From: Octopus bimaculoides
Taxonomy: Eukaryota
Assembly: GCF_001194135.2 (NCBI RefSeq)
Contig: NC_068991.1
Location: forward strand, 9,344,298 to 9,408,297
Length of the DNA stretch: 64,000 nucleotides
Reading direction: 5' to 3'
Under the pieces are notes generated by a model. It ran no database searches, was not told the DNA's origin, and saw nothing but the letters and a program-made list of their open reading frames with translations. Each line of letters opens with the position of its first letter. The first letter of the stretch is position 1. The position numbers and the translations under genes were made by a program. Below are positions 1 to 64,000 of this stretch, piece by piece.

Positions 1-40
1 ATATGCCTCTCTACCTATTTAATTATCTCTGTAATTTCAG

Positions 41-187
41 ATGTTCGACAGTGTAACAATCCTATTTAGTGATGTTGTCGGCTTTACAAGTATTTGCAGT
101 ATGATTACCCCCATGGAAGTCGTTGGATTGCTGAACTCCATGTATACAATATTCGACAACATCAGCGAGAAACACCAAGTATATAAG
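41..187 (+). CDS. Gyc88E: Guanylate cyclase exon: [49 protein letters not shown]
   Basis: Acceptor taatttcag| at 40, donor |gtaata at 188; carries the first metal-binding Asp ([10 protein letters not shown]). Confidence 0.95.
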
Positions 188-386
188 GTAATATAGACTT
201 CATTTAATATTACATAGATTTTCAATTGAAATTTCTTCGCGTTGTGTGGTTCATTTACTTTTCACTCCTTTACTACAACATTCACAATTCTCTTCATTTT
301 CCTGTAAATAGGTAAAGTATTAATATAAGGCGCCGTTAATCATACTGGGTTGACGAGCCTACTCTGCCACACTAGCTCAACATTAC

Positions 387-610
387 TTGGCAAAACCAGT
401 GTATTTGGGGGGGGGGGGTTCATACTCTTACCCAGAAGTAGTTATGCCGATTACGTCGTCTCTAGTGCTCAACTGGTACTTATTTTATCGACCTCGAAAG
501 GATGAAAGACAAAATCGACCTCGGCTAAAATCGAACTCAAAACGTAAAGACGGACGAAATACCGCTAAGCATTTTGCCCGGCATGCTAACGATTCTTCCA
601 GCTCGCCGCC
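387..610 (-). mobile_element. tRNA-derived SINE family A
   Basis: Reverse complement of ggcggcgagctgg.agaatcgttagc...gagttc.att...tttcatcctttcg.ggtcgataaa; about 25 copies in the window. Confidence 0.85.
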
Positions 611-920
611 TTCAATATGTAAACGCTTGAGACTTGAAAGAAAATTCAGACAAAGATGATATCTCGGTTTTAATTTATCTATCTTTCGTAACTCAATAGG
701 ACTAATCATGTATCAATTAATGTCTCTGATAATTAAATTTCGAGCAAATTAATTCTATGTGACATTTGTCTGTGAGAGAAATAAAATAGTTTTATCTCTT
801 GTAAGAGAGAGAAATTTAGATGAACCAACGTAAAATTGCTCTTGGTATCTCAATCACTTGGCGGCAGAGAAGTTAGCCGTTGGAACCGGAAAAAGCAAGG
901 CTAATTAACTCTTGGACTGT

Positions 921-1130
921 GGAAGCAGAATCGTTTGAGCGTCGGAAGAAATGCCTTTCAGCATTTCTTGCTGCTCTTTATATTCTGAGTTCAAATTCCG
1001 CCAAGACCAACTTTGCCCTTCATTGTTTCGGATGGTAGATAAAATAAAGTACCGGTCAGGTACTGGGGTTGTTCATATTGACTAATTCCTTCCCTTCAAA
1101 ATCGCTGGCGTTGTGCCAAAATTCAGAAAT
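921..1130 (+). mobile_element. SINE family A (diverged)
   Basis: Contains tctgagttcaaattccgcc and the ctggcgttgtgccaaaatt tail. Confidence 0.7.
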
Positions 1131-1168
1131 AATTATATTTAGATTATGTATGTATGTATGTATGTATG

Positions 1169-1199
<31 letters not shown>

Positions 1200-1275
1200 G
1201 TGTGTATGTATGCATGCTTATATATTGTTATATAATATATATATATGTATGTATTCTTATCTGTGTGTGTGTATA

Positions 1276-1575
1276 GGCGTGGCTGTGTGGTAAGAAGCGT
1301 GCTTCCCGACCACATGGTTCCAGGTTCAGTCCCACTGCGTGGCACCTTGGGTAAGTCTCTTCTACTATAGCCTCGGGCCGACCAAAGTCTTGACAACCGA
1401 TGCTGGTGTGTTTATGTCCCCGTAATCTAGCGGTTCGGCAAAAGAGACCGATAGAATAAGTACTAGGCTTAACAATGAATAAGTTCTGTGGTCGATTTCT
1501 TCGACTATAGCCCATTAAGGTGGTGCTCCAGCATGGCCGCAGTCAACCGACTGAAACAAGTAAAAGAATAAAAGA
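1276..1575 (+). mobile_element. tRNA-derived SINE family B
   Basis: A box TGGCTGTGTGG and B box GGTTCAGTCC; 3' part ends ctgaaacaagtaaaagaataaaag. Other heads at 6466, 28144, 57048-57206 (minus) and 63142. Confidence 0.85.
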
Positions 1576-2099
1576 ATATAGTTATGTGATAAAATGAATA
1601 GCAAATGGATGAAAACTGAAAACAAAAATTCATAGATAAATATGAAAATAACCCAGAATTAGAAAATAACGGGCAAAGAGATTAAATAAGAAGGAAATCG
1701 ATATTATATGTCCTTCTTGCTCAATTTAGTACAAAATCTTCCATGTCAAAAGCTTTCAGGGAAGATAACAGTAGTTTAATCAATTTTAATATCCCATTAC
1801 AATAATAAACAAAGTTCGGAAGTTGAGAAGAGAGCTAAGAGCGTAAATTGATACGTTTTGTTGACATTTAGTTTTTAGTAGTCTTCTCCTCCATATAATA
1901 CGTAAATTACAATTAGTGATTTTTGTACAACAAACACTTGAATCAGTGTGTATGAACGTGCGTCTGTATGTGCATGGGCGAGTGTTATATAAACGTAATA
2001 AAATTAATTTATGTGCGCAAGTGCGTGAATATATATCCATATGAGTCTATCCATGTGTATATATACATATACCTGTTTGTGGATATATGAGCTTGAGTG

Positions 2100-2255
2100 C
2101 GAGTGTGCGTATGTCTGTGTGTGCGTATGTCTGTGTGTGCGTATGTCTGTGTGTGCGTATGTCTGTGTGTGCGNNNNNNNNNNTGTGCGTATGTCTGTGT
2201 GTGCGTATGTCTGTGTGTGCGTATGTCTGTGTGTGCGTATGTCTGTGTGTGCGCA
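2100..2255. repeat. 16-bp minisatellite (GTGCGTATGTCTGTGT)n
   Basis: About 9 units, interrupted by a short N run. Confidence 0.9.
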
Positions 2256-2443
2256 GTTAAATCTGTTTACTTTCCTCAGTGTAGGCGTTGCTGACTGTAA
2301 TATAACCACATTAAATTTATCTTAACTACATACCCATACATATACACACATACATATACACACATACATATACACACATACGTATTTTTATGCATACGTA
2401 CACATATATGTTCCTTTTAAATAAAATGTCATTTATATATATA

Positions 2444-2694
2444 CAGTATATACCCTCGATTATCACGGGTGTTACGTTCCAAAAAACACGCGATGGGTGA
2501 AAGTCCGCGAAGTAAAAACAGTAGTGTAGTGTATATTTTTATTTTTATTTTTATAATTTGTATATATCTATTTTATTATAAATACAAAACAACACCACGG
2601 AGGAATCGACGTAAGCCTAAATAATAAACTGCGATAGATGAACAGCGATAGGTGTACCGCGATAAGTGAACCACGATGTAGCGAGGGATTACTG
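2444..2694. mobile_element. Pogo/Tigger-like MITE
   Basis: TA|CAGTATATACCCTCG ... CGAGGGATTACTG|TA: imperfect TIRs with TA flanks. Confidence 0.75.
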
Positions 2695-3523
2695 TATATA
2701 TAAGCGAACTTTAGGTTAGTTAAAATATGTTTGTGACATATTCCAACTTCCGGCGACAACCGTTGTAGCATACTCGCAACAGCAGTACTGTGAATGGACG
2801 ATCTTAACGTTTAGTCACTCAACAACTACATCACTCAACAACTACATCACTCCACCTCGGACATCGGTGTACATGAGCTAGAGTGAACGTTTGTCAAGTG
2901 CACTTGGTGGTTTCTCTAAAGCTGAACATGAAAGATTTTGGAAGAGAAAGGTTTGCAACAAGCATATGTGCAACAGACTTATGTGCAACAGACGACTGCT
3001 CTTGACCAATGATAATCCAACTGGAGCGTATTCAGCTCGATGTTGCCTCAAAGAATACATGTGAAAGAAAAGTCTGATCAGCAATGGAATGACTAATCAG
3101 CAGTTTACTAATCAATATACACTAGCATGATACTTGGTATAAACTAGTAAACAACAGATGCATGGTTCGATTATCTCGAGTAACCCAGGTCTACTGACTC
3201 TTTAGTTTTTTGTTTTTGTTTTTGTTTTTTGTTAATTGGTTTTTGTTATATAACAACTATCAATTAATAATCCTCATATTACGAGCCTTATTTTCCAACT
3301 GATCTTATGTTTCGGGTTCTTACGTATATGTCTCATTTCAATTAACTCGGTTTACATAACTCACCCTCAATTAAAGGTCAGTGGGATTGTTAATTGTTAA
3401 TAAATACTTCTGATCGTCAAAGGTCAAGCAATCTACTTTATTTACTAATTTATTAATATGCAGCTTAAATAGATATTTCTATTCACACAAGTTCAGTGAT
3501 ATAGATAGATAGAAGGAGAGAGA

Positions 3524-3563
<40 letters not shown>

Positions 3564-3944
3564 TATGCGTACATATTATACACTATACTCTATTACACAC
3601 ACATGCACACAGATGTGTGGGATGGGTGTCGCAAGAATATATTCCATAGAATCGGTGGAAGGGCTGATATTACAGAACATTTCAAGGCCTTCAAGTATCG
3701 GATTGGCAGAATCGTTAGGACGTCAGACAAAATGTTTTGTGATATATGTTCCAACCCTTTACGTTCTAAGTTCAAATCCCACCAAAGTCACCTTTGTCTT
3801 TCTTACCTCCTGGTCAACAAACGAATGGTTATGCGCGTTATTGCGTTATATAATTAGGTCACAATATCTCTGTGGTCTTTCAACGGGTTTCAGATCAAAA
3901 TTCTTGAAAATTCAATTTGTGAAATAACCACAATAATGGATCAA

Positions 3945-4170
3945 CACGAAATATGGTTTCAAATTTTGGCACAAGGCCAGCAATTTTAATGGGGGGAGTA
4001 AGTCGATTGCATCGACACCAGTGTTCAACTGGTACTTTTTTCATTGAACCCGAAATGTTGCAAGGCAAAGTCGACCTCGGTGGAATTTGAACTCAGATCG
4101 TAAAGACGAACGTAAGGCTGCTAAGCATTTTGCCCGGCGTGCTAACGATTCTGCCAACACGCCGCCTTTG
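3945..4170 (-). mobile_element. SINE family A
   Basis: Matches the family body and tail in reverse. Confidence 0.8.
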
Positions 4171-4468
4171 GCTGAATTGTAAATAGTTTGCTTCTCAACT
4201 TCATGGTTCCCTGTTGAACCACTCTCCGTAAGTGACTTGTGAGTAGATCTAATAGACAGCGTCTGAAGGAAGCCCTCTATGTGTGTGTGTGTGTCCACTG
4301 CTGCTTGACAACTGGTGTTGGTTTGTTTACGTGCCCGCAACTTAGCGGTCAGGCAAAAGAGACGGATACAATAAGTACTTGGACCTATTTGCTTGACTAA
4401 ACCCTTCAAGGCAATGTCCCAATATGGCCGCTGTCCGATAACCGATACAAGTAAAAGATAGATATTAT

Positions 4469-4503
<35 letters not shown>

Positions 4504-4523
4504 CATACACGTATATATATATG

Positions 4524-4557
<34 letters not shown>

Positions 4558-5533
4558 TGATGTGGACGCGATTTTGATGGATGTAAGATATAAAATATTA
4601 GTACGGATTAATCAAAAGTTTGGTTTCAACGAATTTTGTATTATAAATANNNNNNNNNNNNNNNNNNNNNNNNNNNNNNNNNNNNNNNNNNNNNNNNNNN
4701 NNNNNNNNNNNNNNNNNNNNNNNNNNNNNNNNNNNNNNNNNNNNNNNNNNNNNNNNNNNNNNNNNNNNNNNNNNNNNNNNNNNNNNNNNNNNNNNNNNNN
4801 NNNNNNNNNNNNNNNNNNNNNNNNNNNNNNNNNNNNNNNNNNNNNNNNNNNNNNNNNNNNNNNNNNNNNNNNNNNNNNNNNNNNNNNNNNNNNNNNNNNN
4901 NNNNNNNNNNNNNNNNNNNNNNNNNNNNNNNNNNNNNNNNNNNNNNNNNNNNNNNNNNNNNNNNNNNNNNNNNNNNNNNNNNNNNNNNNNNNNNNNNNNN
5001 NNNNNNNNNNNNNNNNNNNNNNNNNNNNNNNNNNNNNNNNNNNNNNNNNNNNNNNNNNNNNNNNNNNNNNNNNNNNNNNNNNNNNNNNNNNNNNNNNNNN
5101 NNNNNNNNNNNNNNNNNNNNNNNNNNNNNNNNNNNNNNNNNNNNNNNNNNNNNNNNNNNNNNNNNNNNNNNNNNNNNNNNNNNNNNNNNNNNNNNNNNNN
5201 NNNNNNNNNNNNNNNNNNNNNNNNNNNNNNNNNNNNNNNNNNNNNNNNNNNNNNNNNNNNNNNNNNNNNNNNNNNNNNNNNNNNNNNNNNNNNNNNNNNN
5301 NNNNNNNNNNNNNNNNNNNNNNNNGTATGTATATATGTATATATATATATGTAAATATATATATATGTATGTGTATATATGTGTATGTATATGTATGTAT
5401 GTATGTATGTATATATACGTATGTATATATATGTATGTATATATATGTATATATATATATGTATATATATATGTATGTATATATATATATATGTATATAT
5501 ATATGTATGTATATATATGTATATATATATATG

Positions 5534-5574
<41 letters not shown>

Positions 5575-6607
5575 CTGTGTGTGTGTATTCATGTGTGTGT
5601 GTGTATGTATGTATATATATATATATGCATACATACATAATCACACCAGAACATAAATTTTGTATATTTTCCTTTGATATGTTTGTGTTTATGGAAATGG
5701 TAAAATTATTATCATTCACAGAGAAATTTAGTTGGTTTTTAAACCGTCGTCCTACACTATATATATTTCAACTTACGTGGCTCGCTTAACATCAATATTG
5801 GCAAGATAATATCTGAACTGTCGTTGTTGTTGTTCTTGTTGTTGATGATGAGGATGATGATGATGTTTCTTGTTGTCGTTGTTGTGTAGTCCAGTTCAAT
5901 CATGAGAGAGTGGGCAAAACTATGACCAAAGGCCGTTCCAGCTACGACCATACCGCCTCTTTATCGGAATCATTGTGCACCAGATAACACTATCCAGTAT
6001 GTTCCTTCAATGAAACGGTAGAATGTGGCTTGTGAGCGCCTTGGCTGCTATTTCTGATATGTCCAACGACCTTGCAGAGACTCTTTTTTTTTTTGGTGAG
6101 GGGTACAGGAATTACTAACGAATTTTCATTGATGTTGATAAAATAAATGCTTTTGCTTACATTGTGATATCTACTCGAGATGATTTCCGTATTCTACCCA
6201 ATATAATTTTAACTGTTATAAATCTTACTTTGCGATATGCATGCATAGGCTTCGGATGATTGCAATGTTGAGACGTATTTGTTTATAATCATAATTCCAC
6301 TTGTAACCTTTGTGTTTCCATATAAACATATAATCTCATGACAGACACACAGTATAAATTGTATAGAATGGTCGCAGAAAAGATAAGCGTGTTCAATTGT
6401 CCACATTCTGTATCATCTAAAATGTAAGCTTGTAGAAACTCAATTGAAATACGTACAAATATCTATGGCTGCGGGGTTAACAAGCTTGCTTTTCAACCAC
6501 GTGTTTTCGGGTTCGGTACCACTGCGCGACGCCTTGGGCAAGTATCTTCTATTATTGCTCAGGGCCGACCAGTGTGGAAGCCTGTTGTATGTGTGCCTCT
6601 GTCTCTC

Positions 6608-6638
<31 letters not shown>

Positions 6639-7680
6639 GTGCGTGAGTGCGTGCGTGCGTGCGTGTGTGTGTGTGTGTGTGTGTGTGCGTGTGTGTGTGT
6701 GTGATCCTAAATCACATGACAACAGCTGTTGATTTGTTTACACCCTTGCAACTTAGCGGTTCGGCAAAAGAAACCGATAGAATAAGTGGCACACTTTAAA
6801 ACAAAATAAGCACTGGAGTCGATCAGTTCGACTAAAACCTGCCCCCGCATGGCCGCAGTCCAATGACTGAAACAAGTAAAAGATAAAGGATAATTTCTTC
6901 AGGAAACACTTCCCTTCACTCCAAGATAGTCTTGGATGACTCGTGAAATGTGAATCTTCATAAACCATCAACAATATTTATTCAACGATATACAGCCTCC
7001 CCTTCTTGAAATACGTCAACAGTATACCAAACCTATTGAATTTATTCGATAGACTCATCTTTTTTTCTTTTACAATTTCTGACATTAAATGTTGCGTCAC
7101 AATTCAGTCTCTGTTTTAAACACTTTCTTCAATTCATCTTTTTCTACGGAATTGTCTCAACCCTCTAGAATCTGATTTTCACTTCTACCCAAGATCCTAC
7201 AATTTAAACGTTATCATCACTTGTTTAACCTTATCCAGTTACCCAGGCCATGGTCCTCCTGAAACTGACGAACGAAAGGAATAATATATTTACATTATAT
7301 GCACATGTGTTTTATTCATTTACATTAAATATACATAAATACATACGCCTATTTAATTACATTATATAGAGCCTCATTTTGCACACGTTTTATCCACACA
7401 GTTTGTGTGTATACATAGACAATATATGCACATACATGATGTACACCTTTGTTGACTGGAAGTGTATATTAACTACATTTACCTCATTCTTGTCTGTTCT
7501 CTTGTTCCCATCAGTCTAGTAAGTCAAAGAAAACACTCCAATTGAATTTCAGTCGTTTTCCATGCAGCCTCTCGAGATTGTCCATATTGTATTTCATGCA
7601 CACGCTAAGACAATAATAGTGAGATCTTATAAAATTATATCGTATCTAGAACATATATGGGCATTTTCGTGTCATTTCAG

Positions 7681-7837
7681 GTAGAAACTATCGGTGATGC
7701 TTATATGTTAGTATCTGGCGCCCCTGTACGAATAGACAATCATCCTGTTGAAATATGTAACATGGCGCTAGATATGGTCTCAGAAATTGACGTAGTAGAT
7801 TCGACAGAAATCTGCGAGAAGTTAAAAATACGAATAG
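7681..7837 (+). CDS. Gyc88E: Guanylate cyclase exon: VETIGDAYMLVSGAPVRIDNHPVEICNMALDMVSEIDVVDSTEICEKLKIRI(G)
   Basis: Acceptor gtcatttcag| at 7680, donor |gtaagt at 7838; KVETIGDAYM motif (guanine-specifying Glu, second metal-binding Asp). Confidence 0.96.
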
Positions 7838-7942
7838 GTAAGTTTTTTTCTCCGCGTTGTTTCTCGAAATGATTCTGTCATTGCAAGAAACCCAGTGGTT
7901 CGAATCATTTCTTAACTCTTTTGAGAATCATTGCTCTTGTGC

Positions 7943-7973
<31 letters not shown>

Positions 7974-8129
7974 ATTGGATTGGATTGGATGAGATTAGAT
8001 CGTCCATGTTCAGTCCACTCCAATGTGAAAGCCGTGAACTTGCTTAAGCTCATACTGGTTTTATAAGCCTATTCTGCAATACTGGCTCGACATGGCTTGG
8101 CAGAGAGGTGCAGTTTTTATACTCATACC

Positions 8130-8320
8130 CAGGAGTAGTAAAGTCAATTATATCAACCCCAGTGTTCATCTGGTACTTATTTTATCGACCCCGAAAGGAT
8201 GAAAGGCAAAGTCGACATCTGTGGAATTTGAACACAGAACGGTATTTCGTCCATCTTAAAGACGGACGAAATACCGCTAAGCGTTTCGCCCGGCGTGCTA
8301 ATGACTTTGCCAGTTCGCCG
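8130..8320 (-). mobile_element. SINE family A
   Basis: ttttatcgaccccgaaaggatgaaaggcaaagtcgac...ccggcgtgctaa core. Confidence 0.85.
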
Positions 8321-9740
8321 TTATTCTTATTAAAGATGATTATGACAAGGAAGTAGATGATGGTGATTGTGTGTTGCTCTGGCCAACTTTGCTTTAGCTG
8401 GCGTATCATATGGGATTAGGCAATTTAACATTTAGAAATAACCAATAAGTCTTGTATACCATATGTGCCATGCTTCAGTTTAATCACAGAGGACTCTAGC
8501 AACCAGTATATATAGACTGACACATAATATTTATCGATAATATTTATAATTCGAAGCAAAAATAGATCAAGCAATCATATACTGCATTATCTGTTTACTG
8601 TAGCAAAATAGAATAGTATAATGTGGTATCTTTTCTTAGATATAAAATATAGTTAAGAAATCTAGTCAATAGGCTTAACTCTGCTATAACTCTGCAGTGT
8701 TAATATTTATTTTAGCCATTGTAATATGATGATAGTTTAATCCAGTTCAAAAATTAAGTAAAACTAAACTGAATACTATAAGCCATAAAAAACATCAGCC
8801 CACCACTCACTATACACTCCTCTGCCAGAAATCACGTATCCTCAACTACTTCCATACCATTAACTATTCACTATATTGGTTCAAGAGATTCATGCATATT
8901 TTTATTTCCAAACTATTCTTTTCTTCTCTTCTCCTTCCCTGTGCCTTGACTAGCAACAACTGTCCAAAACGCTGATATTACTCCTTTCCTTTCATACATT
9001 TTACGGATATTTATGTTCTTTTCTTTTTCTTTTCCTTTTTTTAACACATAAATTGTCTTTTAAACATGCAGTGACACCTCGTTTTTTCAGTTCTCAAAAT
9101 CAACTTACACCATACATCTACAATACCTTCAAGTATCTTTACCTTTAGAATATTCCAGCCTCAGGGCAATTAAAACCCCACACATCTTTATGCAAAAATT
9201 CTTTACCATTTCAGATACCCATACATTTTAAATCCTGACTATAAGACAATAAACCTGAAATAGATAAAACAGCCTTAACTTGAAGTAATCTTCAGCCTGA
9301 AGAAGTTCATGTGACAGTTTTCATATAATAGATGGCTCTTTCAGAGTTTATTGATATTAAATCAAATAAACTCTTACAGAAAGTATTGCTACCATCTGAC
9401 ACCTGCTAACAATATCCATTTATCTAGTTCTTCTCATCTGCACACATTGAGTACTCAAACTGCTTTAAACCCTTCTCAGATAAGAAATAACAGAAGATTG
9501 TAATTTTTGCAACAGACTTCTTATGATACCAGGTTTAGATTCGGTAAACTTTGAAGGAGTCTTTTTTTTTTTTAAATAACAAGAACTTGGTGAAATGCAG
9601 CAAGGTAATAATAGCATGTTACCCTTGCTTTGCTTTCCAGTCTTTTGGTCCGTTTCTATGATGACCATAGACAAAGTAACCAAGTTCGATGCGTCATAGC
9701 TATGCCGCTTAAGATTAACAGAAAATGGTAAGCAATAGCA

Positions 9741-9973
9741 GGCGGCGAGCTGGCAGAACCGTTAGCGCGCCGGGCGAGATGCTCTGCGGTATTTCGTCTG
9801 CCGTTACGTTCTGAGTTCAAATTCCGCCGAGGTCGACTTTACCTTTTATCCTTTCGGGGTCGATAAATTAAGTACCAGTTACGCACTGGGGTCGATGTAA
9901 TCGACTTAATCCCTTTTTCTGTCCTTGTTTGTCCCCTCTGTGTTTAGCCCCTTGTGGGCAATAAAGAAATAAG
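9741..9973 (+). mobile_element. SINE family A, full length, tail type 2
   Basis: Well-preserved copy from GGCGGCGAGCTGGCAG to caataaagaaataag. Confidence 0.9.
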
Positions 9974-10151
9974 AAAACAGTAAGCAATCCAACTCAAAAT
10001 TTTGGCTTAATGCGTTGCATACGTTTCGTGCGTGTGTGTACTTTGTATTTATCTGGGTCAAGGATAGAGATCTTTGCGTTCTTCTATTGATTCTGATATT
10101 ACTGAAAATTTCTGAATCTACACCAACTGATGGTTCTTATTTTCTTTTCAG

Positions 10152-10261
10152 GTATTCATACAGGACCCTGTGTAGCAGGGGTTGTCGGTGTGAAGATGCC
10201 ACGGTATTGCCTCTTTGGAGACACAGTGAATACAGCCGCGCGGATGGAAACAAACGGAGAG
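10152..10261 (+). CDS. Gyc88E: Guanylate cyclase exon: (G)[36 protein letters not shown]
   Basis: Acceptor tttcttttcag| at 10151, donor |gttgta at 10262 (weak but GT); [12 protein letters not shown] guanylate cyclase signature. Confidence 0.96.
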
Positions 10262-10340
10262 GTTGTACACTCTATGTATATAATTGTTTTCATATAGGGA
10301 CGTATGTACGCATTCAGAGTAATACGGTACAAGTGAGAAA

Positions 10341-10381
<41 letters not shown>

Positions 10382-10951
10382 TCAGAAAGTTAAAAATAAA
10401 AAGTGGAGAATGGAAAATATAAACATAATTAGGCCAATCAAAAGAGTCATTTTTCCCTTGCGGGATGCGGCAGAAAGGTTGCCCCGATTTCAAAGGTTAA
10501 TAAAAATTAAAAAAACACATAAAGAGACAAGAAAAAACGATGCTCTACACTCCAGGCCATAGTGGGTACTACCTGAAACAGAAAAGAAAAATGGCATTTA
10601 ATGAACTTCTTAGAAATGCAAAAGTTTTTCATACATCTTCATGTGTTTGTTTTATGTTAACCTTTGAAATCGGGGCGACCTTTCTGTCGCACCTTGTATA
10701 TGCCGACAGGAAGGGCATTCGACCATAAAAAATCTGCGTCAACGAATTTCGACAGGCAAAATGAAAAGGTGGACATTAAAACAATGAAAATGATGATGAT
10801 GATGATGATGATGATGATATATATGTGTGTGTGCGTGTTTGTGTGAATGTATATGTTATAAATCGCTGCCAAAATCTCCTTCTAATCTTATTCTATCATT
10901 TTTATGGAAGGGCACATTGAGTAAGGTAGTTTCATATCGACTATAGTGAAA

Positions 10952-11197
10952 GCGTGTGGCTTAGTGGTTAGGAGTACTCGACTCACGATCCTATGATCGT
11001 GATTTCGATTCTTGGTGGTGCGTTGTCTCCTTGAACAAGACACTTTATTTCACTTTGCTCCAGTCCACTCAGCTGGCAAAAATGAGTAGTATCTGTATTT
11101 CAAAGGACCAGCCTTGTCACATTCTGTGTCATGTTTAATCTCCCTGAGAACTACGTTAAGGGCACGCGTGTCTGTGGAATGCTCAGCCACTTGCACG
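10952..11197 (+). mobile_element. tRNA-derived SINE family C
   Basis: A box TGGCTTAGTGG; body ccagccttgtcac...cgtgtctgtggaatgctcagccacttgcacg is shared with 16211-16400 (minus), 27880-27957 (minus) and 31802-32133. Confidence 0.8.
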
Positions 11198-12233
11198 CTC
11201 AGAGCTGACCAGGAGCTTTTCTGATCTAGACAAAATGGTCAGTAAGCAAGCAACCGAGAAGTCAGGCATTCGTACCTTGTCACTCACCGACACTCTGTTG
11301 GGGACCTTGTAGACAAATCACTTCACCTAACGGCTTGCGACGTCACTGGTGCCAAGCTGCATCGGCCTTTGCCTTTCCCTTGGCGTGGGGAGAGCTGGCT
11401 GGTATGCATGGGCGAATGCTGGTCTTCCATAAACAACCTTACCCGGACTTGTGCCTCGGAGGGGAACTGTCTAGGTGCAATCCTATGGTCATTCATGACC
11501 GATGGGGGCGGGGTCTTTACCCTTTAGTTTGTGGTGGTGAGTCCAACATTTTTCAGAATTTGTTCACTTGGCCTAGATAAGACTTTACCTTCACCATCAA
11601 CCCTGGACATTACCGTCTCGAGTGCTAGGACTCATATAAACGGTTACCCAGTCTCCATGGCTTATAAACCGATATCACCAATATCCCCACTGGATGGGAC
11701 GCCAGTCCGTCGTGCGGTTACTCATTTTCAACTGAGTGACCTGGACGAACCCATGATCTCGCGACCGAAAGTGCAACTTTCTAACCACAACGCCATGTGC
11801 CTTCACCTAGATAAGACTATCTCATGTAAATTTCTTCTATGATGCCTTTACTTCTCAGTTGTTGTTGCTGTCGTTGTCATTGTTGTTGTTGCTGCTGTTT
11901 AGTCTGAAGCCAGTAACGAAATAAAAGACAAGCGAAAAGATCAAGCATCTCACAGACAAGTTAAAAGTGCAGATATTGTGATGTTCGTATTCATTCCCTG
12001 ATTGCATTGTCGGATATAGATAAACTTGCGTCAACTGAGAATCGGAATCTAATTTCGTCTTTTACGCGACAAAGAATCTTGCCTTTCGGCGACTATAATA
12101 TTTTGATTGTGTATCCGTATCAATGCAATATGTAATTATTTCTGTGTGTCTTTGTATGTTTGTATAACACTTGTCGTAGAAGTAGTTTTGAAAGCACACG
12201 CACACGCGCACACACAGATATGAATGTGTATAC

Positions 12234-12296
<63 letters not shown>

Positions 12297-14120
12297 NNNN
12301 NNNNNNNNNNNNNNNNNNNNNNNNNNNNNNNNNNNNNNNNNNNNNNNNNNNNNNNNNNNNNNNNNNNNNNNNNNNNNNNNNNNNNNNNNNNNNNNNNNNN
12401 NNNNNNNNNNNNNNNNNNNNNNNNNNNNNNNNNNNNNNNNNNNNNNNNNNNNNNNNNNNNNNNNNNNNNNNNNNNNNNNNNNNNNNNNNNNNNNNNNNNN
12501 NNNNNNNNNNNNNNNNNNNNNNNNNNNNNNNNNNNNNNNNNNNNNNNNNNNNNNNNNNNNNNNNNNNNNNNNNNNNNNNNNNNNNNNNNNNNNNNATTAA
12601 TTAAAATCAGTTGCTAACAATGAGCTGCTTCATTTTAAGTCTTTCTGCCTTGCATTTCATAAGTTTCTCTCTACGTGTTTACAAAAACATATTTCTTTTT
12701 GTTCGGTTTTTTTTTTTTTTTCAGTCTTGTTTTTAAATTTGTAATTTTTTTTCTTTTTACTGAGAAACAGCTATATCCTTGTAGTTATTCCTTTACAAAA
12801 TAATACAACGTAGGTATTTTCTTTAAAACAAAATTACACCGCAGATATAAATATAAAGTCAGGTCTCTAGTGTTTTTCTTTTATAAAATAGCATGAAATT
12901 AGATAACTTCCAGGACAGGAAATATAATTTATTTGAAGAATTTTTGGTTAGCGTTCGCTTCGTTTGCTTTGAAGTTTAAATAAATTAACTAATAAAGGTA
13001 TCTAGCTCTGTCTTAAAATGTTATACAAGATAGGAGTTATACAATATTTGTATTATATGCATGTGTATGCGTGTATTGTATATATGTGTGTGTATGCATG
13101 TTATAAATGAAGACAAAAATAACACAGAAGACAAAATAAAAGCAAAGCGTAGTAATTAGTTTAACGCGCAATCGAAGATCAAGAAAGTGTACGTGTCTTT
13201 GACTTTTCGAGCATAAGCTCTTCTTCAGACGGTGAGACAGATACAAGGAAGTGTAAGAGGAAACGAACCAAAAAAGTGAATGTTGTTTTATGTCAAATCA
13301 TGCTTACACACAAACATACACATACACACACACACATCCATATNNNNNNNNNNNNNNNNNNNNNNNNNNNNNNNNNNNNNNNNNNNNNNNNNNNNNNNNN
13401 NNNNNNNNNNNNNNNNNNNNNNNNNNNNNNNNNNNNNNNNNNNNNNNNNNNNNNNNNNNNNNNNNNNNNNNNNNNNNNNNNNNNNNNNNNNNNNNNNNNN
13501 NNNNNNNNNNNNNNNNNNNNNNNNNNNNNNNNNNNNNNNNNNNNNNNNNNNNNNNNNNNNNNNNNNNNNNNNNNNNNNNNNNNNNNNNNNNNNNNNNNNN
13601 NNNNNNNNNNNNNNNNNNNNNNNNNNNNNNNNNNNNNNNNNNNNNNNNNNNNNNNNNNNNNNNNNNNNNNNNNNNNNNNNNNNNNNNNNNNNNNNNNNNN
13701 NNNNNNNNNNNNNNNNNNNNNNNNNNNNNNNNNNNNNNNNNNNNNNNNNNNNNNNNNNNNNNNNNNNNNNNNNNNNNNNNNNNNNNNNNNNNNNNNNNNN
13801 NNNNNNNNNNNNNNNNNNNNNNNNNNNNNNNNNNNNNNNNNNNNNNNNNNNNNNNNNNTAATGGTTTCTCTAAGCTTTTTCACTCGTTTATCACGTTCAA
13901 GAAACTCAATTTGACTAACGACCCGAAAGAATGGTCACCATAGTTTTGTGTGCTGGTCGTTGGGTCTAGAATTTCTCAGGCCCTGGAAAAGTGGTGTGAC
14001 GCGATTTCATGAATTGAGGCTTCTTTTCTAGATCATAAATTTATGCCCATATTTCATCCTCTGTCATCAATATATATTTATAAATATGTGTGCATCTGTA
14101 TATGTGTGTCTGTGTGTGTG

Positions 14121-14160
14121 TATCTATCTATCTATCTATCTATCGATCGATCGATCGATC

Positions 14161-14200
<40 letters not shown>
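14121..14200. repeat. Compound microsatellite (TATC)6(GATC)4(GATA)10
   Basis: Read directly from the sequence. Confidence 0.95.
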
Positions 14201-14887
14201 TAGAGCGAGTGAAACGGAGAGAGAGAGAGAGGCGTGTGTTTGCATACATGTATGTTAAGAGAGAAAACGAGAGATTATGTTAAATATTAATCATCAAGAA
14301 TACCAAGAAATCCATTGCTGATTGCTTAATCCCGCCAAAAATTTCTTATAATTTAGTGTGTTAGCATTAGGTTTAACCAGACAGAAATCGGTTTATTTTA
14401 ATTAACTGCGGTTTGATTTAGAACCACAAGACAACAGTAGGTCACAGTTACAACCTCCTTCTACGTCATACCTTAAACCCGTTTCGTTTCTCCATCTATT
14501 ATTTAACGTTTTACCATTTCCATTTCCCCACCTCCTCTTCGCTAATTAGAGCTGAGTGCATGGGTCGGGACAGAATTAACTCTTTAAATTACTTAACTAA
14601 TAATATAACACACTTTACAGCTCGAAGTTTTTAATATCTTATTCTCTATGTAAAAGCTTTGTTCTTGCGAACGAACACGCAAGAATCTACGTGTGTGCTT
14701 ATTTGTGTATGTGTATATGTATATGTGTGCGTGCGTGCGTATATGTATGTGTATATGTGTGTGCATGTATATGCGTGTGCATGTATAGGCGCGTGCATGT
14801 GTGTATGTGTGCGTGTGTGTATATACATATACGTATATATATGCTGTATACAGTTATACTATAATATCGATGATATTTGTCTTGCAG

Positions 14888-14977
14888 GCAATGAAAATAC
14901 ATATTAGTGAGAGTACAATGAAGGCTGTGCCGCCAAACATGTTTGAAATGACAGAAAGAGGAGAAATTGACGTGAAA
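14888..14977 (+). CDS. Gyc88E: Guanylate cyclase exon: AMKIHISESTMKAVPPNMFEMTERGEIDVK
   Basis: Acceptor gtcttgcag| at 14887, donor |gtaagt at 14978; KIHIS and ERGEI.VK motifs; phase 0 at both ends. Confidence 0.95.
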
Positions 14978-15488
14978 GTAAGTATAGTCGCCAGGGTGAA
15001 CTGGTATTTTGTTACAGTAATGCATTTCAGTGTACAGTTCAGAGCGGATCGGAAACCGGTCCGCACAACTACTTTAGCAATATTACTGAGCTCATTATCT
15101 CCATTCAAATGAATTTAAGTGAAAATGAAAACCATATTTGTAATTTGAGAAACAGTAGAACCATTCCTTGCTCAGGTGAAGCATCGGAAATGAACGAAAC
15201 CATAAATTCTCTGCTCACTGCTGCCATCTTTGACGTCACCTCACTAATGATTCAAAATGGACGCTTAGCCAACGCATTTCGTCATGAAAAATGCACCTTC
15301 GATCGACGCAGATGAAGTTTTTAACGAACGCCAGCACACTTTTACTATATTCTCTCTCCTTCCATATCATATAACTGTAAGTTATTTAGAGTTTTTTTTT
15401 TTGTTTTTGTTTTTTTATTTTATGGAAAATTCATCCCATGAATCATGCTATATCTGGTTCAATCTCTGGGTTGAATTATATATACTAC

Positions 15489-15537
<49 letters not shown>

Positions 15538-16210
15538 CTTTTCTTTCTTTACTGAAACGATTGTTACATTTACTTGTAAGTTGATTCATCATCGTGTTTG
15601 GTTTTAGTCACTGCAAAAAAATTATTGCTTATCGTAAAATTATTTTCATAGATTGGCTTATGCCCACGAATGTTAGGAGAAGGTATGTTGTTACTTTAAC
15701 CAACACTAGTATTTGACAGGTACTAGTAATGGTATATATATTATTCACCCTGGAGGAATCAAGGACAAAGTCGACTTTGAAGAAGCAGAATTTTAGCAAG
15801 AGAACTGACGAGAGGCCTTAGAAAAATGCGAGAGAATGTTATATCAACTTGCATAAATAAAAAAAACTGCTAAAGACAACAAAATATCCGTCCAAGAGAA
15901 TATGAGATGTTAATACTGAGACCTAAAATTATCATCACATTGCATTCTGGAGGAAGCCTCGAAACCGCCCATCTATGAAGTTTCTAAAATCTCATATCAA
16001 AAGCTGGAGCAGTTTAATTCTTAAGACCAAAACAATCTTTAAGTTGCATACCAAGGAACTTAAAAAGGTTAAAGATTCATTATTTTATTATATTTGTCTC
16101 AGCACGGATATGCCTGCACACGTTCTAACTCACTTGCAGTTTATCCTTATTAATAAAATGGTTCGTCGGCTCTAATCTAAACCTTAAGATCCGAGATTTG
16201 TCAGCCAACT

Positions 16211-16400
16211 GTTGTTGTTGGCATTCCGTTGCTTACGACGTCGAGGGTTCCAGTTTATCCGATCAACGGAACAGCCTGCTCGTGAAATTAACGTGCAAGT
16301 GGCTGAGCACTCCACAGACACTCACAATGCCCGGTTTGGGAATTGAAACCGCGATCCTATGATCGCGAGTCCGCTGCCCTAACCACTGAGCCATTGCGCC
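16211..16400 (-). mobile_element. SINE family C (internally deleted)
   Basis: tRNA head joined to the family 3' end, with a CAA tail. Confidence 0.8.
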
Positions 16401-16876
16401 TCCTCTTCGTTGTTATATATCACTTAATACACGCACACAAACACATACACATATACACTCATAAGTATACGTGTATACTGTGAATATACATATGTAATAT
16501 TATATTACTGTGAATACAACAGTTAATATATCACTTATTATAAACCTCGTATTTCTGCTTTACCACAGCATGACAAACACCCGTTCCTTACAATTAAATC
16601 TACTTGCAATCACGGGTGTCCGCAAGCATCGACTGTGAGATAGCAACGTATCACAATAAGATGATATCAATTCATGATATCAACCGGTCTCGCATGAAAA
16701 CAGCAATAGAAGTATAGAATAAAGAACTAATAATAAATGACAAAAGAATCTAAATTATATAATTAAATATATTAGCTTAAGGCAATTTCAGATGAGAAGA
16801 TGACAATGCGAAGTAATGAGTAGCGTTTTATTAACGTCATTTCCACGGAACTAGAATATGCATATTAGAGAAAGAC

Positions 16877-16910
<34 letters not shown>

Positions 16911-17228
16911 TACACATATATATATTATATACACACCTACACCCAAAAATATGTGCATGTATGCATGTGAGTATAGGGGTGGGGTGTATAAAGGCTTTTC
17001 AAAATGAATACCTTCGTTCTGACTCTGAGAATGTGGAGTGAATAGAGCAATGCTCATTACTTGGTATTGTTCTGTCCTCTCCACTGAAACAGCTGTAAGG
17101 TAATATATTTAATTATGTGATTCATGTTCTTTTGTCATTTTCAATTATTTATATATGTGTGTGTGTATGTGTGCGCGCGTGTGTTATATTATATTATATT
17201 TAGATTATGTATATGAAATGTGTGAATG

Positions 17229-17277
<49 letters not shown>

Positions 17278-17925
17278 TCGTTATTATGCTGAAAGACAAA
17301 ATTGTTTCCATTTAAAAACAAATTAAATTGCCATAACAACAACAATAATGATAATAATACTAGAATAAGAATAATAACATTAATAATAATAATAGTACAA
17401 TTTATTATAAAAACATTATTATTAAAACAATATTATCACAATAACAATGATATTTGTGCCAATAAAAGAAACCATTATTACAATTATAATAATACAAGGG
17501 GAAAAAAACAAAATTATGCTATAGAATTTATCAATGATCATCGTATAAGCAACACATGAAGATACCGAATAATACTTAAATCCTTTAATGAAATTTACTT
17601 TGTATATCGTTTCATCTCGTCTATACATTAATCGGTAGTAGGATTACCATCCGACTAAAGAAAATTCATTCAGCGAAAAGTCTGTTCGCTCATACGAAAA
17701 CGATGGAACAAACAGATAGTATCTTTTATCTTTTTTGTGTGTTAGTCAGGGGACTGCGGCCATACTGGTGCACCGCCTTCAAACGTTTAGTCGAAAGAAT
17801 CGACTTTTGTAGTTGTGTTTTAAATCTGGTACTCATTCTATCGATTTCTTTGCCCGAACCGCTAAGTTACGGGGACGTAAAGAAACCAACGCCGTTTGTC
17901 ATGACGCGCGCACACACACACATAC

Positions 17926-17982
<57 letters not shown>

Positions 17983-19537
17983 GGCGCATAGCTTAGTGGT
18001 TAGGGCATTGCTGTCATGATCGCTAGATCGTGATTTCTATTCCTAGACCCTTCATCTCACCTTGCTCTGCGATCACTTCGACACCTGACACATGCTACAC
18101 CATGCACCTGTTCAAACAATGTTGATTTGATGAAGAGAGCCAGCTAATGTGTGGCATGAACATTTGATCATTATAAACAAATCATCTGTGCAGGTCATTC
18201 GGTAGAAGCTGGACGCTCATATGTCATATTCGACGAGAGAGTCCGTCANNNNNNNNNNNNNNNNNNNNNNNNNNNNNNNNNNNNNNNNNNNNNNNNNNNN
18301 NNNNNNNNNNNNNNNNNNNNNNNNNNNNNNNNNNNNNNNNNNNNNNNNNNNNNNNNNNNNNNNNNNNNNNNNNNNNNNNNNNNNNNNNNNNNNNNNNNNN
18401 NNNNNNNNNNNNNNNNNNNNNNNNNNNNNNNNNNNNNNNNNNNNNNNNNNNNNNNNNNNNNNNNNNNNNNNNNNNNNNNNNNNNNNNNNNNNNNNNNNNN
18501 NNNNNNNNNNNNNNNNNNNNNNNNNNNNNNNNNNNNNNNNNNNNNNNNNNNNNNNNNNNNNNNNNNNNNNNNNNNNNNNNNNNNNNNNNNNNNNNNNNNN
18601 NNNNNNNNNNNNNNNNNNNNNNNNNNNNNNNNNNNNNNNNNNNNNNNNNNNNNNNNNNNNNNNNNNNNNNNNNNNNNNNNNNNNNNNNNNNNNNNNNNNN
18701 NNNNNNNNNNNNNNNNNNNNNNNNNNNNNNNNNNNNNNNNNNNNNNNNNNNNNNNNNNNNNNNNNNNNNNNNNNNNNNNNNNNNNNNNNNNNNNNNNNNN
18801 NNNNNNNNNNNNNNNNNNNNNNNNNNNNNNNNNNNNNNNNNNNNNNNNNNNNNNNNNNNNNNNNNNNNNNNNNNNNNNNNNNNNNNNNNNNNNNNNNNNN
18901 NNNNNNNNNNNNNNNNNNNNNNNNNNNNNNNNNNNNNNNNNNNNNNNNNNNNNNNNNNNNNNNNNNNNNNNNNNNNNAACACTTTTTGAAAGCTGAAAAC
19001 CAAACAACATTTCCTATCATATTTATCTTCCACAAATTCATTATTTCTTTATTTCACGTTCTCTTACTCTCTTTCTTTTTCTTAGCTATTTACTTTCATT
19101 CTTTTCATTCTTTCATTACCTTTCCCTCTTATATAAGAGGGAAAATATTGAAATTTCCATCTATCACTTTCTTACCTTTTCTTTTTTACTCTCAGTTGCT
19201 CTTCTCTCTTTTTTCTTTTCATCCCGCTTCTTCCTTGCTCTCTTCGATCTCTCTTTTTCTCTCTCTCTCCCTTTCTTTTTCCTTCATCTCTCTTTCCCTT
19301 TCTATCTGTTTTATGACGTGCCTTCCAAACAAACGCAAACATTATTACGTCATTTCAGAAGGGTGAAGCTACAACTTCTCCCAAGATGGCATTGTTTACT
19401 AAGAAATATATCACAGCGAGTCAAGTAAATATTTGATAGTCTCGGCAGACAAAGCAGCAAACTTGGTACCACGGAGAACGTCGAGGAAGATTCGCTAAAA
19501 AAGTCATCCCATTCTCGTGTGACTTATTTTTATATAT

Positions 19538-19611
<74 letters not shown>

Positions 19612-20043
19612 ATGGAAGGATGAGCGGGTGGATGGATGGATGGATAGATAGACAGACATACATATAATTAAACAGAAAATATCTTAAATATCATTGTTTT
19701 CTTTATTATTATTTTTTCTGTTCATTTCAAGCATATGTGGCTCTTGTTCCTTCCTTATGGCCCGAGATGTATTGATGACGTTTCATGAACTGCATTTTTT
19801 TGAAAATAGGAGCTTAATGCAGAAGAAAATTGATCCCTAATTCCAGTGAGCGTGTGTTTGTGTGCAACCGGTGTTTGTTTGTTTACGTCCCCATAACTTA
19901 GCAGTTCTGGCCGACGTAATAAGTAGTTTAAAAAAACTATGGAATGTGGTATATCTGTTCGACTAAAAGCTTCAAGGTGATGCCACAGCATGGCTGCAGT
20001 CCAATGACTGATGCAAGTAAAAGATAAAAGACAAAAGATGTGT

Positions 20044-20080
<37 letters not shown>

Positions 20081-20772
20081 GCACATACATGCGTTCTTAC
20101 GTACGTACGTGTATCTATGCATATATATCTATAGGGACATATAATATTTAATTTTGTGTATATATCTGTATATGCACGCGCGTGTTTGTGTCGCTGCATC
20201 GATGTAATATTTTTTTAACCGTTTTGTTTCTGATGAAGAAAATTTATTGGGTTTTTTTCGTTTTTTTCATTTTCAGGTTATATTCTATAGCTAGCATCTT
20301 CTCTATATCAGAGACCAAGAAGAATTTCTAGTCACGCACAAAATAAAAGATATTTAGAAATCTTGACCCATTAAATATTACTCTACATTCATTTAGCCAT
20401 TGATACGCTACAACTGAACAAAAATCTGCATGTCAATTGGATAGTAAATCTTTCAAGAGATAATCACGATATATTTAAATAAATCCCTGTTGATAGTGAA
20501 AGGAAATGCAAATCCAGATCAAATTTAGATATTTAGGACTTATACGTTCTACAGTTTGCAAAATGATAATCGAAACGGGTTTGAAAAGAAAATCCACATA
20601 TTACTTACGAACGTGCGATTGCATAAATTGCATAAATTTAGTAATTCAGTAACATGCTTAATATCTGTGTCTTAAGTTTTGCACACAACTTATGTATGTG
20701 TGTGTGTATGTATGAATACATATAATATATACATACACATGTAATAACATTATATATATGCAAGTATATGAT

Positions 20773-20820
<48 letters not shown>

Positions 20821-21130
20821 ATGTATATATATTTATAAAATATATTTACTTTTGGGAATTTCTAAATACATATAGATATATGCACACACATAAATATATA
20901 TATATGAATATAGGCACGCACAATACATACGCATGCGCATACATATTTTGTATACTTGTGTCTGTTTGGCTGTGTTCAATAATGCCAAAGCTCTGTACTT
21001 CTGTCTATCGTGTACTTCCTTAGATCGATACGCTTGATCGATAATTTACATTCAATAAACTTCTGAATTCTAAACCATGCTAATTGTTTTATTAAGTCTA
21101 AACTCACCCTGTAATTTTCTCTGCTTGTAG

Positions 21131-21181
21131 GAAAAACCCCGGAAGACTTACTGGCTTTTAGGCTCCCTAAATTCTACGTAG
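21131..21181 (+). CDS. Candidate alternative terminal exon (or decayed exon duplicate): EKPRKTYWLLGSLNST*
   Basis: Follows a strong acceptor (ctgtaattttctctgcttgtag|); phase 0 matches the upstream exon; encodes TYWLLG, the canonical cyclase C-terminal strand; TAG TAA tandem stops; ATTAAA at 21221. Confidence 0.55.
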   Translation, partial: EKPRKTYWLLGSLNST

Positions 21182-21705
21182 TAAAAGGTTTTTACCTAGA
21201 AAGGTGCTATTCTGGATTTAATTAAATAAGATATTTTCGATTTTTTTTTAATCTTATAATCTAATACTTGCCTCTTGATGGATTGCTTTTGTTCTTTTTT
21301 AACATTTGTCCTGCTCATACTAACGTATTTATGTGCTTATGTTCGTGCATCGCTGTCTGAAGCGTGTTGTTGCCGTCGTGATCATGGTTGATGTTGTTGC
21401 CTGTGTTGCTAATGATATAAGGAATGGCAGTGTCGATGGTGGTAGCAGTGGGGTGCTGCTCCTGCTGCTATTTCCTGGTGAGTAAACCCGGTGTCTGGGC
21501 ACAGATACACCGAATCCGGAATCTATCTTCAGACTGATGTTTTGTCCGTCCGTGTACCGTTCTTTTTGAAGTGGCATGATGTCCTACATTGTTGTCCCTT
21601 GGAACGTCTAGATTTTCCAACGTCAAAAGCTACTCGAAAATCTTGTTGAGGGAATGTTAGCAGCTAGATTAAACTTATTTCTAACACAGGCGCAAAGGCC
21701 TGTGA

Positions 21706-22275
21706 TAATGGTTCTCAACCAGGGTCCATACGACCCCTGAGGTCCACATAAGATTTTGGGAGTGTCCATGCAAGAAAAATAGAAAATTGGAGATTCTCGG
21801 TATTTTAAGGGTTCATGAAAAAGATTCTGCTTAGATGTATTTATTGCAAGAAACAGTTAGGGGATATTAGGTCAAAATCCCCCGGCAGTCAATAGCCCCC
21901 AGTACATTGTTCTTTCTTAAATAAAAATATTTTAGGAAGGTGAAATTTTATTAAAAAAATTTCTTAATATTTATTAGTTGATATTTTTGTGAAAAATTTG
22001 TCCGGGTTGATTTTGTGATCGGGGGGCTTTGGCTTCGGGGGAATTTGTCCTTGGAGGGATTTTATCCTCGGCGGGATTTTGTTCTGATACCTTCTCAGAG
22101 AGCGCTATTGCAAACCTGCACAAGTGAGTGTGTAAAAGCAAGACAAGAATTTTGAAAGAAGCATCAATAAAACTACTTATTAAAAATCAAATGGCTATTT
22201 GGGGTCTACCAGAATAAAACAGTAATGAAAGGGGTCCATATGTAAAAAAAAAAAAAAAACTGTTGAGCACCATCG
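21706..22275. mobile_element. Degenerate hAT-like MITE with a nested MITE at 21861-22091
   Basis: Ends aatggttctcaac / gttgagcaccat. The nested element has gg(a)tatcagg.caaaatccc termini, the same family as 40478-40738. Confidence 0.55.
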
Positions 22276-22803
22276 GCCAAAAATCTTCCTCTATTAACTT
22301 ACATCGTTAGCATTTTTAAAGATTGTAATAAACGTTGGGTTGTATACTTCTCTGTTTACTATGTGTTTGAGGTTTGATTTTCTTACCCCCCACACTTACA
22401 CAAAATTCTGTGTGAAGTTCGTTTCATCTCTCCTCTTTGCATGATTACTATACTGGCTAACCATAATAATGTTCAAAATAGGTGGTTGTTTTGGGTTTGT
22501 TCGTTTAGTTTTGTGTTTTTTGTTGGTTTGTTTGTTTGATTTTCCTGAGGGGTTTTTTTTTTGTTTTTTGTTTTTTGCCTTGATGCGATATACTAACAAG
22601 ATCTCTTTCCCCTCTGCTCTTTACGGACACTTACCTTACTACTCTGTTTTGTTTCGATTCCTAATTGAAATCATTTTTTTTTAAACCTGTGATTCGACCG
22701 CATGCTCTCCTTTAGAAATTTTGCAGGCTAAGTGTGATGACTATATAAACATAATCTTTTTACTAAAATTTCGTGACATAGTCTTTAAGCCCGTCTCTGT
22801 TAA

Positions 22804-22871
<68 letters not shown>

Positions 22872-22993
22872 CTCTCTCATTCTCTCGTGCTCTTCTCCTC
22901 TCTTATTCGCTCATGTTTTCAATCAATTTTTTTACGATTTACTTTGTGTTATATTTAGTATGTAGACTGTTAAATTATTTTAATAATGTAGCA

Positions 22994-23237
22994 ATATTTA
23001 TACGACAATGGAATCTAGCACCACCACCACCCCACTCAGCTCAAAACAATATCTAATTTATAGATCAGTGACTAGTTGTCACTTTGAAAACTATATATTT
23101 CGAACGGGAATTTGGCAGCGCTACCTCTAGCCGAACAATTATTCTGTGTCGATGAAGGGAGATAACCCGGAAATCGCGATACACAGATATTGTTTTGAGC
23201 TGAGTGGGGGTGCTAGATTCCCTTGTTCGAAAATATA
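22994..23237. repeat. Inverted repeat (foldback) with a spacer of about 130 bp
   Basis: 23010-23054 and 23185-23221 are reverse complements apart from an extra accacc run. Confidence 0.8.
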
Positions 23238-23939
23238 AGGACACAGATCGTGTCGTATAGCCATCTGGAGACGATGTCTCCTGGGGCTAAATTACATCAA
23301 TATTCGTCCTAAACCAGGACTGCCATGTTATGTTAGCAAAAATCTTTACTCCAAAGTACTGTTGCTAAATATCTCTCGTTGTGGGATTTAAAAATAGTAA
23401 TTTTCTAATTATTATTATTATCGTTATTGTCGTTGTTGTTTTTTCTTGTTTTTTTGGGGGTTTTTTTGTTTGTTTTTTTATCATGAGCAGATATGTCTAA
23501 TGAGTCTTTCGAAGAAATTGGAATATTACCCACCGTTTTAATTTATGTAAAATGTTTTGAAATTATGTTACCAACGACATGTTTTGGAATGTTTGTATGT
23601 CCACTCCATTTACTTTGAAGTAAAAAATAATATGTTTGTCTTTATACATTTTATATGTTTTATGTTTTGTAAATAATGTTTACTAGAAATCCAAAGTGGC
23701 ATCTTATGGAGGAGTTCACAACAGTGCTGGTGGCACTAATGTAAACTGGTGCACTTAACTCACCGTACAAAAAGAAAATCTTTAATGAAGCGCACAGAAA
23801 ATTCAGACATATATGCACTGTGGAGGACACAAGAAAGAACAGTATAGCCAAGCCAGAAATCTAGACTCATATCCATACACAATAAAGAACATACAAGAAC
23901 AGTATAGAAAAATATAATTCAAACGATAACATTAGTAAT

Positions 23940-24487
23940 GATCCTTTCTACTAAAGGCACAAGTCCTGAAATTTTGGGGAAGGGGACTAGTCGATTACAT
24001 CGACCCCATTGTTTCACTGGTACGAAAGGAAGAAAGGCAAAGTTGACCTCGGCGGAATTTGATCCCAGAACCTAATCTTTTCTACTCTAGGCACAAGGCC
24101 CGAAATTTTGGAGGAGAGGGTCAGTCGATCGACCCCAGTACGCAACTGGTACTTAATTCATTGACCTCGAAAGGATGAAAGGTAAAGTCGGCCTCTTCAG
24201 AATTTGAACTCAGAACGTAACGTTAAGCATTTCGCCCGGCATGCTAACGATTCTTATTTCTTTATTACCCACAAGGCGCTAAACATAGAGGAGACAAACA
24301 AGGACAGACAAAGGGATTAAGTCGATTACATCGACACCAGTGCGTAACTGGTACTTTATTTATCGACCCCCGAAAGGATGAAAGGCAAAGTCGACCTCGG
24401 CAGAATTTGAACTCAGAACGTAACGGCAGACGAAACACCGCTAAGCATTTCGACCGGCGAGCTAACGATTCTGCCAGCTCGCTGCCT
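23940..24487 (-). mobile_element. Head-to-tail multimer of three SINE A units
   Basis: One full unit followed by two 5'-truncated units with different tails. Confidence 0.85.
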
Positions 24488-25689
24488 TAATAACGTTAGT
24501 AATGATAGAAGCTGCTTCGCAAGCCAAAGAAGACTCTTCATCTTAAGTTGACTCTCGGAAAAGAAAATGACATGGCAGAGCTTTGTCGCAAGGTGCAGTG
24601 CTTCTCTGCATTTCGAATGCGTTGAAGAACTGCCAAAAATATTAAGAGCTTTTATATGTTCACTAAAAAGTAGTTGAAAGAAGCTCTAGCCGATGTTTGG
24701 TGCTTTGTCGTTTCTATCGATCGGAGTAGGATCTAATGAAAACGTGTATCTGATCTTTGAGGCTGAAGATGAGATAAGGGAAATGGGAGAAATGGTGCGT
24801 CATAAACTCACTCATAAACTAGTGCCGAAATGCATGGGTCGATGCAACATAAGTATTAAGGCCAATGACTTCGGTTTAGACGATAAATCTTGGTGCCGAA
24901 TGAACCGGTGGTGAGTGCTGAGGTAACACCAAATGATAGCAGATTTGGTTGGCTCTGCAATAAACATAGAAGCCCTGATGATCTTTGAAGACCACAAAGC
25001 TATTCATGAGCTGAGTTCAGTCGTGGGTGTTGAGAGAAAGAGGAAAAGATTACAAACGGGATACAGAAAACCCAACAAACCTATGACGAAAAGCGTTTGG
25101 GTCGTGACCATCCCGTCTCTGATATATGGTATACTATCGCCTTGGGTCGAGCAATATTTTATGAGTTGAACTTGGTATGCAGAAACTGTGTAAAAGCCCA
25201 TTGTATACACATACGTGTCTGTGTGCGAGTGAAAGAGAGGGGGGAGATTATAAATTCCTTATGCAATTTTAAATTTGCATAAATTAATATTTTTGATATG
25301 GTAGAATTATTCTGTGAAAAGGTTCAGTGAGAGAATTTATTTCATTTTTAGATTGAAATATTTTTGATTGTTAATTTTCAACATATCCACCGCCATTATG
25401 CACACAAAGCTTGAAGCGATTCTGAAGTTGCAGAAATACGTTTTGAGGCTGAATTTTTAAAATCACATTCGTTATCCTATCCCGCAAGCCATCTCAACAA
25501 GTTTGGTCAAATAAATAGCTATATTTAAATGTTTCCGTTAAAAGTTGAAGTAAATATAATTTTTTTTTTCTATTTTCAAAAGCAATAGTTACCATATTTG
25601 ATAGCATAAAAGACACATGCATATTAAACACACCCTTAATTTCAACAACGCATATTCTGGGAAAAAAATTATCAGTGCATTAAATTTTA

Positions 25690-26758
25690 CGACTTCGGAA
25701 TCTCTTACAACTCTTCTGGGCGGTTTCCTTGTTTAAATTGGTGAATGCTGCCGTAATCCTTGCCTTTAGTTCATCTTTAGTGTTACAAGAAGTTTTATTG
25801 GTCTCTCGCTCAACTGCGCCCCACACATAGTAATCAAGGGGTTTCAGTCTGGGGAGTTAGGTGGCCAAATGTTAGGGGTGATGTGGTTGCAGAAATTGTC
25901 TAACCGCCATGACTGGGTTCTCCTGTTTGCGTGACATAGGCTCTTCCAGCAACCACCCTGCTGACCCAGGCACTTGATGTAGGCCTCCGTGCTGAGTCTG
26001 AGGTCGTGTGGGAAGATGAATGGAGGCATAACGTCGCCATCACTAGTGATCACTCCAAACACCATGATGCTTGACTGGACGTTTGATTTTTATCACTCTC
26101 GGTACATGTTTTGGGGGACACGGCAAGCCAACGGTTGTTCTGTGTGTTCACCATTTTGTGAAAAACCAAAGCATGTTCAGTTGGAGGGGATGCTTGAGTT
26201 TATTCAACAGCTTCGTAGTGCGGCCTTCCCTCTTGTTCTTGATGGCTTGGGATAAAAATTGGTCCTTTATCATCTTGTATGTGGAATATCAAATGTCTTC
26301 ATGCACTACCTGCCTGATAAGCAACTCATCCACTCCTATGTCCTTGGTGATGGACCTGATTGACTTGGAGGGATTGTTGTCAATCATGGCCTGGGTCTCA
26401 CCAACAAATTCATGAGTTATTTTCTTATCAGAACGACCAGAGTGAGTTTTCCGAGCTGCCGTACCTTCGTAATCATCATTAGACTCATCCAACTCTTTCC
26501 GAATCCTCTGCACTGTCCTCAAATTGACACCGAAACACTCTGAAATGTTTGTATTGGGGCTTCTGGTATGAATACCAAGCAGTACAGCATGCCGTTTCCA
26601 ATTTTCTAGCAGAGTGAATTGCGCCATGGTACTGTTTTTCTCACAGACGGTGCCCAATTGACCCTACTATACTGTGCAGTCGACAGAATCAAAAACAAAC
26701 AACGCGCATACGCAAAATTAAAGATATAAAATGGCGACAATTTACTCATCGCACCCTG
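25690..26758 (-). mobile_element. Decayed Tc1/mariner (maT/DD37D-like) transposon, one end with TIR
   Basis: Minus-strand fragments: HTH-like N-terminus (ORF 26289-26657), MVFGVITSDGDVMPPFIFP and WPPNSPD*NPLDYYVWGAVERET. Terminus TA|CAGGGTGCG at 26758-26760. Stops, frameshifts and loss of the first catalytic Asp segment. Confidence 0.88.
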
Positions 26759-26764
26759 TATGTA

Positions 26765-26844
<80 letters not shown>

Positions 26845-27254
26845 CATGTATGTATATGTGTGGGTGTGTATTTGTGTGTGTATTATGGGTGTGTTTGTGC
26901 TTGGGTAGGTGATCTGAATAACAGTATGAATAGAAATAATCTCCCCCAAAATATCACAATTTCCCAAACAATAGTTTCGTTAAACTCATGAGAAAGATTT
27001 CTTTGTCTTTCTTTTTCTTTTTCTTTTTCTTTTTCTGCGAGATGGGTGTGATACCTTCGTTTAATCTCTCAAGACCTTTCTTGAGAGAAAGCAAGATATC
27101 AGCGTTTTTGCTTCATTCTTTAGTATTACTATTTCATACTTAATCATCTTTTTGTTTTGTTTTTGTCTTTTTTTGTTTTTTTGCTTTGTTTTTTTTTTCC
27201 TGAGAAGGGTAAGATTATGCCTTTGTATAGCCTCTCCCGGTCCTCATTTTTCTT

Positions 27255-27565
27255 AATGTTACAACCATATGGAAGTGAGATGTTGAGGTCTTGTGGGTCG
27301 TTCATCCTGCAAAACTCGAACGATTCTTGGAGTTACTGGCGCAGCATAGAGGAGAGTCATAAATTTCACCATCGAAGCTTCAGAGAAGGCTACGAAGTGG
27401 TTTTGGATAAGGAGGCCAGAGCAGTGGTTTGTTGCTGCTGGGATGCAAGCTGGGGCTTGACCAACACTTGGCTGAGTCAACAGGGTGAGTAGGTCTGATG
27501 TTGAAAAACTCGAAACTACCATGGACTCCAGAAATGTCACTAACGATGCATCCATTACATCCATT
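27255..27565 (+). mobile_element. HERO-like RLE non-LTR retrotransposon 3' end
   Basis: RG.VGRSSCKT.TILGVTGA..RR.I.FTIEASEKATKWFWIRR followed by a 3' UTR (ctgatgttgaaa..cgaaac..ctccag..cact.acgatg..tcc) that resembles recalled HERO 3' ends. Confidence 0.6.
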
Positions 27566-28281
27566 TCATCTTAATACCAAAACTATCTGCTTTTAGAGCT
27601 TTGCCTGATTATCACGAACCGGAAAATTGGTAAGGTACAAAATAAAAGGAAACGTATATACTATACATGTTTTGTTTTTTTTTGTTCCTTAACTTCAAGT
27701 CTAGACTTCTAATCCCACCAAATATTATAAGGAAATGGTTATCTCCCTTTTACTCGTCGACGCCACATCTTTAGTCTTCCTCTTTCATATTTGATAATCT
27801 TCTTCAACATCTACTTCCATTTCATACCAGCTGTTGTTCAGTCAACACTAACCAATCTTTTTTTTTTTTTTTGTCACTAGGCACTCCGTCGCTTACGACG
27901 TCGAGGGTTCCAGTTGATCCGATCAACGGAACAGCCGGCTCGTGAAATTAACGTGCATCCCAGGAGCAGCAAACCACTGCTCTGGCCTCCTTATTCAAAA
28001 GTACCGACTTTAAGCACGCATGTGCAGGAGGCAGTGTAACAATAATAACGATATGTTATGGCGAAAGTACGGATAATTTTTTGACTTACCCTTGTATTTT
28101 CTAAAGTTATTATATTTCCCAAAAAGATTAGTAAAAAGCGTGAGCATGGCTGAGTGGGTTAGAAGTTTGCTTTGCAGCAACCTGGTTTGGTGTTCCATCC
28201 TCTGCGTGACGCCTTCGACATATGTCATCTACTATAGCCTCGGACCGACCAAAGCTTTATGAATGAATTTGGAAGCCTGTC

Positions 28282-28314
<33 letters not shown>

Positions 28315-28318
<4 letters not shown>

Positions 28319-28560
28319 GTTGGCAACTAAGTTCCCGCCGTTTTTTTAAATTTCGGAATTTATTGCGTTTTTAAATTTTGGAATCTATTTCTTTTTCGTT
28401 TTTTCCGAATTCCTCACGCAAAGCATTGGCCAACTTGGAGCTGCAATAGAGAAACATTTGCTCTAAGTACAGCTCAGTTCTCAAGAACCACCCGAAGCGT
28501 TTGGTTGCAGCGAAGCAAACTTATAGCTACACGGCTTTACCTACATTTTTTTTTAATTAC
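28315..28560 (+). mobile_element. Mariner-type TIR and left-end remnant
   Basis: TA|TTGGGTTGGCAACTAAGT resembles mellifera-subfamily mariner TIRs (recalled); no partner TIR found; right boundary uncertain. Confidence 0.45.
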
Positions 28561-29488
28561 TTTTTATCTTGTGGTAATATATCAGGGAGTGAAATTTATC
28601 TAAAAAACTTGTTGCGTGCCTAGAAAAAGAATCTCAATTTAGTTAGCTGGAATATTTCTCGAGTGGTTCTTAACAGGAACTGTGAGTGGTATTGGCGACA
28701 GAGTGTCGTCGCTACTATTTCCTTCACTCTTCAACAGTTTCTGATCTTCTCTCTGTTGCTGGATTCTCACAGCTACCCACACCAAAATTCCAACTCTTTC
28801 GCTATTATTATATTCATCTCTCCTTCTTCATTGAGTATTGCTTTAACTCCCCTTGCACCCAGGGTTTTCATTCTTTGTTCATTATTTCATTCATTCACGT
28901 TCTTATTTTTTTCTTTCATTCATGCATATATTCTTTAATTCTTTCATACATTCTTCCTTTCATTCAAAGCTAAGAGAGAGGATGAATGTTCTTATAGGGG
29001 GACAACCGCATCTAAGGGNNNNNNNNNNNNNNNNNNNNNNNNNNNNNNNNNNNNNNNNNNNNNNNNNNNNNNNNNNNNNNNNNNNNNNNNNNNNNNNNNN
29101 NNNNNNNNNNNNNNNNNNNNNNNNNNNNNNNNNNNNNNNNNNNNNNNNNNNNNNNNNNNNNNNNNNNNNNNNNNNNNNNNNNNNNNNNNNNNNNNNNNNN
29201 NNNNNNNNNNNNNNNNNNNNNNNNNNNNNNNNNNNNNNNNNNNNNNNNNNNNNNNNNNNNNNNNNNNNNNNNNNNNNNNNNNNNNNNNNNNNNNNNNNNN
29301 NNNNNNNNNNNNNNNNNNNNNNNNNNNNNNNNNNNNNNNNNNNNNNNNNNNNNNNNNNNNNNNNNNNNNNNNNNNNNNNNNNNNNNNNNNNNNNNNNNNN
29401 NNNNNNNNNNNNNNNNNNNNNNNNNNNNNNNNNNNNAAAAGCCTCAGAGTCGTTTAAAATTATTACGATAGATTTTTCTTATTCTTCT

Positions 29489-29573
<85 letters not shown>

Positions 29574-30719
29574 TTGGCCTGCTTTTCATCTCACAACAGA
29601 CAGTGAATTCGTGCGTCCGTGACTTTATATCCAATACTAGTGTCGAGTCGTGAAGAACAATTAAATTCTACGAACTTCAAAGGGAATCAGTAGACTACAA
29701 AGAAACTAATGACTGCCTTTATCTACCTTGGCAAGTAGTCAGTGAGGAGGTTCACAAAGTAATATTAGTAGGCCAGGACAAACAGGGGGGATCTGGCGTT
29801 TCTTTTCGTCGTGTCAAACTAGCTTATACCACTCAGTGAACTTTTTCTACGAGCTTCAATTGAACCGGCTGTCAAGCAACAAGAATTAGCTTTTCTAGAA
29901 ACATTCTGCTTACTTGCGGTTCGGTTTACTTGATGACAAGCAAAATGGTGGAAGAGAGCGTGAATCTGTCCTAAGAACGAAATAGTATTTGCGTGTGAAT
30001 GTGTGCTTGTGTGAGTGTGTGTGTGCGTGTCTGTGTGTTTCTGCAGAAAGAGGGGAGGGGGTGAAATGGAGACAGAAGATAGAGGCAACAAGGGAGATAA
30101 CTGAAGTGTGGTGATAAAATCCGTGCGGCCTACATTGCAGGTTCGCTGACATGTTGAGTCATTTCACTCTACCTCCACCAACATGTGAGACTCTTTAAGG
30201 TCACCAGACCTGCCAGAAACAGCAGCCAAATTCCCTGTAATTTATGCCCAACCGTTTAAAAAAAGATAACTATAACTATATTGCGTAGTCTTGGATAAAT
30301 GATAGGAAAAAAAACAAACAAACAAACGTGATGATTATGCCTGAAACGCTTTTGATGATAAGCCTATTCAGTCAGATTTGGTACATAAGGTTAAACAACT
30401 AATTACTTGTATCTGCCATTTCCAATCGTAGTTAAAGCCAGAAGAGTGGACTAGGCTCTCATAGACTTGCTCTTTATGCGTTTCACCAACACGTAATAGA
30501 CTTACTCTCGCTCTCTCCTTCTTTCTCTCTCTCTTTCTTTCTTTCTCTTTCTCTCTTATCTAAAAAGTGCGAAACTAAATACTATAATGGCGTTTGTTTC
30601 GGTGTATAATCTTATCAGCCAAGCCATCTTCTCTGTCCGAAACATGAATAATAGAAACAAAACGTTAATTGTCGCACGCTGATTTTTTTCTTTCTTTCTT
30701 TATCGTGAACAAAATGAAA

Positions 30720-30720
<1 letters not shown>

Positions 30721-30805
<85 letters not shown>
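30721..30805. repeat. (TG)n microsatellite
   Basis: Read directly. Confidence 0.95.
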
Positions 30806-30812
<7 letters not shown>

Positions 30813-31430
30813 TGTCTGTCTGTGTAGATGTACTTAATGTACGTTTCTAGACATTGTGGATGAGATGGTAGGTATCCATAATGTGTCGAGCAACTTAAAA
30901 TATATTCATGACAAATAATTGTTTCAAGTCTATTTGTTGTTTTTTTTTTATTTATTCGTATTTCTATTTTAACAAATTGAGTGAGAATCAGTTTTCCAAA
31001 TGATTGTAAAGATTCTTTTAAGTTGCCCGGGTTGTAAGGCATTCGCTGCTGGATGTTGTTATTGCTGCTGTTGTTGTGACTATGATGATGATGATGATGA
31101 TGACGATGATGATGTTGCTGCTGCTGCTGCTACTACTTAGCCGCAGACCAGCACTGACTGAACAGATTTGTGGTCAAAGTTACTTCAGCTGCAACAATCT
31201 TGTCTTATATGTAGTCGTATCGCATCTCAGGCTACGTTGTGCAATATATATAGCCTTTCCTGTCTAGACGATTTGGTCTGATTGAAGGGAGATTTTGGTA
31301 TTATTTCTAGAAGTCGATTATTCTTTGAGAAAGTGGGAGTGAGAGAGAAAGAAGCTCAGATGTCAGCTTAATACTAATAATGGTTTTGTTTGAGATAAAA
31401 ACCATACTCTTTCTCAATTGTATGAAGGGT

Positions 31431-31498
31431 GACCAGTAAATTCCACCTTGGTAAATTCCACCACGGAAAATTTTACCAGGTAAATTCCACCATGGTAA

Positions 31499-31500
<2 letters not shown>
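31431..31500. repeat. Four GGTAAATTCCACC-like units, probable MITE subterminal array
   Basis: Read directly; followed by (ATT)n and an N gap. Confidence 0.6.
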
Positions 31501-31560
<60 letters not shown>

Positions 31561-31801
31561 NNNNNNNNNNNNNNNNNNNNNNNNNNNNNNNNNNNNNNNN
31601 NNNNNNNNNNNNNNNNNNNNNNNNNNNNNNNNNNNNNNNNNNNNNNNNNNNNNNNNNNNNNNNNNNNNNNNNNNNNNNNNNNNNNNNNNNNNNNNNNNNN
31701 NNNNNNNNNNNNNNNNNNNNNNNNNNNNNNNNNNNNNNNNNNNNNNNNNNNNNNNNNNNNNNNNNNNNNNNNNNNNNNNNNNNNNNNNNNNNNNNNNNNN
31801 N

Positions 31802-32133
31802 GATCGCGGTTTCGATTCCCAGACCGGGCGTTGTGAGTGTTTATTGAGCGAAAACACCTAAAGCTCCACGAGGCTCCGGCAGGGGATGGTGGCGAACCCT
31901 GCTGTACTCTTTCACCACAACTTTTTCTCACTCTTACTTCCTGTTTCTGTTGTGCCTGTAATTCAAAGGGTCAGCCTTGTCACACTGTGTCACGCTGAAT
32001 ATCCCCGAGAACTAGGTTAAGGGTACACGTGTCTGTGGAGTGCTCAGCGACTTGCACGTTAATTTCACGAGCAGGCTGTTCCGTTGATCGGATCAACTGG
32101 AACCCTCGACGTCGTAAGCGACGGAGTGCCAAA
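31802..32133 (+). mobile_element. SINE family C
   Basis: ggtttcgattccc B box; ends gaaccctcgacgtcgtaagcgacggagtgcc. Confidence 0.85.
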
Positions 32134-32567
32134 AACAAATACTTGTGCTTGTCTATTTTCAAATACATGTCACTAACCGTTCTGAGTTATTTCTCTTACT
32201 TCATTTTTTTGCTTAAATTATGTCTATTTACTCGTTTTTAGAAGTAATAATATCAGAATATGTTGTTATGTGTGTGTGATCTGATCACTTACATTGTATA
32301 TCGACACAGTGAGGTGATAGACCGCAGGTGTGTGAGGAAACACGTGTGAAATTAAGCGTGAAATGGAATAAATGGGTTATTGGAAATAGTGTTTCTATAT
32401 CGTGAATATGGCGAATACATTAGGACGTCAATAACCTTGCGCGCGTGTGTGTGTGTGCGCGCGCGTGCGTACATGTGTCTGTGTAAATAGAAGAGGTAGG
32501 AAGACAAAATTATAACACAATGTGTCTGTGTATCTGTGTATATATATATACATATACACATATACAT

Positions 32568-32600
32568 ACTAGCGGAGATACCCGGCGTTGCTCGCGAGTA
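32568..32600 (+). mobile_element. Helitron/HINE-like terminal motif
   Basis: ACTAGCGGAGATACCCGGCGTTGCTCG resembles recalled 5' ends of non-autonomous Helitron-type elements; flanked by a degenerate duplication of about 230 bp. Confidence 0.4.
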
Positions 32601-33345
32601 AAATGTCATAGTTTGTATATATACATATACANNNNNNNNNNNNNNNNNNTATATATATGTAACTGTGTATTTACAATGCATTGTTGAGGTAATGTAATAA
32701 GAACGAAATATGTCCAGAATTGTCACCATAGATACCAAAAACCAGACTCATTCCCTAACCCTGCAAATCTCTATTTATTCTCTGGTCCATTGAAATATAG
32801 AGTTCTCTCCCTTGCCCCATTTGTTAGTAATTTTCATTGCCGTTAATGGATTTTCTTCTCATTACAGTTATAATGCACTCTTTCGAAAAATCACTATCTT
32901 CATTTATTTATTTTATTTTAACAAGTAACACTCGCCGAACGTGTGCTGTCAAGTGTGTCTGCATCACCTGATCAATTATATTGTATCTCGATGCAGTGAG
33001 ATGATAAACCACAGGTGTATGATAAATACAACGATGAAGTTAACTGTAAAAGTGAATAAATGAATGCATTGAAATAGTGCTTGCGTAATAAATCGTGAAT
33101 CCGACTAAAACATTAGAATGTTAATACCAATATATGTCCGTGTGTATGTGGATTCAGATATATAAATAGATAGAAGAGGAGATAGATGTATGAAATGATG
33201 GTGAGCTAGCTAGCTAGCATTTCATCCATGAATGAGACTATAACTTATCTATCTTTCTTTCTTTCTAACTGTCTGTCTCTCTATGGAGAGACAGACAGTT
33301 AGAAAGATAGAAAGACAGACAGACAGGCAGATAGATAGACAGATA

Positions 33346-33578
33346 GGCGGCGAGCTGGCAGAAATGTTAGCACGCCGGGCGAAATGCTTAGCGGTATTTC
33401 GTCTGCCGTTACGTTCTGAGTTCAAATTCCGCCGAAGTCGACTTTGTCTTTCATCCTTTCGGGGTCGATAAATTAAGTACCAGTTACACACTGGGGTCGA
33501 TGTAATCGACTTAATCCCTTTGTCTGTCCTTACTTGTCCCCTCTATGTTTAGCCCTTTGTGGGCAATAAAGAAATAAG
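33346..33578 (+). mobile_element. SINE family A, full length, tail type 2
   Basis: Highly similar to 9741-9973. Confidence 0.9.
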
Positions 33579-33895
33579 ATTTTGTATGTCTGGAATTCAA
33601 CTTCATGCATGCTATTGAAATTGTCATTCTGCAAGATTTTGATTGTAAGCTGGAGTAAGAGTTTTCGGAAGTAGTACGACACTGTTTACTTTGTTGTCTT
33701 CCGTGACTTTTATTTTCAAATTCAATTTGATAAGTGCCAACGCACGAAACTCTCGGCCCTTAATTCACTCTGTTCTTGCTTGCATCACCGAATCTGTATT
33801 TTCAAATTCATATATTTGAATTCTATGATATAAAATGTATTGATAATCAAATTTTATTTATTTATTTAACCAAACTTTTTTATCATTTTCCACAG

Positions 33896-34408
33896 GGTAA
33901 AGGTCGCATGGAAAGCTACTGGCTGAATGCAAAAACGAAGAAAATCAGGCTACCGAATCGAAGAATCAAAATAAAAAAAGCAACCAGTGTGAAATATAAG
34001 GCAGAACACATTATTCTTGAACAAAGCGAAGAACTGGACGACCGTCTAACACCGGATGTTACTAATAAGCTACTAAACGACTTGGAAAACCCAGACACTG
34101 TGCATTCTGAAAGATCTGAAGTGTATTCTCCTGTTAGTTATGAAACAACTGATAGCTCCACTGGGAGCTCTCCGGGGCGGCGTCCTAAAAAGAAATCCGC
34201 CACTCCAACGTATTGCCCCGTTCACTGCAGCCGCTGCTTAGAGAACAACTCGAACACAGACATTTGCAAACAGAGCGGGTCGACGGAATTGTTAACTAAG
34301 GCGGATGATAACATGTTTAAATCAGATTTTGCTGCAGCAAATGGAATGCCGAAAAAATTTGCGTCAAGAACAGGCAAAAGAAACAGCAGTTTATGTTCTC
34401 TGATTTAA
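33896..34408 (+). CDS. Gyc88E: Terminal coding exon: GKGRMESYWL plus a long low-complexity tail ending KRNSSLCSLI*
   Basis: Acceptor tcattttccacag| at 33895; completes VK|GKG.M.[ST]YWL; 170 codons open to TAA at 34406-34408. Confidence 0.93.
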   Translation, partial: GKGRMESYWLNAKTKKIRLPNRRIKIKKATSVKYKAEHIILEQSEELDDRLTPDVTNKLLNDLENPDTVHSERSEVYSPVSYETTDSSTGSSPGRRPKKKSATPTYCPVHCSRCLENNSNTDICKQSGSTELLTKADDNMFKSDFAAANGMPKKFASRTGKRNSSLCSLI

Positions 34409-34682
34409 TTCCTAAAGTCTATTTAGACGACTCTAGCGGCCATATCTAAAAACTAAACAAAAAAAATCAAGTCTAAACAAAAAGAAAGAGTATAACACTG
34501 TTTTATTATATTTATTGTTTTGGTTTTGGTTTTTGGTAACATTTTTTTTTCTTTTTGAAGACTGATATTGTTAATTACGTTAATAATATTTCAATTATGT
34601 GTCATGACCGATTCTTTATTAGTGTTGTTGCTGTTCTTGTTCTGTTTTCTTGGGGTTGTTTTCTCCTTTGTTTTTTCTTTTT

Positions 34683-34895
34683 TGGTAGAATCATTAGCAC
34701 ACCGGATAAAATTCCTTGCGGTATTTTTTCCGGCTTTTTTACATTCTGAGTTCAAATCTCACCGAGATCATCTTTACCGTTCATATCTCCGGAGTCGATA
34801 AAATAAAGTACCAGTCAAGTACTAAGAGTCGATGTAATCGACTAACCTGTCCTTTAAAACTGCTGACCTTGTGTCTATGTGGGGAAACTGTTAGT

Positions 34896-34990
<95 letters not shown>

Positions 34991-36635
34991 GGCGGCGAAC
35001 TGGCAGAATCGTTAACACGCTGGACGAAATGCTTAGCGGTATTTCGTTCGTCTTCACGTTCTGAGTTCAAATTCCGCCGAGGTTGACTTTGCCTTCCATC
35101 CTTTCGGGGTTGAAAAATTAAGTACCAGTTGAGTACTGGGGTCGATCTAATCGACTGTCCCCTCCCACAAAATCCAGGCCGTGTGCCTATAGTAGAAAGG
35201 ATTATTATTATTATTATTTACGTTAGGGTTGCTTTGTTTTATATGAGCTGTTCCAAGTTTCACCCAGAGACCGAAAGTAGCAGCAAGCTGGACGTTTGAC
35301 CATCGGTGTTATTAATGATTAGTAATGATATAGTGTATGTGAAGGAGACCAGAATCTGAGAACTCTGATTTTGTTAAATTTGCAATATTTCTGTTTTGAT
35401 AGAGTTTTAACAGAATCAGATGTTTTCATGTTGACGATATTTTTTAAGGACGTTGGGCAGTACCCATGAGAACAATTTTTTTTGTAGTTCTGATACCGTT
35501 TGGTTTCCTGGTATTTGGCCATAGTGTTTAAGAGTGCCTTTTGATATTGTCCCTAAAGCTCCAATGATTACAAAGTACACTTGTTGTTCTTAGATGCCAC
35601 ATTTATAGACCTCTATTTCAAGGTTATTATATGATTAATTTTTTTCAGACAATTTTACAAAGCGTTGCAGTCTGCTGAGATTGACATGTTTTGTCAACGT
35701 GATTTTTTATCACAATATCTGGTCAGTTGGCCAATGTAGCACGATCAGTTTGGAGACTAAATTCCCAAACAACGGTGACATCTTCATTTCTTTACTATTT
35801 TGACAGGTTTAAGTTCCCACTAGTTCTCAGACAGGAGTCCAGACTTATGGTAAGAGTCAGAACATATACTGACCAAGTCCATCATGGCGAATAATATATT
35901 CCCTTGAGGCTAGGATGGAGCGACTAGAAATGAAATGGTCAATTATTTCCCTGGCTGCACCACAAAAACAACAGGCAACGTCGGCACCATTTTTAATAAA
36001 GCACACTTAGTAGTTTTTTTGGTGGGAAGATATTGATCCAGAGCTTCTATAATAAAGCCTCGTTTCTAATTTAAATCCAGATGCAGTCAACTCTTGGTGG
36101 ACCATATTCGTATCTACATCTGGATCTCTTGACCTTATAGGGTTTTATCATGCAATACGTTACTTTTTCCCTGCACTTCGCAGCACTAAGATTATTATTA
36201 TTAAAGCGGCGAAATGGCAGAATGGTTAACACGCTGGACGAAATACTTAGCGGCGTTTCGCCCGACGCTACATTCTTAGTTCAAATTCCGCCGAGATCGA
36301 CTTTGCCTTTCATCCGTTCGGGGTCGATAAATTAAGTACTAGTGAAACACTATGGTCGATGTAATCGACTTACCCCTCCCCCAAGATGGCTGCCCTTGTG
36401 GCAAAATTTGAAATTATTATTAAGGCGGCGAGCTGGTACAATCGTCAACACATCGGGAAAAATGCTTAGCGGCATTTCGTCTGCCGTTACGTTCTGAGTT
36501 CAAATGCTGCCGTGGTCGACTTTTCCTTTCATCCTTTCGGGGTCGATAAATCAAGTACCAGTGAAATTCTGGGGTCGATGTAATTGACTAGTTCCCTCCT
36601 CCAAAACTTCAGGTCTTGTGCCTATAATGGAAAGG

Positions 36636-36667
<32 letters not shown>

Positions 36668-36955
36668 TATTATTATTATTATTATTATTGTTGTTGTTGT
36701 TGTTGTTGTTGTTGTTAAGGCGGTGAGCTTGCAGAATCGTTGCCGCGCCGGGTGAAACGCTTAGTGGTATTTCGTCTGCTGCTACGTTCTGAGTTCAAAT
36801 TCCGCCGAGGTTGACTTTACTATATGCTTTTACTATAGGCCTTGTGCCTGTAGTAAAAAGGATCATTATGCGAAATTTAATAAAGTCCTGAGTTGGAAAC
36901 AAGTCGGGGCCGACTTGCCTTCATCCTTCGGGGTCGAAGGTCGACAAGTTTATGT
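34683..36955 (+). mobile_element. Cluster of six same-strand SINE A copies downstream of the stop codon
   Basis: Copies at about 34683, 34991, 36205, 36424, 36719 and a partial at about 36905; several are separated by ATT/ATC/GTT arrays. Confidence 0.85.
34898..34988. repeat. (ATT)n microsatellite
   Basis: Read directly; lies between two SINE A copies. Confidence 0.95.
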
Positions 36956-37600
36956 TNNNNNNNNNNNNNNNNNNNNNNNNNNNNNNNNNNNNNNNNNNNN
37001 NNNNNNNNNNNNNNNNNNNNNNNNNNNNNNNNNNNNNNNNNNNNNNNNNNNNNNNNNNNNNNNNNNNNNNNNNNNNNNNNNNNNNNNNNNNNNNNNNNNN
37101 NNNNNNNNNNNNNNNNNNNNNNNNNNNNNNNNNNNNNNNNNNNNNNNNNNNNNNNNNNNNNNNNNNNNNNNNNNNNNNNNNNNNNNNNNNNNNNNNNNNN
37201 NNNNNNNNNNNNNNNNNNNNNNNNNNNNNNNNNNNNNNNNNNNNNNNNNNNNNNNNNNNNNNNNNNNNNNNNNNNNNNNNNNNNNNNNNNNNNNNNNNNN
37301 NNNNNNNNNNNNCTTGATGTATTGAGAACAAACAACAACAACATTTGAAGTTCTGTATCGCTGGAAAAAATCACTGTCATCATTATAAATATTAATAGTG
37401 ACTGAGAGCGGAACCGGTGGAGCAAAGGACAAAACCAAACCCCTTCTGAGCGTTCAACTCCCGCTTGAATGCCACAGAATTAAAATATCGATGAAACACT
37501 AGTAAATTTAAATGGCTCTCTCCTCCACTTTCCATAATTAGTGTCTTTGTATCACTGTTAAAAACTAGCATTTAGTTACATCCCTTTAAGTTCTGGTAAA

Positions 37601-37830
37601 GGAGCGTGACCTAGTGTTTAGGATATTGCGTTCGCGATACCAAAATTGTGGTCTTGATTCCCGGTGCGTTGTGTTCTTGTACAAAGCATTTCCTTTCACG
37701 TTATTTCATTCCACTCAGCTGTAAATGAGTGACTCTGCGACAGACTAGCGGCCTGTCCAGGGACATTGTTGTGACCTTGGTCATTTATATTAAACGGAAA
37801 CCGGGCAGCCGGCCCTGTGAGTCATTCTAC
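37601..37830 (+). mobile_element. SINE with a Meta-domain-like core
   Basis: ccactcagctgtaaatgagt..ctgcgacagactagcggcctgtccaggg resembles the recalled MetaSINE core; related minus-strand copy at about 11640-11810. Confidence 0.55.
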
Positions 37831-38399
37831 GCGAGAATTTTGATTTCAAATCCTCTTTAAGTTAACTTTAACTTTATTTGTTTTTTTACTTATGGTTGAT
37901 AAAAAAAAATTGCATATCAAGTTCTAGAGACGATAAATTCGACAACGCATCTCTCTCCCAGAAAGCTATGGCTTTGTGCCAATGCTAAAAGCCATTTATC
38001 AAATTATTCTCATTATTACTACAGAACTATTGGAGTTACCTGAAACAATGGAACGCTGGATGTCACAGTGTCCAGTTTGTTGACTAACTCTTTTTCTAGG
38101 TTCAAATCACTGCCCAGCACTCTCTTCCCTTCGTGCCCGGCATCATTATTATATAAGTATTTCTATTCATAATTTTATTGCTTTGTATTTCATGCTATTT
38201 TTTATATTTTTATTTTGCTTATTTATTTCTGTAGTTCTCGGTGATTATGATGACGACACGACGACGACAATGATGCTGATAGTGATGAGGATGAGGGGGA
38301 GGAAGAATAATGATGATAATGATGAGGATGAGGGGGAGGATTGCTTTTTTTTGTTGTGTGTTTTTTTTTTTACTTGTTGAGTCTGGAGAAAGTGACATT

Positions 38400-39640
38400 A
38401 GCCATGATCTTTGATCTTTGCAGACTGTCCAAGCCCGGTGAGCTTAATGCCGATAACGTTCCATTTAAACTGTTGAAGGTCGACAACCATGAAAGACGAG
38501 CAGGGAGGAGATTCCAGAGGGATAATGACCTGGGAATGAAGGATTGTGCATAATGATTAGTAGGGGGCTGATGGTGTTGAACGCACAAACCGTAACAAGA
38601 GAATGGGTCCGGAATACCAATGTGGCGAAGATACGAGACCAGCCAGCTCCGAAGAACAGAGACTATTATCGTAGCGATAGAAAAGACCGTGAGAGGAGAC
38701 AGCACACCTGTGGGTCAAAAGCTGTAGTATGTCTGTTAGTGTTTGGGTACCAGTTAGTCGAGTGGCCCTTCGCCCTTTTCTGTAGACAATCTAGGACCTC
38801 TGTGTGCCTACTAAACAGCACCATCTCAGATGTAGGAGCAATAATCCGTTTTGAACCTGAGTTTAGATTTGCAGAGGATCAACGTTTCTTGGGGACGGAC
38901 ATATTTTCTGGCCCTTAAGAGAAGGGTCAGTCTTTAGGATGCGGTTGTAGCTATGCCAGTGCTTTCGTCATAAGATATCCTCGATGATAGTGAGGCCCAA
39001 CATTTGGAGCAACCGTGGATGCTCTAGTTCAATGTTGTTCTTGATTTATGGTGGTTTGGTATTTTCTTTATATGAGAAGTGCTCGAGATTTTCTTAATGT
39101 TAAAAGAAACGAAGTTGGCAAGGTCTCACTGATGAATTCTTACAGGGTCTCTGATTATGAAATCAGTGCAGGTTTGACGTGTGATACCCTGGCTGAGTTT
39201 GACTGATGTAAGGTTGTCAAAATTTAGGGGGAATGAAGAGTTATGTCATCTGCATAAAAGTGGGTATTTGTTGGATGTGACAAGAAGCAGGTCATTGGTG
39301 ATAAATAGAAGGAGGGGAATGGGGGGACAGAACAGAACCCTATGAAACGCCGCAGTTGACTGAGAGCGGAGCAGACTGAACATCGTCAACCCACGCCGCG
39401 ATGGTACGATTAGATTGGAAGCTAGTGATTCAAGAAACGAAAGATAGGTAGAACCCATAGGCAGACTGTTTTGATACAAGGTTTGCTAGACAAACACGAA
39501 CGAAAGCTTTGCTGATGTCTACAGCAACAATATTGCTTTCAACGGGACTCTCTGAAGTGACAACCAGTGAGTCTGACTTTTTGGAAACCGAACTGGGGAG
39601 CGTTTACTGATCAAAAAGAGAAATTCAAAACGTTAGAGAA
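38400..39640 (-). mobile_element. Decayed CR1/L2-group LINE, reverse transcriptase and 3' region
   Basis: Minus-strand motifs IVAVDISKAF, NCGVS*GSVLSP, LFI.NDLL, FYADD and NHYAQSFIPRSLSLWNLLP; many stops and frameshifts. Confidence 0.85.
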
Positions 39641-39840
39641 TGTCATTCTTGAAGGCTGTTTCTATTATCTTATAAATGTTGGTTCTGAGAGCAATATGGT
39701 GGTAATGGGCTGGGTAAGGGATGTGAATCTCTTTAGTGAGTGACAGATGGAAAAAGGTTTAGTGAGTATGGGAGTGGGTTCGGGGACGCGCAACACTTGA
39801 GTGTCGCAGAAGGAACGTTGTCAGCGTTGGTAATCTTGTC

Positions 39841-39877
<37 letters not shown>

Positions 39878-40477
39878 CGGAGTAGAGTTGGATAGCAACG
39901 GTGAAGGCTTTCTCTGTGGGGGTTAATACTTCGAGAGCCATCACTGTTTTGAAGAGGAAGTACAAAAAAGGGCTCTGCAAAGTTGGAAGATTGTGGTGAT
40001 GGTGATGGTGATGTTGTAGTTGTCGTTGTTGATGATGACGATGACGATGATGATGATATTTTAAAAACATTCTGTTTATAATACCTTGTTGTTGTTGTTG
40101 TTGTTAGTGCCTAAATCAAATCTAATCGATCACTCAGATTTTCGACTTTCATCAGACATTTCAGTCGTGACCATTCTGTCACTTTATAGGGGTTTATGGT
40201 AACAGGATGGTCACAGCTGGGCAAAAATTATCTAACGTACTCTTCTTTTTTTTAAAGACGGTAAGATGTGATCTGAAGGAATTTGGTAACTATTTCTAGC
40301 AAGCAAGTGGATTGATCACGGAAAGAGTACGCCAAGCTCATATTGGCTTCAATCCTTCGAGATGCATCAGAAGTTAGAAGCTCAAAGTCATTTCTTGATT
40401 TCATATCGTGCACTCGTTTTGTCAGCAAGACAAACGGTGAACATCTATTCATTAACTCTGTTATTAACCATTCACTG

Positions 40478-40553
40478 GGATATCAGGACAAAATCCCCAC
40501 CCCAACCCGCCATGGGCAAAATCTCCCCGGACAAATTTTAAACAAAAATATCA

Positions 40554-40595
<42 letters not shown>

Positions 40596-40738
40596 TTTTT
40601 NNNNNNNNNNNNNNNNNNNNNNNNNNNNNNNNNNNNNNNNNNNNNNNNNNNNNNNNNNNNNNNNNNNNNNNNNNNNAACAATATCCCGTGGTGGGGGGGG
40701 GGAGTATTTTGACTGCCGGGGGATTTTGTCCCAGTACC
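40478..40738. mobile_element. MITE with GG..CC termini and a 7-9 bp target-site duplication
   Basis: GGATATCAGGACAAAATCCCC ... GGGGATTTTGTCCCAGTACC, with TTCACTG(GG) repeated on both sides. Confidence 0.75.
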
Positions 40739-41567
40739 TTCACTGGGTATTTAAGCAACAACAGAGCTTTAACGTTGTCAGTCGACTTGCTAAAAGTAAC
40801 AGCCAAATTTCTCTGAAAACAAATACACCGGCATACCTCAACTTACGCTGGTAATTGGTTCCAAGACAAGCGACTTAACTGGAAAAACAACTGACGTAAC
40901 ACGAAAATCGTTTTTAAAAAGTTATCGGCTTATATCTGTTTTAATAAATAGTTTGTACATATTTTCGCATGTATTTCATCTGATTTTCCACTTCAGCGTT
41001 GGTTTTTAGATGTTTGTTTGTTTGTTTTGTTTTTTCTAATCTCCATGCTTCTTTAAATATGATCGGTTAAATCAAATGATGTTGGGGTTCTTGTATTTAT
41101 CATAAAACAAAGAAACAACATTAATTCAAAAACGAAGTAACTCGAAACAACGTAAGTTGAGATCTTTGTTTTACAAGGAAAACAGGATATACATTTCAGA
41201 GGTGAATGTACGATGCCTGACAGAAAATATCAATGGATGGACACAGTAGGAACACTTGGAATAGAGGTCCGCTCTGACAAGGCTGAATGGTATAAGGTGC
41301 AAACCCTGACAAACCAACGGAAGAACTGCTACGTGGTCGTACAATATGCTAGAAATAACTGTCAAATCTCTCACGAATTAGATCTTAATGTATTAAATAA
41401 GAGGACACATTCAACATGTGGTATGCTTTGCCTGGATTAAAGATGGGATATTCTCTGCTCATTTGGTGATTATCCAGGCTTAATTTGGTGGTTATCCAGC
41501 ACCCTACCAGAACGCTGTATCACCGCTGTGGTTTATATATGTATGTACGTGTGTGTCCGTGCGTGTG

Positions 41568-41603
<36 letters not shown>

Positions 41604-44600
41604 TGTGTGCGTGCGTGTGTGTATATTTACGTGTGTATTTGTATGTATTCTTTTACTTGTTTCAGTCACTTGACTGCGGCCATGCTGGAGCACCGCCTTT
41701 AGTAGAACAAATCGACTCCAGGACTNNNNNNNNNNNNNNNNNNNNNNNNNNNNNNNNNNNNNNNNNNNNNNNNNNNNNNNNNNNNNNNNNNNNNNNNNNN
41801 NNNNNNNNNNNNNNNNNNNNNNNNNNNNNNNNNNNNNNNNNNNNNNNNNNNNNNNNNNNNNNNNNNNNNNNNNNNNNNNNNNNNNNNNNNNNNNNNNNNN
41901 NNNNNNNNNNNNNNNNNNNNNNNNNNNNNNNNNNNNNNNNNNNNNNNNNNNNNNNNNNNNNNNNNNNNNNNNNNNNNNNNNNNNNNNNNNNNNNNNNNNN
42001 NNNNNNNNNNNNNNNNNNNNNNNNNNNNNNNNNNNNNNNNNNNNNNNNNNNNNNNNNNNNNNNNNNNNNNNNNNNNNNNNNNNNNNNNNNNNNNNNNNNN
42101 NNNNNNNNNNNNNNNNNNNNNNNNNNNNNNNNNNNNNNNNNNNNNNNNNNNNNNNNNNNNNNNNNNNNNNNNNNNNNNNNNNNNNNNNNNNNNNNNNNNN
42201 NNNNNNNNNNNNNNNNTATATTATGCATACATATATAAATGTATATATATATAAATATATTAATTTCGTTTTTACGTCGAATGAAAATAAAAATAATCTA
42301 ATATTGAGCTGAAGAATTACTCAATCCTTTTTGTAGAGTACAAATTTATTTCATTTTTTATAAGTTAAGGGATGATGGTGACTTTAAAGTTTCGACCTGC
42401 TACTCTTCGTCGGTCCGTTCGAAACTTCGAAGTCATTCTCACTCCTCTTCCTGTGAAAATTTGATATATATACTATACAAAACGAATTTTGCTCATTAAA
42501 TATTCTAATGAGACTGAATCTATTATTAGTGTAATTAAGAGGTCGTTAACACACTCGACCAGCAGCTGCAATGTTGTGAGAAATAATTACTTATTCCCGA
42601 TATCAGTTATAATAATGATATAAGAATTGTTATATATGGTCGCTTAGACAATAACTGCTCTAGTAACATCATAATTAGGTGCCATCGATCATTCTTATAA
42701 AGAATGGATAATCATTAGGAGTTTCTGCCGGAGGCTGTAATGATTGAGAAGTCAAGTAGTTAAACGTCTTTTATTGTAGTTGAGGTGAAGGAAAAATCAG
42801 TATGATGTACTAACTACCAATGGCTTAGCCGTTATGAGAGGCATTTGTCGGTCTTTAGCAATGCTCTCATGGTGTATGATATAACTGGAGCGTATGTTAA
42901 TAATTGCAATAGTGACGGCACTATAATGATTCGTTGTTGATTTCATGTAATCAAAGAGGAATGATTTCATATTTATGCATACAGCTATAAATGGATGTTG
43001 TTTCTAACCATTATTCTTCACTAATAACTGGATTTATATAGAAGTTATTGTGCTTTTCCAATAATAGCTATGATAATTATAACGGTCATTTGAAGCCTTC
43101 AGTAATAACCATTAATTTCATGTTTCTATTATTACAAATAAATGATATTGTTTGTATTTTGTAGACTTCGCTAATTGCTGGGTTTATATACAAATTATTG
43201 TTATTCCTGCAGTAGTAATAATCATTATAGGAGCGTTTGAATAATAACTGTAACCTTATAAAGGAATAATTCCATGTTGTCACTGATAATGATGCCGTGT
43301 GTATTCGTTGGTGTTCGTTAATAATTTAACTTTCATTAGCATTATTGTGATTTTCCAGTAATATCTAAAAATTCTTTCATTTGTTAGCATTTAAGGTAAG
43401 ATACACCTCCATCTCAAGGCGGCGAACCAGCAGAATCGTTAGAGCATCGGACAAAATACTTAGCGGTATTTCTTCCAGCTTTTTTGCGTTCTCAGTTTAA
43501 ATCCTGTTGAGGTCAACTTTGCCTTTCATCCCTTTAATGGTTCGATAAAATAAAGTATCAGGCAAGTACCGGAGTCTATATAATCGACTTGTCGTCCACC
43601 CCTCTTCAAAACCGCTGGTTTTTAGCCCTGCAACAGACTGGCCTTCCGTTCAGTGGTGGAGGTGGTGTTGTAATCCTTGTCATTTATACGCCGTGGAAAT
43701 GAGGTAAACAGTCTTGTGAGTCCTAGGGCCCAAGAATAATTTTTTAAAAGCCACTTTCCTGTGCATCGTCTTTATTCTCCAAAAATTTGGCTTGGCTGAC
43801 ATTTTTGCAACTATTACTGTTTATTGTTTCTTTCTTGTGGGGTGGGGAGTTAGATTTTAAACACCCAAAAAGGAGTTTTATCTGCGAATGGCGTGTAATC
43901 AACTGAGATGAGTTCTGAATTCTAATGCTTTGGAAATAATATCAGCTAATCGAAGATTAGGACCTACAATATTACATATATATAACTTTTACCCTATGTG
44001 TTTTCCAGGAAAAGCTGTAATAAGTTCATCAAAAGCTTTCATTAATAATTATAAGCTTGCAGACGAATAATTTCGTGTCTTCACTAATAGCTGCAATGAT
44101 ATCGTTTGAAATCTGTAGTCTCTATAGAACTAAATGTGTTTTCTTTTTTCCTTTGCAGTAATAGCTGTAAGGACCAAAAACGATAACTGTAATGATATAA
44201 AAAGCATTTAAAGTGTCGAGTAATTGCGGTAATTGCACAGGAACCGGTGCGAGTCTCTACAAACAATTGTAACGTTCTTGGAGTCGTTATAATTCTTCAC
44301 TAATAGCCTATATGAATGTAGGCGACACAATGAGATTTCATTGGAAACTGCAATCAAAGAAACCCTTCAAATGATGAATGTAGTACAACAAAACTGTTTT
44401 AGTGATCGATTTGTAATGCTTTTAAATAGTAGAACAAATATTAGAAACATTTATTAGCAAAATGTCCATTATGTATCGTATCACAATTGACGGAAACGGT
44501 TATATTTCTGAAAAACAACGTCGAGCTTTTTTATGTTTATTTATATTTTATTTCATTCGTTTATTTCTATTTTTATTTTTGCTTCCACAAATGGGTAGCA

Positions 44601-44629
44601 AATATTCAATATATTAATTGCATTAAAAA

Positions 44630-44900
44630 GGCGGCGAGCTGGCAGAAACGTTAGCACGCCGGGTGAAATGCTTAGCGGTATTTTGTCTGCCGCTACGTTC
44701 TGTGTTCAAATTTCGCCGAGATCGACTTTGCCTTTCATCCTTTCATTGTCGATTAAATAAGTAGCAGTTACGCATTGGAGTCGATATAATCGACTTAATC
44801 CGTTTGTCTGTCCTTGTTTGTCCCCTCTGTGTGTAGCCCCTTGTGGACAGCAAAGAAATAAGAAACGTTAGCACGCCGGGCAAAATTCTTAGCGATATAC
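44630..44900 (+). mobile_element. SINE A full unit plus the start of a second unit
   Basis: Tail aaagaaataag is joined directly to aaacgttagcacgccggg. Confidence 0.88.
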
Positions 44901-46579
44901 ACACGTGTGTGTGTGTGTGTGTGTGTGTGCATACGTTAATGCCTTTTAGTCCCAGAGCAACCCAGATCAAGGAGTTGGCCCATGATCAAATCGATTCCAA
45001 CCGTGACCATGCCATCTCTTTTTTTCTCAAGTAATCAGCTAGATTATTTGATGTGTCCTTCCTTTTTTTAAGATAACAGAGTATAACTTAAGGTTGACTT
45101 GACTGCTGTTTCTAGCAAGTCTTACGATCGCATAGAGGATCTCTCTTCGGCTCAGCATGTGCGTATATGTGTGCGCGCGCGCGTATGTGTATGTGTGAGT
45201 GAGTGAATGAGTGAGTGAGTGTAGCATTAAAGTTGAAGAAACACTATTCTCTAACATTATAACTTCATATAAAGGTGGCAAGCTTGCAGAATCATTAGCA
45301 CGCCGGAGAAAATGCTTAGCGGCATTTCGTCCGTACGTACGTTTTGAGTTCAAATTCCACTTTCTGCAACAAATTCACAAAAGCTGTATTTCACAAATAA
45401 ATGTTAATGTAATTAACCCATTATTTGGAGGGGAGTTACATCCATTGCCTCATTTCGGCCACCCCATTATCACCCCACTTTTCTTCAACACCCTCCTGAG
45501 TCTTTCCACCTTGCGCAGGCGGGGTGGGGGAAGTACCGCCTACTTTGGGAACCACTGATCTAAACATTTTCCGTTTCGTTACCCTTTCAATTATGTCAAC
45601 TTACAGCCTTGTTAAGCCTGCAACAATTGCGCCAATACTACATAAGTCTTGCTGTCGTGAAGGCAATATCGATTATTCTGTACAAGTGGGATGGAACAGC
45701 AGCTCTTAAACAGTGCTAGCTTTGAGTTTTCTCTCAGACACCAATTAGTTCATTCGTTCTATCCGAAACATCCCTTTCACGTTGAAAGAGATTGCAAGTC
45801 CTCGTAGATGAAATGTCACACGCACTGTTCGCAAGTTAACAAAAAACAATTTTTTACATTGACACAGGGCTTAAAAACGAGAGAGTATAATTGATTATAT
45901 CGATAGCCACCATACACACACAGACACACACACATAACTGGTACTTTTGAAGTCTTCTTTGAACCGCAAGATGTCAGTTTACCGGGAAAGAATGTAGTTT
46001 ATTATTAATAAGAATTGAAATCAACGCATGCAAGATTTCACAGCTCTAGCATCACACCTTCATAGTCAGCCTATGAACCTTTCAACCCACCCTCGTACTT
46101 TATCTCATGGAAGAGATAAAGGCGGGGTGTTCACTGCAGGAAAGTCTTTAAATCATAGATAAATCTCCTCGATAATCCGGGCTAAACAACAACAACAACA
46201 ACAGTAATATCATCGTTGATATTTTAAATAAAGAAGTACTTTTTTTAAATATATCGATCTCATTTCCAATTGTAATTGTATATGGAAAGTTTATATAACT
46301 TATAACGAGCTTGATATCTTTCGTTTATCGTTCCATCCACAACGATATCAAATTCACTCCAAGTTATATGAACTTCAATGATATCAGCAAATAAAATCAT
46401 TTATGTCGGTTAGTTGAGATGGTTGACATGTCTCACTCACAATGTCTTTGAATACTATCAGGATATTGTTATCCTTTGTTTTTACACTACAGGATCCGAC
46501 CGTTTCTAAAGAATTTGAAAAAAAAATTAGAGATGTTAATAAAATATCACAGGCAACTCCAGATACTCTGTCAACAGCA

Positions 46580-46800
46580 TTATAATGATTTCAAATTTTG
46601 ACACAAGGACAATAATTTCGGGGAAGAGTGACAGTCGATTACATCGACCCCAGTACATAACTGGTATGTATTTTATCGACCCAAAAGGGATGAAAGGAAA
46701 ATTCGACCTTGCCGGAATTTGAACACGGAACGTAAAGACGGATGAAAAGCCGTTATGCATTTTGCCCGGCGTACGAACGATTCTGCTAGCTCACCGCCTG
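46580..46800 (-). mobile_element. SINE family A
   Basis: Reverse match to the family head, body and tail. Confidence 0.8.
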
Positions 46801-47364
46801 AGTATTCCTTGTGGTTAGAATATCTCGGCAAAAGAATTTAACAAGCTCAGAAAATATTAAGATTTGCTCATTGAAATCGAAAATGTGGCACCTCGATACC
46901 AGTGATTGTTAGGAGGACTTGGAATGATCAAAAAAAGGAAGTCAAAATTATTTGAGGGTGATCTTTGACTTACCATTCATGCAGGAAGTGCAAAAGATTG
47001 CTTTAACAGGTACCTCACACGTATTAAGAAGAGCACTGTCGCTGTGAGAACGATATAACCTATATGAAGTTTTGTCTTTTTTTACCTTTTTCTTTTTACT
47101 TTTTTTTTTTCTTTATACCGTTTTTTTTTTCCATTTCTCTTTTTCTTTTATTTCCTTTTTTTTCTTTGTTTTTTTTTNNNNNNNNNNNNNNNNNNNNNNN
47201 NNNNNTTTTTTTTTCCACATAACTTGACTTTGTAAATGAACAGTCTGGTGTGCTTATTCTAATAGCCTATCAATGTATACAGTGAGTTCCTTGCCCTAAG
47301 TGCCGGAAAGACACCGGACAAGAAATGGAAAACAAAACTGAAAGAAGAAAAACTAATAATAATA

Positions 47365-47577
47365 ATGGTTACAAGTTTTGGCACAAAGTCAGCAAGTTCG
47401 GAGAGGGGTTAAGTCGATTATATCAATCCCAGTGCTCAACTGGTACTTATTTTATCAACCTCCAAAGGATGAAAGGTAAAGTCGACCTCGGCGGAATTTG
47501 AACTCAGAACGTAAAGACGAGTAAAATGTCGCTAAGCATTGTGCCCGGCGTGTTGGCAAGTCTGCTAGCTCGTTGCC

Positions 47578-47578
<1 letters not shown>
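47365..47578 (-). mobile_element. SINE family A abutting an (AAT)n array
   Basis: Reverse match; the head lies directly against the microsatellite. Confidence 0.85.
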
Positions 47579-47644
<66 letters not shown>

Positions 47645-47652
47645 TAATAATA
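47578..47652. repeat. (AAT)n microsatellite
   Basis: Read directly; lies between a SINE A head and the Dong-like remnant. Confidence 0.95.
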
Positions 47653-47654
47653 AT

Positions 47655-48460
47655 ATGCAACGAACAGAGCGTATATGGTCAATTCATACAACAAATCGAG
47701 TATGTTGGAAGTAAAGGAAGCTGAGTCCGTATCTGACAAACGGAAATCTAAAACGAGAAACCGAATCACTAATTATAGCCGCTCGGGAACAAGCCCTTAC
47801 GACGAATCTGGTAAAGGCAACGATTGATAAAACTCAGTATGAGAACAAACGCAGAATCGGTGGGAAAGGGTACGAAAGTATTAAGAATCTCTTGGGTAAA
47901 TACAGTAAACTAAAACGAAAAGAGTATAAGCACAGGAATGACTGTGTAGGTAAAAGAGTGCAGTGGAATGTTAGCCGAATGAGTGGATTGAACGTAGCAG
48001 AAAAGTAGTATGACCACAAATCAGAGGCTGTAACAGAATAAGATTTACAGGGTTTTATGAAATATCACCATAAAAACTGACCATAGAACTGAAGTGAGAA
48101 GACCATAAATGACTATAGAGGACAAAAGAAACAAACAGAGTAAGATCATAGATTTTACTATCTCATATGGTAATAGCAAAGAAATTTTTAAAATTGAAAA
48201 ATATCTGGACTGAGCCAGAAAGATGAAATGATGTTTGGAAGTCTGAGATCATAATTATTCCTGTAGTAATTGGTGCACTTGGCACAACTCCCAAAATGGT
48301 ATCTAAGAGACTAAAGAGTAATGGAATTGAGATTTGCGCTGTCAACTTGCAGAAAAGCGCAGTCCTGTATTCAGCAAGAATCCTACAAGAGATTCTTGAA
48401 ATTTGAAGAGACTTGTCGCGAAACCTAAAGATAACATCCCCGCAAATATATTAGACGTGT
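47655..48460 (+). mobile_element. R4/Dong-like non-LTR retrotransposon 3' remnant (zinc-knuckle and RLE region)
   Basis: GNLKRETESLIIAA.EQAL.TN..KA.IDKTQ, KEYKHR.D.VGKRV, RRP..TIEDK, KIIDF, IIPVVIGALGTTPK, LQKSAVLYSARIL..ILEI*. Confidence 0.85.
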
Positions 48461-49399
48461 AAATGGCTTCTAAAGAACGTACGAGTGTTTGAAGGAGAAG
48501 ATTTTTATCATTATTATTATTATGTTTGCCAGAAGGATGGCAGATGACGATGGCATTACAAAGATGAATTTCAAAAACCAGACGGGAAATGATAAATGCA
48601 GAATCGATTGTGGACAAAAGTAGGCATGGAAAATAATAGGAATGAACTGAGATATTCCAAAGAGCGGACAGCCATCTACGGCCAGTGAAGTAATCCCACA
48701 AATCCGGGATTAACCTGATTACCAAAGTAGTCTCGTCCAGCTATTTTCTCCGAGCTAAAAAAAACTTGCTGAGATTCACACTATCTGTTGTCTCCACTCT
48801 GACACCTTCCATGTATGGTTTGCGTTCGTGTGCCTGCGCGTGTGTGTGTGTGTGTATTCATCGGGGAGCGATGGATACACTTTTCCCATGCGTTTTTGAT
48901 CTATGTTGCTGCTGTACATAAAATCATTACTACAGTTGTTGTTGCTGTTGTTGTTGCTGCTGCTACTGTTATCGTCGTCACCGCCGCCGCCGCCGTCGTC
49001 GTCACTTTTGGTCATCGTAATGATTCTTACACTGTGGCAGCTGCTACTGTTGCTCTTTTATGTCACAATTGTTGGATACAAAGAGTTACACATTCTTCTC
49101 TTACACCACATGTCAGAAGACCCTAAGGTGAGTGGTGTTGCAACAATTGTAGCATTTAAGTCTCCTGCTCTCCACTATAGCGCGATTCTACATTCTACTC
49201 TAGAAACAAATGTGGTCAAGGATTTTCACAAAGTGTACAGGTATTGTCAGTACCTCAGGTGCCATTTCCGATCAGTTGGTCTTAAAAGTGGAACTGCTGT
49301 TTACTCCTTCATCACACTCCTCAATCGCTGTCACTGGCTGCTCCGGGTCCAACTCCGGCAGAGTTATCCTCGACGCTTAACGCCCCATCTATGTTCACA

Positions 49400-50700
49400 A
49401 GAGGATGAATTCTTCCAGTGCCTGGAGAGCAGAGTTGACGTCAGATGAGGGTTTAGCAGATATACAGACCAAAAGAAGAATCTTTCAAGGGGTCAGTCTC
49501 TCCCCTGTCTTGTTTACGATAACACTAATCCCTTTGCCGATTGAGCAAAGTTAAGAAAGGATACTCACAAGGAAAGAAGAGAAGAAAAGTGAATGATCTT
49601 TATATGCATGAGTGAAAGCTTTGTGGCAAAGAGAAAGATTAAAATGCTTATTTAATGCAACCGTAAGAATATTTAGTAGCAACATTCGGATGACATTCGG
49701 AGTCATGAAATGTTTTATGACGGAAAACCCGTAAAAAGTTCTGGAATAGATCTACCTAATGATGAGGATATAAATCCTTAAATGCAAAAGAAGCATTAAT
49801 ATCTGGAAATACGGCAAAGCAACAAAATCAAAAATGCAAAAGTTAAGGAAGCCTTTAGTAATGGCTGTTTTCGCAGAAAATGAGTTTTTAAATCTAAATT
49901 GAATGCGGGTAACATCATGCAAGCAAAAAACATGAGGGTGGTATTACTAGTAAAGTATGAAGCAGAAATTATTGACTAGAGGTAGTATGAAGCTGAAGGA
50001 TGTCGACGAGAAAACGAGGAAGCAGTTGATAATGCACAGAAGTATGCATTCGCAATCAAATGGGAACGCTTTGCGCAGGACAAAAGCAGAAGGAAGACGG
50101 TTAATGAAGACGGTTAATGAGTGCCGAAGATGTAGAAGAGACAGAGAATACAAGAAGAGGTTATATTTCGGAAGAAAAGCAGAAACACTCCTTAAGGATG
50201 TAATAAGTGAAAGATTATTCACAGAATCTGTAGAACTCAAAGAAAAATTGTAGAAAATGGGAAATTCATCTTTGAAAGAAAGAAGCTTCATTCTGTGTTT
50301 TGCTTTTGTTTTGTTTTTGGTCTTTAAGGCAAAAGAGATAAGAAATTACATTGACAGTTGGCTTTGGTTAAAGACAGGAATATTGAGGAAAGAGACCGAA
50401 GGAATAATTCTGAGAAGACAAGAATAGGCTCTAAGGTTAAACAGGATCAGGAGAACGATGGATCAACAGGACTGTTCACCCAAATGTAGAATGTGTGATA
50501 ATTCAAACAAGACTGTTGTTTACTTTGTATTTGAATGTAGTTTAATCGACTTGACATGATACCAGAGTAAAAAAAAAATGGAAAGGAAAACGAAAAATGT
50601 GAAGTATTTTACCGACTTGGAATATGAAAACCTCAAATGATGGAACAAAAAAGTTAATAAGGTCATGATTCCAGCCAATTACCATTGGGGTGTTTAGAAC
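49400..50700 (+). mobile_element. R4/Dong-like non-LTR retrotransposon remnant (RT, thumb, zinc knuckle)
   Basis: TKRRIFQGVSLSPVLF.I.LIPL, KSKLNAGNIMQA, LKDVDEKTRKQLIMHRSMH, WLWLKTG.LRKETEG.I, PKCRMCD; heavily disabled. Confidence 0.85.
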
Positions 50701-51029
50701 ACGGACAAAGAATTTGAGAACAAACGTTGGCAGTTTGGTAAAAAGAGACCGATATAATAAGTACTAGACCCTTCAAGGCGGTGCCCCAACATGTCCGCCG
50801 TCCAACGATTGTAACAAGCAAAATATAAAAGATGGAAGATACCTGTGAAGATTTTATATTATCTTCGAATTCCTTGATTCCATATTCAAATTTCTAATCC
50901 CACCTCACGCTGTGAAGAGATAGGGACCTCCTTTTATATTAACGGCAACTCAAAGGACACCGAGTGTGTTTGAAGAATATGATTTCTTTAAACGGACAAG
51001 CTGCAGAATAGTCCACATTTATGTACAAC

Positions 51030-51420
51030 AATGGTTTCAAATTTTGACTCATGACCAGCACTTTAAGTCGGTTACATTGATCCTAACGCTCAGCTGATAC
51101 TTATTTTATTGACAGCGAAAAAATGAAAGGTAAAGTCGACCCGGCAATATTTGAACTTAGAACGTTAAATTGGAAGAAACGCCACAAAGCATTTATTCCG
51201 GCGTGGTAACGATTCTGCCAGCTCGCCACTTTCGGTTTCAAATTTTGGTACATGGTCAACAATTTAAGGGAAGCAGATAAGCTGATCACATCAACCCCAG
51301 TACTTCGCTGATACTTTATTTTTTGTCCCCGAAAAGATAAAAGGTCAAGTTGACCTCGGAGGGTTACGAATTCAGAACGTAAAGAGTCGGAAGAAATGCC
51401 GTTAAGACTTTTGCCAAGCG
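51030..51420 (-). mobile_element. Two tandem SINE A copies
   Basis: Two successive body-plus-tail matches. Confidence 0.75.
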
Positions 51421-52139
51421 TGCAGCCTTTTTTTTTGTATGATAATAAAACTCGTGCATGCATCTTCCCCACTGGTTCTTTTATAATTATCATTAATTAA
51501 TCTATAGCAGTTTATTTTCATTACGGTGCAGATGCTAATGCATTTTTAAAAATTCGTCGGGAATCGAACAAGTATACCGACACAACTGGAAATGAAAACT
51601 GATTTTGTGTTTTCCAGTAACAGGCTACCACACTTCTTCAACATCTTTGTTATTGCTTTCTGAGATATTTTCTTTATTATTCCTTAAATTTAAATTCATA
51701 CTTGTAATCCTATCAAATATTATGAAAAAATGATTATCTCCCTTGTACTAACTGTCCACTAGGTAACTCCACGCATAGCATATTCTTGAGATGATAGGCA
51801 TATTAAATGTCCTTTCATCTTTATTCCAAGTTGTGTAACACCTATCAGAACGGCTCAAGTGTTGCTGAGACATATTACAGATTCGTTGAACATGGTTTTA
51901 AATCACTGAACATCTGGAACATTCAATGCAAGTTGCCTCCATATGACCAATTCTTTAACGAACGCTGAGTCTTCATATGTTTTTTGAAACCCTCCCTAAG
52001 GTTGAGACAACAACGGAATCTCTTCGTAGTTAAACAATATGTTAGAAATAGCAGCCAAAGTTCTTGTAAATCATACCTACTGTCTTTAATAAGGAAAGAA
52101 CAGATTGGATAATAGTTTTACATACATACATAAAGGTAC

Positions 52140-52246
52140 TGAATACTTACGCACATACATGTATGCATATATACACACACACGCACACGCACACGCACAC
52201 GCACACGCACGCACGCACACACACACACACACACAAATATATATAT

Positions 52247-52302
<56 letters not shown>

Positions 52303-52533
52303 GCAAACAGAAATACGTAAATATGCATATACATACACGAATATATATTTGTGCGTGTGTGTGTATATATATATATATATGTATATATGCATGTAAATTT
52401 GTATATGTGTGTACATACACATGCGCACGCGCACAAACACACACACACATACACACACACATATATATACACACGAATACACGCATACAGATACATATGA
52501 GTCTATATACATATATATATATGGGTGTGTGTG

Positions 52534-52590
<57 letters not shown>

Positions 52591-52640
52591 ACACACACAT
52601 ACGAATGCCCACGCACACGCATACATACGTACGCACATGC
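52140..52640. repeat. Compound CA/TA/TG low-complexity tract
   Basis: Read directly; source of several spurious ORFs. Confidence 0.9.
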
Positions 52641-53474
52641 ATGCTTACGTAATCGGTGTGTGCATGCATATACTCTTGCATTTTCTTATGATAAAATAGA
52701 CACAGAGTTAGCTAACTACTAAACTAATCTACTAACTGGAGTTTAAGCCACTTGAGACGAGCAAACAATGCTAAATATCTGAGAATTTATTCCTTACACC
52801 TCTCGCTACATGGTTCCTGTTCAGGTGAAGGTAATTATATTTGAAGAGAATATCTGCAACAGACTTCAACGCCCTTTAACGGTGCCCGTCTCCTCTTCTC
52901 TGCCATCCCTCTCTAACAATCTCTGTGCCAATCTGAATAACAGCGCTGAATTGGATTCGTTGGCGACCCTGTTGTATACCTAGCTGAATTATGCAAGTCA
53001 CAACGAATCTACACTTGCTAGAAAAAGATACCAAATCTACCTGAAGTCATGTGATCTCCTTATACTTTTTTTAACAAGATGTGTTGGATAATATAGCGTT
53101 AGGTAGACTAGATCTACGATAAATGTTGGTATGATCAAGATTTAAATACTTTTAGTTTTCTTTACTTTGTTTCAGCTATCGTAGACGAGACCATGTTGTA
53201 GTCTTGCCTTCAAATTCTTTGTTCATGTGTTTTTTCTCGATCAAAGCTGCTTAGACTTAAACAACAATGAAAAAACAACAGAATATTACGTATCGAGAGG
53301 CCTTTTATGTGGTTGCATCACCTGCAAGAAGTGACGGCTGAATCTCCCTTGTATCATCGTCTTATGAAACGTGATAATACTCACGTCTGAGATAACAGAT
53401 GGACGCGTCAGACTACTTCTGATGAGAGACTGGCCTGAGGTTAAACATGAACAAAAACAATAACATCAGAAGAC

Positions 53475-53576
53475 CAGTAGCGTAGTTTGAGGTAGAGGGC
53501 AGAGGGCGCTGCGCTTTTGGATCCACTGTTTAAGCTTGTATGACGTTGGGGGAGGCAACCTCAGGGGCTGCCACTG
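53475..53576. mobile_element. 102-bp hAT-like miniature element
   Basis: CAGTAGC...GCCACTG termini with a perfect 8-bp TSD CAGAAGAC (53467-53474 and 53577-53584). Confidence 0.75.
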
Positions 53577-53628
53577 CAGAAGACACCAGGAATCGTGAGG
53601 AAGTTTCTACATTGTTGCTTTACCTGCA

Positions 53629-53900
53629 AGAAATAACAGCCAACTTTGCTTCAAATCACACGCTGTTGTCCTTAAAAATAGAAATCAATACGCATAAGAA
53701 ATTGCAGCCAAATATATCCCTGAAATCACGCAATACCGTCGTTTAAAAAATAAAGCAAAGCATATTAGAAATTGCAGCCAATTCTCCCTCAAATCTTGCA
53801 CAATTGTCCTTTAATAAATAGGACAGGACATATTAGAAATTGCAGCCAAATCTCGCTCAAATTATACTCTATCGTAGGCTAAAAGGAAAACGTCAAGACA
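53629..53900 (+). repeat. Four tandem units of 68-70 bp
   Basis: AGAAAT(T/A)(G/A)CAGCCAA at 53629, 53697, 53767 and 53835. Confidence 0.85.
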
Positions 53901-54365
53901 TTTGATAACGTAATTCAACATGTTATCTTTATTTCCGTTCTCTCCTGTCGCACGTATTGTTTTATCATTGACTCATTAAATGGTTCTAGCAGCATAATCA
54001 ATTTTATTATGAGTAATGGCTGCTAGCTCCGCACTCAACTGCCACTCTCCTCCTTTTCTGGAGAATGTTGCGCCGTGACTGGTCTCCTACGACACTTCGT
54101 GTGCCGTGTCGTAACCGATCCCAAGGAAGAAAAGAAGCAGAAGAATTTCCGTTTCTTATACTGATACTTTATTGATGGACTCCAGAAAGCTGAAAGGCAA
54201 AGTTGACTTAGACACGATTTGAACTCAGGTCACAAAGAGACGAAGACAAATACGGCAAGGAGTTTTGTCTGACTCTGTAACAACTATGCCAATTCGCCGC
54301 CTAAGGTTACAAACGTTATACTATGTCTGAACATACATACATACATACATACATACATACATACA

Positions 54366-54397
<32 letters not shown>

Positions 54398-54788
54398 ATA
54401 TGACTATATATATAAAGCCGTTTGTCAAAAAGTTACCGATAGGATAAGTACCAAACTTTTTTTAAATGTTCTGGGGTCGATTTGTTCGACTACAGCCTTC
54501 AAGGTGGTACCCCAGCCTGGCCGCAGTTTAATGACTGAAACAGGTAAATGATATATAAATACACACACATACTCACTCACTCACTCACTCAGACATATAT
54601 ATATATATATATATAAGATTCTGTAGTCATAGCAAGAAAAATGGTTTTGATTAAAAGTCTGAGCTGAAACAAGACTCATCTGAAACTAAACAACACGAAA
54701 AGCAACAACAACCAAAAAAAAAAACTGAACTGCAAAGGCGACAATAATAGCAAGTACAACTCAAACAACATCAAAATCAACTACTAAC

Positions 54789-54789
<1 letters not shown>

Positions 54790-54860
<71 letters not shown>
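54790..54860. repeat. (GATA)n microsatellite
   Basis: Read directly. Confidence 0.95.
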
Positions 54861-55659
54861 TCTTTTATATCTTATAGACTAAACGCTATAATATTAAGTA
54901 AAATAAGCTGTTTCTTGTATTTTTCATATTGTCTTTTACAATATATTTTGGTTTTAAAATGTCTACCGTCTAATTAGTTATAATGACGTAGTTTTTGTTT
55001 TCTGTGTTGTTCTTGTAGTACTCGTTGTCCTTGTTTATTAAACTTGTTATTGCTGTTTTTATTGGGTAATTTTTTAATATGAAGTTGTTCGTTTTGTCTG
55101 CTCTATTGTTGATTTTTGTATGTTGTTGTTGATGTTTTTTAATAAATTTAGCAGCTTTTTTTAAAATGGTTATATTATGTACTTCGTTATATTGTAACTG
55201 TTGTAATTGTTGTTGTTCTTCTTAGTGCTGCTATTATTGAATAAGCCCCAGGTCAGCTTTGATTGAGTAGGCCTACAGTCGAAGGCAATCCAGCCTTGAT
55301 CATCCCGACTTTTACTTTTATTCAGATACAGTGTTATCTAAGACAACATTATGCCATTACGCAATGGCTTCCGCTTAAAGAGTGTGATTTGGTGCAGATT
55401 TGGCGGCAATTTCAAGATAGGTCAAACACACCCACACATACACGCACAAACACACCCACACATACACTCACACACACACACGAACATACACACATACACA
55501 AAGCTGGTGACCACACATATACACACAGGCGGAGACACTCAAAAGAATACATCTAGCTCAAAGGAAAGTCCTTATTCTTTCTTCAACAAGACATTCATCA
55601 CAACATACACACCTATCAACTCACAGCTGGTCACTTTCCAAACATATTGAAAGGACCTG

Positions 55660-55855
55660 ACAGAAACGTTAGCACGCCAGGCCAAATGCTTAGCGATATT
55701 TCGTCTGGCTTTACGTTCTGAGTTCAAATTCTGCCGAGGTCGACTTTGTCTTTCATCCTTTCAGGGTCGGTAAAGTAATTACCTTCTGGGGGTTGATCTA
55801 AGCGACTGGCCCCCCTCCCCAAAAATTACGGGCCTTGTGCCTAGAGTAGAAAAGA
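55660..55855 (+). mobile_element. SINE family A, tail type 1
   Basis: agaaacgttagcacgcc...ccttgtgcctagagtagaaaagatt. Confidence 0.85.
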
Positions 55856-56786
55856 TTCAACACATTACACACACACTCACACACGCATTCATACACACAC
55901 ACACACACATTCACACACACAGTTGGACATAGACCCATTCAATAAATGCTTTTTAGCCACTCCCTTGGCAGGAACACACAAAGATTTCTTTTAGACAATA
56001 GACACCCCTTCTCGCACTCTCTAACACTTTGAAATCTATACCAAACTATATTTAAAGAAGACTTCAAAGAAAAATCTCTAGACATGTTCTGGACCCCACC
56101 AGACAGAAGATAAACTGTTTTTACTTCNNNNNNNNNNNNNNNNNNNNNNNNNNNNNNNNNNNNNNNNNNNNNNNNNNNNNNNNNNNNNNNNNNNNNNNNN
56201 NNNNNNNNNNNNNNNNNNNNNNNNNNNNNNNNNNNNNNNNNNNNNNNNNNNNNNNNNNNNNNNNNNNNNNNNNNNNNNNNNNNNNNNNNNNNNNNNNNNN
56301 NNNNNNNNNNNNNNNNNNNNNNNNNNNNNNNNNNNNNNNNNNNNNNNNNNNNNNNNNNNNNNNNNNNNNNNNNNNNNNNNNNNNNNNNNNNNNNNNNNNN
56401 NNNNNNNNNNNNNNNNNNNNNNNNNNNNNNNNNNNNNNNNNNNNNNNNNNNNNNNNNNNNNNNNNNNNNNNNNNNNNNNNNNNNNNNNNNNNNNNNNNNN
56501 NNNNNNNNNNNNNNNNNNNNNNNNNNNNNNNNNNNNNNNNNNNNNNNNNNNNNNNNNNNNNNNNNNNNNNNNNNNNNNNNNNNNNNNNNNNNNNNNNNNN
56601 NNNNNNNNNNNNNNNNNNNNNNNNNNNNNNNNNNNNNNNNNNNNNNNNNNNNNNNNNNNNNNNNNNNNNNNNNNNNNNNNNNNNNNNNNNNNNNNNNNNN
56701 NNNNNNNNNNNNNNNNNNNNNNNNNNNNNNNNNNNNNNNNNNNNNNNNNNNNNNNNNNNNNNNNNNNNNNNNNNNNNNNNNNNNNN

Positions 56787-57031
56787 CATTTATGGTGCAT
56801 TTTAGAAAAACAAGTGAGGAATCGATATCCTCCACCATCATCACCACAAGAACTAGAGACTGTTTTAACTGAAGAACGGGCAAAAATTCCTTTGTAAACA
56901 ACTCGAACTTTGTACGAGTCCATACCTCATAGATTTCAAGCTGTAATTACTGCTAAAGGCGGTCCTACCCCATATTAAAATAAATTTGTTTGAAATTTTA
57001 AAGTGCTTCCATTATTTTGTCCACCCCACTG
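56787..57031 (+). mobile_element. 3' end of a Tc1-like transposon (remainder probably in the N gap)
   Basis: Encodes HLWCILEKQVRNRYPPPSS.QELETVL.EE..KIP...YESIPHRFQAVITAKGGPTPY*; ends ...ccaccccactg|TA. Confidence 0.85.
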
Positions 57032-57047
57032 TATATATATATATATA

Positions 57048-57206
57048 TACGACTGGCTTCTTTCAGTTTCCGTCTACCAAATCCACTCACAAGGCTTTGG
57101 TCGGCCCGAGGCTATAGTAGAAGACATTTGCCCAAAGTGTCACTCGGTGGAACTGAACCCGGAACCATGTGGTTGGGAAGCAAGCTTCTAACCAATCAGT
57201 CACGCC
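57048..57206 (-). mobile_element. SINE family B head and body
   Basis: Reverse match to 63142-63307. Confidence 0.85.
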
Positions 57207-57317
57207 TGCACCTACGTATATGTATATTTTTGATATTTAGCAGAAGTAACAGAGTAACTCAAGGTCCGAGAGTTTCGTGTCAACTGTGGGTGTGTTTGCT
57301 TGGGTATGTGTGCCTCT

Positions 57318-57363
<46 letters not shown>

Positions 57364-59126
57364 NNNNNNNNNNNNNNNNNNNNNNNNNNNNNNNNNNNNN
57401 NNNNNNNNNNNNNNNNNNNNNNNNNNNNNNNNNNNNNNNNNNNNNNNNNNNNNNNNNNNNNNNNNNNNNNNNNNNNNNNNNNNNNNNNNNNNNNNNNNNN
57501 NNNNNNNNNNNNNNNNNNNNNNNNNNNNNNNNNNNNNNNNNNNNNNNNNNNNNNNNNNNNNNNNNNNNNNNNNNNNNNNNNNNNNNNNNNNNNNNNNNNN
57601 NNNNNNNNNNNNNNNNNNNNNNNNNNNNNNNNNNNNNNNNNNNNNNNNNNNNNNNNNNNNNNNNNNNNNNNNNNNNNNNNNNNNNNNNNNNNNNNNNNNN
57701 NNNNNNNNNNNNNNNNNNNNNNNNNNNNNNNNNNNNNNNNNNNNNNNNNNNNNNNNNNNNNNNNNNNNTGTGTGTGTAACCTTGACCTTGAAATTAAATC
57801 TGACCTGCAATTCAACCCTTACATGTTGCACAACGAAGTCTGTGAGAGAGAGACAGGGGAGTAGCGTGAGGTCCTTGAATTCAAATGATAAAATTGTATT
57901 GTTGCATCAGCCGACACGTCATTTCCCTTTCCTTTTGTTTTCCTTCTGCTAAGCAAGGCAAGCATCGTTCTTTTTGTCTATTTTGGGCAGACGTTGTTGC
58001 TGTGGCTATTGTTGCTGCTGTAGCTGTTGCGGTTGTTGTTATTGTTGCTGCTACTGCTGCTGCTGCTGCTACTACTGTTGTTGTTGTCATTATTATTTAG
58101 CCTCCAACTCGGCTCTCAACGAGCAGACGTATGCTCAAACGCACTCTTGCCGTAGCCATCTCGTCTTTTATTCGTCATAAAACACTGTAGACTGTGACTC
58201 AATGTAGATTTAGTGTTATTCTTCAAAGCCACTTGTGAATCAGTTGAGTTCCAAAACTTTGAGAAACTTATATAGCTTCATTAAGATTCCTTTAAACTGG
58301 TGTGATTATAATCCCTTCGTAGGGATTAAAGGTGTTTCTTTGAATGAAAATATGTGTATTTACAAACATGTGTAGGAGAAGTGATTAGCACTTGCTGGGT
58401 GCTTCACAATTTCCATACACAGTACATGGAAGGAAAAAGGGGAGGACAAGATCTCTCTGGATAAATAACAGTAATTTATTTTCTCTGAATAAACATTCTA
58501 TCTCTGGTTAGCGGTAGCCGTGAACGCCTAGGTGAAGAAGCAGCAGGGTTGGTCGTTAGACACAAAGTAATAAGGCATTGTCACAGACTCGCAGTGTCGC
58601 TCGCCAATAGATATCCTGCGTGTTCGTATCACGTCGGGGTCACCATTTTGTAAACGACCGTGCGAAAGGAGAGGTGACGAGAATGGCTCTTTTAGTACAT
58701 TGCATGGTCGATACAAATAAAATACGAAGAAGGATAAATATGTATAAGTGCTAGAAGGAAAAGAGAGACACAACAGGGGTGGAATGTTTAAGAGAAGATT
58801 TTATTGATAGGTTAACATGTGTGTCTGTGTGTGCGTCATACAAACATAATAATAGACAGGCCGTCATGTATACATAATGTGTATGTGTGTGCAAGCATGG
58901 ATGCATGCGTGTGCGATAAGTACAGAGCATAGAAAGAGTCTATAATGACGTTAGAAGAAAGTCCAGACACAAGGATGATAAATACCAGTTCGTAGTCAAG
59001 GTACACAGTAGTTGAAGTGCTGTATCAAGAAGTTGAGGCTGCAATGCAGAGCCGGGGAGAGGCACATGTTGTATAAGAAGTTGTGGCTACGATGCAGAGC
59101 CGGTATCTTGGTACAGATGGTTGTCG

Positions 59127-59212
59127 CAGTTTTTGTTATATTTCTGCTGCTTTTAAATAAAGCATATTACTCTACCTCTGGTATTTGAGTACTCTTTTTT
59201 CCACCTTGTTGC
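59127..59212 (+). mobile_element. Second, inverted copy of the pLTR-like 3' segment
   Basis: About 40 nt (cagtttttgttatatttctgctgcttttaaataaagcatat) is the reverse complement of 60516-60557 except for one T-run indel. Confidence 0.55.
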
Positions 59213-59589
59213 AATTTCCATCGCTAATCGACAGACTATACTGACGATCCTGCAGATATTTACTTATGTAAATTTTAACAGGTGAAACCATGGTACGTAA
59301 GTTAATCGTTTTTTTTTATTTAGTATTTTTTCATTTGTCTTGCCATTTTACAGTCTGTTGTGTCGCTGAATTTTTACTGAGAACATATATTTTTTTCGTG
59401 GTTAGATGATTCGGCATCTATTTCTAGCATATAGGAGTCCTCTTTTGCTGGTCATTCCTCTTATTTTTTTGTATGTAATATAATTTTAATCTTCGGATTT
59501 TTTTAATATGCTAGACCACTGGTTCTAATTGATCAATTTCTACCCTCATAAATAAATTTTATATATATATTTATATATACATATATTCT

Positions 59590-59790
59590 TTTATTTGTTT
59601 CAGTCATTTGACTGCGGCCATGTTGGAGCACCATCTTTGGTCGAAGAAATCGACCCCAAAACTCATTCTTTGTAAGCCTAGTATTTATTCTACCGGATCG
59701 TTTTCCGAACCGCTAAGTTACGGGGACGTAAACACACCAGCATCGGTTGTGAAGCGATGGTGGGGGACGAATGCAGAGAAACAAAGATAC
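59590..59790 (-). mobile_element. SINE family B 3' module
   Basis: Same module at about 4310, 6700, 17720, 19850, 41650, 50690 and 54410. Confidence 0.8.
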
Positions 59791-59854
59791 ACACACACAC
59801 ACACACANNNNNNNNNNNNNNNNNNNNNNNNNNNNNNNNNNNNNNNNNNNNNNN

Positions 59855-59890
<36 letters not shown>

Positions 59891-59919
59891 GAAGCATGAC
59901 TTCTCTCTTTTACTATTTT

Positions 59920-59951
<32 letters not shown>

Positions 59952-60515
59952 TGCCATTGCTAATTTTCTCACAGACAATGGTAGTTGATAAATACTTCAA
60001 AGAGAAACTAACCGAAGGCCAACAAAAATACTTTTTTTCTATTCTTAAGCAAACAGAAACTCTATTTCCTTTGTTGGTAGTTATCTCATTTCACGATGTT
60101 TTAAAAGACACAAAGCACATTTATATCTTAATATTTATTATCTACGACGCGTAATTAAACTAAATAACTATAAATGGGGTCTGTTGGTGAATCAAACGCA
60201 GTTTTGATGTCTTCCTTTATTCGTTATCCCTTTTAATATGGGTCACTTTTAAAGAGAAAGCGTGTGTAAGTGAATGATAAGACTGTGTCGCTTGCATTGA
60301 CTGTGAACGTACAGAGTTACCGATAAGGTAAGTGCAGTAATTCTCAATCGGGATCCATACTGGCCCTTTGTGGGTCCATAGAAGATTTTGTTGTTAAAAT
60401 CTATCCGCAATAAATTGGTTATAGTTCTACAGTACACAAAATATATTAGCAATTCTTTTATACAATTCCTAATAATATTAGATTATAAAAACGCAGTAAG
60501 ATTATATATATATAT

Positions 60516-60690
60516 ATATGCTTTATTTAAAAGCAGCAGAAATATAACAAAAAACTGTTACTCAGAGTTTCACGTTCCCGTTCATCGGACAGTTTATATA
60601 TACATACAGCAAATAGCTACGGAGGCCCAGTAGAGTAAAACAGGAATAAAAGGGATCCATAGGCAAAAAAATGATTGAGAACTACAGGTA
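60516..60690 (-). mobile_element. Penelope-like element terminal repeat (pLTR) fragment
   Basis: Contains the hammerhead followed by an AATAAA-bearing segment shared with 59127-59167. No ORF is visible, so the PLE assignment is inferred from the ribozyme type; the right boundary is uncertain. Confidence 0.5.
60552..60595 (-). ncRNA. Minimal type I hammerhead ribozyme fold (U4C variant) in a Penelope-like terminal repeat
   Basis: Minus strand reads AAACUGU CCGAUGA ACG-GGAA-CGU GAA ACUC-U-GAGU A ACAGUUU: 7-bp helix I, 3-bp helix II with a GNRA loop, palindromic helix III, GUA cleavage triplet. Confidence 0.7.
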
Positions 60691-62616
60691 TGCAGTCGGC
60701 GTGCAGTGATGTAGCTAGGGCGTGTGCCGCCCACTACAGCCCTTGTGTTTTTCCGCCCCTTCTGCCAGGCCTTCACAGCCTCTACAGGTTTATACGACAG
60801 ACCCAAAGTACTGCCCCTGTCCCGCAAAAACGTCGACCGGTGTGTCACTTCACCTGTCATCAGTGTCCCATGATTAGGTTGTTATTTGGGGATATTATTG
60901 TATAAAAAAGAAACAAAACTCCGTTGCTGTGTTGTTCTGGCTAAACTATTTTTCTGTCATAAGCTGAGCCATGCTGCTTACAATGATATGAAGCGATGAT
61001 TTATAGGAGGTTGAGGTCATAGGATAGTAAGGACATGCCGTGTGCTTTCGACTGTTCCTCTCACCTACTATTGGATGGTGCTCTTTTGTGTAAGCAGTGA
61101 CACGGTCGACTAGAATAGTGATGACGTTGACTGTTATTTATTTTATTGATGGTGAGCTACAAATCTGTAAGGGATGTGTATTGTTCATTGAATAAGGAAG
61201 AACCAAGAAGGCTGCGAAAATATCTTAAGAGAATTACATAAATGGAGATATCAGGGAAATCTCAAGGGTGCTACATAATTTATACAAAGGAAATTGATAT
61301 ATAGATAGCAAATTAAAGAGAAACGGGTTCCTTCAGTGATTGAAGTGATCAAAGGAAAGAGAAGCTAACCAAAGCTATCAAAATGAAAAATATATTCAAG
61401 GCAAACTAACTGTTGAACAGATATGTCTCTTTAATACAGAAATAGATATTTGGAGCTAAGCAAAATGATTCTCGAGAAGCAGTTTCTCTGCAAGCTTGCG
61501 AGATGAAAATATTCTGGTCAGTGACATGAGAAAAGTGTTTCGGTGATATGAGAGAAGTGTTTCTCCTGGAAATGTCTGCCAGGAGAAAACAACACGTAAA
61601 GTGAAGACGCAACGATGTTGTTTTACAAAAATGCGATACAAACGAGGTACTACCGTACGTTATAGTGCACAAGATATTGGTTGAACTATTTTACTTACAT
61701 GCATAAACATTTAGTTACACATCTAAATACGATCAGTTGAGCAGAAGAAAAAAAGCCTTAGTGTTTACACACACATACACGCGCAGACACACACACACAC
61801 TTATACAAACATACATAAATATTTTCTTTATAAAGGTACACTCGAGATTCATTGTCCGTTTATTTCGCATAAACACTGGTTATAGCCCCATTAATTTTTA
61901 ATTAGTTGCAGAGCACTTCTGTTGAATAAATGTCTCGGTTAGATTAATGGAAGGTATGCCTTGTGAGGTTCATACGCATCTAGTAAGCGCGCGCGTGTGC
62001 TTTGGTGTAGATATGTGTCTACATGCGTGTGTGTGTGTGTGTGTGTGTACATATACACAAATACTGACGCAGAAACGCATGAATACGTGCGTACGTGTCA
62101 GGGTGTACAAGAGCGGGAGGGAAAGACAGAGAGAAACAGACGGAAGAGTGAGAAGGGAACAGACATCAAATTAAAAGAGAGAGATAGAGACAAACAGAGA
62201 AAGAGGATTTTTTTCTGAATGAACATTTGAACAACAATAACACTCACCTTCTGATAGAAGCAAAATACCCCTTTTGTCTTGCAGAGTAGCTCTTATCTTT
62301 CTGACAAGAGCCCTGGTCCCGTTCCTTGCCCTAAACCAGTCGACCATTGATCACTCTGAAGTAGATTTTGACTAGGAGATTCCGTAATTAAATTGACACG
62401 GTCTCCTTTTGTTTGATTGCAGCGCCCCTTTCCCGCCAGTCTGTCTCCTGTTTGATGAAGCTGATCAACATTCTTGGCGATAAATAGACTTTGTGTAAGA
62501 GTATATAATCGGAAGGTGTATAGTTCTCAGTGTAGTGTGTGTGTGTGAAAGATAGAGATACTGTGTGCCTGTGTGGACGCGCTTGTGAAGAATTTAAATG
62601 ATTAAATACAAAAGAG

Positions 62617-62710
62617 ACATACATACGTACATACATACATACATACATATATACATACATACATACATACATACATACATACATACATACATACATACAT
62701 ACATACATAC
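62617..62710. repeat. (CATA)n microsatellite
   Basis: Read directly. Confidence 0.95.
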
Positions 62711-63036
62711 ATGGTGCGTCAGGTATTGGAGAACAAGATATTTAAATTAGGAAAACAAAAATATTCATCAGAAAAAAACAACATAATTTCATAGAATTTT
62801 TTTACGCATAATCTTATATACACATGGCAAATGGCTTTCAATAAAACTGCCATCGGCCTCGATTACTGCCTCGATACGGCTTCTGAAACAACTAAATACA
62901 CTGATCAGTTGACCTTTATTCTTATTGGTCATAATGTCCCTAACAGCTGACATCAACAAGTTCTTGGTATTGTGAGCTTGCTTGTTGGTTTCCCTCTCGA
63001 CAATGTCTCAGATATAGTTGCCAAGAAGAGGGGTTA
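62710..63036 (-). mobile_element. 3' remnant of a second maT-like mariner
   Basis: Minus strand encodes TPNIWPLSSSDL...IVERETNKQAHNTK...FRSRIEAVIEADGSFIE; terminus TA|CATGGTGCG at 62710. Confidence 0.8.
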
Positions 63037-63141
63037 AATCAGAAGAGCTAAGAGGCCAAATATTAGGAGTAACATAATCATGAAAATTCTCGGCCTATAT
63101 ATATATATATGTAGTGGATCTTGCATGCATGAAGTGGATTA

Positions 63142-63307
63142 GGCGTAGGAGTGGCTGTGTGGTAAGTAACTTGCTTACGAACCACATGGTTCCGGGTTCA
63201 GTCCCACTGCGTGGCACCTTGGGCAAGTGTCTTCAACTATAGCCTCGAGCCGACCAAAGCCTTGTGAGTGGATTTGGTAGACGGAAACTGAAAGAAGCCC
63301 GTCGTAT
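63142..63307 (+). mobile_element. SINE family B head and body
   Basis: gtggctgtgtggtaag...ggttccgggttcagtcccactgcgtggcaccttgggcaagtg. Confidence 0.88.
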
Positions 63308-63324
63308 ATATGTATATATATATA

Positions 63325-63910
63325 TGTAAAAGCAGTAAAATGTGACAACCGATGCAGACTTTGTGGAGTTCACTCTGAAGATATCACCCATATCATAAGC
63401 AGTTGTCCGAAAATATTATCACGGTTTATCTACCGATGAGACATGATGTACTAGTTCGGACACTTTGTATTGAAATCCGTCGGAGGGATAATCCCGCGGA
63501 TAAAGAAATAAGAACCCACAACATGGTAAAAACCATAGCCACTCATAACTAAAAGGAATACAGGTTGAATGTTCCAGTGAAGATCTCAATAAAATGTAAA
63601 CACAACAGACATGATATAATGATTTGGGAAAGAGAAAGAGAAACTGTGCACAGCTGTGGAAATTAGCGGCCCAGAGGATGTTAACATAAAGCTGAAGATC
63701 AGTGAAAAAAAGAATACTTATGCTGAACTATTGAGAAATATGTAGTTACTCTATCCAGACTATAAGTTCAGGCTTATACCTGTAATTATTGGGGCCCACG
63801 GATATGTAACACAGCCTAAATACCAATCTTGAGAAATTAGGCTTCTCAAAACCAGAAAACTAATTCGAGACAGATCCAGTTCATTACTAGAACTGTAAAA
63901 ATCTGTAAAA
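63325..63910 (+). mobile_element. RLE-type (R4-like) non-LTR retrotransposon 3' remnant, distinct family
   Basis: CDNRCRLCGVHSEDITHIISSCPK (CCHC), RHDVL, KHNR.DIMIW, VEIS.P.DVN, YKFRLIPVIIGA.GYV. Confidence 0.8.
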
Positions 63911-63948
63911 CACACACACACATACATACATGCATACATACATATACA

Positions 63949-64000
<52 letters not shown>

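What the first reader, a model, noticed from the sequence alone, without database searches (positions are those of the whole stretch)
21105..21230. Hidden in-frame alternative last exon: a possible switch between a membrane-anchored and a soluble cyclase
Seen: inside the 18.9-kb intron, a strong acceptor (ctgtaattttctctgcttgtag|) is followed in the matching phase by EKPRKTYWLLGSLNST, then TAG TAA, then ATTAAA and T-rich sequence. Established: class III cyclase domains end in VKGKG-x-x-x-TYWL-x-G (e.g. NPR1 KGKGKVRTYWLLGE), so this peptide duplicates exactly the strand supplied by the distal exon (GKGRMESYWLNA). Inference: mutually exclusive terminal exons would give a 170-aa basic, CaaX-bearing tail or a 16-aa tail with no anchor, changing localisation and tail regulation. 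The GKG turn is altered and one residue shorter, so the product could have changed activity, or this could be a decaying exon duplicate. It is too short to appear in the ORF track.
Basis: partly seen in the sequence, partly recalled or inferred. Interest (0 to 1): 0.85.

Follow-up and report, generated by a model that had tools for sequence, protein, structure and literature searches.

The report
Annotated short-tail isoform of octopus guanylate cyclase
The short exon is a real alternative last exon of an Octopus bimaculoides oxygen-sensor-type (Gyc-88E-like) soluble guanylate cyclase gene, but public annotation already lists it as isoform X2, so only its unstudied functional meaning is open.

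Summary
A splice acceptor ends at 21130. An in-phase 16-codon frame, EKPRKTYWLLGSLNST, follows, then TAG TAA, ATTAAA and a T-run. It lies inside the 18,918-nt last intron of a Gyc-88E-like soluble guanylate cyclase gene.

It is not chance. The peptide is the best match in the whole window to a profile of cyclase C-terminal strands, and 1 of 300 shuffled windows reach its score.

It is not hidden. RefSeq XP_014785282 (Octopus bimaculoides isoform X2, also UniProt A0A0L8G070) ends with exactly this peptide. O. sinensis isoform X4 (XP_036363133.1) ends with EKSRRTYWLLGSLNST.

The exon is also present in O. vulgaris DNA. There it sits in the most conserved 200 bp of the intron, at 98.5% identity against 89.4% for the intron as a whole. 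I found no counterpart in Argonauta hians.

The short isoform keeps the whole catalytic domain. It drops a 170-residue tail carrying a YSPV motif and a CaaX end, both conserved across the Gyc-88E family.

The proposed switch from a lipid-anchored to a free enzyme is reasonable but untested. I could not inspect transcript reads directly.

Verdict: a real alternative last exon, already annotated, of modest interest.

The parts
41..187 (+). First cyclase-domain exon in the window (MFDSVTILF...HQVYK)
   Evidence: The spliced translation equals the matching part of XP_014785281.2 and XP_014785282.2.
7681..7837 (+). Cyclase-domain exon (VETIGDAYML...KIRIG, ends in phase 1)
   Evidence: matches the RefSeq proteins.
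10152..10261 (+). Cyclase-domain exon (IHTGPCVAG...RMETNGE)
14888..14977 (+). Shared penultimate coding exon (AMKIHISESTMKAVPPNMFEMTERGEIDVK), phase 0 at both ends, donor gtaagt at 14978. Its last Lys is probably the phosphate-contacting Lys.
   Evidence: The Lys assignment is inference from PMC3591389 plus my own recollection of the beta-1 numbering.
14978..33895 (+). Last intron of the long isoform (18,918 nt), containing the alternative terminal exon
20960..21130 (+). Highly conserved intronic flank upstream of the alternative exon. It includes a candidate branch point CTCAC (21103-21107) and the pyrimidine tract and acceptor (21109-21130).
   Evidence: 98.8% identity to O. vulgaris with 2 mismatches in 171 nt, against 89.4% for the intron as a whole. 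The upstream 150 nt is 98.7% identical, against 81-92% for the constitutive exons.
21131..21181 (+). Alternative terminal coding exon: EKPRKTYWLLGSLNST plus the TAG stop. A second stop, TAA, follows at 21182-21184.
   Evidence: Identical to the C-terminus of XP_014785282.2 / A0A0L8G070. O. sinensis X4 and O. vulgaris DNA carry EKSRRTYWLLGSLNST. The profile score is 15.0 bits.
21185..21330 (+). Probable short 3' untranslated region and polyadenylation region: ATTAAA at 21221-21226 and a T-run at 21241-21249
   Evidence: The sequence is. Identity to O. vulgaris is 96.6%, with ATTAAA unchanged. The cleavage site was not observed.
33896..34408 (+). Distal terminal coding exon of the long isoform: GKGRMESYWLNA strand, polybasic stretch (33932-34000), YSPVS motif (34124-34138), CaaX CSLI (34394-34405) and stop at 34406-34408. 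AATAAA lies at 34802.
   Evidence: Identical to the end of XP_014785281.2. The motifs are conserved across the family.

Best explanation
The window holds the 3' half of the Octopus bimaculoides Gyc-88E-like atypical soluble guanylate cyclase gene. This family has haem-domain (HNOB), HNOBA and class III cyclase domains.

The segment 21131-21181 is a genuine alternative last exon. After the shared exon ending ...GEIDVK (14977), the transcript can take one of two routes. It can splice to the proximal acceptor at 21131 and be cleaved and polyadenylated shortly after ATTAAA at 21221. Or it can skip that site and splice to the distal acceptor at 33896.

Both exons supply the final beta-strand of the cyclase fold (xYWLxx), so both products should carry a complete catalytic domain. 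The proximal exon shortens the hairpin turn by one residue (GKG becomes EKP) and ends the protein seven residues after YWL.

The distal exon adds a 170-residue tail. That tail carries a polybasic stretch, a family-wide YSPV motif and a CaaX end (CSLI). The short isoform is therefore predicted to lack lipid anchoring and whatever else the tail mediates.

What is shown: the sequence anatomy, the identity to annotated isoforms in two species, the presence and strong flank conservation in a third genome, and the compatibility with the fold.

What is inferred: the choice of polyadenylation site, regulated usage, catalytic activity of the short form, prenylation of the long form, and any change in localisation.
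For: - Isoform models: XP_014785282.2 (= UniProt A0A0L8G070) and XP_014785282.1 of O. bimaculoides end ...ERGEIDVKEKPRKTYWLLGSLNST, identical to the window. XP_014785281.2 ends with the distal exon, also identical. O. sinensis XP_036363133.1 (647 residues) ends EKSRRTYWLLGSLNST, while its X1-X3 carry the long tail.
- O. vulgaris DNA has the exon at L002:39575-39622 in the orthologous intron.
- Conservation: the 200-nt window 21028-21227 ranks first of 482 windows in the intron, at 98.5% identity against a mean of 89.8%. The top seven windows all overlap the exon or its flanks.
- Flank pattern: the upstream 150 nt is 98.7% identical, against 81-92% for the four constitutive coding exons. By general knowledge, this is the pattern of regulated alternative exons.
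- Not chance: 15.0 bits, with 1 of 300 shuffles reaching that score.
- Fold compatibility: the Pfam match extends to profile position 182 of 183. The domain aligns end to end with solved NPR1 through KGKGKvRTYWLLGE with a single one-residue gap. The AlphaFold2 model has mean pLDDT 92, with a terminal hairpin at E157-167 and E170-180 and a tail block at pLDDT 96.
- Tail conservation: of 112 long-tail family members, 99 have Cys at position -4 and 103 have a Y[SFT]P[VI][STR] motif.
- Precedent: mammalian sGC beta-2 has a C-terminal extension with an isoprenylation consensus (PMC8200204).
Against: - No transcript reads or junctions could be inspected. Support for usage rests on annotation models whose evidence level I could not see.
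- No assembled transcript open reading frame covering this cyclase domain, in either isoform, was found among sequencing-run assemblies.
- The only two substitutions in the exon between O. bimaculoides and O. vulgaris are both nonsynonymous (P to S, K to R). The exon itself (96.1%) is no better conserved than its non-coding flanks. The constraint seen may therefore act on RNA processing or another element rather than on the peptide.
- No counterpart was found in the 4-kb orthologous intron of Argonauta hians, so the exon is not old or not universally kept.
- The AlphaFold2 result is biased by an alignment made of canonical tails.
Confidence: 0.8

Rival explanations
1. The exon is spliced at a low level but has no function of its own. 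On this reading it is a lineage-specific cryptic terminal exon or premature polyadenylation site that annotation pipelines pick up. The local conservation would reflect a different element, such as an intronic enhancer, a splicing or polyadenylation regulator of the host gene, or a slowly mutating patch.
For: - Both exon substitutions between the two species are nonsynonymous, with no synonymous change.
- The non-coding flanks are at least as conserved as the coding part.
- It is absent or undetectable in Argonauta.
- Short-tail forms are almost unknown elsewhere in the family.
- No assembled transcript fragments were found.
Against: - The frame, both stops, the TYWLLGSLNST codons, the acceptor and ATTAAA are all identical in O. 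vulgaris.
- The peptide reproduces the strand the fold needs, at exactly the ancestral exon boundary and phase. A random premature polyadenylation site is not expected to do that.
- It is modelled independently in two species' annotations.
Confidence: 0.17
2. It is a chance open frame behind a chance AG, with no relation to the cyclase.
For: The frame is only 16 codons long, and AT-rich introns contain many AG and pyrimidine runs.
Against: - It is the best profile hit in 64 kb across six frames, and only 1 of 300 shuffled windows reach its score.
- It is on the correct strand, in the correct intron and in the correct phase.
- It is conserved in O. vulgaris and O. sinensis.
- It is annotated as coding.
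Confidence: 0.01
3. It is a decaying tandem duplicate of the distal exon, or a fragment of another cyclase gene or a repeat inserted in the intron, no longer used.
For: The peptide resembles the start of the distal exon (K, R, YWL shared). TYWLLG is the typical receptor-cyclase form of the strand.
Against: - There is no nucleotide similarity between the exon with its flanks and the distal exon with its flanks: score 24, against 21.9 +/- 3.3 for shuffles.
- There is a single copy in the window and in each 42-67 kb orthologous locus.
- A decaying relic would not be the most conserved stretch of the intron.
- It is used in annotated isoforms.
Confidence: 0.02

Closest known systems
RefSeq and UniProt isoform models of this very gene: O. 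bimaculoides soluble guanylate cyclase 88E isoform X2 (XP_014785282.1/.2, A0A0L8G070) and O. sinensis isoform X4 (XP_036363133.1)
   Same: The C-terminal peptide is identical in O. bimaculoides and differs at two residues in O. sinensis. The exon junction after ...GEIDVK is the same, and the alternative to the long CSLI-ending isoforms is the same.
   Different: Nothing differs in sequence. The database entries carry no functional statement. The O. bimaculoides models are N-terminally truncated (276 and 430 residues) because the gene is split into two models there, whereas O. sinensis has one 302-kb gene.
Gyc-88E / MsGC-beta3 / GCY-31 atypical (oxygen-sensing) soluble guanylate cyclases
   Same: The best full-length relatives are named Gyc-88E or gcy-31-like. 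The O. sinensis orthologue has the HNOB, HNOBA and cyclase domains. The long isoform has the family's tail features, a YSPV motif and a CaaX-like end. According to PMC1435932 these enzymes bind NO weakly, act as oxygen sensors and can be active as homodimers.
   Different: The Octopus short isoform ends seven residues after YWL. Among about 130 family sequences inspected, almost none end that early: one Owenia model, one 1201-residue entry without a name and one truncated beetle model were the others. Oxygen sensing in Octopus is not tested.
Mammalian soluble guanylate cyclase beta-2 subunit (GUCY1B2)
   Same: It has a C-terminal extension beyond the cyclase domain with a consensus for isoprenylation and carboxymethylation (PMC8200204). 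Beta-2-like proteins appear among the more distant hits.
   Different: It is a different orthology group. No alternative last exon removing the tail is known to me.
Receptor guanylate cyclase NPR1 catalytic domain (solved, for example 9bcv)
   Same: The short-isoform domain aligns from residue 2 to 183, including vkekpr-ktywllg against MKGKGKvRTYWLLG.
   Different: NPR1 is a transmembrane receptor with a GKG turn. The Octopus exon has EKP and is one residue shorter.

Membership tests
Class III nucleotidyl cyclase catalytic domain (Pfam PF00211) | Full-length match to the domain profile above the curated cut-off | tested here: met
   222.0 bits with the alternative exon and 229.9-232.3 bits with the distal exon, against a cut-off of 21.9. 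Both reach profile position 182 of 183.
Class III nucleotidyl cyclase catalytic domain (Pfam PF00211) | Terminal beta-hairpin with the strand xYWLxx completing the fold in the short isoform | tested here: met
   The AlphaFold2 model has strands at 157-167 and 170-180, with pLDDT 96 for residues 171-180. The NPR1 alignment has a single one-residue gap. This is a prediction only, biased by the alignment.
Gyc-88E-like atypical soluble guanylate cyclase | HNOB + HNOBA + cyclase architecture and closest relatives in that group | tested here: met
   O. sinensis X1 and X4 carry PF07700, PF07701 and PF00211. The top named hits are 'soluble guanylate cyclase 88E' or 'gcy-31-like'. The window itself holds only the cyclase part.
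Gyc-88E-like atypical soluble guanylate cyclase | Long C-terminal tail with a YSPV-type motif and a CaaX-like end | tested here: met
   The long isoform has YSPVS (34124-34138) and CSLI (34394-34405). Of 112 relatives, 103 have the motif and 99 have Cys at position -4. The short isoform lacks both by construction.
Gyc-88E-like atypical soluble guanylate cyclase | Haem-based O2 (not NO) sensing and cGMP synthesis | not testable with these tools
   This needs biochemistry. The haem domain also lies outside the window.
Alternative last exon (skipped terminal exon type) | Own 3' splice site, in-frame stop and own polyadenylation signal inside an intron of the longer isoform | tested here: met
   Acceptor at 21109-21130, stops at 21179-21184, ATTAAA at 21221-21226 and a T-run at 21241-21249. 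The acceptor, stops and ATTAAA are identical in O. vulgaris; the T-run is there with a small length difference.
Alternative last exon (skipped terminal exon type) | Transcripts that join the upstream exon to it and end there | tested here: inconclusive
   The support is indirect only, from RefSeq and UniProt isoform models in two species. No reads or transcript contigs could be examined. No matching open reading frames were found in sequencing-run assemblies.
CaaX-prenylated proteins | C-terminal Cys-aliphatic-aliphatic-X tetrapeptide | tested here: met
   CSLI is present at the end of the distal exon. It is conserved in O. sinensis, O. vulgaris and Argonauta.
CaaX-prenylated proteins | Actual prenylation and membrane association | not testable with these tools
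   This needs metabolic labelling or localisation experiments.

The most novel reading that the evidence does not exclude
The exon is an Octopus-lineage innovation, absent from Argonauta. It is under regulatory constraint and lets neurons or other cells choose between two forms of an oxygen-sensing guanylate cyclase. One is tail-bearing and prenylated; the other is a fully active tail-less cytosolic form. The choice would move cGMP production between membrane and cytosol. This would be a rare case of a newly evolved terminal exon that rebuilds an essential structural strand of an ancient catalytic domain.
Probability: 0.3. Interest if true: 0.45.

Novelty: already known. Interest (0 to 1): 0.22.

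Why it matters
As a discovery it adds little. The isoform is already in RefSeq for two Octopus species and in UniProt.

Three points are of some value. First, the long tail it removes carries two motifs conserved from insects to lancelets: a YSPV-type motif and a CaaX end. Second, tail-less forms are almost absent elsewhere in the family. Third, the exon's flanks are the most conserved part of a 19-kb intron.

Together these make the Octopus gene a convenient natural experiment. It could show what the conserved tail of atypical, oxygen-sensing soluble guanylate cyclases does, which I found no paper addressing in the searches run here.

Tried and rejected
- Homologue search with the 186-residue short-isoform domain: it returned only proteins of 326 residues or fewer and no cephalopod. 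The tool seems to list only hits up to about 1.75 times the query length. I got round this with a chimeric query, a scallop N-terminus joined to the window's C-terminus.
- Representative-library search: it gave a 177-residue genomic open reading frame of the distal exon from a related octopus (P0122, 84% identical) but nothing about the alternative exon.
- The look-up of encoding contigs for O. sinensis X4: not on record, because only the longest product per gene is kept. For O. sinensis X1, the gene range of 302 kb is too long for DNA to be returned.
- Cuttlefish (Acanthosepion pharaonis) locus L004: it reaches only the first cyclase exon, so the orthologous last intron could not be examined.
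- Origin by tandem exon duplication: there is no nucleotide similarity beyond chance, so the origin is left open.
- Rfam scan of the whole window: no RNA family was found that could explain the conserved island.
- Pfam scan of six repeat-like open frames elsewhere in the window: nothing found.
- Literature: no paper links Octopus with guanylate cyclase 88E, and none was found on prenylation of Gyc-88E-type enzymes.

Full report
**1. The observation**

The sequence is as described.
- The shared exon 14888-14977 encodes AMKIHISESTMKAVPPNMFEMTERGEIDVK. It is in phase 0 at both ends and is followed by gtaagt.
- Inside the next intron (14978-33895, 18,918 nt) the tract ctgtaattttctctgcttgtag ends at 21130.
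- 21131-21178 then reads EKPRKTYWLLGSLNST in the same phase.
- TAG TAA follow at 21179-21184, ATTAAA at 21221-21226 and a run of T at 21241-21249.
- The distal exon 33896-34408 encodes 170 residues from GKGRMESYWLNA to CSLI.
- The other cyclase-domain exons in the window are 41-187, 7681-7837 and 10152-10261.

**2. Is it more than chance?**

I built a small profile from the C-terminal strand of 108 guanylate cyclases found.
- In all six frames of the window the candidate is the top hit at 15.0 bits. The next hit scores 8.4 and the canonical distal exon 7.6.
- Of 300 dinucleotide-preserving shuffles of the window, one reached 15.0.
- That figure ignores three further conditions the hit meets: it lies on the right strand, in the right intron, and directly behind an AG at the ancestral exon boundary and phase.

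With the general Pfam model PF00211, the scores are as follows. The test sequence was the 168-residue core with two N-terminal residues read from the intron.

| Sequence | Bits |
|---|---|
| Core alone | 213.6 |
| Core + candidate | 222.0 |
| Core + three shuffled candidates | 215.9-216.2 |
| Core + intron read-through | 215.1 |
| Core + distal exon start | 232.3 |

No second copy of 21105-21230 was seen in the readable part of the self-BLAST output, which was cut. The matches seen came from a microsatellite further upstream, roughly 20690-20950.

**3. What it is**

The gene belongs to the Gyc-88E / gcy-31 group of atypical soluble guanylate cyclases. A search with a chimeric full-length query followed by a cluster look-up identified the window as Octopus bimaculoides. 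It also showed that the exon is already annotated.
- XP_014785282.2, 'soluble guanylate cyclase 88E isoform X2' (276 residues), is identical to UniProt A0A0L8G070. Both it and the older XP_014785282.1 end ...ERGEIDVKEKPRKTYWLLGSLNST.
- XP_014785281.2 (isoform X1) ends with the distal exon, residue for residue as in the window.
- In O. sinensis, XP_036363133.1 (isoform X4, 647 residues, with the complete HNOB, HNOBA and cyclase architecture) ends ...ERGEIDVKEKSRRTYWLLGSLNST. Isoforms X1-X3 carry the long tail.

The exon is not hidden.

**4. Comparative evidence**

I fetched four orthologous loci: O. bimaculoides (L003, the same sequence as the window with an offset of 4317), O. vulgaris (L002), Argonauta hians (L001) and part of the cuttlefish Acanthosepion pharaonis (L004).

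*O. vulgaris.* The exon is at L002:39575-39622 (EKSRRTYWLLGSLNST), in a 34-kb orthologous intron.
- The two introns align over about 14 kb at 89.4% identity.
- Among 482 sliding 200-nt windows, the most conserved is 21028-21227 at 98.5%. The seven best windows all overlap the exon or its flanks.
- The 150 nt upstream of the exon are 98.7% identical, against 81-92% upstream of the four constitutive coding exons. The 150 nt downstream are 96.7% identical, with ATTAAA unchanged.
- High conservation of intron flanks is, by general knowledge, typical of regulated alternative exons.
- The exon itself has two differences (CCC to TCC, AAG to AGG). Both change the residue (P to S, K to R), and there is no synonymous change. 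The TYWLLGSLNST codons and both stops are identical. With so few changes, protein-level selection can be neither shown nor excluded.

*Argonauta.* The orthologous intron is only about 4 kb. Protein search, nucleotide search and the strand profile all found nothing there. The exon is therefore either an innovation of the Octopus lineage or was lost in Argonauta.

*Other species.* The cuttlefish locus stops after the first cyclase exon. The O. sinensis gene spans 302 kb and its DNA was not returned.

**5. How it most likely works**

This is the skipped-terminal-exon type of alternative last exon. The outcome depends on a competition. One route uses the proximal acceptor and then cleaves and polyadenylates after ATTAAA. 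The other splices to the distal acceptor 12.7 kb further on. Because the stop lies in the terminal exon, the short mRNA should not be a target of nonsense-mediated decay (inference).

All catalytic residues are encoded upstream of the choice point.
- The lysine expected to contact the gamma-phosphate is K593 of human beta-1, equivalent to K1065 of adenylyl cyclase (PMC3591389).
- By my own count of the beta-1 sequence, which I did not verify here, this is the Lys of ...DVK, the last residue of the shared exon.
- The alternative exon replaces the turn GKG by EKP, drops one residue, and restores the strand KTYWLLG.
- The short-isoform domain aligns end to end with solved NPR1, with a single one-residue gap.
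- An AlphaFold2 model has mean pLDDT 92 and places residues 170-180 as the last strand of a hairpin, at pLDDT 96. That prediction leans on an alignment of canonical tails.

What is lost is the 170-residue tail. Among 112 long-tail members of the family, from insects, molluscs, brachiopods and lancelets, 103 carry a Y[SFT]P[VI][STR] motif. This typically reads YSPVSFEDV, and Octopus has YSPVS at 34124-34138. In the same set, 99 have Cys at position -4 (Octopus CSLI).

Mammalian beta-2 also has an extension with an isoprenylation consensus (PMC8200204).

The proposed consequence is a tail-less, non-prenylated and probably cytosolic enzyme against a tail-bearing, lipid-anchored one. It is reasonable, but every step of it is inference.

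**6. Rivals**

- *Low-level processing noise.* On this reading the conservation is due to some other element. This is the only serious rival. It is favoured by the two nonsynonymous changes, the absence in Argonauta, the rarity of short-tail forms in the family and the lack of assembled transcript fragments. It is disfavoured by exact preservation of frame, stops, acceptor and poly(A) signal. It is also disfavoured by the fact that the peptide rebuilds the needed strand at the ancestral boundary.
- *Chance.* Excluded.
- *Decaying duplicate or inserted repeat.* Not supported. There is no flank similarity to the distal exon, each locus has a single copy, and the segment is the best-conserved part of the intron.

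**7. Novelty and verdict**

The feature is real and correctly read, but it is already annotated in RefSeq and UniProt. I found no paper on it. Its residual interest is as a natural tail-deletion variant of an atypical soluble guanylate cyclase. I score the interest as low to modest.

Noticed in passing
window 33896-34408 (YSPVS at 34124-34138; CSLI at 34394-34405): The long tail of Gyc-88E-type cyclases carries two deeply conserved features. A YSPV[ST]F-DV-like motif is present in 103 of 112 relatives, and a CaaX-like end in 99 of 112, often preceded by a basic or Ser-rich stretch. I found no literature on their function in the searches run.
   Followed up: partly
Upstream of the window (whole gene); proteins P0391, P0385 and P0389 against P0392: In O. 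bimaculoides, and likewise O. vulgaris, the gene is annotated as two separate models: an N-terminal haem-domain part of 371 residues and a C-terminal part of 430 or 276 residues. In O. sinensis it is one gene of 302 kb encoding 798 or 647 residues. The O. bimaculoides isoform models are therefore N-terminally truncated.
   Followed up: partly
Outside the window; proteins P0396-P0398 (sequencing-run assemblies) and P0387 (O. vulgaris): Several octopus transcript-like open reading frames and one gene model stop after ...FQFNWKN by reading into an intron. This suggests intron retention or a further truncated product containing only the haem-sensor domains.
   Followed up: no
Orthologue models P0001 (Patella), P0006 (Limulus), P0107 (Schistosoma): These gene models end by intron read-through directly after the ...[VL]K that precedes GKG. 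The phase-0 intron at this position is therefore ancient, and the last exon is often missed by annotation.
   Followed up: no
Protein P0298 (Owenia fusiformis, 665 residues): This annelid family member also has a short tail (...HITIKTYWLEGRETKHANELSHLPI) and lacks the GKGxMx turn. It may be an independent short-tail form or a mis-modelled splice.
   Followed up: no
window 3923-4087, 46543-46719, 47286-47498 (also near 24036): Several copies of a short dispersed repeat whose + strand frame reads ...STGT(F/Y)FI.P..M.GK(V/F)DLGGI. Other repeat-like open frames at 47.7-50.3 kb have no Pfam match.
   Followed up: partly
window, 15 runs of N (for example 4650-5324, 18249-18977, 29019-29436, 31561-31801): Assembly gaps and abundant CA/TA-type microsatellites interrupt the introns. 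About 1.4 kb of the 18.9-kb intron is unknown sequence.
   Followed up: no
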